In this document: piece after piece, positions 1 to 64,000 of the stretch
Layout of the letters: each line of letters opens with the position of its first letter
Numbering within the stretch: position 1 is the first letter of the stretch
Assembly: GCA_963711565.1 (NCBI GenBank)
Contig: CAVQEQ010000001.1
Coordinates: 1,265,217-1,329,216 of the forward strand
Source: an uncultured delta proteobacterium
GTDB lineage: Bacteria; Desulfobacterota; Binatia; Binatales; Binataceae
Length of the DNA: 64,000 nt
Reading direction: 5' to 3'
Position numbers and translations under genes: made by a program
The notes under the pieces: model-generated
Told to the model about the DNA's origin: nothing
What the model saw: the letters and a program-made list of their open reading frames with translations, nothing else
Databases searched by the model: none

Positions 1-1311
1 TATGTAGTGCGTACAGTTCTCGACAATGACGATAGCGTCATCCACTACGATTCCGATCGCAAGGATCAAGGCGAACAGAGTCATCAAGTTGACCGAAAAA
101 CCGAGCAATGCCATCGCCGCAAAAGCGCCTATTATCGTGACTGGTACGGTCGTAGCGGGAACCAGCATCGCGCGGAAGTTCTGAAGAAAAATTACGATGA
201 CGATCAGAACGAGGATGCCCGCCTCGCCCAGCGTCACATACACCGCGTGAATTGCCTGGCCAATGAAGACGGTGGTGTCATAGAGCGGAGTGTATTTGAG
301 TCCTTCCGGGAAGGTGCTGCTCATCTTCGCCATCAGTGCGCGCACGGCGGACGCGACCTGCAGCGAATTTGCGCCGGGCAGCGCATAGATCGCGATATGG
401 CCTGCCTTTTTGCCGCTCAGATTGGAGAACAGCGTGAACTGCTGCTGGCTCATCTCGATCTTTGCAACGTCTTTGAGCCGCACTATCGAGGCAGTCTCGC
501 TCGGTTGAGCGCTGTTAACGGTTTGTCCTGCCAGGGTCGGCGCAAGGCGACTTTTGATGATGATGTTTTCGAACTCTTTCGGATCCGACAGGCGTCCCTG
601 GGTGTTAACCGTGAACTGGAAGACCTGGTTCGATGGAACCGGCGGCCCACCTATCTGACCCGAGGCGACCTGGTTGTTTTGAGACTGAATCGAGTTCTGT
701 ACATCGAGCACGGTCAGCCCGAAGGTTTTGAGCTTGTTGGGATCGAGCCAGATGCGCATGCTATAGGCACCGGCGCCTATGACCTTGACCTGACCTACCC
801 CTGGGATGCGAGCGATAGGATTAACCAGGTTGATGGTCGCATAGTTGCTGAGGAAAGTTTCATCGAAGCGGTTGTCATCCGAGTAAAGACTCTCCATCAG
901 CAGGATGTTGGTGGTGACTTCCTTGACGTTCACTCCCTGGTCCTTCACGGGCGCAGGCAGTTCCGAGAGCGATCCGTTGACCGCGTTCTGGACCAGCGCG
1001 AGCGAGGTGTCGAGATCGGTTCCGATCGTGAAGGAGACGGTCAGCGTATAACTTCCGTCGCTGCCGCTGGTGGATTGCATGTAGATCGCGTTCTTTACGC
1101 CGTTGACCGACTGCTCGATCGGTACGCCCACCGTCTTGGCGACAGTTTCAGCGCTCGAGCCCGGATAGTTCGTGGTCACCTGGATCGTCGGCGGCACGAT
1201 TGGCGGATACTGTGAGACGGGCAAGGAGTAGAGACAAACAAACCCGAGCAGTACGATCACTACCGCGAAGACGTTCGCGAGGACCGGCCGCTCGATAAAG
1301 AACTTCGACAT
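1..1311 (-). CDS. RND efflux transporter permease subunit (AcrB/HAE1 family), 3' part runs off window
   Basis: Manual translation from ATG at 1311: MSKFFIERPVLANVFAV...YPPIVPPTIQVTTNYPG...ILAIGIVVDDAIVIVEN, with the classic RND N-terminus and TM4 DD motif; not in ORF track because it has no stop in the window. Confidence 0.95.
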   Translation of the reverse strand, partial: MSKFFIERPVLANVFAVVIVLLGFVCLYSLPVSQYPPIVPPTIQVTTNYPGSSAETVAKTVGVPIEQSVNGVKNAIYMQSTSGSDGSYTLTVSFTIGTDLDTSLALVQNAVNGSLSELPAPVKDQGVNVKEVTTNILLMESLYSDDNRFDETFLSNYATINLVNPIARIPGVGQVKVIGAGAYSMRIWLDPNKLKTFGLTVLDVQNSIQSQNNQVASGQIGGPPVPSNQVFQFTVNTQGRLSDPKEFENIIIKSRLAPTLAGQTVNSAQPSETASIVRLKDVAKIEMSQQQFTLFSNLSGKKAGHIAIYALPGANSLQVASAVRALMAKMSSTFPEGLKYTPLYDTTVFIGQAIHAVYVTLGEAGILVLIVIVIFLQNFRAMLVPATTVPVTIIGAFAAMALLGFSVNLMTLFALILAIGIVVDDAIVIVENCTHYI

Positions 1312-1320
1312 TGGCTAGCC

Positions 1321-2517
1321 TTAGTGACTACTCGCTGCCTGGCCGGCGTCCTGTGCGGTGCCCTGCGATTGCAGTTCGGGATTGACTTCGCGGCCTGGAA
1401 TAGCTTGCAGCAGCCCCTCGGTAACAACTCGATCCTGCGGACTCAGGCCTTCATCAATCACGTACTGTTGACCGATCTGAGTACCGGTTTTTACGCTTTT
1501 GCGCCGAACGATGTTCTGGCTATCTACAACCAGGACGTACTCACCCTGTTCATCGAAGCTCACGGCAGTGGCCGGGATCAGCAGAGCAGGATGCTTCTCG
1601 GGCGCGACCACCCTGACCCGCACGAACAAGCCGGGAACTATGAACGACCCCGGATTGGGAAAGATGCCTCGCAACTGCAGTGTGCCCGTGGTCGGCGCGA
1701 CGCTGAGCGAAGCGAAATCGAGTTTCCCTTGATGCGGATAGCCTTCCTCATCCGTAAGGCCGAAGTAGAACGGGATCGGCTGCGACGGGAGTTCGCCGCC
1801 GGAGGGTTCTTTCATGCGCCGGCGAATCTTGAGCAGTTCGGTCTCAGCAACCGTGAAATAGACGTACATGGGATCGACGCGGTTGATCTCGGCTAGCTGT
1901 ATGTTGGTGCCAGCGCCGACCAGGTTGCCGGGATTTACCAGGTGACGTCCCATCCGGCCATCAAAAGGGGCGCGCACTTCAGTGTAACTGAGGTTCAGCC
2001 GGTCAAGACTGGTCTGTGCCTGGGCACTGGAGAGACCGGCAGCCGCGGCCGCCCGCTCGTACTGCCAGTGATCCACTTCCGTTTGCGTGGCAGCGCCCTG
2101 CTTTTCAAGGCCCTTGTAGCGCGCCAGCTCAGTGGTCGAATGGAATAGTGCTGCCTTCTGCGTCGCGACCTGCGCCAGTGCCTGTTGTAACTGATCTTTG
2201 TACTGTTGCTGTTGAATCGTGAACAGCAGGTCGCCCTTCTTAACCAGCGCCCCGTCGGTAAAGTGGACCTTGTCCAGATAACCTTCCACCCGCGCGACCA
2301 GCGTCACAGAATCCACCGCTACCGTGTTGCCGGTAAAGTCGAGGTGATCCGCTACGTCCTGTGTAACCGGAGTCGCGACCGTAACGGTGGGAGGCGTGAT
2401 GGCTGGGCCGGTCTTCTTTCCGCATGCGGAAATTGCAATCGCCGCCGCCATCAATAAGGCACAATTTCGCAATCGACACGTCCGCAAAGTATTCAAGCTA
2501 TTCAATGAACTGGTCAC
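1321..2517 (-). CDS. RND efflux periplasmic adaptor (membrane fusion lipoprotein)
   Basis: Lipobox ISAC, ARVEGYL..V.F..G..VKKGDLLF, VRAPFDG motifs; directly upstream of the RND permease. Confidence 0.93.
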   Translation of the reverse strand: MTSSLNSLNTLRTCRLRNCALLMAAAIAISACGKKTGPAITPPTVTVATPVTQDVADHLDFTGNTVAVDSVTLVARVEGYLDKVHFTDGALVKKGDLLFTIQQQQYKDQLQQALAQVATQKAALFHSTTELARYKGLEKQGAATQTEVDHWQYERAAAAAGLSSAQAQTSLDRLNLSYTEVRAPFDGRMGRHLVNPGNLVGAGTNIQLAEINRVDPMYVYFTVAETELLKIRRRMKEPSGGELPSQPIPFYFGLTDEEGYPHQGKLDFASLSVAPTTGTLQLRGIFPNPGSFIVPGLFVRVRVVAPEKHPALLIPATAVSFDEQGEYVLVVDSQNIVRRKSVKTGTQIGQQYVIDEGLSPQDRVVTEGLLQAIPGREVNPELQSQGTAQDAGQAASSH

Positions 2518-2524
2518 CGGGTTC

Positions 2525-4143
2525 TCACCATTCGGGCGGCCGGATCAGGGAGCCCTCGTCCTTGGGTGACGGCACCCCTGGCGCGCGTGGCTGCAGGAGT
2601 TCGGGCGAAAGCAGGGTTCCCCAATTTGTGCGATTCGCCATCGTGGCCTGCACCTCTCGCGGCACAAAATCATTGCCTTCCCGAATCTGCCAACCGCCAC
2701 CGAGCGCGCGATATGTCGCGATCAATGCCTGCGGAACGTCTCCCATCTCGATCGCGAGGCTGTTCTGCGCCTGGTAGAGGTTCTGCTCCGCCGTCAGCAC
2801 GGTCGTGAAATCCAGGATGCCCTGGTTGTACTGGATCATCGCGATGTTCAAAGCCCCCTCCGCCGCAATCACGCTTTTCTGGAGAAAATCGACGGCAAGC
2901 CGCGAGTCCACAAACGCGATGATTCCGTTCTCGACCTCCTGCTGAGCCGTCAGCACCTGATTCTGATAGGTGATCTGAAGCTCCTGAAATTTCGCGTCCT
3001 GCACGCGAACGTTGTTGGTGATCTGCCCATAGTTGAGGATATTCCATTGCACGTTGGGACCGACATTCCACGTCAAGCTGCTTCCTGTGAAGACGCTTGC
3101 CAGAGTGCCTCCTGATATCGTTGCCGCCACCGTCGAGATACTACCCGTTAAGTTGAAGGCGGGCAGCAGATCGGCCTTGACGAAACCTATCTGCGCGCAT
3201 TGGGCGGCGGCCTGCAGTTCTGCCTTGCGAAGATCCGGTCGGCGCAGGAGCAGGTCCGCCGGGATACCCACCGCGACCTTGTCCGGCGCAGTGGGAATCT
3301 CCGAACTACCCGCCAGGTATTGGTCCAATGTTCCCGGCGGCATCCCCAGCAGCACCGACACTGCGTTCTTGGTCTGTTGCAGTTGAAGATCCAACTGCGG
3401 GATCGATGCTTGCGTCGTATCAAGAACGTTCTCCGACTGATAGACGTCTCGCTTGGTCGCCGCGCCGCCGCGATACTTTGCGAGCGCGATCTTGTATGCA
3501 TCTCGTTGCCGCACCACGTTGTCGCGCGCAATCATGATCTGCTTTTCGATTGTGCGGATTTGTACATAGTCACTGGCAACGTCGCCGGTCAGCGTCACCA
3601 GCACATCGTCATAGTCGGCTACCGAGGCCAAAAACGAGTAGTCGGCCGTCTCGATTCCGCGCGCAACTTTCCCCATACGTCCAGTTCCCAACCGGCTTGT
3701 GCGCCGAATGAATCCGACCAGTAAGTGTTGCTGAGCAGATGGTACGGCACCGAAATAGGAAGCCGGTTGTAGCTGACCGACGCTCCCACCGACTGCTGTT
3801 GCGGGAAGAATTCACCGATAGCCACGCCCAGTTGCGCACGGGCTTCGAGCACGCGCACACCGGCAGTCATCAGGGTCAGGTTCTGCCGATACGCTACGTC
3901 GATTAGCCGCGTCAGCACTGGATCGTTAAATACCGACCACCAATCCCGATACTCCTGTCGTCCCGTATCGACCGACGCCTTCCCGCCCTCCATCCAAACT
4001 TTGGCGACGGGCGTGGGTGGCGGTTTGTAGTCCGGACCAATCATGCAGGCGCCGGCAACCGCGCTGAGCCCGAGCGCCATCAGCCGAACCAAACCGACAA
4101 GTCTTATTGGTTCGCGGTGCTTAGGCAGTGAATTCTTCAGCAT
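2525..4143 (-). CDS. RND efflux outer membrane lipoprotein (NodT/OprM family), one frameshift near 3670
   Basis: ACMIGPDY lipobox, WWSVFNDPVL, WELDVWGK, PADLLLRRPD, YRALGGGW; split over ORFs 3619..4143 and 2525..3691. Confidence 0.92.
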
Positions 4144-4511
4144 CCAGATGATCCAGGCAGGACATCAGGACAACCAGTGCGAGGGGGCAAGGAGCAGTAG
4201 GCCGGAATTTCTTTTTTGGCTTTCAAAGCTCGATTCCTGCCATTCACCAATCTCAGTGTCAAGTCGCGACCTCCGTGACGATCGCGGCAGGCTCCGGGAT
4301 TCGCGGGTTATCAAAGTTCGAGCCGTTCGACCGCCCGGCGCACGCTCACTCGTGTGCCGACCAGAAACTCGGGCGCACGGCAGAGACACAGGTGGCCGCA
4401 TCGGCCGGTCCATAGGAACGGATCCATTTTTTCGCGTCCGCGTCGTTGTAATTGCCCGGCGTTGGAGCGCAGAGTGCGCGAAGCAGAGTTGAATGCCGAG
4501 TTGAAAACAAA

Positions 4512-7500
4512 ATGACGCTTGTCATCTTGATAGCTTTCGGAATTCCGATCTGGTTAATTGCCCGCGCCGTTAAAGCAAGGAATCGCCTGGAGGAAGTTTC
4601 CCATCGGCTCGACGCGCTCGAATCCGAAGTTGCTCGACTAAAACGTGAGAAGGAATCGCCCCCGACTGTGGTCGAGCCTTCCGCTCTCGGTCCTTGGGCT
4701 GAGTCAGACTCAGCGCGCACCGCACAACCGACGACTGTCACTCCCGCTCCTTCTGTCACGCCGCCAGCAGCAATCGCTGCTGCTCCCCAGCCGGTCTTTG
4801 CGCCTCCACCACCGCCGACCATCACGTCGCCGCCCGTTTCCAAGCCGCCGCCCCTGCCGATTCCGAAAATCAATTGGGAACAATTCATGGGGGTGAAAGG
4901 GTTTGCGTGGATTGGCGGACTCGCGCTGTTTCTCGGCGTCGCATTTTTCGTCAAATACTCATTCGACAACAATCTCGTCCCGCCCGAACTGCGCGTGGCG
5001 ATCGGCTTCCTCGCCGGTCTCGGCCTGCTCGTCGGCGGCGTGGTGATGTCGCGCAAAAATTTCCCCGCTCTTTCGCAAACCTTGTGCGCGACCGGCGTTG
5101 TCATTCTCTACGCCGTCACGTTCGCCTGCCGTTCGATTTATCATTTCGAATTCTTCGGGCCGATTCCGACGTTTCTGCTGATGGCGCTCATCACGACCAC
5201 GGCTTTCCTTCTGGCCGTCCGGCTCAACGCCCTCGTCGTCGCCATTCTTGGAATGCTGGGTGGTTTCCTCACGCCCGATTTTGCTTTCGACCGGCCAGGA
5301 CAATCCGCTCGGACTTTTCGGCTACATCGCCATCCTCGACGCTGGACTGATTGTCGTCGCGTTGCAACCGACGCTGGTATTTTCTCACCGCGCTCGCCGC
5401 GCTCGGCACTGCCATCATGCAGATCGGCTGGGCGGCAAATTTTTCGTCAGCGAAAAATATTTTGAAGGAAACAAGATTTTCGTCGCGCTTGGCGTGCTGC
5501 TTGGCTTCAACGCGCTTTGGCTCGCGGCGAACTGGTGGGCGAAAGGCAGCCGCCGATACAAGATCCTAATCCTGGATGGCTTCGCGGCTGGCTCTCGGCG
5601 CACTTGGCCTGGTGGCCGTCGCGCTCGCGTTCACCGCGTGGTTTCTGGATTTCGCATCCGCTCGCGCAACGCCCGTGGTTGATGTTCGGTTTTGTTTTTC
5701 TCATTGATCTTGTCGCCATTGCGCTCGTGCTGACTCGATGAAACAATCTGCCGTCGCCCAATCGATTTCCGGCTTCGCCGTTTTTGGCATTGCTCGCATT
5801 TTGGACGGAAGAATCCCTGTCCGAACGAATACTCAACGCCGCGCTGGCGTTTTATTTCATCTTCGCCGTTGTCCATTCGGCTTTGCCCGCGTTGCTCGCA
5901 GCGCCGGCGCGGCGTGACAACCCAAACATGGGCGAATCACATCTTTCCCGATTTTTGCGCTGGCGCTGGTGCTCGTGCCGGTTTTCAAGCTCGCGGAAGT
6001 CTCGTTCATCGTCTGGCCGTTTATTTTGCTGGTGGATTTGCTGGCCATCGCGCTCGCCGTGCTGACGGCCACGTTGTTGCCGGTGCTGGCGGTGCTGTTG
6101 CTCACGCTCGCCGCGACCGGCGCGCTCATTTTCAAAATTCCGTCCGATCTCACCGGCCTGCCCGTTTCATTTTTCCTGCTCGGCGCATTCGTCGTTTTCT
6201 TCGTCGCCGCCGGCATTTGGCTCGTGAAAAAATTCAAGCCCGATGCGCTGAAAACCGGGATCAAATTTGGCAACGACCTTGCCGCGCCGGGGGATTTGGC
6301 TGCGATTCTGCCGGCGTGCTCCATCGTGCTGCCGTTCCTGCTGCTCATCATGGCGACGCTGCGATTGCCGCTTGATAAATCCGTCGCCGGTTTTCGGCCT
6401 CGCGCTGCTGCTGGTCGTGTTGTTGCTTGGCGTCACAAAATTATTTTCGCTCGACTGGATGCCCGCCGTCGGCCTCGCCTGCGTGACCGCCCTCGAATGC
6501 GCGTGGCATTTCAGCCATTTCGATCCCGCGAATCCGAGCCAGCCGCTGAATCTGGTCTTGGCGTGGTATTTGATTTTCTTCGCCGTGTTCGCGCTGTTTC
6601 CGTTTTTATTTTTGAGACAATTTTCCGGCAAAGTTGTTCCGTGGGCGGCGGCGGCAATGGCCGGGCCGCCGCAATTTTTTCTCATCCATCGTTTCGTATC
6701 CGCCGTTTATCCGAACCAAATGATGGGCTTGCTGCCCGCTGCGTTTGCGATTCCCGGATTGTTGAGCCTGGTCGCCGTCCTGAAAAACATTCCCGCCGAA
6801 AACAAATCGCGCATGGCGCAACTCGCGTGGTTCGGCGGCGTGGCGTTGTTTTTCATCACGCTGATTTTCCCGATCCAGTTCGACCGGCAATGGATCACCA
6901 TCGGCTGGGCGCTGGAAGGCGTGGCGTTGCTGTGGCTGTTCCATCGCGTGCCGCATCCGGGTTTGCGGCTGACCGGCGTCGGCCTGCTCATCGCCGCGTT
7001 CATCCGGCTCGCGTTCAATCCCGCCGTGCTGGAATACCATCCGCGCGCCGCCATCGCCGATTTTCAACTGGTATCTCTACGCCTACGGCATCGTGACGAT
7101 TTGTCTGTTCGCCGGGACAAGGCTGCTCGCGCCGCCGCGCAACCTCGATTTTGAAATCAAATGTTCCGCCGATTCTTGCCGGACTGCGGCACGGTGCTGG
7201 CTTTCTTGTTGTTGAACATCGAAATCGCCGATTATTTCAGCGCGCCGGGCTCGACGCTCACCTTTGAGTTCGGCGGCAATTTTGCGCGCGACATGACCTA
7301 TTCCATCGCATGGGCGTTGTTCGCGCTCGGCGTTGCTCGTTTATGGCATTCGTCAAAAAAATTCCCGCCGCGCGCTATGCCGCGATGGGCTTGTTGTGCG
7401 TGACGCTGCTGAAACTTTTCTTCCACGACCTCGCGCAACTCGGCCAGCTTTATCGCATCGGCGCGTTCATCGGCGTGGCGGTCATTGCGATGCTCGCGTC

Positions 7501-7570
7501 GTTCGCGTATCAAAAGTTTTTCGCGGCCGGCAACAATCAGAAAGAATCAAAAGATGAAACGCCTCAATAA
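4512..7570 (+). CDS. DUF2339-family large polytopic membrane protein, several frameshifts
   Basis: WEQFMGVKGFAWIGGLALFLGVAFFVKYSF, LGMLGGFLTP, terminal LLKLFFHDLAQLGQLYRIGAF; pieces in successive frames. Confidence 0.82.
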
Positions 7571-9552
7571 TTTTCCGGCAGCTTGCTCTGCATTTTCGCG
7601 CTGCCTGTCGGCGTTTCAGCCATCGCCGCGAATCTGCCGTCCGACTGGCAGCACGAGCAATCGTTTGACGTTTCCACAACCGGCCTTGTGAAAATCAGTC
7701 TGCCGGTTGAAACACTCGATGCCGCGCGTCCTGCGCTCGAAGATTTGCGGCTCTACGACGACGCGGGAAATGAAGTGCCGTATTTGATCGAACGTCCCAT
7801 GCCGGCCGCAGAAGGTCGTGCAAGCGGCAAAATCATTTCAAGTTTCGCTCAACGCAAACACGACAGTCATCACGCTCGAAACGGGACTGGCGCAGCCGCT
7901 CGATAGCCGTCACGCTCGAAACTCCGGCGATGGATTTTATCAAAGCCGTGCGCGTTGAAAGTTCCGACGACGGCAACCGCTGGCAAACACTCGCGCAAGG
8001 CCAGCCGATTTTTCGCCAGCCCGACGGCGCAAGTCATTTGCAAATTTCCTTTCCGCCAAGCTCTTCAAAATGGCTCCGCCTTACCGTGGATGACGAGCGT
8101 TCGCCGCCGGTCCCGTTCACCGGCGCGCTCGTCCATGCGGCCACTGGCGAGCCTGCGCCTGGAGAATTGATCCCGGCAACGATCTCCGAGCGTGACGAAA
8201 ATCCCGGCGAAACGCGGCTGGCGCTGAACCTCGGCGCGGCAAATTTGAGTGTCGCTTCCGTCCAAATTGAAACCTCCGAACCGCTTTTCATGCGCCAGGT
8301 TTCAATCGCCGTTCCTAAATGTCCGAAGACTCCATCAGCGAACAAACCATCGGGCAAGGTACCGTTTATCGCGTCGCTGTCGAAGGCCAGACGCCGTCTG
8401 AAAATCTTTCCGTGCCGCTGGACAATCTGGTGCGCTCACGCGAATTGTTTGTTCTCATAAAAAACGGCAACAGCCCGCCGCTGCCGATTTCTGCCGTGCG
8501 CGTGGAGCGGCGTCCGGTTTATCTGGTTTTCCTCGCGCGGCAAGCGGGCGCATATCATTTGCTCACCGGCAACGCTCATTGCGATGCGCCACGATACGAT
8601 TTGGCCGCGCTGGGCATGAATCTCAAAGACGTGGCCGTTTCTCCAATTCAAATCTCGCCGCCTTCGAACAACCCGGATTTTCGCGCAGCCGGAGGTTTTG
8701 CCTGGTCTTGAAGTAACCGGCGCGGCGCTCGACGTTTCGGATTGGAAATTTCGCAAGCCGGTGAAAATTTCCAGCGGCGCTGGAGCGCAACAAATCGAAC
8801 TCGATCTGGAAGTGCTCGCTCACGCGAGGCCGGGCTTCGCGGATTTGCGCGTGTTGCATGGCAGCAACCAGGTGCCTTACATCATCCAGCGCACCTCCAT
8901 CAACCGCGCGCTCACGCCGACCGTCACCGCGACGAAGGACGAGAAAGATCCAAAGTTGAGCCGCTGGATCATCAAACTTCCCCAGAGCGGTTTGCCGATC
9001 ACACGACTGACTTGCGTTACCCGAACGCCGCTGTTTGAACGCTCGGTGTCGCTTTACGAAGAACTCACGGATGAGCGAGGTGACAAATATCGCCGGGTCC
9101 TAGGCGGCGCGACCTGGACGCAAACTCCGGAACGGCAGTCGAAAGATTTCACGCTGACGCTGGACGGCCCGGTACAGAGCGACACGATATTTCTCGAAAC
9201 GGATAACGGCGACAATCCGCCCATCGAACTGGAAAAGTTCGTCGTCTTTTATCCGGCCACGCGAATCTTGTTCAAAGCAAACCCAGGCGACGAACTGTTT
9301 CTCTACTACGGCAACCCGCAAGTAGCGCCGCCAAGTTATGATTTGAGCCTCGTCGCCGAACAATTGCTGTCGGCTGAAAAAAATGACGCATCGCTCTTAG
9401 CTGAAGAACAACTCAAAGGCTCTTCCTGGTATAAAAATCAGATGCCAAGTCAGGGCGGCGTACTCCTATGGGGAATCCTCGCGTTGGTGGTCGTCGTATT
9501 ACTCTTCATCATTTCACGCCTGCTGCCGAATTCGCAGCCACCCGCGTCGTAA
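7554..9552 (+). CDS. DUF3999-like exported protein with C-terminal membrane anchor, frameshifted
   Basis: Signal peptide; two internal repeats (DLRL...G.EVPY, NGD/NSPPL/I, PxYDL); C-terminal TM helix; overlaps the DUF2339 stop. Confidence 0.7.
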
Positions 9553-9660
9553 GAATCCCAGTAGAGCATCGCCGCCGTTCATGCTCATGCGGATCCGACC
9601 TTCTGCACAGTCGGCACAATCGCTGCTCTACCTTGAACGAGAAGTTTAGGTCCATGCGGC

Positions 9661-10482
9661 TTAAGCAACTCGGCCATGGTCGGGTCGTCCGCGCTCAAAC
9701 CGATATCGGCTCCAGACCTTAATCGCCCGGAAAACGAAGTAATCGACAGGCTCAACGACTGGTTCAAGCGCTGCAGTCGCGGCGTGTTTCCGAAGAGCCT
9801 CAAGCCCTCTCTGAAAATGGGAGTCGTTCAATTGAGCCAGGATCGAGTCCGCGCGGAGAGCGAGGCGCTCCGCATAATCAGACCAGTCTCTAGCGGCTTC
9901 ACTTTGAATAAGCTCATGCCGCATCGGCTCGAAACCGGCTGTCACGAACGTCAACTCGATAACCGCCCGCCGATTCAGGCTCCTTTCGAGCATATCTCGG
10001 GTTTCGGGGAAGAACGGGACGAAGGCGTAATTGTCAATCTGTTCAATCGTGCCCGCTCGCAGACAGGCGACGCGATCACGCCGCAACACTCGGCGGCATT
10101 CTCGTATCGCCGCGGCAGCGTCTCTGAAATGGTGGAAAACCATCGACAAGAAGACCATCTCTACGGTTTCGTTGGCCAATGGGAGCGATTCTCCGGAAGC
10201 ACGGACGAGCGATACCCGGCTACTAGATTTCCTCTTCGCTTCCGAAAGCATTTTCTCCGATGGTTCTATTCCGATGACGTGCGCGTTCAATCAACTCGAG
10301 AGCCCAGCCGAATAGCGACCCGTTCCGCAGCCAAGGTCCAATATAACTCTGACCGATGCGTTTCCGAGCGAGTCGGCGAGGACCTCCAGCCACCGGCCGA
10401 GTTGCTCAGGACTATAACTCCGACCACGATCGTAACCGGCGGCCATATTCGTTTTGTCGTAATCCACTCTGCTGACTGCCAA
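9661..10482 (-). CDS. Class I SAM-dependent methyltransferase, frameshift near 10290
   Basis: ILDLGCGTGR motif I in 10291..10482, continuing VIGIEPSEKML...ESLPL...VFHHF in 9661..10290. Confidence 0.88.
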
Positions 10483-10791
10483 ATAACAACTATAAGCGGG
10501 GCACTCCAGGGAAATGGTCCGCTACTTGCTGATGATCCGTCCGTCGCCGGCACGAATTATGGCGAACCGCATCGGATGGAACAGCGACTCACCTCTGTCA
10601 GCGTCAGAATGCAAGATCGTCGAAGTCTTCTTGTGCTCCTTTGACGATCCTGGCGTACTCTCGATATTCAGGACGTAATTCAGCCGTTAACTCAGAGAAT
10701 GTCTTCAGAGTAGCATCTTTCGATGCGACGAGAGGCGGTGTCGATTATCAGAACGGGATAGAATTATTCCCGAGGGGAGTTGGAGGTAATC

Positions 10792-10863
10792 ATGAACAAT
10801 AGAGGTTCCCAGCTCACAAAGATCGCGCTTGCCTTGTCTCTGTGTATCGCGATCCTCGCGGGT
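10792..10863 (+). pseudogene. Orphan signal-peptide stub of a truncated secreted protein
   Basis: GGAGGT RBS then MNNRGSQLTKIALALSLCIAILAG; this frame then runs out of frame into the CadC-like gene. Confidence 0.5.
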
Positions 10864-12828
10864 CCGAGCCTGTCGACCTTGCGCACATCGCCGATTTCAA
10901 CCTCGGCGGCCTGGAGGTCAGTCCTTCAAGGCGCCAGGTAGTACGCGGGGATGATCGCGAAACGCTGGAGCCCCGGGTGATGCAGGTTCTGGTGGCCCTC
11001 TGGCAGGCGAATGGACAGGTCGTTTCCCGCGACGATCTGATCGCCCGTTGCTGGGAAGGCCGGATCGTGGGCGAAAGCGCCATCAACCGGGTCACGTCCC
11101 TGTTGCGCAAATTGTCCGAGAGCAATGGTGGCGTCGACTTCAGCATCGAAACGATTCCGCGGGTCGGCTATCGGCTGACGGCTGGGTCTGAAGTCGGGCC
11201 ACTTGGCCGCCGATCCGAAACGGAGATTGAGGCGGCGTGGCCGATGCTTCGGCGGCGCTGGGCGACTTCGCGCGCTTCATGGGCCGTTATGGGCGTCGTT
11301 CTCGCTACCGGGGCAGGTCTTTGGCTCTCGCACGATCGGTTGCCCTGGATGCCCGGCCCCGGGAAGCCCGGGTCGCCGTACTGCCATTCGACATCATCGG
11401 TCCGGGAAAGGAATTGCACGGCCTCGCCGACGGCCTGCTCGACGAAATCGTCGGCCAGTTATCGGATAGCCAGATACAGGTGGTTTCCCCGGCGAGAGCA
11501 AGACTCTGCGCGGCAAGGATCCCGAGGCAATCGACCGGTTGGGCGCCGACATGGTGCTCGATGGCACAGTGCAAGGCGATGGAAAGGCCATCGACGTTCG
11601 CATCCATCTCAATGACGTCCGCGAGCATGTGGTTCTCTGGTCCGGCGAATTCCATGGGTCTGCCGACGCAACCGAGACACTTGAGGCAAGCGTCGCCGCC
11701 CAGGCCGCCGATGTCCTCTATTGGGCCAGGACCGGGCGGTCCGGAAAGGTGAAGCTAGATGCGGCAACTTTTGCTGCCTTCATCGCCGGCCGCGAGGGCA
11801 CGACCGGGGTGCGCAATACCGGCGACGGCGTGGATTTGGCCGACTATCGCAAGGTCGTTGCCGCGGCGCCGGACTTTTCGTGGGGCCACTCCGGGGTCGC
11901 GGCAATGGAAGGGTTTGAGTTGCGGGAATCTAGCCGGCATTGTACGCCGGCAACGATGCCCTGCGCGCCGATGCGCGGTTGGAGGCAAAACGAGCCCTGG
12001 CGCTGGATCCCCACAATGGAGAGGCCTGGATGGCGCTGGAGTTGTCCGCGCCGCTACGCGATTGGCAGGGACGGGAGGCATTACTGCTTCATGGCATCGC
12101 CGCCGATCCGAATTTCGAGCCGATCGCGATGATGGAAGGCCGCCTGCTCTGGGCTGTCGGTCGCGGACAGGGACGCGCTGTTTGGCTCCGACGCGCGCAC
12201 GATATCGATCCCCTTTTTAACGGCGCGACCTGGTCGCTGGCTATAAACCTGGCGTCGGAGGGCCGTCTGGCGGAAAGCCGCGCGATTGTCGCACGGATGG
12301 AGCTTCAATGGCCCGATCATGGCGCTACCAAGGATGCGCGCTTCTGGACGAATGTCCTCGCAGGCGCGACAGACGACGCCCTGGCTCTGCTGGCCGATCC
12401 CCCACACGCCCCCCCGAAATGGATCAGAAGTCGGCCGACGCCTGGCGCGCGGCGCTGAAGGCCAGTGCCTCGAAGGATCCAGCGGCCAAGACCGGTGCCA
12501 TTAGAGAGGTAATGGATGCGGCCAACGCCGGTTCACTCGAGCCCGGTCAGGCGCTGACGCTTCTGGCGATGCTGGGCGATCTCGATGGCGCCTTTGCCCA
12601 GGCACAGCTTTACGAACCGCTCGACTTTCTGCGCCGCCCTATCTGTTCCTGTCGACGACCGCGGCCATGCGTTCCGATCCGAGGTTCATTCCCCTGGCGC
12701 GCAAGCTCGGCCTGGTCGCCTACTGGCGCGCCACCGGCCAATGGCCGGACTTTTGCAACGAGCCGGGCCTGCCTTATGACTGCCGCGTCGAGGCGACCAA
12801 GGTTGTCGCCCAATTACGCCGCCCCTGA
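10842..12828 (+). CDS. CadC/OmpR-like winged-helix - TM - TolB-like/TPR transmembrane transcriptional regulator, frameshifted
   Basis: LEPRVMQVLVAL...VVSRDDLI.RCW.GRIVGE.AINR...IETIPRVGYRL; VAVLPFD; RALALDP; C-terminus GLVAYWRATGQWPDFC...C, stop at 12828. Confidence 0.85.
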
Positions 12829-12873
12829 ATACGCCAGAGGTCTGTTGAGATCGACCAGCGGCGGCCGGCCCGA

Positions 12874-12901
12874 ATGCCGGCTTTGGGTTAAAAGCAGTCA
12901 T
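12874..12901 (+). repeat. 28-bp 11+6+11 palindromic site, copy 1
   Basis: ATGCCGGCTTT GGGTTA AAAGCAGTCAT, 45 bp after stop of + strand CadC-like gene. Confidence 0.75.
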
Positions 12902-12954
12902 TCGGCCTGTATTAATTGCGGGCAGTCTAGGCGTAGCACCACGTTAACGGTCGT

Positions 12955-13266
12955 ATGAGAACGTCGGCGCCTCATCTGTTTGGGCCCGCAAGCATGGAGT
13001 TCCTGGTTGCTATCCTGGCCTCATGCTTCGACCCGATCCGCCTCGGCCTAGCGGTCGCAGTCGGATGCCTATTCTACGCGGAAATGCCCAAACTGGCATG
13101 GGGCATTTTTCTCTTTGTTCTGCCAGGTGTGGCCGCGCTTGCAGTGAGAAATGGTCACGGACTGTTATTCGATTCGGTAGCGCAATTCATTGCTGCGGGC
13201 TTGGTAGTGCTGGCTATTTACTGGTTCCTGGAATTCCGTAAGGCTCGTTCGAGCCGCAAGGTCTAG
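12955..13266 (+). CDS. Small hypothetical membrane protein
   Basis: 103-aa ORF with 3-4 hydrophobic segments and a basic tail. Confidence 0.6.
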   Translation: MRTSAPHLFGPASMEFLVAILASCFDPIRLGLAVAVGCLFYAEMPKLAWGIFLFVLPGVAALAVRNGHGLLFDSVAQFIAAGLVVLAIYWFLEFRKARSSRKV

Positions 13267-13369
13267 CTCCCAACAGTCTAATTTTAGAGACCACCCACGA
13301 GCGAGACTGTTAGGCCAGCCCGAGAAAAAATGAATGACGGCCTAGCGTGTTGATGATAGTATTTTCGAC

Positions 13370-13591
13370 ATGCTCCAATTCACTCGCAATACGGCTGCCT
13401 CCCTTGCTACGGAGGGGCACATATTCTGCGCAGGAACGCTCGCTCAGTGCCTACACCGCTGGAATAAACTGCCGCCTGAAAAGAAGGCATTAGCGTTCTT
13501 AAAGATGGGACGCGATGGGGTCGCGCCCACTATTTTGCGGGGCGAGCAAGTTGCCGAACTCGCCGGTAATCCAGAGCTGCTACGAGCCTAA
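13370..13591 (+). CDS. Hypothetical protein (73 aa)
   Basis: ATG-start ORF with protein-like composition in otherwise intergenic DNA. Confidence 0.55.
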   Translation: MLQFTRNTAASLATEGHIFCAGTLAQCLHRWNKLPPEKKALAFLKMGRDGVAPTILRGEQVAELAGNPELLRA

Positions 13592-13673
13592 GCTGCTAAT
13601 TGGATGCGCGGTCTGGCAATAATTGCTGTCAAGCACGGCGATTTCAGATCGCTTCGAATGTTAATAACCATTG

Positions 13674-13701
13674 GCGGCCGCTTTGCACCAATAGCGGACA
13701 T
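13674..13701 (-). repeat. 28-bp 11+6+11 palindromic site, copy 2
   Basis: + strand GCGGCCGCTTT GCACCA ATAGCGGACAT, 2 bp beyond stop of - strand gene at 13704. Confidence 0.85.
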
Positions 13702-13703
13702 CC

Positions 13704-14143
13704 CTACCGACACGCGAAATCGTCGGCGCCGACGGGATGGCAGAATTCTGGCCAGCCGCGCGCGCGCCAATATTCGACCAAATGGGCTTTGCGCACGAAC
13801 GCCTTGAAGCGCTCCGTTTTGCGCAAGGAAGCGCTTGGGGGCCACCAAACCTTTTCAATAGCCCAGTGGACGTAATCTGCCGCAAATCCGCGTTCAGCAA
13901 ATTCGAGGGAGCGGCCCTCCGCGCCGATATATAGATAGACGAACTCCACGTCCGGCCCCAACGCAGGGAGCGTATCCGGTGCGCTGGCCTTCGCAGGAGC
14001 GGACCGCATAAGCCTCGCCCCATCGTCCAGGGGCCGACGGAAATCGATGTTCCGTCGAGGCCATGGAGTTGAGGCTATAAGCGTATCGGCCGCTTGCGCA
14101 TAGCGACCCGCCGCCGCATATGCATAGGCTAGGGCCTTTAGCC
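13704..14143 (-). pseudogene. 5'-truncated C-terminus of a TolB-like/TPR sensor protein
   Basis: LAYAYAAAGRYAQA TPR and end HLVEYWRARGWPEFC.P.G.DDFAC, resembling the end of 10842..12828; no N-terminal domains. Confidence 0.75.
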
Positions 14144-14144
14144 T

Positions 14145-14366
14145 CAATCGCACGCCCTCACCGGTGGAATTGCCATCTTACTTAAAAGCACCTTCGGCGC
14201 CGTTGCGGATTTCAGCTTCCTATCCGAAAAGGATTGGGCAAATCTCGATATCGAAATTGCGGCCATGATGGGAGCGGAGGACGCGCCGTGGCCATTCGTT
14301 GCGAAGCGAAAAGGAATTGCTCTTCTTATGGCATTCGCATTGCAGGGCATCGAACAAAACACCTAG
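14145..14366 (+). pseudogene. 5'-truncated paralog of hypothetical protein 15458..15823
   Basis: Manual translation HALTGGIAILLKSTF...DWANLDIEIAAM...KGIALLMAFALQGI aligns without gaps to HARSGAIAILLGELF...DWKSFNDEIARM...KGIALLMTWAVEGI; in-frame TAG just upstream. Confidence 0.8.
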
Positions 14367-14557
14367 CCGATGTTCCGCCCACGGGCCCTCTCCCAACCAA
14401 GCGCCACAAGTGTAACGTCGTGATCTAAACGAGCCCTAAGGCTGGCCGTTTGCGCTGCACCTGAAGTTAGCGCAGGATAAGTCGTACGCATGAGCCGATC
14501 AGGGGGCCGGCTGCGTTGGTTGACATCCGCGCCCTCCGCGCTGGCCAGTGGAAAGCA

Positions 14558-15397
14558 ATGAAGACCCCTTCCAAAGTTCGTATCCCGGGGAGGATCGCAG
14601 CGGAAATCGGCAGCGATATCGTTTCCGGTCGCCTGCTACCCGGAACGATCCTGGAAACGGAATTGGAGGCAAGCAGTGGGCGCAATGTGTCCCGCTCGGC
14701 CTATCGCGAAGCCGTTGGCAAGCTGGTCGCAAAGGGCCTGGTCGCGTCCCGGCAGAAAGTCGGTACGCGCGTCACGGAAGCCACGCAATGGCACCTTCTG
14801 GACCCAGATGTCCTCAGCTGGATGTTCAGTAGTGAGCCACGGAGGGACCTGCTCGCTTACCTCTTTGAACTTCGCAAAATGGTTGAGCCCGAAGCAGCGG
14901 CTCTGGCTGCGGCGCGGCGCAGGACGCAGGAGCTGCACGCCATGGCGCGGGCGCTAAAAATCATGACAGAGGAAACCCTGCATACCGACCGCGGACGGCT
15001 TGCCGATCATGACTTCCACGCAAGTCTTTTGGCGGCTTCGGGTAACCCGTTTCTCATTTCACTGTCCACAAGCGTCACCGCCGCGGTGACCTGGAGCACG
15101 AAGTTCAAGGATCGCACTCATCGCCTGAAGCGAAATGCCATACCGGACCATGTTCGCGTCTATGATGCCATTGCGGCGGGTGATGCGAAGGCCGCACGAA
15201 AGGCCATGACACGGTTAATCGAACTGGCCCTCTCGGACTTCGATCCAGGTGCGCCGGAAAACTCCGCCGGCACGCTCCCACCGCTGATCTCTTTAAGGCG
15301 GGCGGCACCACCGCAGCGGCGGACACCTGACCCTGGGTCACAAATGCGTCTCTCATTTTGTCCGACTTTATTACAGGCAGGTCATTTGGCAAGGTGA
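14558..15397 (+). CDS. FadR/GntR family transcriptional regulator (C-terminal tail may be a frameshift extension)
   Basis: VSRSAYREAV..L.AKGLV.SR.KVGTRV...W.LLDPDVL.W; FCD domain ELRKMVEPEAAALAA, D.DFH..LL.ASGN. Confidence 0.92.
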   Translation: MKTPSKVRIPGRIAAEIGSDIVSGRLLPGTILETELEASSGRNVSRSAYREAVGKLVAKGLVASRQKVGTRVTEATQWHLLDPDVLSWMFSSEPRRDLLAYLFELRKMVEPEAAALAAARRRTQELHAMARALKIMTEETLHTDRGRLADHDFHASLLAASGNPFLISLSTSVTAAVTWSTKFKDRTHRLKRNAIPDHVRVYDAIAAGDAKAARKAMTRLIELALSDFDPGAPENSAGTLPPLISLRRAAPPQRRTPDPGSQMRLSFCPTLLQAGHLAR

Positions 15398-15415
15398 CAG
15401 GGTGCCCGCGTTGCC

Positions 15416-15432
15416 GTATTGTCCGACAATAC
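15416..15432. promoter_or_regulatory. Putative FadR-type operator palindrome
   Basis: Perfect GTATTGTC-C-GACAATAC; second partial copy TTGTCCGAC at 15358-15366; fits FadR-subfamily TTGT-N3-ACAA style. Confidence 0.6.
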
Positions 15433-15457
15433 GTTCGGTTATTAAGCGGCGCCTTGC

Positions 15458-15823
15458 ATGACCTTGGGGACTGATAACAGCACTTTGGAGACTGATACTG
15501 GTCGCGCCGACTCGAACGCGGAAAAGTATCGATTGCTCCTGTCAGAGCTCATTGCGCTGGTGGACACAAGAAGATGCGAGGAGCTGAACGTCGAGGACGT
15601 AATGCTTCATGCCCGCAGTGGCGCAATCGCCATTTTATTGGGCGAGCTATTTCAGAATACGGGTAGCTTCAACGTCTTCACCCAAAATGATTGGAAAAGC
15701 TTCAACGATGAGATTGCGCGCATGTCGAATGCGGCCGATCCGCCTCAGAAGATCACGGTGACAAACAAGGGCATTGCCCTCCTCATGACCTGGGCGGTCG
15801 AGGGGATACGGCGACAAGCCTAG
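15458..15823 (+). CDS. Hypothetical protein (has paralog fragment at 14145..14366)
   Basis: 121-aa ORF; coding status supported by the diverged paralog. Confidence 0.75.
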   Translation: MTLGTDNSTLETDTGRADSNAEKYRLLLSELIALVDTRRCEELNVEDVMLHARSGAIAILLGELFQNTGSFNVFTQNDWKSFNDEIARMSNAADPPQKITVTNKGIALLMTWAVEGIRRQA

Positions 15824-16102
15824 TAACAGTGACATTCCACCGACGACGAGAGCCGACGCTGGTCTTCACCCCTTAGCGCAAAGGTAGGACGCCGATCGGA
15901 TCACGCTCTACTCCATAGGCCTGTCTTAATGTCGAACTTCACCTTGCCTGCAGACCGCATTTGCATCAGAAGATCTTGCTGCTGCCTGGGTCGAGCAGTT
16001 TTTGTAGCGCATAGACGGCGCGAGGTTTGTCCAGCGCCGCCAGCACGTCTTGTTCTCGTGTCACGAACAATGCCCTCTCGATTTCTTCATCATTTCGCTC
16101 GA

Positions 16103-16130
16103 ATTCCGCCTTTGTGCCAATAGCGGACAT
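16103..16130 (-). repeat. 28-bp 11+6+11 palindromic site, copy 3
   Basis: + strand ATTCCGCCTTT GTGCCA ATAGCGGACAT, 50 bp beyond sulfatase stop. Confidence 0.85.
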
Positions 16131-16180
16131 TCGGACCTTGCCGACGCGCTGATGTAAAGGCGCTCTGACGACTGCGTCTG

Positions 16181-17562
16181 TCAATCTTGCGATAGCTGCT
16201 CCTTGAGCAATTGTTGCATCCGGTCGCGAAAAACCTTGGGCGGGCGCTTTGCTTTTAAGGGGCCAAACTTGGCGCGGGCGGCTTTCATTCGCTCCTGCAT
16301 ATCCGCAAGCGCCGCCGGCTGGATGGCGGCGACGCTGTAGCTCTCGGAAATATCCTTGCTGACGTCATACAGCTGCGGATAGCCCACACCTTCCGTCGAA
16401 GCGAGCGCCCCCCGATAATGCGAACGGGTGGCATACTTCCAGCGCTGGGTGCGGACCGCCACGACCTCCTCGTCATTGAACAGCAGCAATTGATCGTGCG
16501 GCGAGGCGGCGCCGTTGGCCAGGACCGCCGAAATGTCGAGGCCATCGAGCTCGACGCCTGCCGGATTGGCAATGCCCGCCATCGCGCAAAAGGTGGGCAG
16601 AAAATCGATACCCATCGCGATGGAATTGGTGCGTATTCCCCGTTTTACGACACCGGGCTGGCGGGCAATGCAGGGCACGCGATAGCCGCCATCATAGGCC
16701 GCGCCGCCCTTGCGATCGCGCAGACCGCCGGTCGAGCCTTCATACCAGGGGCCGTTATCGGACGTGAAGATCAGCAACGTGTCGCGCTCAAGTCCCAGAG
16801 CCTTCAAACGCTCCATGAGGCGGCCGACAATGGTATCGATTTCCACCACCGTGTCGGCATAGAGCCCTTGCATGGTTTTGTCGCGGAACTTTGCATTCGG
16901 ATAGTTCGGCAAATGGGGCGCACTCAGCGCCAGTTCGACAAAAAATGGCTGGTCCGCATGATCGGTGATGAATTTTCAGTCGGGCGTAGAACCGTTGCTG
17001 CAGCTCGTCTTCAATCGCGTCTTCTCGCGTCGGCTCCTGATCCGGGCCGTTGTCCGTGTACAGCGCCAACGGCTTCATGTCGTGGCTGTACTGCAGGCCA
17101 AAGAAATGATCGAAACCGTGGTGGGTCGGTGCCCAAGTGGGGCCGGTATGACCCAGGTGCCATTTGCCGAATAGCGCGCTGACATAACCCGCCGGTTTGA
17201 GCGCCGCCGCAATTGTCACTTCGGAAAGTGGCAGGCGCCGGTCGTCATTCGGCAAGATCACGCTATAAGCCAGGCCGGTGCGGATCGCGTAACGCCCCCA
17301 GTCAGCAAGCCAGCGCGGGAGGGCGTGCAAATATTCTGCGGCGCGTAATAATCCGTCAGAACATTTCCCTCCTGCGCCAACCGGTTGATGTTCGGCGTAT
17401 GGATGGCCTTTCCGCCTTCCGGTTCGATATCCCCCCAGCCCAGGTCATCGCAGAGGACGATGATGAAATTAGGCTTACGCCGGCTCTCAGCCACCGCCTC
17501 GCCATTGACCGTTAGCGCGGCCACGGTTGCGGCCGTTGCACTCAGAAACCCCGGCGCTCCAT
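16181..17562 (-). CDS. Cys-type arylsulfatase with Tat signal, frameshifted
   Basis: MERRGF(L) twin-arginine start; [48 protein letters not shown]. Confidence 0.92.
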
Positions 17563-17608
17563 TCTTCGATCTCCCTTGATCTGCGGCGAAAATGTGAAAT
17601 GTCCCTGC

Positions 17609-19218
17609 CTACTTGGCCGCTGCGGGCTCGGCGCAGATGAAGCTCGACGCGTCATTGATGTCGCCGGTTCCTCTGTATTTCGCGGCCTTCGGGAAAACGC
17701 ATAATGGCCGGGTCATCTCGACACCTTTCGCGCGGTCGTTGTCGACGATATTTCGTCGCGATGATCCGTTTCGGCGCGTACGCCTTTTTCGACCCACTGT
17801 TCCAGCGCGGCCACCACATCATGGTCCGCGTCGCCATCGCCGCCGGTCTGACCGAATTGATTGGGGCCGGGGCCGCCCCCGCAATGGCCCATGCCGGGCA
17901 CCATGAACAGGCGATAGAAATCCTGGGTCTTGTCCCAGCCGCCCGCGCCTTTCTGGGCGGCCACCGCGTTTTTGTAATAGTCCACTGTTGCAAATGGCGA
18001 AATGTCCGAATCCGCCCAGCCGTGATACGAGATGAGTTTGCCGCCATGCGCCTTGAACCCGGTGAAGCGTCGGTCGGTCGCATCCATGATCGTGCCCATC
18101 GCTTTTTTGGAGTCGCGCGGGCCTTTTGTCTGGATCAAAATTCATGAAAGTCCCATTTCGGGTCGTGATAAACTAGGTTTGCGAAGGTCTCGTTTGCCAT
18201 TATGCCCCCGCCTGGCTTTGTCATGGGCCTCCGCGAAGTTGGGGCCCGCGAAATACTGGGCCCACCCGACGCTTTCGCTGCCAAACGGCATGCCTGGGAA
18301 AATCTGGCTTGCCCGAGCTTGTCTTCGGCCCGTCATGCAGGGCCTGGTAGGTCTTGAGCTGCGCCGGAGTCAGCGGAAGCGACGCCGGATCGATGCGGCA
18401 TTGCCTGGGATCGGCAATCAGGCCGTCTTTGACGCCGTCCGCCGCGTCGCATGCTCGATCGACCGCGTCGCCGACCTTCTGGATGTCGGCCGGCGAAATA
18501 TAGCCGGCCTCGGATGCATAGGAATGCCTTCATGTTCGCGGCATCGCCGGCGTGCTGACTCGGCCCATTGGTTCCCCGGGTCGCCGGCGGCAATGCCGTC
18601 AAAATCATCCGGATAGCGCTGCGCCTCCGTCAGCGCTTCCCGCCCGCCCGTGGAACAGCCAATGAAATAGGAATATTCAGGTTTCCTGCCATAGAACGCA
18701 GCGGTGACAGCTTTGCCGACTGCGGCCGTCAAGTGGACGGCGCGGTAAGCCGAAATCGATGAGTTTCTCCGGATGCCCCAGGGCCCATTCCGCGCTGCGT
18801 GTTCGTGGCCGTCTCATGCCCGTCGTCCGTGCCTGCCACGGCAGATCCCGCCTTAAGGGGGCGCGGCCATGGCGCCAAGAGGATATGGCTCCCGCGAAGC
18901 CGCCATTGCCGACGGATTCATAACGCCCGGTCCAGCCCGTCTGCGGCAGCCAGACCTCGAATTTGATGTCGGAATCGCCGGTCGGCTTGATGGTGCCGCC
19001 GACACGGCAAAAGGCGACCGGTAAGGGTTTTGTCCCGGCCCCGGATCTGGCGGCGTGAACGTGCCGGCGGCCTCCGGCTGCGCCATGGTGATCGTCGTTC
19101 CCGGCAGCTTGAGGTCGGTTAGGCTCTCGCAGCTTGCTGCGAAAGCGGGATTTTCTGCGAACGCTGCCGAGGCCAGCAGGAACGCGGTCAGACCAAGCGG
19201 CATGCGATAGTTGGTCAT
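17609..19218 (-). CDS. Tannase/feruloyl esterase family hydrolase, heavily frameshifted
   Basis: IKFEVWLP..GW.GRY..VGNGGFAG, GCSTGGRE, AQRYPDDFDGI.AG, HGWAD, FYRLFMVPGMGHCGGG, TRPLC.FP. Confidence 0.92.
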
Positions 19219-19273
19219 GGCATTTTCCCATCTGAATGATTGGCAAACAAGATCAGTCTTTTCGATATCGGTT

Positions 19274-19301
19274 TCGTCCGCTTTGCGCCAATAGCGGACA
19301 T
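19274..19301 (-). repeat. 28-bp 11+6+11 palindromic site, copy 4
   Basis: + strand TCGTCCGCTTT GCGCCA ATAGCGGACAT, 19 bp beyond stop of SnoaL-like gene. Confidence 0.85.
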
Positions 19302-19320
19302 TTTTCGGCAATTAAATGCC

Positions 19321-19806
19321 CTAAGGCGCGGCCTGGGCCATCTCGCGGATGGACTGCCAGCCGGTCGGGCTTTCCTTTGACTTCACATAGACCACCATGG
19401 CGCGTCCGCGGGCAACGGTCGGGCTGCCGCCCGTTTTCGGCGTAGTCTTTATCGTAAAAATGCTCGTTTCGACCGCGGTATCGCCGAGAAAGACCATGCT
19501 TTCCAGCCGGTGCTCCACGAACTCCATCTTCACATTGCGGAATGTCTTAGCCAGGCCGCGCTGTAGTTCTTGCCGGCCGTTCACGACATTTGTTCCGCCG
19601 AAATATTTCATTACATCCGGACGATGCAGGGCAACGATTGCCGCCACGTCCCCGCGTCCGAAGCCATCGCGTATCGCCTGAGTGGTGCGCTCCAACGATT
19701 GCCGGTCCGAGCGGCTCCCGCCGGAAATAGCGTCCGGCGGTTCCTGGGCCTTTGCCGGGCTATTCAGGCCGCCAGCAAACAAGCAACGCAGCGAAGATAG
19801 CGCCAT
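19321..19806 (-). CDS. NTF2-like/SnoaL (DUF4440-type) exported protein
   Basis: F.RGDVAAIVAL..PD...GR..L; GDTAVE; terminal GWQSIRE beta pattern. Confidence 0.8.
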   Translation of the reverse strand: MALSSLRCLFAGGLNSPAKAQEPPDAISGGSRSDRQSLERTTQAIRDGFGRGDVAAIVALHRPDVMKYFGGTNVVNGRQELQRGLAKTFRNVKMEFVEHRLESMVFLGDTAVETSIFTIKTTPKTGGSPTVARGRAMVVYVKSKESPTGWQSIREMAQAAP

Positions 19807-19972
19807 ACCGCATCGTCCACCTTCCTGTTTGACAATGAAGCGAAGCCCCTTTCGTCGGGCCAGAACCCGGAAATCATCGCTGCCGCCAAGATGGGCATCG
19901 CAAATTGGTTTCGACCTGGCGGCGTGTCAAGGTCAGGCGTCAGAAAATTCACTTTTGGGGCAAAATGGAAAT

Positions 19973-20000
19973 ACCTCCGCTTTGGGTCGGGAGCGGACCT
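19973..20000 (+). repeat. 28-bp 11+6+11 palindromic site, copy 5
   Basis: ACCTCCGCTTT GGGTCG GGAGCGGACCT, upstream of ThuA-like gene. Confidence 0.75.
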
Positions 20001-20153
20001 GTCCCGTGGGTGCGGATTGCGTGCAGCATAGGGAAGGCCCACCGGAACGTCGCCATGTTGTGACCGATTGATTTTGACTGTCCTTCCTTAGACCATGGGG
20101 TTATCGGGGGCAGATGGCGCATCGATTGAAATGAACCGAAGCAGGAGAGATCA

Positions 20154-21148
20154 ATGCAAAACTTCTGGAAAATGGCCGGGCGCGCCGCCCTGGCGGTCGC
20201 GATCCTAATGGGCGCCGCAGGTTCGATGGCAGGCTTTGACGGCGCCAGAGCGCAAGGCTCGGCGCCAGTCAAGAAAATCGTCTTCTGGGCGGGACCGAAG
20301 GAGCACGGCGTTCCCGGCCGGCATGAATATGAGCGGGACTTGACCGAGCTAGCCTGGCAACTTGAACACGCCACCAATCTGCGCGGCGTAAAGACGTTGG
20401 TGAAGGTCGTCACCAAACCGCCCCGAGATATCAGCGAACTCGACGATGCTGATGCCCTGGTGATCTTCGGCAACGGCGCCTGGCTCAAGACCGAGACCGG
20501 CATCCTTTTCCCGCAAGATCAGGATACCGACGGGCGCACCTATGACGCGGAGCATACCGACTGGCTGAACAAGCTTGATGCGGTGATAAAGAGCGGAAGA
20601 TGGGTTTGGCGATCTTCCATTACACCATGTGGGTGGATAACTGGGTCGGCAAGCGCTTCCTGATGGACTGGTTCGGCGGCAACTGGCTACCCTATTCCTC
20701 ACACAATCCGGTGGACACCTGGACGGTATCGCCGCTGCCTGTGCGTCATCCCATCCTCAATGGCATACAGCCCTGGACGTATCGTGACGAAATGTTCTCG
20801 CGTTATTTCCTCTACCACGATCCGCGTCGCACCGAGTTGATGCAGGCCATGCCCGCCACAGCGAGCAACGGCGGGCCCGATCCGGTCTCCTGGATTTTCA
20901 ATCGTCCCGATGGCGGCCGTTCTTTCGTCTGGGGCGGCTCTGACTTCCACGACAACATGCACAATGTCGCCGCCTACCGGAAATACCTGCTCAACGGCAT
21001 CGCCTGGATCGCCGGCCTCGAAGTGCCTGCAGAAGGGGTCAACGCACCGGCGCCCCCTGCAGATGATCCGCCCATTCCAGCGACACCACCCGGACGCCAT
21101 GGGCCTGGGCCCGGGCCGGCTGGAACGCCAGTAGCACCTGCGCCTTGA
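20154..21148 (+). CDS. ThuA-like (trehalose utilisation domain) exported protein, frameshift near 20600
   Basis: KKIVFWAGPKEHG.PG.HEYE; HPIL.GI.P...RDE; PVSW.F.RPDGGRSF; RKYLLNGIAW.AGLEVP..G. Confidence 0.82.
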
Positions 21149-21173
21149 GGCGCCGGCAATCGTTCAGATCCGC

Positions 21174-21200
21174 AATTCCGCTTTGGTCAAAAGCACGCCA
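21174..21200 (+). repeat. Degenerate copy 6 of the palindromic site
   Basis: AATTCCGCTTT GGTCA AAAGCACGCCA (spacer one base short), 25 bp after ThuA stop. Confidence 0.55.
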
Positions 21201-21428
21201 AAAGACCACTCACTCTGATTTATTTATCAATTTGAACACGCGCCAACAGCGGCGGATTGTAAGACGGTGCCCCTGGATGTCACTTAATTGGGCGGCTTTT
21301 CGTAGACCCCTTTGATACCCGGGCGCACGTGGGCGATGACCCTTGCCGGGGAGCCATTTCTTTCAAAAAAATACAGCAGCCCGCGGTTGGACCGGACGGG
21401 CCGCCGTGCGTGATCCCCTTCCCGACCT

Positions 21429-21818
21429 TCAGTTCGCACCCCGTTGGCGGCCGGAGCTTGGCGTGTAGTTGGGTGACCAGGGGCCTGCCGTCACATGGCC
21501 CTGCGTATTCCAGAGCGGGCCGAGATCTTTCTTTTCGGCGGCATCATAGGCCGCCTGGAGATCAGGCGTTGAAGCCGGATCGAGCTGGCCGCCCGGGCCC
21601 TGGAAGCATTTGAAGTCCGGACGATTGACCCAGGCATAGGGACCGCACAGATATTTGTGGGCGCGCAACGCCGCGTCATGGACGATATTGATCTCGCGCT
21701 CGTAATCCGGATCGCCCTGCTTGTAGCCGGCGAAATTGCCCAGGTCCGAGGATGCGGCAAACACCCCGTCGACGCCCGGCAGGGCCGCTATTTTATCCGC
21801 GTCCTTCAGGCCATCGAG
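21429..21818 (-). pseudogene. C-terminal fragment of HpcH/HpaI aldolase family protein
   Basis: LDGLKDADKIAALPGVDGVFAASSDLG; in-frame TGA at 21825-21827 upstream, so the 5' part is missing. Confidence 0.75.
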
Positions 21819-21875
21819 CCGGCGTCATGCAAATCGGGGCAATCGGCGTTAAGATGAATGGGTGAGGATTGCTGG

Positions 21876-22961
21876 ATGGCTTTAGAGGCTGCTTACCTTC
21901 CGCGAGTGTGGCTGGGCACGAAAGTATCGGAAAAGTTGTTGCCGGCTGCGGCGCGTCCTTTGGCTGCGCACATAAAGCTGACGGAAAATTGCCAAGCTAA
22001 GTGCGTTAGCTGCGATTACTGGAAATCGCGCTGGGAAGATCATATCGATACGGACCGAGCGATTGATTTGATCAATCAGATCGCGGCCGCGGGAATCCGG
22101 AATTTGCGGCTGACCGGCGGCGAACCCTTGCTGCGCATGGATTTGTTTCGGGTACTGAAAGCGGCGAACACTTCTTCTTTTCACAAAATAATTTTGCAAA
22201 CCAACGGGCTGCTGATCAAGAAATTACACAAAGAGATCAACGATTCGCCGATTACCCATGTAGCGGTGTCCATCGATGGATTGAAAGAGACCAACGATCA
22301 GATTCGCGGAATTCGCGGATATTTTGATCTGGGCATGGAAGGGTTGCGGCTGCTGAAGGATAAGGATCTGGCGATTTCGATTACATTGAATAAGGTTTCG
22401 GCGGCGGAGTTGACGCGACTACACGAAACGGCGCGCAGCGTGGGCGCGCGGATGGAAACGAATATTTTGAGCCGCAGCCTGTTCTTTTTTAAGGATGCGG
22501 ATATTGATTCGATCTGGCCGGCAAAAAACGATGTGCCGCAGATTACCAATTTTATGCGGGACACTTTACAACGGCCGAGCTACGAAGTGGATTACATCAC
22601 GGATTATTACAATCACGAGGCCGTGAACGAGCCGGCCTGCGTGCTGGGATTTCTGCAGGTTTTCGTACTGTCCAACGGTGATGTTTTGACGGGATGCTAC
22701 CCCTTGCCGCCGGTTGGGAATGTGTTGAAGGATTCGTTGGCGAATATTCTGGCGTCGGACGCGTATATGAAGCAGAGCGCGGCGATGTTGCGGCGGGAAT
22801 GCCCGGGATGTACTTGCGGGGTGGAGAGTTCGTTGGCGATGCAGCATGCGGGATCCAGCGCGTTTTATGAGCTGGGGAAATTGATGAATCGCGGAAAGAA
22901 GAAAACCCCGCCTCCGGTGCGTGTGCCGGCGGAGAATGATTCGCAGTTGCGGGTGCTTTGA
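21876..22961 (+). CDS. Radical SAM protein with C-terminal SPASM/twitch-like domain
   Basis: CQAKCVSC, LTGGEPLL, TNG, VSIDG; C-terminal C...NGDV..C.....GN...CPGCTC. Confidence 0.92.
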   Translation: MALEAAYLPRVWLGTKVSEKLLPAAARPLAAHIKLTENCQAKCVSCDYWKSRWEDHIDTDRAIDLINQIAAAGIRNLRLTGGEPLLRMDLFRVLKAANTSSFHKIILQTNGLLIKKLHKEINDSPITHVAVSIDGLKETNDQIRGIRGYFDLGMEGLRLLKDKDLAISITLNKVSAAELTRLHETARSVGARMETNILSRSLFFFKDADIDSIWPAKNDVPQITNFMRDTLQRPSYEVDYITDYYNHEAVNEPACVLGFLQVFVLSNGDVLTGCYPLPPVGNVLKDSLANILASDAYMKQSAAMLRRECPGCTCGVESSLAMQHAGSSAFYELGKLMNRGKKKTPPPVRVPAENDSQLRVL

Positions 22962-22966
22962 GGCCG

Positions 22967-23230
22967 CAGGGGCTAAAGCCCCTCGTGTGATGCGTCGTTA
23001 ACGGCCCGACTAAAGTCGGGCCCTCCTGAAAACCCTTCGAACGATCGGCCGACTCAAGACTGCCCGACTAAGGTCGGGCCCTCCCGAAAACTCTTCGAAC
23101 GAACGACTGACTCAAGTTAGGCTCCCCAAATCCTTCGAATGATCGGCCGACGTGAGTTGCCCCTCCGAAAATCTTTCAAACACGGATCGACGCAAGAGCG
23201 GCCCGACTGAAGTCGGGCCCTCCCGAAAAA
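22967..23230. repeat. Tandem REP/BIME-like array
   Basis: GGGGCTAAAGCCCC then three GCCCGACTRARGTCGGGC hairpins (23003, 23062, 23200) with recurring linker CCCTCCYGAAAAC.CTTCGAACGATCGGCCGAC. Confidence 0.8.
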
Positions 23231-23236
23231 AAAGAC

Positions 23237-23274
23237 AAAAAAAGCGAGCCGCGGTTGGCGGCTCGCTTTTTTTT
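23237..23274. terminator. Bidirectional intrinsic terminator
   Basis: A7-GCGAGCCGC-GGTTG-GCGGCTCGC-T8 between convergent genes. Confidence 0.9.
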
Positions 23275-23336
23275 GTGAAAAACAGTTTTACAAAAACGGC
23301 GAACTACTTGAAATACCGTTTTACAGGTGCGGCGAA

Positions 23337-24050
23337 CTACTTGTTGGCGGACTTGTTCACGCGCGCGTGCACATTGAGCGTGCTAACCAAACGCTGGCCG
23401 GAGGGCGGGGTGCGAACTGCGCCTCCGAAGATAATCTCTTTGGCGGAGACTTTCTTGCCATAGAGGCGTTCGTTGGCGTCATTGTCCGGGCGGACGGTCG
23501 AGCCTTCCAAAGAGATACCGGCGAACAGGCCGCGCGAACGGGAATAGGAAAGAATCTCCGCGCGCATGGTTACGTCAGATTCCGCGGATGCGCTGCGGCC
23601 CTTGGGGCCAGCGGCGACCGACGCGTCACCACCGAGCTTGACCTTGCTGCTGAGAATGCCTTGCGCGCCGCGGTCGTTCATGACCAGTAGTACGAAGTCG
23701 GTGGCTTGGCCGCCGATTTGGAAGCCGAAACTGCCGCCTTCCAGAGCCATCATCGAAGGAGCGCTCCAGGGGCCTTTGAAGTTGGTGCCGGTGCGGCAGG
23801 TCATTGCGCCGCGGCCATAGCTGCCGCCGACGATAAACGCGGCCTTCAGCACGGAGGGGTACACGATGACGCATTCCGCTTTGCTGAGCAAATCCTGAGG
23901 AATGTCGTCTGGTACGTTCAAAATTTCCTTCATGACGGTGCCGCAGTTGAGCAAGCGGTCGGCATCTTTGGTGGTGTCATCATCGGCAGCCAAGATCGGC
24001 GCCACGCACATGGCAAAAGTCAAACATCCAGCTATCCATCGCTTCATCAA
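23337..24050 (-). CDS. Ysc84/SYLF lipid-binding domain exported protein
   Basis: KAAFIVGGSYGRG, GGSFGFQIGGQATDFVL, LGGDASVAAGPKGR, SYSRSRGLFAGISLEG. Confidence 0.93.
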   Translation of the reverse strand: MMKRWIAGCLTFAMCVAPILAADDDTTKDADRLLNCGTVMKEILNVPDDIPQDLLSKAECVIVYPSVLKAAFIVGGSYGRGAMTCRTGTNFKGPWSAPSMMALEGGSFGFQIGGQATDFVLLVMNDRGAQGILSSKVKLGGDASVAAGPKGRSASAESDVTMRAEILSYSRSRGLFAGISLEGSTVRPDNDANERLYGKKVSAKEIIFGGAVRTPPSGQRLVSTLNVHARVNKSANK

Positions 24051-24349
24051 AATCTCCTTTATATTCGACGCCGATATTCAGAGTCGGCCTCAGTGGGCAT
24101 ATTCCAGGGCGGCGTCCATCATAATGACTTCTGGGGCGGGCTGCAATCGCTGAGGCAACTTTGCACTCGGAACGGCCTAACTAGCGGGGTGCGGGCCGAT
24201 GCAATCCAGTATCCGGCTACGAACCTTGAAACCGGACGGTGGAGTCACCCTCGGGCTTATCCATGATGTCCATGACCGATAGTTGGGCGAACGAACTGGC
24301 CATTGCGATGCGACTCGACGCTTGAAAAGAAATACGGATATACTTTCTT

Positions 24350-25300
24350 ATGCGTTTTTTACAACTACGAGTTGACTCTCGAATGGCGATAGCGTTTTTC
24401 TTTGCGAGCTTCGCGGTGATGCTGGCCGCTGCTGCGCCGGCGGACCAGGACGCGAAATGGTCCAGTGATTTGGCGGCTTGGCGCGCGCAGCATGCCAGCG
24501 AATTGCAGAAACCGGCGGGATGGCTGTCGCTGACGGGACTCGACTGGCTGGAAGTGGGCGACAATACGTTTGGCTCGGCGCCGGACAACAAGATCAAGCT
24601 GGTGGGTTGCCCCGGGCATTTGGGAATTTTGCACCTCGAAAACAATTCGGTGCAGTTGCTGCCGCCGAAAGGCGGAGATTTTTCGCCGGATTTTCTGGTT
24701 GCGGGAATTCCTGCCAAAAAGCAATTGATTCCAGTGACTCCGGACGACGATAAGAATGCGCCACATTTGACGATTGGCTCGCTGAACATGTATGTGATTC
24801 AGCGCGCGGATCGTTTTGCGCTGCGCGTGAAAGATGCAAAATCGCCGGCACTGACGGGATTTCACGGACTGAAGTGGTACCCCGGAGATCCGGCGTTTCA
24901 CGTTATTGCCAAGTGGATTCCCTACTCTCCGGCGAAAACGATTACGCTGGCGACCCTGGCGGGGACCACTTACGACGCGCCGGTGCCGGGAGTGGCGGAG
25001 TTTACCTTGCAGGGAAAAACCTATCGGCTGGAGCCGGTATTGGAAGATCCGAAGGCGACACAATTATTTTTTGTGCTGCGGGACCCGACCAGCGCGACTA
25101 CGACCTATCACGCTTGCCGGTTTCTTTACACGGTGTTGCCGGACCATGGTTTAGACAAGCCGGGGACGTTGTCGCTGGATTTCAACCGGCTGGAGAATCC
25201 GCCGTGCGCGTATACGCCGTATGCCACCTGCCCGTTGCCGCCGGCCGGTAATCGCTTGCCGGTGGCGCTGCCGGTGGGCGAAAAGCGCTATCACGAGTAG
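24350..25300 (+). CDS. DUF1684 domain protein
   Basis: GWLSLTGLDWL, LFFVLRD.TS..TTY...RFL, LDFNRL.NPPCAYTPYATCPLPP.GNRL....GEK. Confidence 0.9.
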   Translation: MRFLQLRVDSRMAIAFFFASFAVMLAAAAPADQDAKWSSDLAAWRAQHASELQKPAGWLSLTGLDWLEVGDNTFGSAPDNKIKLVGCPGHLGILHLENNSVQLLPPKGGDFSPDFLVAGIPAKKQLIPVTPDDDKNAPHLTIGSLNMYVIQRADRFALRVKDAKSPALTGFHGLKWYPGDPAFHVIAKWIPYSPAKTITLATLAGTTYDAPVPGVAEFTLQGKTYRLEPVLEDPKATQLFFVLRDPTSATTTYHACRFLYTVLPDHGLDKPGTLSLDFNRLENPPCAYTPYATCPLPPAGNRLPVALPVGEKRYHE

Positions 25301-25368
25301 AAGAACGTTTCTGACGAATGTTACGATTTTGAGGATCGAATTCGAGAATTGCGAGCCAACTGCTATCA

Positions 25369-25833
25369 ATGCCCACTGATAACAATACACCCCGTCCGGA
25401 TGCCAACGCCGATGCCAACGAAGGCGCCTCGCCACAGCGCGAAAAATTGACGCTGCTGCGGCATGCGCTGCTGCGCATCCACAAAACGCTCCTGAATATG
25501 GAGCGCCAGGATTATGAACGGGATCACGGCGCGGTGAATACCGGCGAGCTGTTCCGGCTGGTGATCGATGATCCGCAGTTTGCCTGGCTGCACAACATTT
25601 CGGAATTTGTGGTGCGCATTGACGAGACTCTGGCGGGCAAAGAGCCGGTGACCGTGGAATATATGCGCGAATCTTTCGTGCTGGCGCGAAAAATGTTTAC
25701 GCCCACGGAAGCGGGCGATGCGTTTCAGAAAAAATATTTTGATGCGATTCAGCGGGACCCGGCGGTAGTGATGGATCACGCGGAGCTGGCGCGACTGTTT
25801 AACACCGAACCGATGGACTCAAGCGCGGCATAG
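25369..25833 (+). CDS. Conserved hypothetical protein
   Basis: 154-aa helical ORF (LH.TLL..ER.DYE...DPQFAWL) co-oriented with neighbours. Confidence 0.8.
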   Translation: MPTDNNTPRPDANADANEGASPQREKLTLLRHALLRIHKTLLNMERQDYERDHGAVNTGELFRLVIDDPQFAWLHNISEFVVRIDETLAGKEPVTVEYMRESFVLARKMFTPTEAGDAFQKKYFDAIQRDPAVVMDHAELARLFNTEPMDSSAA

Positions 25834-25853
25834 ATTTTCTGGAACTTACTCGC

Positions 25854-26153
25854 TTGCTCAATCTAGACAATTTCCCGGTTACGCACGATGAGGATGGCCA
25901 GCAGTTTTTGCTGACGATCGACAAGCAGGTGGCGCTGCTCGCGTACAGCCGGAGGCCCGGAATCCTTTCGCTGGATCACACTAGAGTTCCGCCCGCGATC
26001 CAAAGTCAGGGTGTGGCTGCGAAGTTGACGCGCGCGGCGCTGGATTTTGCGCGCGCGGAGAATTTGCGGGTGGTTCCGGCTTGTTCGTATGCGGCGGCGT
26101 TTCTTCGGAAGCATACGGAGTATGCGGATTTGGTGGCGTCGCCGAAGAGTTAG
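25854..26153 (+). CDS. Small GNAT N-acetyltransferase (YjdJ-like)
   Basis: HTRVPP....QGVAA.L...ALDFAR...LRVVPACSY. Confidence 0.9.
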   Translation: MLNLDNFPVTHDEDGQQFLLTIDKQVALLAYSRRPGILSLDHTRVPPAIQSQGVAAKLTRAALDFARAENLRVVPACSYAAAFLRKHTEYADLVASPKS

Positions 26154-26226
26154 TTTTTGCTCATTTCCTATTTCTCGCGGCTTTAATTTTCAGAAAATAC
26201 CGTTGAGTCGGAATGCTTGCCGAGAT

Positions 26227-26252
26227 GGGGCGCAGCATGCTGCGCCCCTACA
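26227..26252. repeat. GTAG-family REP-like palindrome
   Basis: GGGGCGCAGCATGCTGCGCCCCTACA; second copy TGTAGTGGCGCAGCATGCTGCGC at 41494-41517. Confidence 0.75.
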
Positions 26253-26285
26253 AAGGCGTTGCTTGATCGACGATGGATCGATTTC

Positions 26286-27006
26286 ATGGCTGTTACTTCA
26301 AAACTTAAGATTCGGCGGTTGCGGCGGGCGGAGTTGCCGCACGATACGGTGGACCTGGCACGATATTTAATCGGGAAAGTTGTAGTGCAGGAGCTGGCGT
26401 GCGGGCGATTGAGCGGGCGAATTGTGGAGACGGAGGCCTACCCGCCGGGCGATCCTGCGGGGCATCATTTCCGGGGACCTACGCCGCGGATTCGCTCGAT
26501 GTATCTGCATCCCGGGCACGCTTATATATATTTTAATTATGGCGTGCACTTCATGTTGAATGTGGCCAGCGAACCGCACGGCCAAGCCGGAGGGATATTG
26601 ATTCGGGCGCTGGAGCCGCTGGAGGGCGTGGAGTGGATGCAGAAGCATCGCGCAGGATCTCGCGGCCGACGACCTCAGACTGGTAGACCTGACGCGGGGG
26701 CCCGGACGATTGGCGGCGGCTTTGCAGATTGACCGCCGGCACGATGGAGTGGATTTATGCAGCGCAAAGAGTTCGTTGTGGCTCGGCGAACTGGTGGGGG
26801 ATGCTACCGCGCAGGATGCTGGAACGGTGCGGAAGGACGTCGTGTCCAAGACCGTGCGTATCGGGATCACGCAGGCCGCAGACAAATTGTTGAGGTTTTA
26901 TGAACGGGGGAATCCGTTTGTGAGCGGCCCGAAGCGACTACTGGCACTGAACAAAAAGAAACTCCCGGCAAACCGGAAGAAAAATACTCGCCGCGAATCC
27001 AAGTAA
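26286..27006 (+). CDS. mpg: DNA-3-methyladenine glycosylase (MPG/AAG family), frameshift near 26680
   Basis: GRIVETEAY, PGHAYIYFNYGVHFMLNV, ILIRALEPLEG, then GPGRLAAALQID, RIGITQA...LRFY..GNPFVS. Confidence 0.92.
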
Positions 27007-27008
27007 AG

Positions 27009-27782
27009 CTATTTGTAGGTGGTTACCACTTCCCCGTTTTCAATTTTCAGGTTGGTGACGTCCGCCGGAAGGCGAAGCTTTTCGCGATTTTCCGGAGAAT
27101 CCATCAGGCGCTGCACGGCGTTCTGCAGCGCGGAGAGTGGCAAGGGCAGCGCGCCAATCTGTCCGCTGAGCGGCTCGAAGCGGATGTAGCCATTCTCGGA
27201 ACCCAGCTTGCCTTCGAGTTGCAGCGTCATATCTTTGCCATGGACGTCGAAGACAACGTAGGCGATAACGCGGTCGCCGACCAATTGGACTTTTACGTCT
27301 TTCACGTTGGAGCGCATCTGGTCGATGTCTTCGGCGGACGGCATCGAGGGATTGCTGAGAGTGTTGTCAGGTGCCGGGGTGCTGGCAGGGATAGCCGGCG
27401 CATCGCTGGAAGCACTCCCTGAGTTTCCGGGACTTGGATTTGCCGGCGGGGCGGCTGCGTATTGCAGGCGGGCGCTGCCGGGAAGTTCAAGGTGCGAGGC
27501 CAGGTAGGAGTTTAGCTCGGTCTGGTCCATGTGCATCGCGGCGGGCTGGCCGTTGGCTACGGCTTGTTCGACTTGCTGAAATTTTTCGTCGACGCGGGCA
27601 GCGGCTTGGGCGGTGACCTGAATATCCGGCGGCGGAGATTTGTGGAGCAGTAGAACCAGAGTGATTGCAGCGGCGGCGTAAGTGCTCCAGCGGAACAGGC
27701 GGAAGGCCAGCTGCCAGGTGTTGCGAGGGGACGCGGCGTGGAGCGAGGAGCGCTCGTCGCTAGAAGGCAAATTGTTATTCAT
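27009..27782 (-). CDS. Hypothetical membrane-anchored protein
   Basis: Single N-terminal TM, Pro/Ser linker, beta-rich C-terminus. Confidence 0.75.
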   Translation of the reverse strand: MNNNLPSSDERSSLHAASPRNTWQLAFRLFRWSTYAAAAITLVLLLHKSPPPDIQVTAQAAARVDEKFQQVEQAVANGQPAAMHMDQTELNSYLASHLELPGSARLQYAAAPPANPSPGNSGSASSDAPAIPASTPAPDNTLSNPSMPSAEDIDQMRSNVKDVKVQLVGDRVIAYVVFDVHGKDMTLQLEGKLGSENGYIRFEPLSGQIGALPLPLSALQNAVQRLMDSPENREKLRLPADVTNLKIENGEVVTTYK

Positions 27783-27970
27783 ACCAGGTTCTCCCGCAGC
27801 GCCCGTACAGCGGCCCAAAAGCAAAAGACCGCGAATATGTCGCTATATGTAACGTAGGCGCGAGGACCGCAAGGTACAAGGGAACGGAAGTACTGGCGGC
27901 GAGATGGATACCTGTCCGGAAGTACTTGGGAGCGTGTGCGATACTGCTTTTCACAATTTTCTGCACGTAA

Positions 27971-28927
27971 ATGAGCCGCACTGCGCTAATGACCAAGCCG
28001 AAAGACGCGCCGCACAACGTGAATGACGAGAGCCGAGTATGGCCGTACCTGGCGCTCGCGGCGGGAATTGCGTGCATTGGATGGTCGGCTATTTTTGTGC
28101 GCTGGACGGATATGCCGGGGCCGGCTTCGGCGTTTTACCGGATGCTGATTCCCGTGGTGGTGCTGGCGCCTACGTGGTTTGTGGGGCGCGGAGCTACCCG
28201 ATTGGACCGGCGCGCGTTCCTGATCATCGCCCTGGGCGGGCTTTTCTTCTCGCTGGATCTGGCCTTCTACAACACCGCTATTTTGCGAACGACGGCGGCC
28301 AACGCCACGCTGTTCGGCAATTATTCTCCAGTGGTCGTGGGTTTGCTTACCTGGCTGATTTTCGGCCGCAGACCCAGAATAACTTTCTGGCTCGGTTTGC
28401 TGCTGGCCCTGGTTGGTACAGGCGCGATCGTTTGGACTGATTTGCGCGCGCATGTCGGCTTTGGCGCTGGGGATGTGATGGCGTTAGCGGCTGCCGCGTT
28501 TTTCGCCGTGTATTTGATGGTGACCGAGCAAGTGCGCTCGACCATCAGCACTCTGGTTTTTCTGCGACTGGCCATGCTCACCAGCGCCGTGTTTCTGTTG
28601 CTGATGAATTTGGGCATGGGCGTTTCGCTGCGCATTCCCCCAGGACACTCCTTGCCGGCGTTGCTGGCGCTGGGGTTAATTACGCAGCTCGGCGGTTACA
28701 TGGCGCTGACGTATGCCATGGGACATTTGCCGGCGACGGTAACCTCAGTGAGCTTGCTGTTGCAGATACCGTTGACGGCGGTGCTGGCGACGCTTTTGCT
28801 CGGAGAGAAATTAAACGCGGCGCAGATCCTGGGCGGTGTGCTGGTGCTTGCGGGAGTGGGACTGGCCAACTGGCGAAGCGCTCCGGAACAAGAGGCGAAC
28901 ACTTTGCTGGCCGGAAGTGATGCGTGA
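27971..28927 (+). CDS. DMT/EamA family transporter
   Basis: About 10 TMs in two repeats; AFYR, LLGEKL...QILGG.LVLAGV. Confidence 0.92.
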   Translation: MSRTALMTKPKDAPHNVNDESRVWPYLALAAGIACIGWSAIFVRWTDMPGPASAFYRMLIPVVVLAPTWFVGRGATRLDRRAFLIIALGGLFFSLDLAFYNTAILRTTAANATLFGNYSPVVVGLLTWLIFGRRPRITFWLGLLLALVGTGAIVWTDLRAHVGFGAGDVMALAAAAFFAVYLMVTEQVRSTISTLVFLRLAMLTSAVFLLLMNLGMGVSLRIPPGHSLPALLALGLITQLGGYMALTYAMGHLPATVTSVSLLLQIPLTAVLATLLLGEKLNAAQILGGVLVLAGVGLANWRSAPEQEANTLLAGSDA

Positions 28928-28952
28928 ACTACTCGCTGTCGAGGAAAACCGT

Positions 28953-29315
28953 TTAATTCGTGACGGGGGACTTGGCGGGGGCGTCCGCTAGCGCGAGAAT
29001 TTCCACGTTGTTGCCGTTGGGATCCTGAATGTAGACCGAGGACGTGCCGTCGCGGTGTTTTTTTGGCAAGCCGTATACGCTGGGATCGCCGAGAACCGCG
29101 AAATGATCCGGATGCTGCGACGGCAGCACAAAAGCCAGCCGAATATTGGCGAATTCCACCAGCGCCCAAGTGTCGTCCTGATAGGCCACCTTGCATTGAA
29201 AATGCTGCTGGTACCACTTCACCGTCTCCGAAATATTGGCCACGGAAACCGCTACATGGTCCATGGTGTCCAGCGAACCGCTGTTGAGTGATTTATTTTC
29301 CAAGGAACCCGGCAT
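28953..29315 (-). CDS. VOC/glyoxalase family protein
   Basis: DHVAVSV....ETV.WY, HFA, SVYIQDPNGNNVE; GGAGG RBS. Confidence 0.9.
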   Translation of the reverse strand: MPGSLENKSLNSGSLDTMDHVAVSVANISETVKWYQQHFQCKVAYQDDTWALVEFANIRLAFVLPSQHPDHFAVLGDPSVYGLPKKHRDGTSSVYIQDPNGNNVEILALADAPAKSPVTN

Positions 29316-29633
29316 ATACCGCCTCCCACGCTGCACGCGCAGAAACCCTGAGTAAGAGTACTCGTTTTGTGGCCGCGCTGGCTACGCAGCTGCATACGCT
29401 TTTTCACCGCGCTCAAATGTGGAGCCGAGGAATTCACCTTCGTAAATGGCGGCACATTGCGTGTCCGAAATACCCGGGGCCGTTGCGAATGGCGCCAAAC
29501 GATTCGCAGCGGGAGACTTGCCGTCCGACAACCGCTAAGGGAAACTCATAACGTCTTCGAGGGACAAAAGCCGCCCGACTTTTGTCCATGATGCGCTGCT
29601 TCAAATACGTAGTTTTCACCAAGAGGAACTCCC

Positions 29634-31907
29634 ATGCGACGATTTTTGAGCATTTTCACCGCGTTACTTTGGCCTTTTCTGGCGGGCGCGCAACAGCCGG
29701 CTGGGCCGATCAACACTCCGCTGCCCGCCGAAAGATCGTCCCCGTCAGGCGCCGCGGGTGCCGCAACTTCTGTGGCAGCGAGCACTGCGCCAAATTCACG
29801 ATTGCGGATTGGGATTGCGCTGGAAGGCGGCGGAGCCCTGGGGTTGGCGCACATCGGCGTATTGCAGTGGTTTGATGAGCACCACATCCCCATCGATTAC
29901 GTGGCCGGCACCAGCATGGGCGGATTGGTCGGGGGCTTTTATGCCACGGGAATGGATCCCGCGGAGCTGCGGGCGTTGATTCAGAGCATCGACTGGAACC
30001 AGGTGTTGAGTGGGCGGACGCCGTACGAAGACCTGTCCTTTCGCAGAAAAGAAGATCAGCGCGCGTACCCTAACGCGTTGATCCTGGGCTTGCGTAAGGG
30101 CTTGAAGCTGCCGGGCGGACTAAATTCCGGACACCAGATCAGCCTGTTGATTGACAAGGTGACGCTGCCCTATTACGAAGACAAATCGTTCAACGATTTG
30201 CCGACGCCGTTTCGCTGCGTGGCTACGGATCTAGTAAGCGGTAAGCAGGTGGTCTTCAGCGGAGGGCGGCTCAGCGAAGCGCTGCGCGCGTCCATGTCGA
30301 TTCCCGCGGTGTTTACCCCGGTGTATCGGAAAGATCAGGTTCTGGTGGACGGCGGGCTGGTCAATAATCTGCCGTCAGACGTCGCCAGGCAAATGGGCGC
30401 GGATATCGTCATCGCCGTGCACCTGGACACGCAGGCGGTGGACGCTAACGACATTCAGTCCTTGTTTAGCGTGCTCCAGCAGTCGGTGCGCGTAGTAGTG
30501 GCGCAGAGCGAAGTACGCGGCATGGCCCAGGCGGACATGGTGGTGTCGGTACCGCTGAGCGAGTTTGGCTCGTCCGATTACGAAAAAGATGTCGCGATTA
30601 TGGCCAAGGGCTATCAAGCCGCGACAGATAAATCGCGCTTGCTTGAGAAATTCGCATTGAACGATGAGCAGTGGCAGGAATACGTCCGCGAACGCAACTC
30701 CCGCAAACGCACGGTGGATCCCGTTCCGCAATTCATTCAGGTGCGCGGAACCACGACCATACAGCATACGGACGATATCGAACGTTTTCTTGCGCCATTT
30801 GCGGGGAAAACTCTGGACACCGAGGCGCTGGATCGGGCCCTGACTCGACTCACCGGCGTAGGCCGTTACGACACGGTGGGTTATCAGATCATCGAGAAGG
30901 ATGGCAAACAAGGATTGCGCATCGAGGTCAACGAAAAAAATTACGCGCCGCCAACGCTTCAGCCAGCATTTGAGGTCAATGGAGCGGAAACCGGGGATGT
31001 GGGTTTCACCATGGCGTCGCGACTGACGTTCCTGGATGTTGCGGGATTCCGCTCGGAGTGGCGGACGGATTTCTCGTTCGGGCAGACCTATGGAATCGCC
31101 AGCGAGTTGTACCGGCCGTTCACTCCGGTGAGCAAGTGGTTCTTTGCGCCGCGGGCCGACGCGGTCGACCAGAATTTTAATATTTACTACAAGACTAATC
31201 CCATAGCGGACTACCGGCTGGTTCATGCGGCTATTGGAGGCGACTTCGGCTACGGCTTCAGCCGCTTCAGCGAGCTACGCGCCGGTTACGAAGTGGGATA
31301 TCTCAGCGCCGACTTGCGATTGGGTAGCCCCGAGTTCCAATCGGTCAGCGGACGAACGGGAGATTTGCGGGTGCACTATTTAATGGATCACACGGATGAT
31401 CCGATAGTTCCCCGCAGCGGATTTCGTACTGAAAGTACTTTCCGCTGGTTTGATACCAGCCCCGGCGCGCCCAGTGCATTTCCCTCGCTGATCACGCAGC
31501 TCGAATATTTTCGACCGGTGTCCGAACTTGGATCTGTTTTTGTCCAAGCTAGCGGGGGTTCTACTTTTGGCTCAACGAATACGGGGATTCCGCAATTCTT
31601 CCTGGGAGGACCCTCCACGCTGGGCGCATACGGTTTGAACGAGTTGCGCGGCGATCAATTCTACTTGTTCCGCGCCGGCTATCTGCATGACATTTTCACG
31701 CTACCGACTTTTGTGGGCACCAAGGTCTATGCCATCGGCGCTTACGAATTCGCAAAAATGTATGGCGTCACGAATGAAAGTGGCTTCCCGAACGATTTCT
31801 CTGCCGGCGTGTTGGCGGAAACCTCGCTGGGGCCATTGTTCATCGGTGGCGCGGTGGGCGACACCGGTCATCACAAGTGGTTCTTTCAACTGGGGCGTGT
31901 TTTCTAG
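29634..31907 (+). CDS. Patatin - POTRA - Omp85 beta-barrel protein (PlpD-like, type Vd)
   Basis: LEGGGALG, GTSMG, DGG patatin motifs; C-terminal barrel ending FFQLGRVF. Confidence 0.9.
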   Translation: MRRFLSIFTALLWPFLAGAQQPAGPINTPLPAERSSPSGAAGAATSVAASTAPNSRLRIGIALEGGGALGLAHIGVLQWFDEHHIPIDYVAGTSMGGLVGGFYATGMDPAELRALIQSIDWNQVLSGRTPYEDLSFRRKEDQRAYPNALILGLRKGLKLPGGLNSGHQISLLIDKVTLPYYEDKSFNDLPTPFRCVATDLVSGKQVVFSGGRLSEALRASMSIPAVFTPVYRKDQVLVDGGLVNNLPSDVARQMGADIVIAVHLDTQAVDANDIQSLFSVLQQSVRVVVAQSEVRGMAQADMVVSVPLSEFGSSDYEKDVAIMAKGYQAATDKSRLLEKFALNDEQWQEYVRERNSRKRTVDPVPQFIQVRGTTTIQHTDDIERFLAPFAGKTLDTEALDRALTRLTGVGRYDTVGYQIIEKDGKQGLRIEVNEKNYAPPTLQPAFEVNGAETGDVGFTMASRLTFLDVAGFRSEWRTDFSFGQTYGIASELYRPFTPVSKWFFAPRADAVDQNFNIYYKTNPIADYRLVHAAIGGDFGYGFSRFSELRAGYEVGYLSADLRLGSPEFQSVSGRTGDLRVHYLMDHTDDPIVPRSGFRTESTFRWFDTSPGAPSAFPSLITQLEYFRPVSELGSVFVQASGGSTFGSTNTGIPQFFLGGPSTLGAYGLNELRGDQFYLFRAGYLHDIFTLPTFVGTKVYAIGAYEFAKMYGVTNESGFPNDFSAGVLAETSLGPLFIGGAVGDTGHHKWFFQLGRVF

Positions 31908-32118
31908 CTTTGGGATGGCTTGCGGCCAGATTCCAGGCCACGCTCCTGTCGCGTAATTTGCAGCATTCAAGCAACATAGCCGGATTTCCACAGACCGCGC
32001 CGAGCTGTGAACTTCCATCCACGCGTTATTCATACCGCTGTAACACAGCTCGCGCTATAACTCTCCCGCCAAAGACCAATCGCGCTATTCGGCAAATATT
32101 ACAGAGGACTGGAGTGTC

Positions 32119-33744
32119 ATGGCCACAGCCACATCAGCGGTCGCACCAACGACTGCACCCGCCGCGCCGCACGCGTTACACGAGAAAATGGCCAAGGGCC
32201 CCGGCGCCATCGGAATGCTGATATTCGGCGTGGTGCTGATCGCCGGGATCATTTATATCGGCGTCAGCTTGTCGCACGATTTGATTGCGTTGCAAGGCGG
32301 CTCGGTACTGCCGTATGTGTTGCTGGGCGTAGCGCTTTTCGTGGCGCTGGCTTTCGAGTTTGTGAACGGCTTCCATGACACGGCTAACGCGGTGGCTACG
32401 GTGATTTACACGCATTCGCTGGATCCGCAAATCGCGGTGACCTGGTCGGGATTCTGCAATTTTGTGGGCGTGGTGCTGTCGTCCGGCGCGGTGGCCTTCG
32501 GGATCGTGTCGCTGCTGCCGGTGGAGCTGATTCTGCAAGTGGGGAGCGGCGCGGGTTTCGCGATGGTCTTTGCACTGCTGGTCGCCGCGATCATCTGGAA
32601 TCTGGGCACCTGGTGGTTCGGACTTCCCGCATCGAGTTCTCACACTTTGATTGGCTCGATCATCGGTGTAGGCATAGCTAATCAGCTGATGCAATCGCGC
32701 AGTGGAACCAGCGGCGTGGACTGGGCGCAGGCCGCCAACATCGGCAAATCGCTGGTGCTTTCGCCGATCGTGGGATTTTTTCTGGCGGGGCTGTTGCTGC
32801 TGGTCATGAAAGCCATTATCAAAGATAAGCGCTTGTATGAAGCCCCGAAAGGTAACGAACCACCGCCCTGGTGGATTCGCGGGCTGCTGATTCTCACCTG
32901 CACGGGCGTTAGCTTTTTTCACGGATCGAACGACGGGCAAAAAGGCATGGGCCTGATTATGCTCATCCTGATCGGCACCGTTCCTACGACCTACGCGTTG
33001 AATCATGCAGTGACCGCGCAACAATCCCAAGACTTCGTGGCGGTTTCCCAGCAGACCGCCAACACTTTGGATAAATATGTGCAAACTGGCGCAGTGGTTG
33101 GCGATCCTCGTGAAGATGTGACCGATTTCATTCGCACCAAAGAATTCAAGCCAGCCACCATGCTGGCTTTGCGCGAGATGGTCAACCAGGTCGGTACCGA
33201 AATGGCCATCTTTAAAGAGCTGTCTAAGGTTCCTAACAATGAAGTGCGCAACTATCGCAACGACATGTATCTGGTCGGCGAAGCGATTCGCCTGATGCTC
33301 AAGTCCAATGTGGCCAAAATTTCCGCGGCGGATGCGGCGGTCCTTGCCAACTATAAATCGCGCCACATTGACACGGCCACCCGTTTTATTCCCATGTGGG
33401 TGAAGGTTGCGGTGGCGCTGGCGCTGGGCCTGGGCACCATGGTCGGTTGGAAGCGCATTGTCGTTACCGTGGGCGAAAAAATCGGGAAGAACCATTTGAC
33501 CTACGCGCAAGGGGCGGCTGCGGAAATCACCGCCATGTTTACCATCGGCGCTGCCGATACCTTCGGATTACCGGTGAGTACCACTCACGTGTTGTCGTCC
33601 GGCGTGGCTGGGACCATGGCGGCTAACCGTTCAGGAATCCAGATGTCCACAGTGCGCAACCTGGCGCTGGCTTGGGTGCTTACTTTGCCGGTCGCCATGA
33701 TGCTTTCGGGATTTTTGTTCTGGACCTTCCGCAAGATTTTCTAA
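32119..33744 (+). CDS. pitA: Inorganic phosphate transporter (PiT family)
   Basis: NGFHDTANAVAT, SSSHTLIG, HGSNDGQKGMG, PVSTTHVLSSG. Confidence 0.95.
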   Translation: MATATSAVAPTTAPAAPHALHEKMAKGPGAIGMLIFGVVLIAGIIYIGVSLSHDLIALQGGSVLPYVLLGVALFVALAFEFVNGFHDTANAVATVIYTHSLDPQIAVTWSGFCNFVGVVLSSGAVAFGIVSLLPVELILQVGSGAGFAMVFALLVAAIIWNLGTWWFGLPASSSHTLIGSIIGVGIANQLMQSRSGTSGVDWAQAANIGKSLVLSPIVGFFLAGLLLLVMKAIIKDKRLYEAPKGNEPPPWWIRGLLILTCTGVSFFHGSNDGQKGMGLIMLILIGTVPTTYALNHAVTAQQSQDFVAVSQQTANTLDKYVQTGAVVGDPREDVTDFIRTKEFKPATMLALREMVNQVGTEMAIFKELSKVPNNEVRNYRNDMYLVGEAIRLMLKSNVAKISAADAAVLANYKSRHIDTATRFIPMWVKVAVALALGLGTMVGWKRIVVTVGEKIGKNHLTYAQGAAAEITAMFTIGAADTFGLPVSTTHVLSSGVAGTMAANRSGIQMSTVRNLALAWVLTLPVAMMLSGFLFWTFRKIF

Positions 33745-33770
33745 AAGGTTCGGCGAGGAATCTGACAGAC

Positions 33771-33800
33771 AGGGGCACGGAGTCACCGCGCCCTCTTTTA
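33771..33800 (+). terminator. Probable intrinsic terminator after pit
   Basis: Imperfect GC hairpin followed by T tract. Confidence 0.6.
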
Positions 33801-33876
33801 TTGCGCCAAGTGAATTCCCTTGCAATGAGAAGAAGGCCAAACCACCTGATTCGGCAGGTGGCAATAATCCTGTGGC

Positions 33877-33924
33877 GAATACAAAGCGAAAACATGTTGA
33901 CTTTCGCCTTTTGTTCTCTATAAT
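33877..33924 (+). promoter_or_regulatory. Sigma70 promoter overlapped by two LexA-like boxes
   Basis: TTGACT 33897-33902, 16 bp, TATAAT 33919-33924; GAAT-N7-GAAA 33877-33891 and TTTC-N7-GTTC 33902-33916. Confidence 0.7.
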
Positions 33925-34042
33925 GGCCCACGGTAGAGGAAACGGGAAACGGGCGCTGCACCTGCTCCATTGCCGATTCTGGCTCTCACGAACTGGCGTA
34001 GCGTCCGTTATTACCGTCCCCCAGCCTCTGCAAGGAGCGGTC

Positions 34043-34768
34043 ATGGACCTATCGGTTGGCAGCGTCTTCCGGGCCCCACAAATCTCTCAACGCCTCGGCA
34101 ATCAACTTGGACACATTGAAAAGACCTCCCGGCGCGCCTCGCGGAAAGCCGCTACTTGGCTTGCCCATCGGCGCATCTGGTCGCCGAGGATTGCGGTCCC
34201 AGCCAGCAGCTCGCACGTTACTCGGTCCGCGGAGTTGGCCACGGAGCTGGCTGCGGCACAGTGCGAAATGCTGCTGCGGACAGGCTTGGATGTGGCTCTC
34301 GGCGCGTCCCGCTCGCGTAGTGTGGCGCGGACGGCTTCGCGCTGCGCTGGCGCCGCCAAGGTCCTAGTGGTAGAGCCTGGGCGGGAGTCCGCTTTCCTGG
34401 CTCCCTTGCCACTGCAGAGGCTTGAGGGTCTCTCAGCAGCCACCTGCGAGGTATTGCGGGCGAGTGGGCTAGTCACCATCGGCGAGCTCCAGAGGGTTCC
34501 GAAGGCTGCGCTGCAAGCCGAGTTTGGCAAGCGGGAAGGGCTCCAAGTGTGGCGGACGGCCCGTGGCATCGATTACGAACCAGCGCCAGAGCCGGCCGCT
34601 TATTCCGACGCTGCGTTCGCTGCGGGAGCGGAAACGCACTTTGTGAGCGGATCGCTGCGCAGATTGCGAAATGCCAGCCTGTTTGCCGATTGGCGCGCTT
34701 TCAAGGCTTCCCTGTCCCGCCGGGTGCGCTTGATGGCCGGAGTCTTGATGGCAGGTGTATTGAGGTAG
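34043..34768 (+). CDS. Truncated Y-family DNA polymerase-like (DinB/ImuB-like) protein
   Basis: AAGGAG RBS; VA..AS......VLVVEPGRE.AFLAPLPL..L.GL......L...GL.TIGEL......L..EFG..G......ARGID (thumb/HhH region); no catalytic D.D.FF motif. Confidence 0.75.
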   Translation: MDLSVGSVFRAPQISQRLGNQLGHIEKTSRRASRKAATWLAHRRIWSPRIAVPASSSHVTRSAELATELAAAQCEMLLRTGLDVALGASRSRSVARTASRCAGAAKVLVVEPGRESAFLAPLPLQRLEGLSAATCEVLRASGLVTIGELQRVPKAALQAEFGKREGLQVWRTARGIDYEPAPEPAAYSDAAFAAGAETHFVSGSLRRLRNASLFADWRAFKASLSRRVRLMAGVLMAGVLR

Positions 34769-34834
34769 CACAACCGACAACTAACGCGGGGCTGCTGTTG
34801 CGGGAGGGGCGGGCGGAGCGGCATACTCGCAACA

Positions 34835-35953
34835 ATGGACGAACTAGGTACTCGAAACGAACCACGTACTCGCGGAACGACGCATCTGGGTGCGCCAGCC
34901 GGGCATGCGCGCTCGAAGCGTCGCGCGGCGGTTCTGGCTGTGTTGCTGACGGCCACTTTCACGCTGGCCAATTGCGCCAATGCCGACGAAATTCGCCTGA
35001 AGGATGGGAAAAAACTCTACGGCGAAATCGTGGCGCTCGACGACAACATGTACAAGGTGAAGACGGACTTCGGCTACGTCCTCGTCGAAAAAGACAAGAT
35101 TGCTTCGATCATCCCGAACTCTTCGGGAACCTCGGAACCCAAGCCAGCTGCCAAGAAGGAAGCGCCGGTAGTGAAGCGCCCGCCAACTAAGACCACGGCA
35201 GCCTCCCAGCCGCAGACGGAACCCAGTAGCCCGTCCGCAGACGCGGCGGAAGCACCGAATGCCGAGAATCCGCCCCCAACAGAAGTAAGTAAGCGGGAAA
35301 AGACGCAAGCCATCGTCGCTACTTCAGCGACGGTGAAGCCGGAGGCGCGTACGACCGCGCCGAAACAAATTGTAGCGCCCGCGCTGCGCCCCGTGGCCGC
35401 GCCGGTCACTGGCGGCCCCAGCATCGTCGCGAATTCCGCTGCGCCGTTGCCCCCGCCGAAAGAAGCCGCGCAAGAAGAAGTCCGCGGCAACCTGTACATC
35501 AATCACGCCAGCAACTTTCGTATCTACAAAGCGCCCAGCTGGAATTTGATCGAGGATGCACGCAAAGCTCTGCCCAACGCGATCGTCGCCATGGGAACGT
35601 TCAACGAGTCGACACTCTTGGTGGTAGGAAAAGAAAAAAACAAGGAAGCGCTGGAACCGGCAGCCGCCGCCGTGGAACACCGCGTACGCGAAGTCTACGA
35701 AAACTACCGGCAAATTTCGCGGCGGACCACCACGGTTGGCGGTCTTCCCGGCATCGAGTTTCGCTATCGCGGAATGGCGGACGACCATGACTGGTCGGGA
35801 ACGCTGGTGGTGCTCGCGCGGGGGAATGAGATCTTTACGATTTTAGGAATGACTTACGCCGACACCGACCTGATTCAAATTCAAGAAAACGTAATCGCTC
35901 GCTCGATCGCCAGCCTGGATTTCTCCACCATCAGCCCTGCGGCAGGCAACTAA
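34835..35953 (+). CDS. Hypothetical exported protein with Pro/Ala linker and PsbP/DcrB-like C-terminal domain
   Basis: Signal/TM, ADEIRLKDG..L.G.I small beta domain, low-complexity linker, F.I..P.SW...TVGGLPG.EF.Y. Confidence 0.7.
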   Translation: MDELGTRNEPRTRGTTHLGAPAGHARSKRRAAVLAVLLTATFTLANCANADEIRLKDGKKLYGEIVALDDNMYKVKTDFGYVLVEKDKIASIIPNSSGTSEPKPAAKKEAPVVKRPPTKTTAASQPQTEPSSPSADAAEAPNAENPPPTEVSKREKTQAIVATSATVKPEARTTAPKQIVAPALRPVAAPVTGGPSIVANSAAPLPPPKEAAQEEVRGNLYINHASNFRIYKAPSWNLIEDARKALPNAIVAMGTFNESTLLVVGKEKNKEALEPAAAAVEHRVREVYENYRQISRRTTTVGGLPGIEFRYRGMADDHDWSGTLVVLARGNEIFTILGMTYADTDLIQIQENVIARSIASLDFSTISPAAGN

Positions 35954-36026
35954 AAATAAAATTGCCCAGCGCAGCGCCTGCAGTAACTGCGTTTGTTATT
36001 TTTAGAACCTTGCAATTAGAAATGTA

Positions 36027-36938
36027 CTAGTGGGCCGCGGCGTCGGCTGTTTCGCTTCCCTTGCGATGCTCGCGGATCATGGTGATCAATGCTTGCGCAG
36101 CGCGCGGCAAGCTGCGGTCGCGGCGATAGACCAGGCCCAGCTCGCGGAATAATTCAAGGCCTTCCACGTTAATCAGTTTCACTTCGCCGGCCTTTACCTG
36201 GTCTTTAGCGAAGCTCTCGCTAATTAAGGAAACGCCGACGTCCGCCGCCACAAAGCGCTTGATCATGCCAATGCTCGGCAATTCCATGGTGACTTGAATG
36301 CGCGAACGATACGGGCGGAAAAGTTTGTCCAATACCTGGCGAGTGTAACCGGTCCGCGGGAAAATTTGCGGCTGCGAAGCCACCTCTTCGAGAGTCACTT
36401 TGCCGCGATGGGCCAAAGCATTCTTCGCGCTGACCATGAAGCGCATCCGGTCTTTGTAAATGTGATGCACTTTCAAATTGGGCGACTTGGTTGGCAGCGT
36501 GACGATGCCCACGTCCACCGTGCCGTCTTCCACGCGCTGCAATATTTTATGGCTGAAATTCCGGTAGATACTGACGTGCACCAGCGGGTATTTGCGCTGA
36601 AATTCCGCAAAAATATCCGGCAGCAAATACAAGCAGGTTGCTTCATTGGCGCCAAAGACTACGCGACCCTGCACGATATCGCCGCGGTCCGCCACACCCT
36701 GCACGGATTCATCGCGCAAGCGCAGCAATTTCTCGGCGTATTCGAACAGCACTTCGCCGGCCGGCGTCAATTCCACGGACTTCGCCGAGCGATCCAGCAG
36801 CTTGGCGCGGTAGGCCTGCTCTAACTGGCGGATCTGCGCGCTGACTGCGGACTGCGAGCGGAAAACCTTTTGTCCCGCGCGCGAAAAGCTTTTAAGTTTT
36901 GCAACGTACACGAATGTAGCGAGTTGGTCGAAATCCAT
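36027..36938 (-). CDS. LysR family transcriptional regulator
   Basis: QL.TF..VA...SFSRA......SQSAVS.QIRQLE; LTPAGE. Confidence 0.95.
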   Translation of the reverse strand: MDFDQLATFVYVAKLKSFSRAGQKVFRSQSAVSAQIRQLEQAYRAKLLDRSAKSVELTPAGEVLFEYAEKLLRLRDESVQGVADRGDIVQGRVVFGANEATCLYLLPDIFAEFQRKYPLVHVSIYRNFSHKILQRVEDGTVDVGIVTLPTKSPNLKVHHIYKDRMRFMVSAKNALAHRGKVTLEEVASQPQIFPRTGYTRQVLDKLFRPYRSRIQVTMELPSIGMIKRFVAADVGVSLISESFAKDQVKAGEVKLINVEGLELFRELGLVYRRDRSLPRAAQALITMIREHRKGSETADAAAH

Positions 36939-37005
36939 AGGCAGAGTTCTCGGCGAGAATTATAGCGGATTCTGCCCGCCGAGTGGACTGTGAATTGCGA
37001 TCCTT

Positions 37006-40000
37006 TCAGACGTGCAAGCCTGCGGAAGAGGCTTGCGCCGCATCATTCGAGGTCAAAATCAGGGCATGATCACTCAGCCGCGCCAGCAGCGGCCGCCAGG
37101 TATTCTCGATCGACCCCTGGAAGTGGATGGGCTGTACGCGCAAGAGCGGTAGGCCCGCGCGGCGGGTCAGCAGACGATTGGCGCAAGGGCTGGCCGTAAG
37201 CTCCACGTGCTGTTCCAGAACGCGCCTGAGCCACATTTCTTCAGCGTCGGTAATCTCGTGCAAGCTCACAAAATCACGATGCACCACTTCCTCGGCGCCC
37301 GCGCGCAACACATACGCCAGGCCGCCAGTCATTCCCGAGCCAAAATTCATCCCCATCGTGCCCAGCACCAGCGCGACTCCGCCGGTCATGTACTCGCAGC
37401 CATGCTGCCCAAGGCCTTCCACCACCGCCAGCGCGCCGCTATTGCGCACCGCAAACCGTTCACCGGCGCGTCCGGCGATGTACAGCTGTCCTGAAGTTGC
37501 GCCATACAGAACCGTGTTGCCAGCCAACACGTCGCCGCGCCGCGAGGCCGCCGAACCCGCCGAAATGCTGATCGTTCCGCCAGAGAGTCCTTTGCCAACG
37601 TAATCGTTCGCTTCACCGGTGAGCTTCAGCGTTAGCCCATCCGCGAGAAACGCTCCAAAACTTTGTCCTGCGGACCCGTGAAACTCGCGACGGATGTCCG
37701 CAACGAATTCAGGATTCTTGCTGCGCCGCCGCATCACTTCGCCGCTGATGCCCGCACCCACGCTGCGATCGGAGTTGCGGATGGGTTGCGATTCCGGTTC
37801 ATGATCCAGCGAGCCGCTGAAATGCATGGAATCTTCCAGCGCGGCAGCGTGAACGGTCGGTGTTTGCTGCGGCGCAACACGGCCCGCAGCGGAGATCGGC
37901 ACCACCATAAGCGGATCCATTCCAGATCGCGCCGAAAGCCGATCGTACCAGCCGGTAAGTTCGCTCAGCGAACGTACACCCAGTTGCGCGAGCCGCGCGC
38001 GGACCTCATCGGCCAGCGAGCGGAAATACGCGACGACCATTTCCGGCTTCCCTTTGAATCGCGCGCGCAGAGTTTCGTCCTGGGTGGCAATTCCTACGGG
38101 ACAGGTATTCAGGTGACACTGGCGTGCCATAACGCAGCCGATGGCCAGCAGCGAAGCGGTGCCAAAACCAAATTCGTCCGCGCCCAAAATCGCGCCGAGC
38201 ACAATGTCTCGCGGAAATTTGAGGCCTCCGTCCACGCGGAGAGAGAGACGTGAACGAAGGCCCGCGCGAACCAAAGTGTCATGAGCTTCGCGCAAACCGA
38301 TTTCCCAGGGCAGCCCGGTGTTCTTGATCGAAGTCAGCGGCGACGAACCCGTCCCGCCATTGTGTCCGCTGATGGTGATCACATCGGCTCCCGCTTTGGC
38401 CACGCCCGCCGCGATAATGCCGACGCCCGACCCGGAAACCAGTTTCACGCCGATGCGCGCTCGCGGATTTACCGCGCGCAAATCGTGAATCAACTGCGCC
38501 AGATCTTCGATGCTGTAAATGTCGTGATGAGGCGGCGGAGAAATCAACGGCGTTCCGGGATGTGGCGTGCCTTATTCGCGCGATGTACGCCGTAACTTTC
38601 TTGCGCCGGAAGCTGTCCGCCTTCGCCGGGCTTCGAGCCTTGCGCCATCTTTATTTCCAATTCTTCGGCGTGTACCAAATAATCCGCGGTAACTCCAAAA
38701 CGCCCCGAAGCGACTTGCTTAATTTTGTTCGCCGCGTGCGGTTCAGTGATGATACAGGTCGGGGTCTTCTCCGCCCTCTCCGGTATTGCTGCGCGCGCCG
38801 ATGGAATTCATCGCCTCTGCCAAGGGTCCGATGCGCTTCGGCGCCCAGCGATCCCAGGGACATTGCCTGCGTGCTGAATCGCCGCAAGATGGATTCGCCC
38901 GATTCCACTTCTTCCAGTCGGCACCGGCGTGTCCGGCGCAATCTCCAGCAGATCGCGCAAGAAGATCGGTCCCTGGCTTCTCCGCCAGTTCCTCAAACGC
39001 AGAATATTTCTTCGCGTCCGGGGCCTTCACGAACGCGTGCAAGCGCCGCAAACTTCCGGTGAATTGGCGTGCAGCTCCGCGCCTTTGCGAAAGCGATACA
39101 GACCGGAGTCCGCATAGCATCGTCAGCCGCCTGGCCGAACGCTGTGGTGTGCATGCGCAGATAATCGGCAAACAAATCGTCCGCTGATTTTCTGCCCCGG
39201 AAAATCGGCGGCATCTTCAAAGAACTCGGTGCAGAAGTCTTCCGCCAGGCCAACAATCTCAAACAAATGGCTGTTGCGGTAACTCGCCAGCGTCGAAACG
39301 CCCATGCGCGCCAGCACTTTGCGCAAGCCCGCATTGATGGCTGTGCGCACCGCCTCCATCGCCTGCGGCTCCGCGCAGAACTTCGGCGCCGTAGCAAATT
39401 GCAGCGCCAGGCTCGGCACCACCGCGCTCGCCCCGCTCGCCACCAGCAAAGCGACGTGATGCGTATCAAAAACTTGCGCCGATTCCACGATCAGCGGAAC
39501 GTCCCACCAGTCCATTCCGCACCATCGCTTTCCACACCGCTGCGGTTGCCAACAGCGCCGGCAACGGCGCGCGCTCCGCGCTGATCGCGCGGTCGGAAAG
39601 GAGGAGGAGTCCCGGGCGCTCACCACTACTCAGAGGGGTAGTTAAAAGCTGAGTAACCGCGTGGCGCGCGCCCGGAACTCCCATGGCGGCAGGAAAAGTC
39701 AAATCGATCTGTTGTACGGGGCCATAGGTCGTCCCCAGTTCCGCAATCAACGCGGCAAGTTCCGCGGCATTGATCACCGGTCCCGGCAGCGCCACCCCTT
39801 CGCGCAAATGCACGTCCAGCGACATCACGTGTGCCTCCCGCAGTGGGTCGATCGGCGGATTCGTCACCTGCGCAAAGCGCTGCTTGCAGTAATCCCACAG
39901 CGTGCGCGGCAACGCAGAAAGAAACGCCGGCGGAGCGTCGTCACCCATGCTCCAGTCCGCTTCTTTGCCATGCGTCAGCGCGGAAAAAAGTATTTTGAAT

Positions 40001-41383
40001 TGGTCGTCCGTCCAACCAGCGGCGGTGGCTACGCGTTTCGGATCGGCGAATTCCGCTGGCACCGGCGCGGCTTTTCCAGGCACTGGGACCGCCGCGGGGA
40101 TCGCGTTGCGCAGCGGCGCTGCCGCGGTAAGCTCGGCATGCTTTTCCGCCAGTCGCTTCAGAATGTCGCGCCAACGCAGGAAAATTCCTTGTTCCGGATT
40201 GGCGAGAATCATTTCCCCGGGACCAAGTTTTGCGCGCTCGGCGATCTGCGATTCTTCCAGATCGATCAGGCCGGTTTCCGAACCCGCCATGATCAATCCG
40301 TCATGCGTTACGGTGTAACGCAGCGGACGCAACCCGTTGCGGTCCAGCTTCGCGCCCACGAAATCCGCCCATCGAAAAAATCAATGCCGCCGGGCCATCC
40401 CACGGTTCACCCTTCCGCGAGACGCGCCCGCAGCGCCGCGCGCACATCCGGCGAGAGATGCGGATCCTTCTCAAACGCGGGCGGCACCAAAGCCAACATC
40501 GCCGCCGCCGGGGTCTGACCCTCCAGCAGGCGTAACTCAAACGCGTTATCAAAACTTGCGGAATCGCTCACGCCTTGTTCGAGCGCGGAAAACCAACCAT
40601 CCACACCAAGCCGCGATCGCAGCTCTCTTCTTTCGCGCGCGTCCAACGGCGATTAGATAGGATCGTATTTATTTCGCCGTTGTGCGCCACGTGCCGGAAA
40701 GGCTGCGCCAAATCCCAGGAAGGCTGCGTATTGGTCGAATAGCGCTGATGAAATACCGCGAATGTAGCCGCAAAACTTCCATCGCGCAAATCTTCGTAGA
40801 ATTGCGGAAACTGCCAGGGCGTCAGCAATCCTTTGTAAACAATAGATTTCGAAGACAGTGAACAGATGTAGCACCGCGGCGGCAACATCGATTCCGCGCG
40901 CTTGCGCAGCAACGACATTTGGCGTTCAAAATCCTCAGCCGGCTTCTCGGCCCCGACAAAGAACTGCCAGATCTCCGGCATGCTTTCGCGCGCCCGCGCT
41001 CCCAGCGAACTGGGATCAACGGGAACCCGCCGCCAGCCGAGCACTTCAAGGTTCTGGAATTCTGCCGCCGCGTGAATCGCCGAGCGTGCGTGCAGCGCAA
41101 ATGGCGAGTACAGAAATGCAAAACCCACGCCGAATTGCCCGGGCAGCTCGACGCCGATTTCTTTGGCGCGCGCACGAAAAAAACTTTGCGGAAGCGAGGT
41201 CAGCAGGCCCGCGCCGTCCCCGCTGGCGCCATCGGCGTCCACACCGCCGCGATGGGTAAGCCGCTCAAGAGCCGTCAGCGCAAACTGCACGATATCGTGC
41301 GCGGGAGGCGCGCCAAGACGCGCCACAAACCCCGTACCGCAAGCGTCGTGGTCTGGGTGCCCCCAATTGGGATGCCGACACAT
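37006..41383 (-). CDS. gltB: Glutamate synthase large subunit, multiple frameshifts
   Basis: HDACGTGF N-terminus, [90 protein letters not shown]-terminal domain. Confidence 0.95.
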
Positions 41384-41577
41384 ACCCGTTTATAGAGGCA
41401 CGAGGAGGTCCAAGTACAACGCAGAATTTCAATTTGCCAAATTGGTTTTCTGACGAGGCCGTAAACCCTGCGAGGACGGTAAATTGCTGCACTTGTAGTG
41501 GCGCAGCATGCTGCGCGCCAGATTACCCGGATCTCCCGGACGTATTGAATCTTCGAGCGCTTAGACCGGAAACCACT

Positions 41578-42984
41578 TCAAAACTTCGTCGCTTCCGTAA
41601 AGTGAAAATCCCGAATTTTCATCGCCGGCATCACCATCTCAAACGCTTCTTCCCCGCTCGCCCGCACCGCCGGCCCCAGCATCTCCACGTTGCGCAAAGC
41701 CTCCAGCAGCGACTGGTTAAAACGGAAGTTGCGTACCGCGGACGTAACGCGGCCCTTTTCGACCAGGAATAATCCGTCCCGCGTCATACCCGTCATGATC
41801 TTTTCGTACGGTTCCACTTCGCGGATGTACCAGATGCGAGTCACCAACAAACCGCGGTCGGTAGACGCGATCATTTTCTCCAGCGACGAATCCCCCCCCA
41901 GAAAACCAGATTCATCGGCGCTTCGCCGTATTCATTCGGCAACAGGAAGCCGTGCCCAGTCGGACTTTTCCGCGCGTCCTTCGCCGCCCGCCGCGAGTAC
42001 ACCAGATTTTTCGGTACGCCACGATCCACCAGCATCACGCGCTGCCGCGGCGTCCCTTCCCCATCAAACGGCGCGCCCATCTGCAACGGGTGATACACAT
42101 CGTCTGCAATAGAAATGTTCTTGCCAAAGAGCGGCTTGCCCATCCGGCCATTTAAGCAAGAGCGCTTATCGGCAAGCGCAGTCGCCGCAAAATCGTAAAA
42201 AAGAAATCCCACCAGGTCGAGTGCCGCCGCCGGTTCGAGAATCACGGTGTACTTCCCGGTCGGCAACTCTTTAGCGTCGACGGCCAGGTACGCTTTGTGA
42301 CTCGCGCGCGCGGCCAGCTCTTGTGGATCAAACTGCCGCACATCGCCCGCATTCGCTTTCGCCCAGCTGGCCGCGGGCGATTGCTGCATCGTTATCGAAA
42401 ATTCCGCATGCGTTTCGCGGTAAGACGCCGCAAGGCCGCGCGAATTTCCCACCATGGCCTGCGATTGCCCGGTAGAAAAAATGCCCGCGGCGACTTGTCC
42501 GCGCCGGATCGCCAGGTCGCAGGCGCGTCGCACCGCGCGGGCGCGATCTTCGGGCGTGATAGCAGCGGTCGCTCGCGAAAAGCGTTGCACCCCGCGATAG
42601 CGTTGCTTCAAGGGCAGCGGTAAGAGCTTCGCATCTTTCGGTTGGCTGGCCGCCAGCGACAAAGAAGAATCAATCGCCGCCCGCAGCGAATTTTCATCGA
42701 TGCGATTCGTGCGTGACCCGCGCGGTGCGCCCTTCGGCAACCGTGCGCAACGAAACTGTCACGCCATGCTCCGAGACATTTTGGTGAATCGCATTGTTGG
42801 CAAAGCGCGTCAGGTCGTCGAGCACTTCATCGACGTGGACTTCCGCTTCCTCCGCTCCAGCGGCCTTGGCCAGGCGCAATGTGTCCTGAATAATTGCGTG
42901 GAGACGTCGTTCGTCGGACAGCGTCGCCCGCGGTGCTTTTGTGCCGGGCGTTGCCACTCCGCGATTTTTTTTCGGGGAGCTCAT
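41578..42984 (-). CDS. TldD/PmbA family protein (PmbA/TldE partner), frameshifted
   Basis: LTRFANNAIHQN, G.Y.VILEP.A, PFDGEG.P, TG.TRDG.F..E.G......NFRFN.S; start overlaps tldD stop. Confidence 0.88.
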
Positions 42985-44441
42985 TATTCGGAAAACGCCG
43001 TTCCAATCTGCACGTTGCGAAACCGCGAAGGCGAAGCCCCGTGGCCGGTTCCCATCGTCTGCATCGGCTGCCCCTTGCCGCAATTGGGCGTGCCCCACAA
43101 GGTCCAATCCTTCGCGGAAGAAATGGCGTCGCAGGAATTCCAGAACTCCGTGGTAATCCCGCCATAACTGGGATTTTTCAGCATCCGAACTTTTTTGCCG
43201 CCCTTAATTTCCCAACCAATCTCGGTAGAAAACTGAAACTGATACCGCCGGTCGTCAATCGACCAGGACTTATTGGTCTCCATCAAAATCCCGTCGTCCG
43301 TATCGGCAATCAAATTTTCGTATACCCACGAGCCGGGCAGCAGGCTGATATTCGTCATGCGGATAATCGGCAAGCGGTTCCAGCTTTCGGTGCGCATCGT
43401 CCCGGAAGAGCGCTTCAGCCCAATCAATTTCGCGGTCTCGCGATTCGAAAGATACCCGCGGAATTGCCCGTCCTTGATGATGTCCGTGCACTGCGCCGGT
43501 ACGCCCTCATCATCAAACGCAAAACTCCCCAGTCCCGGACCGTGTGCAATCGTCGCATCCGCCACCACGTTCACGATGTCCGATCCATACCGCAGGTGAT
43601 TCAATTTTTCCAGCGTAAGAAAACTGGTCCCCGCAAAATTGGCCTCTTCACCCAGCACGCGGTCGAGTTCAATCGGATGCCCCACCGACTCATGAATCTG
43701 CAAGCCCAGCTGCGACCCGCCAAGTATCAGCGTTCCAGTTTTCTGCGGACATTGCGCAGCCGAATGCAGCGCTGCGGCCTCTTCCGCGATCAGTGGCGCA
43801 TGCTTTAACAATTCCAGCGACTCAACCAGCTCATATCCAGCCAGCGCATGTTGCCCGCCGAAACTATTCGGATAGGAGCGCTTCTGAATTTCATCACCCT
43901 GGAACGCGGTAGCCACAATCCCACAACCAGAAATCACCTTGCGCTGATGAATTCGCGAACCGATGCTCGACGCAAACCACGAATCAATCTTGCGAAACTG
44001 CATATCCGTTTCCGTCAGCGTCACGCCCTTAACCCGCCGCATCTCGGCGTCGGCGGCCAGCAACAGAGACAGCTGCGATTCCAGCGGAATTTCAAACGGA
44101 TCTTTGATGAAAGGGCTCTGCCAGCTATCCACAAACGCAATTTCATCCACCATAGAAACTTCATGCCGCTTGGCCAACGCCGAAGCTTTTCCAATCGACA
44201 CCGCGTGGGCCGCGCAAGCGGCCACCCCATCCCGCGTCAAGCGATCCGTCGACGCAAATCCCCAAGCCCCATTCGCCAGGACGCGAATGCCCAACCCGAT
44301 CGATTCGGACTGCGCCAGAGTTCCCACTTGTCCATTTTTCGTGGTCAAATCGCGCTGCCGCAAATGCATCACGCGCACATCGGCATACGTCGCCCCGCGC
44401 AGCTTTGCGATATCCAGAGAATGTGTCGCCAGGTCCCACAT
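42984..44441 (-). CDS. tldD: TldD family metalloprotease
   Basis: GAWGFAS, HESVGH..E.DR, FDDEG, RMTN, CGKGQP. Confidence 0.93.
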   Translation of the reverse strand: MWDLATHSLDIAKLRGATYADVRVMHLRQRDLTTKNGQVGTLAQSESIGLGIRVLANGAWGFASTDRLTRDGVAACAAHAVSIGKASALAKRHEVSMVDEIAFVDSWQSPFIKDPFEIPLESQLSLLLAADAEMRRVKGVTLTETDMQFRKIDSWFASSIGSRIHQRKVISGCGIVATAFQGDEIQKRSYPNSFGGQHALAGYELVESLELLKHAPLIAEEAAALHSAAQCPQKTGTLILGGSQLGLQIHESVGHPIELDRVLGEEANFAGTSFLTLEKLNHLRYGSDIVNVVADATIAHGPGLGSFAFDDEGVPAQCTDIIKDGQFRGYLSNRETAKLIGLKRSSGTMRTESWNRLPIIRMTNISLLPGSWVYENLIADTDDGILMETNKSWSIDDRRYQFQFSTEIGWEIKGGKKVRMLKNPSYGGITTEFWNSCDAISSAKDWTLWGTPNCGKGQPMQTMGTGHGASPSRFRNVQIGTAFSE

Positions 44442-44444
44442 AGC

Positions 44445-45170
44445 TTAGTGTGAATCCGCAGTTCCGTCCGACCAGTTGCGAACGGGAATCAGGAAAATGG
44501 TCAAGTGTTCCGACTTGGCGGGGGCCGCGATGATAGGGGAACCCGGCAGATTGGCGCCCCAGGCTGCCGCATCCGTTAGCGGCGTGAAAAACATCACGTG
44601 CGGATGCCAGTGCGGGTCATCGTCAGCCAGATACGCCTGCTTAGACATCATGTAGCACATTGCACCGGGTTCCGGCGTCGGCAATTCCTCGCGGGTGATG
44701 GCGGCGTCGATCGCCACGCCGATCTGCTCTGCGGTGCGCCCCGCCAATACCCACTCAGTCTTCTTGAGAATCAGCGGCATGTAGGAGTGCGCGGCCGCTG
44801 CATTAAAACAGATCGGGGAACGTATCTTGGCATTCCAGAACTCGGGGAAGTCTGCTGCCGCGGCCCAACCTCGTAGCACCATGCACGCGAAGCCATTCTT
44901 CCCTTTCATCGCTGTCTCGTAACCATGGCGGGAAAGAACCAGCACCTCCGCGTCGCTCGAGATGGCGTCCGGCGCCGCACCGCGTGCCAGAGCGATCTCG
45001 GCGTCGCGGTCCGCGATGAGGTATTGTTCGAGCGGCGCCATGGTGGCGTAAGTACTTAGGGCGTTGGATGCCTGCGCGTTGGGTGCCTGCGCGCTGGCCG
45101 GCCCAGCCACCACGAACAAAGCGAACACGGCGATTGTGCTCGCAGTGAGTTTAAGAATGTTGGGCTTCAT
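44445..45170 (-). CDS. Conserved hypothetical exported protein
   Basis: Signal peptide; EIALAR.AAP, G.NGF.C, P.CFN, AMCYMMSK, HWHPH.MF. Confidence 0.8.
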   Translation of the reverse strand: MKPNILKLTASTIAVFALFVVAGPASAQAPNAQASNALSTYATMAPLEQYLIADRDAEIALARGAAPDAISSDAEVLVLSRHGYETAMKGKNGFACMVLRGWAAAADFPEFWNAKIRSPICFNAAAAHSYMPLILKKTEWVLAGRTAEQIGVAIDAAITREELPTPEPGAMCYMMSKQAYLADDDPHWHPHVMFFTPLTDAAAWGANLPGSPIIAAPAKSEHLTIFLIPVRNWSDGTADSH

Positions 45171-45278
45171 GCGTTCTCCCGGAAAGGAGAGACATTGTAG
45201 CGCAGCAGTGCTCGCCGCGGACACCAGCTCGGTCCGCCGATGGATTCTTCTGAAGAAAACGAAATACGCGTCTTCTGC

Positions 45279-46558
<1,280 letters not shown>

Positions 46559-46654
46559 CGGTAGAGCTCCTAAATTTTCTTCGATTGGATATTTCTGTAG
46601 CGATTCAAATCTGCGCGAAAACCATTGGCCTAAATTAAGTAGCTAGGAAAAGAA

Positions 46655-47862
46655 TTACCGCCGCGCCCCAACTTCCGCCGCAGCCGTCTGCGCCGGTGCG
46701 CCCAGTCCCGCAGCCTTCCGCAACGCATCCGCGCGGTCCGTGCGTTCCCAGGTGAATGCCGGGCCGTCCGCCCAAAGTGCCCGTAAGCCGCCGTCGGCTT
46801 GATACACCGGACGCCGCAAATCCAGCGCCTCGATAATCCCCTTCGGCGTCAGCAAAAATGTCTCGCGCACCAAGGAAGTAATCTGCTCTTCGGCAACGGT
46901 TGCCGTGCCAAAAGTATCCGACCATCACCGAAACCGGCTCGGCCACGCCAATCGCATAAGCCAGCTGCACTTCGCGCCTTGGTCGCCAATCCCGCCGCCA
47001 CCACATTCTTCGCCACGTACCGCGCCATATAGCAAGCCGAACGATCCACCTTGGTTGGATCCTTGCCCGAAAACGCGCCGCCGCCGTGCCGGCTGTAGCC
47101 GCCATACGTATCCACAATAATCTTCCGGCCGGTCAGCCCCGCGTCGCCCATCGGCCCGCCAACCACGAAGCGCCCGGTAGGATTAATGTGGATACTTCGT
47201 GTTCTGAATCCAGCAGCGGAGCGGGCACGACTGTGCTTGAATCACATCTCGCATGCACGCGCTGCGCAGATCTTCGTTCGAAACTTTGTCGCTGTGCTGC
47301 GTGGAAATAACCACGGCAGTCCACCCGCACCGGCCGTCCATCTTCGTATTCCACGCGTGACCTGCGACTTGCCGTCCGGCCGCAGAAAATCCACTTTCCT
47401 CGTCTTGCGAACTTCCGCCAGCCGACGCGTCAGTTGATGCGCCAGATGATCGGCAACGGCATCAATTCGTGCGTCTCATCGCAAGCAAAACCAAACATCA
47501 GGCCCTGGTCGCCCGCTCCGCCCGTATCCACGCCCATCGCGATGTCCGGCGACTGGCGCTTGATCGACACAATACCGCGCAAGTGTCGCCGTCAAATCCA
47601 TAGGTCGGCGTCGTCGTAACCGACTTCGCGAATCGTCTCGCGCACCAATCTCGTCATAATCCACGTGCGCCGAGGTCGTAATTTCCCCGGCCACCACCGC
47701 CAAGCCAGTCGTAACCAGAGTCTCGCAAGCCACGCGACCCTTCGGATCCTGCTTCATCACCTCATCCAGCACCGCATCCGAAATCTGGTCCGCGATCTTG
47801 TCCGGGTGACCTTCCGTCACCGATTCCGACGTAAACAGATAATTCCTAAGTGTTTCGCTCAA
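46655..47862 (-). CDS. metK: S-adenosylmethionine synthetase, frameshifted
   Basis: [61 protein letters not shown]. Confidence 0.96.
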
Positions 47863-48209
47863 GTCGAACGCTCCTCTGGGGTTGCCGCGCGCCGTCTTCC
47901 TCAGCCTTCGTCGGCGCGAATCTCAAAATTCGCACCTTGCCGTGGCTCAAAATTGGGGCCTTACGCAGACATGCCCGTGCACAGTTCGTTTAGATTTAAC
48001 CGCATGTCCAAGACACAAATACACGCCCTAACACACAGCATTTAACCTTCCAAGCCTACCATCCCGTCTTGAAACTTAGCAACGCATTGAAGTGAATGGA
48101 GTTATCCGCAGGTCGAGCGGCCATTTTCGCACCCTGAATGGAGGAATTTATCCCCCGAGGCTCATCTCTTTGACCTCGCAGGCCCTCAGATTTGGACAAC
48201 TTCCAGCGT

Positions 48210-49682
48210 TCAAGTAAGCGGCGGCAACCCAACTCGCGCCAGCAATTCCCGAAACGCGGGCTCGCCATGCAAGCTATCCAGATTTTCGTCCACGCGCAGA
48301 GCCACATCCCGCGCCTCGCGCTTGTCGACCGAAACCTTCAGCAATGTCAGCGCGTGTTGCTTGTCACCCAGCAGACAGTAAGTTGTGGCCAACTCATACG
48401 CCGGAAAAATGCCCTCGCCGTAGAGTTTCTCTTCCACCGGCAACACGGCCCGCAACATCCCCGGCCCGCCTGCCGCTGCGAAACCCCTCTTCCCTGCCGC
48501 CGCAATTTTCAATCCATTTTGATCGTGCAATAGCTCCGCCGTATGCCCGAACTCCAGCAAATAGTCTTGGTAATCCCGAATTTGCAGATCAATCACCGCC
48601 AGATAAGCATGCGGCGATAGAAACGTCGGCTCCGTAGCTTCTATATGTTTCAGCAGCGCTATGGACTGCGCCCTCTGCCCCGCGCTGAACAGAATCAGTC
48701 CTTTGTCCGCCAGTATCGCGGAAGACTCCGGATCCAGCTTGCGCGCCTCTTCAATCTGCTCCAAAGCTTCCGGCTCTCGCCCAAGCACCATCAGAAATGT
48801 CGCATACCAGTGGTGGGCCGCCGCGGAGTTCGGATCGAGTTCGATAGCCCGCCGAAATTCGTGCTCCGCTCCGGCCTCGTCCCATGACCAATAGAAATCC
48901 ACGAAGGCCAGCGAATTGTGAGCTTCCGCAAGCGAATCATCCAGCGCAATGGCCCGTTGCGCAGCGGCCATCGCCCGCGGATACGCCTCGTTGGCGGGCA
49001 TCAGCGTATACTCGCGCAGCAGGTTGTAACAATTCGCCAGTCCCGCATATGCCGGCGCGTAATTCGGATCGCGCACAATCGCTTGTGTAAAGTTATCGAC
49101 CGCCTGATTGAGATCTTGTGGAGTTCGCTTGTTCCAGTGGTACAGCCCCCGCAAATAAAGATCTTGCGCCTCGGGACTCGCCGACGGCTTCAACCCCACA
49201 GGCATCGCCGCAGCAACACTGGAAACTTTTCCGTGAAAACGCCGATAGCCGAAAAAAGTGCCCGCCAGAAGAATCACGGCCGCGGCGGCGAGTCCCAGAA
49301 TAAGCAGCGTGCGCCGGGACGCCCATGCAGTGCGCGCTTCCGATCCCTGGTGAACTGAAGAAATTTCGGGCTCGACCGCCCGCCCATCCTCGGAACTAGT
49401 TAAGTCCCCTGCCGTATCCGCGGTCTTCAGCCACTCCGTCAATTCGCCGGTATACGCGTAAACCCCGCCACGGCCAGCCCCCGGAACCCGGTGCACCGGC
49501 AGTCCGCGCTCGACCTCCCAGCGCCGCACCGTGCGTTCATCCCGCTCGAAAAACGCGCCGATGGATTTCCACGAGGTCAACCGCTCGTCGGACCGCCTCT
49601 GCTCGGGTGGATTTGGATCGTTAGGCAAGGCCTTACCCCACGATGTTCGCGAGTACCGATATGGGAAGGACTGCAAAGCCAA
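48210..49682 (-). CDS. Xis/MerR-like HTH - TM - TPR transmembrane regulator (start possibly TTG at 49628)
   Basis: RLTSWKSIGAFFERDERTVRRWEVERGLPVHR; one TM; EA.DLYL.G...WNKRT, DPNYAPAYAGLA TPRs. Confidence 0.85.
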   Translation of the reverse strand: MALQSFPYRYSRTSWGKALPNDPNPPEQRRSDERLTSWKSIGAFFERDERTVRRWEVERGLPVHRVPGAGRGGVYAYTGELTEWLKTADTAGDLTSSEDGRAVEPEISSVHQGSEARTAWASRRTLLILGLAAAAVILLAGTFFGYRRFHGKVSSVAAAMPVGLKPSASPEAQDLYLRGLYHWNKRTPQDLNQAVDNFTQAIVRDPNYAPAYAGLANCYNLLREYTLMPANEAYPRAMAAAQRAIALDDSLAEAHNSLAFVDFYWSWDEAGAEHEFRRAIELDPNSAAAHHWYATFLMVLGREPEALEQIEEARKLDPESSAILADKGLILFSAGQRAQSIALLKHIEATEPTFLSPHAYLAVIDLQIRDYQDYLLEFGHTAELLHDQNGLKIAAAGKRGFAAAGGPGMLRAVLPVEEKLYGEGIFPAYELATTYCLLGDKQHALTLLKVSVDKREARDVALRVDENLDSLHGEPAFRELLARVGLPPLT

Positions 49683-49990
49683 CTTGCGAATGCAAAGGGC
49701 CCGGGACCGGATGGCCTCTATCCCGATCGGATAGTAGGTCTTTACAACATTATCTATCTAGGATGGAAAATATATTAATCACCAGACAATATCACGAACC
49801 TATCGCAAAGAATACTCCTGGCCCTTTACGGAAACGCCTACCGGTAGCTGCCCCCTCTGCCCAGTCGCCTCTGCAAAACTCGAGTAATTGTTCGCTCTAT
49901 GTGTGCAAAGAAGTTCCGCCAGGACCGACCTAGACTTGAATTTCCCGTGAACCGTCCCGCTTTTCTTCCGTTTTTCTTGCGCTCCGCAGG

Positions 49991-50026
49991 CGGACATCAA
50001 CGGACACCTCCTGACATCTGCGGACG
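49991..50026 (+). promoter_or_regulatory. Four direct repeats with exact 10-bp period (putative operator)
   Basis: CGGACA 49991, CGGACA 50001, CTGACA 50011, CGGACG 50021. Confidence 0.6.
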
Positions 50027-50173
50027 AGAATCGCCACAATCCAATTTATCGCCAATAACCGCCTTTTCAGGCCCGCAGAGTGCATCGTTTCTCCGCAACC
50101 AGTTCTGGGCACGGTGTGCCCCACGGCACGGAACCGGTACGAGAAACGAAAACGTTACAGGGAGAAAAAGCTG

Positions 50174-50830
50174 ATGCGAACTTCAGGGATCAGGGCCCTT
50201 ATCCTCGGTGCCGTACTGCTGTTGGCGACTGTCGCGCTGCTGCCGTCGCCCGCCAGCGCCACCATCTACAACTTTAACGAAGTCTATAATGTGACCGGTC
50301 AGACCTGCAGCGCCGGCGACTGCTTCTTTGCTTGGGTTCCGCCGTCAACCCTATTTCTGCATGCCGGTGACGTCGTCAATCTCGACGTAACCTTCAGCAC
50401 GCCTACCTATACCGTCGGTGGCGCAACCGGCTCCAACGCCCTCTACGCCGCGTTGCTGGACACCAATTACTTCAATTCCGCGGTGGGAACTCCCTCCACC
50501 GACAGCGCCACCTCCACGGAAACCCTTCCCGGTTATACCGGTCCTGCAGGTATCAATACTTCTGCGCGCACCTTCCCGGAATCTGACTTTTACTTGGCGT
50601 ACGCCAGCCTGGCGGGACCCAATAGCGGCTTCTCCGTAACCGGATTCAACGCCGTATTCGATATCAACAACACCGATCCAAATCAAATCGAATTCTTCGC
50701 CGTCGAGACCCAACTCATCAATACGCCAACAGTGCCCGAACCCAGCACAGTCGGGCTAACAATCCTCGCGCTAGGCTTCCTCTTCGCCATGCGCAAACGC
50801 CTACCGCAACCTCTCAACCGCACCGTCTAA
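50174..50830 (+). CDS. PEP-CTERM sorting domain surface protein
   Basis: Signal peptide, Ser/Thr/Asn-rich body, VPEPST-TM-RKR terminus. Confidence 0.92.
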   Translation: MRTSGIRALILGAVLLLATVALLPSPASATIYNFNEVYNVTGQTCSAGDCFFAWVPPSTLFLHAGDVVNLDVTFSTPTYTVGGATGSNALYAALLDTNYFNSAVGTPSTDSATSTETLPGYTGPAGINTSARTFPESDFYLAYASLAGPNSGFSVTGFNAVFDINNTDPNQIEFFAVETQLINTPTVPEPSTVGLTILALGFLFAMRKRLPQPLNRTV

Positions 50831-50963
50831 ACCCCAGCCCCGGCGAAGCCGGCCATTCGGCGCAAGTACAACGGTTGCGGCCCGGACCTAAGCCGCAAGA
50901 ACGATTCTGCTAACCCACGCTCGGATTCTTCGAGCGTGGGTTTGCATTTGCTGTTGCCGTTGG

Positions 50964-51035
50964 CCTTGCCTATGTAGGCGTCAGGCTTCAGCCCCGCATG
51001 ACCAGGCGTTTGCGTCGTTAGCAAACACGGTCACC
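50964..51035 (+). repeat. About 72-bp double-hairpin GTAG-REP-like element, copy A
   Basis: CCTTGCCTATGTAGGCGTCAGGCTTCAGCCCCGCATGACCAGGCGTTTGC...GCAAAC..GGTCACC. Confidence 0.8.
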
Positions 51036-51141
51036 GGTTCTCGCAATCCACCAACCGCACCGCCAATCACAACCTGTCGCACAGCACCACCGTGTCCGGT
51101 ATGGAACATACGAATTACCTGCACAGGCGTATCATCAAAAA

Positions 51142-51396
51142 ATGAAGCGAGACCTCCCGGTTACGAATTGCACCAAGTGTGGCAGCGCCGGCCACAACAT
51201 AAAGGTCGGCGGCGGTCGTTGCTGCAAAATCACCGGCGAAACGCGCTGCGACGGAATAAATGCTATCGCCAACAAACTTGATTGGGAGGAATGTGCCCAC
51301 TGTCAAGCGACCGGATACTACCGCAACAAGGAATGCCCGGAGTGCAAAGGCGCCGGCTACCTCTTCGTGGGCCTGCGGGACGAAGCACCGGTCTAA
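51142..51396 (+). CDS. Small Cys-rich zinc-finger protein with DnaJ-like CxxCxxxG motifs
   Basis: CTKCGSAG, CC, CAHCQATG, CPECKGAG in 84 aa. Confidence 0.8.
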   Translation: MKRDLPVTNCTKCGSAGHNIKVGGGRCCKITGETRCDGINAIANKLDWEECAHCQATGYYRNKECPECKGAGYLFVGLRDEAPV

Positions 51397-51592
51397 GCCG
51401 CACGCCGTTTCCTCGAGTGGCCGAACAAGTCCCAGCAGGGTCCGCCTTCAGCCGCAACCAACCCACCCCACTCCACAAAACATTCCCCGCAGCTCCATCC
51501 TCAAATATTCGCGATTTGCTTCTGAACTGCCGTTCACCGTTGCCGTGGTTGCCGTTCGTTGGTTGGTTGGGTGGTCTTTGTTTTGCTTCTGA

Positions 51593-51666
51593 CCTTGCCT
51601 ATGTAGGCGTCGGGCTTCAGCCCGGCATGACCAGGCGTTTGCGCCGTCAGCAAACGCCTGGTCACC
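51593..51666 (+). repeat. About 72-bp double-hairpin GTAG-REP-like element, copy B
   Basis: Direct repeat of 50964-51035 with a few substitutions. Confidence 0.8.
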
Positions 51667-51790
51667 ATCCTTGTCGCTTGGGCGGGTGCCCTGCGACAAG
51701 AGAGAAAAACACCCGTGGATATTCTCCGGAGCAGATAGAATCAACGACGATCCGTGAGCTAGCCGCGATGAAGGTCGGGTAGGGAAAGCC

Positions 51791-52234
51791 GTGAAACCAG
51801 ATCAATCAATCTACATTCAACTTGTGGACACTCAAGAGCAGCCTCTCCGGCTTGGCGGCGTCCTCGTATCCATCGAGTTCTTCACAAGCGGGAATCTTCG
51901 CTACACCTTTACTGCCGGTCGCACAGATGAAATGGGAACACTGAATCTTTCTTATCTATATTTCGAAGAAGCTCAGATCCCACAACGCTAAGTTCTTCCT
52001 GATGGATTACAACACTAAACTGGAAGAATGCGATTCCGTTATTGGAATCAGCATTCCAACCAATGTTCAACTGCGGAACCAATCCAGAATGCCACGAAGG
52101 CATTCGGTGAACCACCAGACTGGGCAAACGTGTGGCCTTCAAACGGTCAGATCGAATCAATACCACGGAAAGTCGAGCTAATCGGGCCCATAACCGAGGT
52201 GAAGCTCACTTGCAAAAGGGCGGCCGGCCAATGA
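51791..52234 (+). CDS. Hypothetical protein, apparently frameshifted
   Basis: Lower-GC ORF pieces 51791..51991 and 52028..52234 in different frames; GRTDEMG beta-rich start. Confidence 0.5.
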
Positions 52235-52740
52235 ACTCATGCCCAATAACCCGCAATCTCAACGTTATATTCCTAGCATTGACACTGCTCAATATTCCCG
52301 CGACTCACGGCGAGTCTCAGACCCTCGTCCTGTCAATCTTCACAGACAACCTCGGCGTAGCGTCGCCATCGGAAACGCATTTGTATGCGACTGTCACCGA
52401 AGGCGGCACGATGACGTATGCAGACATAACCGAGAACCGAATTGTTGACCGCAAAAGAGTGCTGACGACCGTTGAGCTTTCAAAGTTACGAGAGGTTTTT
52501 ACTAGCAGCCAATTAACCTCCTTACACGGCACAATTTCGGGTGGTAAATTTGATCTCGTGACTACCAGATGTCGTTGGAAGTTATCATTCTGCGCGGCCG
52601 CGAACGCCAGCAATTTACCCTCGTGGACTACGACCGAGCGGAAGGTCAAGGCATTCCCCCCGGGGCGAGAGAGCTGCTTTGCCTGGTCGACGAGGTTCGC
52701 GGCTCAAACTATCGAGTTTCACGGGGATGCAGGTAAGGGC
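52231..52740 (+). CDS. Hypothetical exported protein, apparently frameshifted (end approximate)
   Basis: ATG overlaps previous stop; signal-peptide-like MNSCPITRNLNVIFLALTLL. Confidence 0.45.
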
Positions 52741-52964
52741 AGCATATTGTACCGCCAGAAACTTCGGCCGGTCGGGACAAGGCCGATCGGGAAACGCGGG
52801 TATAGACGGGACGTTTTACGGTTTTTCTGTGCGGCTCGGAGTCGAGACCGATTATATGATAATAAAATACCTATGAACTAAACTAACGTCTCGGTTGGAA
52901 CGGTCCACCCAAACTGCATAGGAATAAGGAATACGATGACTAACCAACTCGAATTCCCGGATTT

Positions 52965-53366
52965 ATGATGCGCAACAAGCCTCTGGTTCTCATATTGATT
53001 GCCTTTTCTCTGGCGTTGATTGCGGTCGTCTTTGTGCCGCTTACGCCTATCCACAGCCAAGAGGTCACCTCAGCCTACGCTGCCTACCGGGCAGCCCCCT
53101 CCGATGCCAGCCGCCGAGCTTATCAAAGCACCGTGGATCGAGTGAATCGGCCACTCCACATTCTTCAATATCTATCCGGAATTTCCGGCGTGGCGCTTCT
53201 GAGCTCTCGTCACCCTGAGTTGGAAAAAAAGCGAAAGCAGACTCTGTCGAAATTACTCGCTGGCAAATCCTTACGCCGCGAAGAGTTTCCGGGCCACGGT
53301 TTGCAATTTTCACAAGGCGGATCGCTTTTTCCTACCCCCCTTTCCATTCGAACGAAGTACCTATGA
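52965..53366 (+). CDS. Small hypothetical two-TM protein (tail may be a frameshift extension)
   Basis: Two hydrophobic segments flanking a short helical loop. Confidence 0.5.
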   Translation: MMRNKPLVLILIAFSLALIAVVFVPLTPIHSQEVTSAYAAYRAAPSDASRRAYQSTVDRVNRPLHILQYLSGISGVALLSSRHPELEKKRKQTLSKLLAGKSLRREEFPGHGLQFSQGGSLFPTPLSIRTKYL

Positions 53367-53380
53367 GTTACTAACCCATA

Positions 53381-53409
53381 TTGACAAGACCACGCCCCCC
53401 AGCTATACT
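53381..53409 (+). promoter_or_regulatory. Near-consensus sigma70 promoter
   Basis: TTGACA 53381-53386, 17 bp, TATACT 53404-53409. Confidence 0.7.
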
Positions 53410-53517
53410 TCCGCGTGAACCACCAATCGCCCGCCGGGACCGCTCCTCCCCCACCGCACTCCACCCCTGGCCGCCCACTCCCCTCATTCGCACCGATCCC
53501 ACCCCACAAGTTCGCCC

Positions 53518-53756
53518 TAACCCCTTTAGAATCCGCACTTCCGCAAAATCCCCAAAACGCACTTTTTAACTCCAATAGAATCAACACGCATTTGCAAATC
53601 AGCGCCAAATTCGCCCCAAATCTCCGCCCATAACCCCAGTATCTACAACACTTCCCAACCATCCTCCACGCAACCCCTGCAGAATCAACACTTCCGAGGA
53701 AAAGGCTGTCACCCCTAAACGCACATCATCCACCAACTATTTTATAATGAATAGCT
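53518..53756 (+). repeat. Five degenerate 23-bp direct repeats with unique spacers
   Basis: Consensus about YAACYCCWNYAGAATCAACACTT at 53518, 53567, 53631, 53671, 53734 (last copy most degenerate). Confidence 0.65.
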
Positions 53757-53875
53757 TAGATGGATTCAGCACAGCGCAAAACAGCAACGGAATTACACCT
53801 GAAGTAGCAAAACTGTCAACACCCCAAATTATCCTTCAATCCGTTTTCTCGGCCCGGCTCCAGGCAGGATCCAGC

Positions 53876-54982
53876 CTATTGCGCCAAATGCTTCGCCAAA
53901 AAATTAGCCATGATCTGATTGGCCTCTTTCGATTCCGGCAAATGCGGATTGTTCCAGAAGGCGTGCGGCAGCGCCTCGAACACCACCAGCTGCGCCTCGA
54001 CGCCCGCGCGGTAATACGCGCGATGCAGCAAGGTCGTCCCGCTCAGCAGCAAATCGCGCCCGCTGGTGACGAACAGTGTCGGCGGAAATCCACTTTGATC
54101 CGCGTACAGCGGCGACAGGACCGGATCTTTCAGCGGAGTCGCCGCCGCGTAGGAACTACTCTCGTGTTCGTCGCGGCTCGGCGGATCGAGATGCCCGGAG
54201 AATCCGTTCAGCGCAAACAGCGCGATCGAATCTCCCGTTTCACTGAAGTCCCCCATGCCAGAAAAAATTCCCGTCACTGCCGGCATCGGCAATCCCAGCT
54301 GTTTCAGCTTGGACGTAACTTCCGCCGTCAAGATCGCGCCCGCGGACGTTCCGTAAATTCCGATGTGCGACGCCTTGTACGTCTTCAACAATTCTTTGAA
54401 CACCGCCACCGCATCGTCGAGGCCCGCGGGAAAAGGATGCTCCGGCGCCAGCCGATACAAAACCGCAATCACTTTGATCCCAGACAAATTCGCGATGGGA
54501 ATTGTTTCCGACAGCGATCCCGAGTCCGAATCGAATCCCCCGCCGTGCAAATTAATCAGCACGCGGCCCGCTTTTTCTGGAGCAATCGTCAGCGGCGTAA
54601 TCACCCGCACTGGCACTCCGGCAATCGTGTCCGTACCTACATTCACCGGATACATTCTCTTGGACTCTTCGCCAACTCCCGCTTGCCAGTGATCCGTTCC
54701 AATCCGCCGCTGCTCCAGCGTCGTCGGCACCTCCGCATCGGGCTCCTCACGCGCCAGCATTCGTTGCGCTTCGGGACTAATCGTCGTCGGCACCGGAACA
54801 ATCCGCGTCACATACGCGGTCCCATCCGGACCAATCCTGCTCGAATCTCTAAATTGTGTCTCGTCCACTTTCTTCTCTCCCGCCGCGGACTGCGCGCTTC
54901 CCTGCACCGCGAACAACAAACACGCCGCAACCCCACACGCCGCAACTCCCCACATCAGCAGTCGCCGAGCGTGTCCATTCAT
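53876..54982 (-). CDS. Exported alpha/beta hydrolase (HSL-like esterase/lactonase)
   Basis: HGGGF, YRLAPEHPFPA, GTSAG, D.LL, PHAF. Confidence 0.92.
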   Translation of the reverse strand: MNGHARRLLMWGVAACGVAACLLFAVQGSAQSAAGEKKVDETQFRDSSRIGPDGTAYVTRIVPVPTTISPEAQRMLAREEPDAEVPTTLEQRRIGTDHWQAGVGEESKRMYPVNVGTDTIAGVPVRVITPLTIAPEKAGRVLINLHGGGFDSDSGSLSETIPIANLSGIKVIAVLYRLAPEHPFPAGLDDAVAVFKELLKTYKASHIGIYGTSAGAILTAEVTSKLKQLGLPMPAVTGIFSGMGDFSETGDSIALFALNGFSGHLDPPSRDEHESSSYAAATPLKDPVLSPLYADQSGFPPTLFVTSGRDLLLSGTTLLHRAYYRAGVEAQLVVFEALPHAFWNNPHLPESKEANQIMANFLAKHLAQ

Positions 54983-55006
54983 TTGCCGTCCTCCAGCCTT
55001 GTCTCG

Positions 55007-56163
55007 TTATTCCCGGTCAGCGTCGTCCAGATCCACTTCCAATTTCCCTTTAGTGCGCTTGGCCATCAGGTACGAACGAATAAAGGGATCGAGATCGCCA
55101 TCGAGAACCCGGTCCACATCGCCCAACTTCAAATTTGGTCCGGTGATCTTTGATCAGGCGATACGGCTGCATCACGTAAGACCGAATCTGGCTGCCAAAA
55201 GAAATTTCCAGCTTGGTTTCGTCGAGCTTGTCGGTGTGCGCCTGGCGCTTCTTGATTTCTTCGTCGTACAGCCGCGAACGCAACATTTTCATGGCCATTT
55301 CGCGATTCTTGTCCTGGCTCCGCTGGGCCTGGCACCCCACCACGATATTCGTCGGCAAGTGGGTGATGCGCACCGCGGTTTCTACTTTGTTGACGTTCTG
55401 TCCGCCCTTGCCGCCGGCGCGAAACGTATCAATGCGCAAATCTTCCGGACGAATATTGATTTCGATGCGATCGTCGATTTCCGGAATCACAAATACCGAC
55501 GCGAACGAAGTGTGCCGCCGGGCCGCCTGATCGAATGGAGAAATTCGCACCAGCCGATGCACTCCGGTTTCTCCCGCCAGCAATCCGTAAGCGTTCTCTC
55601 CGGCAAACTGGATTGTCGCGTTTTTGATTCCCGCTTCTTCGCCCGGAGTTTCGTCCAGCACTTCCGCTTTCATGTTCTTGCGCTCCGCCCAGCGCAGATA
55701 CATGCGCAGCAGAATCGACGCCCAGTCCTGCGACTCCGTTCCGCCGGCGCCCGGCTTGATGGTCATGATGGCGTTAAGGTGATCAGTTTCGCCGGAGAGC
55801 AGCGTTTTGGTTTCGAGTTCGCCGATGTACGTTTCCGCGGAGTCGAGTTCGCGAGACAAATCTTTCAGCAGCTCGTTGCGCTGCTCGGCGTTGGTTTCTT
55901 CCTTCGCCAGATTGATATAGGTCTCGATGTCTTCGGAAAAAGAGGTCAGCTTTTCGTCCGCGGAGATTTGATCCTCGGCGCGCTTGCGGTCGCGCAGAAC
56001 AGCTTGCGCCTCTTCCTGATTGCTCCAGAAATTGGGATCCGCCGCGCGGGCTTCCAGACCTTTCAGCCTTTCGCGATATTGCGGAGCGTCAAAGATAACT
56101 CCGGACGAGAGAGATGCGGGGTTTCAGTCCTTCGAGGCGATACTGTAGATCTTCGAGAATCAT
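55007..56163 (-). CDS. prfB: Peptide chain release factor 2 with programmed +1 frameshift (plus an extra indel near 55125)
   Basis: ATG at 56163; CGG AGT TAT CTT TGA C slippery site; SPF, GGQ and FGSQIRSY motifs. Confidence 0.96.
56088..56103 (-). other. prfB programmed ribosomal frameshift cassette
   Basis: Minus strand CGGAGT-TAT-CTTTGAC: internal SD-like GGAG followed by CTT TGA C. Confidence 0.9.
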
Positions 56164-56242
56164 GTGAGGTGACGCTGCTCCTTAATTTTTTGCAAAGATC
56201 AAAATGCTGGACGGTCAACGAATCTCAGCGCTTTAACAAAAA

Positions 56243-56271
56243 GCAGATCCCTCGCTGTGCTCGGGATGACA
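56243..56271. repeat. REP-like palindrome (ATCCC...GGGATGACA family)
   Basis: GCAGATCCCTCGCTGTGCTCGGGATGACA; related copy CATCCCTCCCTGCGGTCGGGATGACA at 61124-61149. Confidence 0.7.
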
Positions 56272-56285
56272 GATTTTCTAACTGC

Positions 56286-57971
56286 TCACGATTGCGTGAG
56301 GTCTTCAAAAGCGGTGGCCATCGGCGGTTCGAGAACCACTACCGGCGTTTCCACGATGGGAATCGAAATATTCTCGCCCGCGCCGCCTTTGCTCACCAGA
56401 GTCCAGAGGAAAAGCATAACGGAAATGGCCACGCACAGCCAAGCGAACCAATCGCCGTAGCGCGTGTAGATAGTTTTGTCGCTGCGAAAATCGTAGGGCA
56501 GATTCGCAGCAGCGCGCACGTCCGGCGGCAAGGGTCGATAAATCCGGCCGTACGGATCGATCGACGCAGTGTAGCCATTGTTGGTGCTGCGAATAATCCA
56601 GCGGCGATTTTCCGCAGCCCGCACGCGGACCATCCGCAGATGTTGCTCTGCAGCGGCCGATCGCCCAAACCAGCCATCGTTGGAAATGTTGACGAACAAC
56701 TGCGCGCCATCGTTGGCGAAGGTCCGAATTTCTCCGGGGAAAATCGCCTCGTAACAAATGAAGGTAGCAAATGTTCCTCCGCCAGGAAGCGCGCCAACCG
56801 AATAGCGCGTGCCTTTGCGAAAACCGCCTACTTCGCTGGAAACGTTGGCGACCACTTGATGAATTAGCGGAAAAGGTTCGTACTCGCCGAACGGAACCAA
56901 ATGGATTTTGTCGTAGGTGTACACCCGCTGGCCTTGTTTATCGAGCAGCACCGCGCTGTTGTAAACGACTTGTCCACCGCTCGGTTTTCCATCCGCCGTG
57001 GGCGCCTTGCGAAATTCCACCACGCCGACCAGAAAAGGGTGGTCGAGATGAATAGCCATGGAAGAAGCCAGCCGGGCAAATTCGCTCTCTTCCACGGAGA
57101 ATGGCGCCGGGGCTTCGGGCCACACCAGCAGATCGGTGTTCGCGCCATCGGGCGAGAGGCTCAACTCTTCGACTTCGCGCATCTGTTTGGCGTTCTGCAG
57201 AAACCAGTTACCTTCGGAGGAATTAGTTTCCGGAAAATTCAGCTGAACCGAACGGGCCAGATGATTGGCCTGCGCAGCAGGAACCAGCCGCGGCGAGATC
57301 AGATAAATCGCGAACAACCCCACCGTGGCGGCGGTGAGGATCAGCACCCGATTCACCGGCCGAGGAGTTTTCGCGACGTCGGTCCAGGCCACCAGCGCAT
57401 TGAAACCGGCGACGAAAAAAGAGAGACCGTAGATTCCGGTAACGCTGGTGATTTGCAGCAGTCCGAGATTCGCTGAAGCGGGATAGCCGAGTGAGTTCCA
57501 GGGAAATCCGATGTCCGGCATTTTCCCGTGCAGGAATTCCGCCGCGACAAAAATAAATGGCGCGCCCAGCAGCGCGACTTCGATGTTGCGGCGCGACAAG
57601 CGATTCACCAGCCAGGCGAATACCCCGGCGCAGAATCCCCACAGCGACGCGACCATGAACAGCAAACCCCAGCTGGCGAAGCGCGGAACGTCGCCATGCA
57701 GAAACAGCACCCCGGCGATCCAGGATTCCGAAGTGATGGCAAAAATCACGGCATGCAGAAAACCGCAGGCAAACGCGATGCGCGGCCGGGCGCCAAACAA
57801 AATGACCAACAAGATGCCAACGCAAATATAGGAATAAACTGCGAGATAAAATCCGGTGAACGAAAAAGAGAGGGCCGCGCCACTCACGGCGGCGACAACC
57901 AGGCGGAAGGCCGTGGGAGTTATGGCACTAGAATGCGGGCGGAGATAAGCGTTCCAACGGCCCGGGGCCAT
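56286..57971 (-). CDS. lnt: Apolipoprotein N-acyltransferase
   Basis: GFPW..LGY, VWPEA, YDK.HLVPFGEY, ICYE..F, NISNDGWFG, RA.ENRR. Confidence 0.96.
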   Translation of the reverse strand: MAPGRWNAYLRPHSSAITPTAFRLVVAAVSGAALSFSFTGFYLAVYSYICVGILLVILFGARPRIAFACGFLHAVIFAITSESWIAGVLFLHGDVPRFASWGLLFMVASLWGFCAGVFAWLVNRLSRRNIEVALLGAPFIFVAAEFLHGKMPDIGFPWNSLGYPASANLGLLQITSVTGIYGLSFFVAGFNALVAWTDVAKTPRPVNRVLILTAATVGLFAIYLISPRLVPAAQANHLARSVQLNFPETNSSEGNWFLQNAKQMREVEELSLSPDGANTDLLVWPEAPAPFSVEESEFARLASSMAIHLDHPFLVGVVEFRKAPTADGKPSGGQVVYNSAVLLDKQGQRVYTYDKIHLVPFGEYEPFPLIHQVVANVSSEVGGFRKGTRYSVGALPGGGTFATFICYEAIFPGEIRTFANDGAQLFVNISNDGWFGRSAAAEQHLRMVRVRAAENRRWIIRSTNNGYTASIDPYGRIYRPLPPDVRAAANLPYDFRSDKTIYTRYGDWFAWLCVAISVMLFLWTLVSKGGAGENISIPIVETPVVVLEPPMATAFEDLTQS

Positions 57972-58699
57972 CAGTGTTTCACAATTGCTTTGAAGCCTGC
58001 AGCGTCGAGACCTTTCTTGGCAGCGTCGGCGGCTTTTTGGTCCGTGAAGGGACCGACTTGCACGCGATAAAATTTATCGCCTTGCGGCGGCAAAACGAAA
58101 GCTTGGAATTTTCGCTTCCGCAAATTGTTTGCGAGATCGAGAGCGTCGGCTTCGCTTTTCAGCGCAGCCACTTGCAGCGTGTAGCTTCCAACGGGCACCA
58201 CAGGCGTCGACGCGGGTGCGAGGATGGGCTTGTTTCGCGAAGCCGTGACCGCCGCGGTATTTTTTACGACGGCGGGAGCAGGGTGCGCCGGCTGCATCAC
58301 ATTTTTCGGAACATTTGCGGGCGCTGTTTTCGCGGGCGCAACATTCGTCGGCGCTATATTCTTTGCGGTGTCGGTGCGTGGCGTCGCAGGTGTTCCGCTC
58401 TCGTGAGTTACCCAGGGAATGCTGTCGTGCGAATTTGTTTCAGTCGGTGGCGGCTCGTCGGCATCCGGCGTGACTCCGCCAGTGGGATGTTTGCCCACCA
58501 AGGGTCGCGGCGTTATCGATGAGTCGAGAAAACCGCCTTTCGGCTTGGTTCCCGCTTGCACGTCGGTTTGGCTCTGGCCCATCTTGAAGCCCAGCGAGAA
58601 AAACAGCGCCGAAAATAAAAGGATGATGACGAACAAGCCGATCACGTGCTTGCCTTCAAGCACACGATCCCCAGCTCCGGATTTTCTGCGCGCAGCCAT
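57971..58699 (-). CDS. SPOR domain protein (DedD/FtsN-like)
   Basis: N-terminal TM, Pro-rich linker, YTLQVAA...YRVQVGPF. Confidence 0.9.
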   Translation of the reverse strand: MAARRKSGAGDRVLEGKHVIGLFVIILLFSALFFSLGFKMGQSQTDVQAGTKPKGGFLDSSITPRPLVGKHPTGGVTPDADEPPPTETNSHDSIPWVTHESGTPATPRTDTAKNIAPTNVAPAKTAPANVPKNVMQPAHPAPAVVKNTAAVTASRNKPILAPASTPVVPVGSYTLQVAALKSEADALDLANNLRKRKFQAFVLPPQGDKFYRVQVGPFTDQKAADAAKKGLDAAGFKAIVKH

Positions 58700-58701
58700 A
58701 C

Positions 58702-59472
58702 TTATTTTTGTGGCGCCCCCAGTGATTTAGTCCACTGGTTAATGATATCGATAGGCAGCGGAAACACAATCGTTGTGTTCTTCTCGACACCTATCTCGGT
58801 TAACGTCTGGAGGTAGCGGAGTTGGATGGCGGTGGGCTGAGTTTCCAACACTTTGGCGGCGTCAGCCAGTTTTTGCGAGGCTTCGAACTCGCCCTCGGCG
58901 TGAATGATCTTGGCGCGGCGTTCGCGCTCGGCTTCGGCCTGGCGGGCGATGGCACGCTGCATTTGTTCGGGGATGTCGACTTGTTTTACTTCTACCTTGC
59001 TGACTTTGACGCCCCAGGGCTCGGTATCTTGATCGAGAATCACCTGTAGCTTGGCGTTTACTTTGTCGCGCTGGGAGAGAATTTCGTCCAGTTCGAATTG
59101 GCCGACTACGCTGCGGATGGTGGTTTGCGCAAACTGTGAGACGGCGTAGGAATAATTTTGCACTTGGGAGAGCGCCATGTTGGCGTCGACTACGCGGAAG
59201 TAGCAGACCGCGTTTACTTTTACGGTGACGTTGTCGCGGGTGATGATGTCTTGCGGAGGAACGTCCAGGGTTTCGATGCGGAGGGGGATGCGGTAGAGAG
59301 TTTCGATGGGCCAGAAAACCAAATTCAAGCCTGCGCCTTTGGCCACCGGCAAGAGGCGGCCGAGGCGCAGGACTACGCCGCGTTCCCATTCTTTGATGAT
59401 GTAGAGGGAGTTCCAGAACCAGATGAGGAAGATGAAGACGATGATGATGATTCCTACGAATCCGATTTCCAT
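58702..59472 (-). CDS. Slipin (SPFH/band 7) family protein
   Basis: ERGVVLRLG, Q..ITRDNV, WGVKV..VE.K, QAEAERERRAKII.AEGE, QLRYLQTL. Confidence 0.95.
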   Translation of the reverse strand: MEIGFVGIIIIVFIFLIWFWNSLYIIKEWERGVVLRLGRLLPVAKGAGLNLVFWPIETLYRIPLRIETLDVPPQDIITRDNVTVKVNAVCYFRVVDANMALSQVQNYSYAVSQFAQTTIRSVVGQFELDEILSQRDKVNAKLQVILDQDTEPWGVKVSKVEVKQVDIPEQMQRAIARQAEAERERRAKIIHAEGEFEASQKLADAAKVLETQPTAIQLRYLQTLTEIGVEKNTTIVFPLPIDIINQWTKSLGAPQK

Positions 59473-59520
59473 TTTTGTGCTCCTGATGATGCTGTTGCGA
59501 AGATGCTCCGGGCCGAATTA

Positions 59521-59720
59521 GGCCGGACTAAACGTCCGGCGCCTACAAAACCGGTGTTGCTTCGGCGAAAATCGTGCTCGTGCTGGCGAAGAGCGCCGGG
59601 ACTAAAGCCCGGCCGCTACAACTGCAAAAGCAACAGCAAAGAACCACCAACGTTGGTGCTTCGGCGAAAATCGCGTCAGTGCTAAAAAAGGCGACCGCCT
59701 CAGAAGGCGGCCGCTACAAC
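59521..59720. repeat. Three GTAG-family REP-like hairpins with shared linker
   Basis: Hairpins ending CTACA at about 59521, 59595, 59690, separated by GCTTCGGCGAAAATCG. Confidence 0.78.
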
Positions 59721-59735
59721 GGCAAAATCAAAAGC

Positions 59736-61077
59736 TCAACTGCTTTTTACTGGTTCTACGAAGAGTTGCAGGCCTTCGATTCGTAGGACCTTTACGGCGC
59801 TTCCTGGCGCCACTGGTTCCTTGCTGATGGCGCGCCAGAGTTCGCCGTGGATGCGGATGATGCCTTCAGCTCCTGCGGGCAGCGGCTCTACTACGATTCC
59901 CTGCTCGCCGAGCAGTTCTTCTTTGCCGGTGGCGGGCTTCCAACGGCGCGAACGCAATACCAGACGCATCAAGAAAACGGCAATCAAGGCGAACGGCAAT
60001 GTTACGGCCAGGGCTACGAAAAAGCTTACGCCGAAACCGGTCAGGGGGGAGCGTATCAGGACATGGCACCGAGCAACATGGAAACTATTCCGCCGGCGAC
60101 CAGGACGCCGTGGCTGGTGTATTTGGCTTCCATGATGAAGAAGGCTAGGGCCAAGAGAATCAGGAAAACGCCGGCTAAATTTACTGGAAGGAAGTGCATG
60201 GCGTAGAGCGCCAGGACCAGGGAGATGCCGCCGATTACGCCGGGGGCGATTACGCCCGGATGGGTGAATTCGGTGTACAGGCCGAGGACTCCGACGATCA
60301 ATAACACAAAGAAAATATCCGGCTCGACGATGCGGGCCAAAAATTTCTGGCGGCTGGAGAGTTCGAAAGAGGTTTGCGTGGGATTGTGCAGCGCGAGCGT
60401 TACTTTACTGCCGTCGAAGCGGGTGATGGTGCGGCCGTCCAGCTTGGCGAGCAGGTCGTCTACGTTGTTGGCGATCAGATCGATCATCTTGGCGTCCAAC
60501 GCTTTTTCGGTGAAGGATTTGGCGTCGGAGATGGCGGTCTCGGCGAGGACGGGATTGCGGCCGCGCTTTTACGGTGAAGCTACGCAGAGGGCCATGGCCT
60601 TGATCGATTTTCTTGCGGAAAACGTCATCGATTTGAGTTGGCAGGCCGCCGATCACCATGATCGGAGAGGCGGCACCGGGTGCGTGCCGGGAGCCATGGC
60701 GGCGACGTCCGCGGAGAGCAAAATGTAAAAGCCGGCGCTGGCGCCGCGTGCGCCATTGGGTGTTCGTCGACGGCGACCGGAACGGGCGAAGCTAGAATGT
60801 GCTGGACGATCTCTTTCATCGAGTCGCTTAAGCCGCCGGGAGTGTCCATGGTGATTACGACTAGCGCGGCGTGGCGTTGCGCGGCGTCGGTTAGGCCTTC
60901 GTCGAGATAGGTGGCGAGGATGGGTTCTACGTCGCCGTCGATGTGCAGGATGGAGACCAACGGGCTTGCGGGAGTTGTCTGGTCTGCCGAGGCTTGCACC
61001 GAACGTAAATGAAACTCGGCGAGCAACAAGATCGCGGTGAAGATTCCGCCGAGCAATGCCGCGGCACGGATGCGCAT
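59736..61077 (-). CDS. nfeD: NfeD-family membrane-bound serine protease, frameshifted
   Basis: MDTPGGL, ASAG.YIL..AD.AAMAPGT, EFTHPG..APG, G.I.IHGELW.A; adjacent to slipin. Confidence 0.9.
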
Positions 61078-61165
61078 CCGTTTGTGGCGAAACGAGAAAG
61101 TGTGTTCGAGGCTGAAGAAAGTACATCCCTCCCTGCGGTCGGGATGACAATTTTTTGCTGAGTTT

Positions 61166-62916
61166 TCATTGCGCACCTCCGTTGGGGTGGGCGTCGGCTG
61201 CGTTGGGGCTGGACAGGCGATCGAGCAATTCTTTGGCCTCGGTGTAATTAGGGGCGAGCTTCAGGGCGCGCTGCACTTCGGTGCCGGCCAGCGCGGTTTT
61301 TTCTGCTCCAGATAAATGCGGGCCAAGGCCACGCGGACCACGGCGTTATCGCGCGATTGCAAAGCGGCCTGCAGTTGCAACACCGCTTCATCGACTGCCC
61401 TGGCGGCGAGCGATATCGGCCAAACCGCGATGCGCGGAAGCGTTACTGCCATCGATGGCCAGCGCCGCATTGAAATCGCTCTTCGCCGCATCTACGTGCC
61501 CGGCAGAAAGTTCCTGCCGCGCGCGGCGGATCAAACCTTCCGCGGAATCCGTGGCGGGGGCGGAAGAGGCAAGCATGGCGGGCTCGGCGGGCTCAATTTC
61601 CTGGCGCAGCGACGTGGTGTCCAGTTCGGTTTTGATCCGGCCATGTGCGTGAGCGTGTCGCTCTTGGCGTCGAGATGCAGCGCCGGCAATCCGCTGGGTC
61701 CAAACATTTCGACTGCGGATACCCGTTCCTGTTCGGCTTCCGGCTGGCGGCCGGCTTTATCCAGCGCGAAATCAAGAGCGCGCGGTCTTCGGGATTGTCC
61801 GGTTCGCGTTCGGTAGCTTCGCGAAAATATCCCGCGGCGTTGGCGGCGTCGTTGGCCTGCAGCGCGAGTAAGCCCAGGTTGACCGGATAATCGTCTTCGT
61901 CGGGATCGAGATCGGCGGCGCGCTGCAAATCGGTCTGCGCGCCGGTGACGTCCCCGAGACGAGCCTTGGCCAAGGCTAAATTATTCAGAATTTCCGGGAG
62001 GTCTCCGCCGGCCACTACGCTGCTACTGCGATCGGCGGCGACACTTTCGCGCAAGGATTCGCGCAGTGAAGTAAAAACTTCTTCGGCGCGATCCGGCTGG
62101 CTCAAAAGCAAGCGGCAGACGCCGGTGGCGAACACCGCTTCCGCGTAACGATCGTGCTGTTTGGGAATGCGGGCATACCAGGGCAAGCCGAATTGCAATC
62201 GCGGCGGGAAAAATAAACTTCGCCGAGCCAGAAATCCGGTTCGGGCCAATCGGCTCGAGGCGAGCGGCTTCTTTCAGTTCGCGGAGACGCACCTCGTCTT
62301 CGTTGGCCAGCAGGCCGCGCACGTAGTGTTCGAAGGCATCGAGGCGCAGAGGCCGCTGCTTTTTGGCAAATTCGGTCAGGCTGAAAGGGTACGAGCGATT
62401 GCTCGAAGAAAGGGTGCGCCAGGCCAGCTTGGTCTGCAGATCCATCAGCGAATCGAGCGGTCCAGATTCGCGAATTACCGGCAGAAGCGAGGGCGGGTTG
62501 ACCCGCACGGATGCGCGATTCGCACGTCGACGTGGTGCCGTCAGAGGTGAAGCTGCCGAACAGAACGTAGTCGACGTCCAGATCTTCCGCAATGCGCAGC
62601 ATGGTGGCGCGATCGGTTTCGCAGACAGGCGGTAATCCGTAGCGGTCGAGTTCGTTGATGCGGCCGGAGTGCGAGTCAACGGATCGCCCGCGGCCGAAAG
62701 GCGGAGAATGGTGAGTTCTTCGAGGCCTTCGCCGAGCCAGTCCAGGCGCGAGGAAGCTCCGGCATTTTCAAAAGGAAAGACCAGATAGATTTGGCTGCCG
62801 ATGGCAGGAGCGGCGCGGTGCGTGGCGGATTGCTGCGCGCAGAGCGTTCCAGGGTGCAGGAGTGCGACCGCCGCGACTGCGAGTATGAATCTCTGAATGA
62901 ACACATGGGAACCCAT
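61166..62916 (-). CDS. Exported TolB-like/TPR protein, frameshifted
   Basis: LVFPFEN....LDWLGEG, AFEHYVRG, multiple TPR helices. Confidence 0.8.
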
Positions 62917-62997
62917 GCAGATTGCATTGTAACAGAGGACGCAGTGACGCATGGGGTTGTCGTTCCACGTCTAGACAGGAGCGAGCTGCAAGTAGAC

Positions 62998-63028
62998 AAA
63001 AGCGGGCCGACCCGAAAAGCGGCCCGAT
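62998..63028 (-). terminator. Probable intrinsic terminator
   Basis: Minus strand CGGGCCG-loop-CGGCCCG-CTTTT just after the TPR gene stop. Confidence 0.6.
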
Positions 63029-63051
63029 CTGTTGCGCCGGAAAATTACGAG

Positions 63052-63972
63052 TTAGTGCTGCGGGTCCAGCGCGGCGTTGCGGAAGTGCACCGTGCCGTCG
63101 GTGGGCTTGGGAGCCAGCGCATCTTGGACTTCAGGATTTTTCAGCAGCGCCGCGAAGACCGGGTCCGCTTTGGCCGCGTCCAGGGCGGTAAAGCCTTCGT
63201 CTTTGGCTTTGCGGAGATAAATGATGCAGCGCTCGATGTTGCCGGCTCCCGCAAAAGACTTGGCCAGCAGGAAATAGAAGCGGCCGCGATCGTCCACGGA
63301 ACGATCCTGCAGTACCGAGCCGGTTCGCGAACCGTTTTGCTCGAAGTAGTGCGGATCGATGGCTAGCGCCTGGCGGAAGGAGGCCAGCGACTGGTCGTAT
63401 TTTCTATCTTCAAAATAGGCATAGGCCAGATTGCTGTACAGCACCGGCATATCTTTGCGGATGTTGATGGCCTTCTGGTAGGCGCGAATGGCTTTGCCGT
63501 AACGTTTGCGCTGATACCAGATGGTGCCGATATTATTTTCGGCGTCGGCGTACAGCGGATCCACCTTGACGGCGCGCTCGTAACACTTGATGGCCATGGT
63601 CAGCGCGGCCTGTTGGTGCAGCGAAATGCCCAGTTTGTTCAGGTATACGGCGTTTTGCGGGTTGGCGTCGGAAAGGCGCTTGAAGACGATCGCAGCTTCG
63701 CGATAGTCCTTGCGGACCATATATAGGTCGCCCAGCTGATCGTCGGTAAGTTCAGGACGAACGGTGATTACCGAAGGATCGGTAACCGGCGGCAACTGCG
63801 GCTGCCCTTGCGCGAGCGGCGCGGATAGGCGCGGCTCCGCGACCCCTATCGGCAGCCCTCCCGGCACCGCTACACTGTCCCCGACACTGTCGGAGAATGT
63901 TTGCGCGGAGGATGATATAGCGAAAGTAACTAAGAGCAAGCTGGCAGGAAAGACTGCTGAAAGTCGGCTCAT
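63052..63972 (-). CDS. Exported tetratricopeptide repeat protein
   Basis: Signal peptide; YLNKLGI, DP.YADAENNIG, YSNLAYAY TPRs. Confidence 0.9.
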   Translation of the reverse strand: MSRLSAVFPASLLLVTFAISSSAQTFSDSVGDSVAVPGGLPIGVAEPRLSAPLAQGQPQLPPVTDPSVITVRPELTDDQLGDLYMVRKDYREAAIVFKRLSDANPQNAVYLNKLGISLHQQAALTMAIKCYERAVKVDPLYADAENNIGTIWYQRKRYGKAIRAYQKAINIRKDMPVLYSNLAYAYFEDRKYDQSLASFRQALAIDPHYFEQNGSRTGSVLQDRSVDDRGRFYFLLAKSFAGAGNIERCIIYLRKAKDEGFTALDAAKADPVFAALLKNPEVQDALAPKPTDGTVHFRNAALDPQH

Positions 63973-64000
63973 GGCAGACCTCTTTAATCCGGGTTCGGTT

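Follow-up and report, generated by a model that had tools for sequence, protein, structure and literature searches.

The window, the 64,000-nt stretch of DNA analyzed here, contains six 28-bp palindromic elements, beginning at 12874, 13674, 16103, 19274, 19973, and 21174 and built of two 11-bp arms around a 6-bp core; five are intact and the sixth is one base short (Table 1). Both arms share one consensus, ATGTCCGCTWT. The six copies, the 11+6+11 geometry, and the placement of five sites 2–50 bp from a stop codon (measured at 45, 2, 50, 19, and 25 bp) had all been reported in an initial sequence-only reading of this DNA, and all hold. Scored with a matrix built from 790 sites at other loci, the five intact copies reach 22.7–37.2 bits; 16 bits or more was attained by just one of 400 shuffled 250-bp windows. 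The sixth scores −3.7 bits ungapped because of the base missing from its core or arm, and the extra base is present in the homologous site of a relative. Allowing up to three mismatches, the consensus has three matches (two sites) in the window and none in 100 shuffles. A matrix scan found no further site in the rest of the 4.84-Mb genome (best other score 19.6, 2-Mb shuffle maximum 21.8), in agreement with the earlier failure to notice copies outside this block.

Table 1. Sites, modules, and approximate limits of the site-bearing block (window coordinates).
Feature	Position	Strand	Remarks
Rhizomicrobium-like fragment, approximate extent	10860..21825		Independent contigs with loose ends at 10863 and 21819
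Class A site, core GGGTTA	12874..12901	+	25.7 bits; 45 bp past stop of frameshifted winged-helix/TPR gene
Two orphan ORFs in 772 bp	12902..13673		Fills A-B junction, 17 bp in empty doublets
Class B site, core GCACCA	13674..13701	+	26.3 bits; 2 bp from stop of minus-strand TPR remnant
B-B module: TPR remnant (−), GntR/FCD regulator (+), 121-aa orphan (+), frameshifted 60-aa conserved small gene (−)	13702..16102		
Class B site, core GTGCCA	16103..16130	+	28.0 bits; 50 bp from sulfatase stop
B-B module: sulfatase and tannase, both frameshifted in the assembly	16131..19273	−	Pfam
Class B site, core GCGCCA, best copy	19274..19301	+	37.2 bits; 19 bp from SnoaL stop
Canonical B-gene-A cassette: DUF4440/SnoaL gene and upstream region	19302..19972	−	
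Class A site, core GGGTCG	19973..20000	+	22.7 bits
A-A module: frameshifted 325-aa secreted-type gene (earlier “ThuA”, no Pfam match)	20001..21173	+	
Class A site, degenerate	21174..21201	+	One base short; right arm lost after AAAAGC

Aligned as G-N-R-Y-C-A, the cores all lie on the plus strand (GGGTTA, GCACCA, GTGCCA, GCGCCA, GGGTCG, and a one-base-short GGGTCA-like core) and belong to two classes, A (GGGTCA) and B (G[TCG]GCCA). Direct identity is higher than inverted identity in 12 of the 15 core pairs, with one tie and two lower, a missing base being assumed in the sixth core. The mixed orientation first assigned to the sites was not confirmed and rested on aligning their cores as KGGYNN; arrays of other genomes show the same fixed relative orientation as the six sites have here. 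The two pairs then taken to be invertible (12874/13674 and 19274/19973) are A/B pairs, different in core class and in standard array orientation, and therefore fall away. The apparent agreement in direction between five sites and their genes was likewise an effect of the convention chosen, because sites are oriented with their array and not with the gene.

That the sites delimit unrelated cargo was borne out. Pfam supports the earlier identification of the GntR/FCD, sulfatase, tannase, and DUF4440/SnoaL genes, but not that of “ThuA”, for which neither half of the gene nor an intact homolog gave a match. Four of the window cargo genes have close homologs without sites; DUF4440/SnoaL homologs with 83–92% DNA identity have both the gene and its upstream region in common with the window but are without sites. 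Homology to one locus elsewhere (L331), where an intact TIR-TPR gene lies between two B sites, begins at the 13674 site. A second locus (L320) has a homologous sulfatase followed by a B site within an A-B doublet, and homology to two copies in a third (L323) stops at the 21174 site. Independent contigs bridge the sites at 12874 (12795–12946), 19973 (19762–20164), and 21174 (21025–21238), and have indels at several of the frameshifts in the sulfatase/tannase module.

The block appears not to belong to the Binatales source genome. It is likely a Rhizomicrobium-like piece of about 11 kb in a chimeric, error-rich, and mis-joined contig tail, with an HpcH/HpaI aldolase gene truncated at its right edge. 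Among the reads and independent contigs over the block, no joints between two sites, circles, or rearranged reads were seen; two contig joints (near 12863 and within the tannase gene) were set aside as having sides of less than 30 bases, and read runs with small word shares were not counted as habitat evidence. With no two cores identical, the window copy looks decayed and would be largely frozen.

The sites are not attC, as had been stated from the start: no attC ends (RYYYAAC/GTTRRRY) were found within 150 bp of the six on either strand. The companion claim that they are not typical terminators also stands, a terminator/promoter scan having called 11 terminators, against 10.9 in shuffles, with none at a site.

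Elsewhere, the site family is common in Proteobacteria (Alpha-, Beta-, and Gammaproteobacteria), where the sites lie between accessory genes in numbers up to 473 per genome, with none in reversed-pattern controls. Neighboring sites 150–6000 bp apart are co-oriented in 137 of 145 cases. Among co-oriented close pairs, A is followed by B in 46 of 65, and 68 of 137 modules run from B to A. The array grammar is [A B]-gene-[A B]-gene, with the gene stop beside B, and the usual unit is B-gene-A. Cassettes are joined by 45-bp A-B doublets, which have a 17-bp spacer when empty. Periods are fixed, at 45–46 bp for doublets and 90–91 bp for triplets; the six-base centre is conserved in a few classes, and the flanks are nearly free of information except for the second unit 45 bp on. 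In one genome (G292), 41 of 49 site units have a neighbor within 10 kb (25% expected), and 30 of the 32 neighboring pairs at that distance agree in direction. Genes are reversed with the sites unchanged in 16 of 84 single-direction modules, so orientation follows the array rather than the gene. An orientation by replication strand, as for KOPS, is unsupported because array direction switches within 30–70 kb.

Inverted repeats flanking the Z/fun region of P2-like coliphages were reportedly described in 2004 by Nilsson, Karlsson, and Haggard-Ljungquist (doi 10.1093/molbev/msg223), who proposed a gene-swapping mechanism. The system in the window had been put forward as a candidate novel one; judged by sequence comparison, the 28-bp family is partly known, as the inner end of these published repeats. 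In the repeat features of GenBank AJ512682/AJ512685, the 28-bp site forms the end nearest the cargo in the annotated left repeat (repeat 3–115, site 90–117, core GTGCCA, identical to the 16103 core) and the beginning of the annotated right repeat (core TCGCTC). These sites have 4–7 mismatches to the arm consensus; the AJ512682 right repeat carries the core yet did not pass the 8-mismatch cut. Phage P2 has sites at 15333 and 17430, and fun(Z) ends towards B, as in the arrays. The annotated repeats differ in being 91–113 bp long, phage-specific, and placed around a single slot, whereas the unit here is 28 bp, and in having TCGCTC as partner class where chromosomal arrays use GGGTCA. Unlike the Z/fun slot, the arrays are tandem and chromosomal, with metabolic cargo and a candidate enzyme attached. 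Around the window cargo the full 91–113 bp repeat is absent, and only the 28-bp unit is conserved. The repeats permit site-specific exchange of fun, according to the passages on this locus in PMC8987985; they are also treated in PMC9122126, PMC6379469, and bioRxiv 10.1101/2021.01.21.427644, and the passages on the locus name no enzyme. A literature search covering mostly titles and abstracts, with subscription papers including that of 2004 outside its range, turned up no paper that describes the 28-bp unit, its arrays, or the enzyme.

Comparative breakpoints falling in the sites, as anticipated in the sequence-only reading, were found in phages, in E. coli, and in a few alphaproteobacterial cases. 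Among the matches listed for P2-like phages, all 24 rows extending as far as the left site lose homology in it or at its edge, and in 55 of 58 non-self rows homology begins within the right site. In E. coli, a 1-kb cassette is found on a plasmid and on chromosomes with 99.6–99.7% identity, which starts one base before the B core and ends in the far arm of the partner site. Also in E. coli, a module carrying the candidate recombinase begins within one base of the first core position in 30 of 40 rows among the matches listed. At phage loci, 26 of 84 in-site alignment ends are on the last core base, and outside them only 5 of 43 alignment ends are in sites, counts that are inflated because the loci were fetched for holding a site; with so few non-phage ends in sites, exchange in the Alphaproteobacteria rests on few cases.

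The candidate enzyme is a tyrosine recombinase of about 200–210 aa consisting of a catalytic domain only. It has the R-K-H-R-H/W-Y catalytic set and the tyrosine recombinase fold, with R62, K90, H158, R161, H184, and Y193 invariant in 45 sequences; the predicted structure (pLDDT 85) matches Xer/Cre catalytic domains. It has no match at E 0.001 to the integron-integrase models TIGR02249/PRK15417, and none to the NCBIfam tyrosine-invertase models, which a FimB-like control protein matched at 1e-47. The passages of PMC8138268 consulted name no recombinase subgroup without a core-binding domain. Site halves of at least 10 bits are present upstream of the gene at 23 of 56 recombinase loci and downstream at 20, compared with 6/158 and 3/157 in more distant flanks and 1/50 and 2/50 at other tyrosine recombinases. 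Outer arms are found more often than inner ones (23 vs. 14 upstream, 20 vs. 7 downstream), and the gene is often placed exactly where the 17-bp spacer sits.

In a phylum sample, the recombinase is found in 14 of 26 site-bearing genomes and 40 of 324 others, a test inflated by kin and genome size. Of 22 site-rich genomes of one family (G004), 15 gave no match to it, five of the genomes being also checked with the whole integrase family. By the search pattern used, 7 of 19 recombinase-bearing genomes have no site, and no such site accompanies the homologs in Vibrio and Photobacterium. When proteins of the first 250 loci were clustered without bias, the 60 largest clusters included no recurrent recombinase, the top one being an ABC substrate-binding family. 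In addition, genes for large island integrases (L277, L406, L413) and one for another small recombinase (L276) have sites after their stop codons, so that the small enzyme may itself be cargo. The sequence-only reading had placed the recombinase outside the window; the block indeed contains no integrase, but the enzyme is not elsewhere in the source genome either, where the only match has an E value of 6e-4.

From these sequence patterns, it seems reasonably probable that the 28-bp two-class sites are double-stranded crossover sites of a gene-cassette system run by the small tyrosine recombinase. The enzyme would bind the two 11-bp arms and exchange strands at the edges of the 6-bp core, recombining like with like (A × A, B × B). 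A B-gene-A cassette would thus be stable inside its own array, yet could be swapped between molecules through two crossovers or, alternatively, be excised as a loop between one junction and the next and then inserted again at a different like site. The enzyme itself would be trans-acting and frequently missing. The integron- or pdif-like platform first proposed survives in its geometry, cargo delimitation, and breakpoints, but not in its invertible pairs or in the family being an unknown one.

The junction itself could instead be the mobile unit, an IS-sized A-recombinase-B and its empty A-17bp-B derivative hopping within islands, with genes enclosed passively and cassette movement as a side effect. 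The exact placement of many recombinase genes at the spacer position between better-kept outer arms, the movement of the recombinase as a unit in E. coli, the fixed doublet and triplet periods, and the existence of cargo homologs without sites all fit such hopping. It is nevertheless unlikely, as 198 doublets and triplets show no target-site duplication like that of a MITE of a DDE transposase (none of at least 4 bp; 3 bp in 8, vs. 3.6 shuffled), entire cargo cassettes move, bounded by a core on either side, and independent hops predict neither uniform orientation over tens of kb nor the bias of gene stops to B. Somewhat less likely again, these could be true recombination sites of another enzyme (the XerC/XerD of the host, some island integrase, or a protein not yet recognised), with the small recombinase as just another cassette. 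Site-rich genomes without a match to it and sites adjoining island integrase stops would suit this, as would an 11+6+11 size the same as that given for dif/pdif in the relevant passages of PMC6449649; against it, both arms have one consensus in place of the distinct XerC and XerD arms of dif, XerC/XerD loci have no site nearby, and the enrichment of site halves is specific to the small recombinase family. Quite improbable are REP/BIME-like intergenic hairpins, which would act at the RNA level (in termination or stability) or owe their spread to an HUH enzyme, and would play no part in gene movement. They would agree with the proximity of stop codons, a copy number in the hundreds, the mosaic make-up of doublets and triplets, and folds of −11 to −12 kcal/mol at some sites, but not with the absence at the sites of T-tracts, terminator calls, and Rfam matches (three weak ones in 10000–23500, none at a site), the lack of a GTAG-type foot at five of the six, the conservation of the six-base centre in a few classes, the independence of orientation from gene direction, or breakpoints on core edges.

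If the sites are crossover sites of such a cassette system, it may be a third natural cassette platform, spread over the Alpha-, Beta-, and Gammaproteobacteria, in which a catalytic-domain-only recombinase exchanges cassettes at two non-crossing site classes, builds up chromosomal collections of dozens to hundreds of accessory genes in Alphaproteobacteria of the soil, and is the enzyme that the P2 Z/fun defence hotspot has long lacked; this larger claim is tentative, and we lean slightly against it. Were it true, it would explain how P2-like and lambdoid prophages, plasmids, and islands exchange accessory and anti-phage genes at slots that stay fixed, and the Alphaproteobacteria would gain an integron-scale cassette store for which a simple scan with 28 bp suffices. 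With its natural orthogonal sites, a recombinase of 210 aa would also serve as a compact tool for engineering. Since one gene and two site classes are named, the proposal can be tested with a one-plasmid reporter. What the window itself contributes is small, namely one decayed example and a caution over chimeric ends of contigs.

Integrons and integrase-less attC clusters are tandem, co-oriented arrays of mostly single accessory genes, often far from an enzyme or without one. The arrays here are likewise tandem and co-oriented; unlike integrons, they have a fixed short geometry suited to double-stranded recombination, and their cassettes keep their upstream regions. Small tyrosine recombinases of the FimB/FimE type, of about 200 aa with a catalytic domain only, resemble the candidate enzyme in both respects, but no invertible switch is seen here. 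Two classes that would not cross-react recall engineered cassette exchange with non-crossing lox/FRT pairs. The pdif/dif modules of Acinetobacter are similar, to judge from the parts of PMC6449649 that deal with them, in their 28-bp 11+6+11 sites, two clusters of central sequences, and movement of accessory-gene modules between plasmid and chromosome. They differ in that dif has distinct XerC and XerD arms (same passages) and the sites here two like arms, with a consensus unrelated to pdif, and in that their enzyme is the host XerC/XerD, where the candidate here is a small, mobile, homomeric recombinase.

All six 28-bp imperfect palindromes (11+6+11) described by the sequence-only reading were found in place, and its observation of none outside the block was borne out, with nothing similar elsewhere in the 4.84-Mb genome. 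Scored with a matrix derived from 790 sites elsewhere, five reach 22.7–37.2 bits; the sixth (21174), one base short, fails ungapped scoring and aligns with an intact site of a relative. Five lie 2–50 bp from a stop codon, as reported, and the cargo names hold apart from ThuA. The mixed orientation proposed was not upheld: by the array grammar described below, the sites, with cores of class A (GGGTCA-type) or B (G[TCG]GCCA-type), run in a single direction throughout. The site feature in the window is genuine; the site itself is partly known already.

Positions of sites and other features
Sequence	Position	Strand	Feature
Window	1–64000		Chimeric contig tail
Window	1–4344		Copy of C2 279159–283500 (97.5%)
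Window	~10860–21825		Block
Window	12874		Site, A
Window	13674		Site, B
Window	15900–16075	−	Frameshifted copy of 60-aa gene
Window	16103		Site, B
Window	19274		Site, B
Window	19973		Site, A
Window	21174		Site, A
Window	~21825		Aldolase truncated
Window	23001–23255		REP-like repeats
Window	26226/41493		REP-like repeats
Window	50954/51583		REP-like repeats
Window	56240/61118		REP-like repeats
Phage P2	15333		Site, B
Phage P2	17430		Site, TCGCTC core

The window is the final 64 kb of its contig (C1). Beyond the stretch copied from contig C2 of the same genome it carries diverged second copies of housekeeping genes (prfB 61%, ahcY 70%, PiT 69% and gltB 44–47% against the genome's own), and tetranucleotide use deviates in all six 10-kb bins. 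The best named match to the block's SnoaL protein is from Rhizomicrobium (89%), and block DNA was matched in 197 of 301 genomes of the family of that record, which we take to be Micropepsaceae; just two of 40 relatives of the window's own genome gave a single match. The aldolase, 330–380 aa in relatives, is cut short, and an independent contig continues past that point into different sequence. Three soil studies yielded short contigs that agree with parts of the block at 95–100%, have indels at several of its frameshifts, and span three of the sites. Block DNA and at least three site junctions are therefore genuine; the block's placement in this genome is likely not. Other findings from this contig tail call for equal caution. 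Its other foreign pieces contain REP-like palindromic repeats unrelated to the sites, and the block includes a copy of a conserved, unannotated gene that is without sites in all four relatives fetched.

Exact site scans recovered at least 135 genome loci (the 80 listed mostly from Alphaproteobacteria) and 117 viral loci. These hold 498 unique sites, compared with none in 0.3 Mb of shuffled sequence, with cores GGGTCA (153), GTGCCA (135), GGGCCA (53), GAGCGA/TCGCTC (32), GGGTCG (17) and GCGCCA (14), part of the core having been fixed beforehand in the genome scan and left free in the viral one. Five genomes have 26–473 sites each. Matches are present in 98 of the 301 family genomes and in 72 of a 351-genome phylum sample; since background in the latter is 0–4 per genome, only those with three or more (26, leaving out genome G004) were counted as site-bearing. 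There are 49 doublets with a period of 45–46 and 30 pairs at 90–91, mostly enclosing a third unit. The 17-bp spacer of A-B doublets (many loci, e.g., L046 and L053) shows a separate consensus across 52 doublets, GTGCAGYGCA; the third unit of triplets has an ACCCC-type core, often of seven bases.

The grammar comes from 16 array regions in two genomes picked as site-rich, with genes called by a custom dicodon model. Neighboring sites 150–6000 bp apart share a direction in 137 of 145 cases, A precedes B in most close pairs, and modules run mostly from B to A (median 1.1 kb). The two classes are termed "direct" by convention (core match 4/6 direct, 2/6 inverted), a fixed relative direction being what is shown. 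Called genes contain only two A or B sites. Gene ends adjoining B are stops in 62 cases and starts in 20, yet genes are reversed with unaltered sites in 16 of 84 single-direction modules. Accessory metabolic, sensing and transport genes make up a mixed cargo; a Pfam match at 1e-6 was obtained for 28 of 46 proteins, one of them an IS110 transposase. ABC substrate-binding genes of family PF04392 turn up repeatedly as cassettes on their own (L364, L367, L369); they account for six of the 46 scanned proteins and for the largest protein cluster.

In phage P2, fun(Z) lies between two sites, each forming the inner end of a Z/fun repeat annotated in GenBank. Across the left P2-like site (query 134–161), homology stops at 147–165 in 24 of the best 40 of 111 matches, and 15 more match the tail-fibre gene only; across the right one (101–128), it begins at 97–112 in 55 of the best 60 of 113 and at 136–139 in three. 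An E. coli cassette shared by plasmid and chromosome is bounded by its two sites, and neighboring modules start or stop within one base of the core (among the matches listed, sets of 40 from 938 and 2063). In a laboratory strain, E. coli K-12 (record NZ_AKVX01000001.1), a stretch near 1645179 starts at the partner (TCGCTC) site. At 21174, homology between the window's cargo and locus L323 carries on from the intergenic region across the arm and the core before ending; it does so for two paralogous copies, whose sequences differ past that point. Homology to L331 begins at 13674, and in L320 a sulfatase homolog is followed by a B site. Counting against such boundaries, the sulfatase, ThuA-like and SnoaL genes have no adjoining site in most of the relatives fetched, and outside phages just 5 of 43 alignment ends fall inside sites.

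Core-edge breakpoints, an asymmetric 6-bp core and two like arms agree with a homomeric tyrosine recombinase that works on double-stranded DNA, as is established for Xer, Cre and Flp. With two core classes, A x B crossovers would be blocked and two-crossover exchange permitted, much as in engineered cassette exchange, and the pattern at the P2 slot is that of such an exchange. Tandem arrays would be built through insertion at like sites. The sites are likely a cassette system, of which searches of the open literature found no description.

A candidate enzyme is a small tyrosine recombinase: among 30 integrase loci from five site-rich genomes, three 210-aa proteins are flanked by sites on both sides, and the Xer loci have none. 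It has a complete catalytic residue set and a structure model of the catalytic domain only, and passes no curated NCBIfam cut-off; the family numbers at least 8000 (8000 of 8000 scored candidates), with members on 349 plasmids. Site halves are far commoner beside it than beside controls (56 loci, after removal of partial and duplicate genes), and the odds ratios for co-occurrence, uncorrected for kinship, are 8.3 in the phylum and 10.4 in the family (7/19 vs. 15/282). Yet searches did not find it in the window's genome or in 15 of the 22 site-rich genomes of the family. The link is thus specific but short of proving catalysis. A hopping element consisting of the recombinase alone is unlikely. 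Recombination by a different enzyme, for which the genomes with no match leave room, is less likely still, and RNA hairpins are very improbable.

In some loci (L374, at G005:C6 1463423–1474187; L272; L275) the small recombinase gene occupies the point at which arrays reverse direction, and the A sites on either side point towards it. Homologs on Photobacterium and Vibrio plasmids (L391, L388), among defense genes (type I R-M, Drt2, AbiEii) and with no recognizable site, may use other arms. Sites also lie within about 10–230 bp of the stop codons of large island-type integrases (L406, L413, L277), so arrays can begin at island ends.
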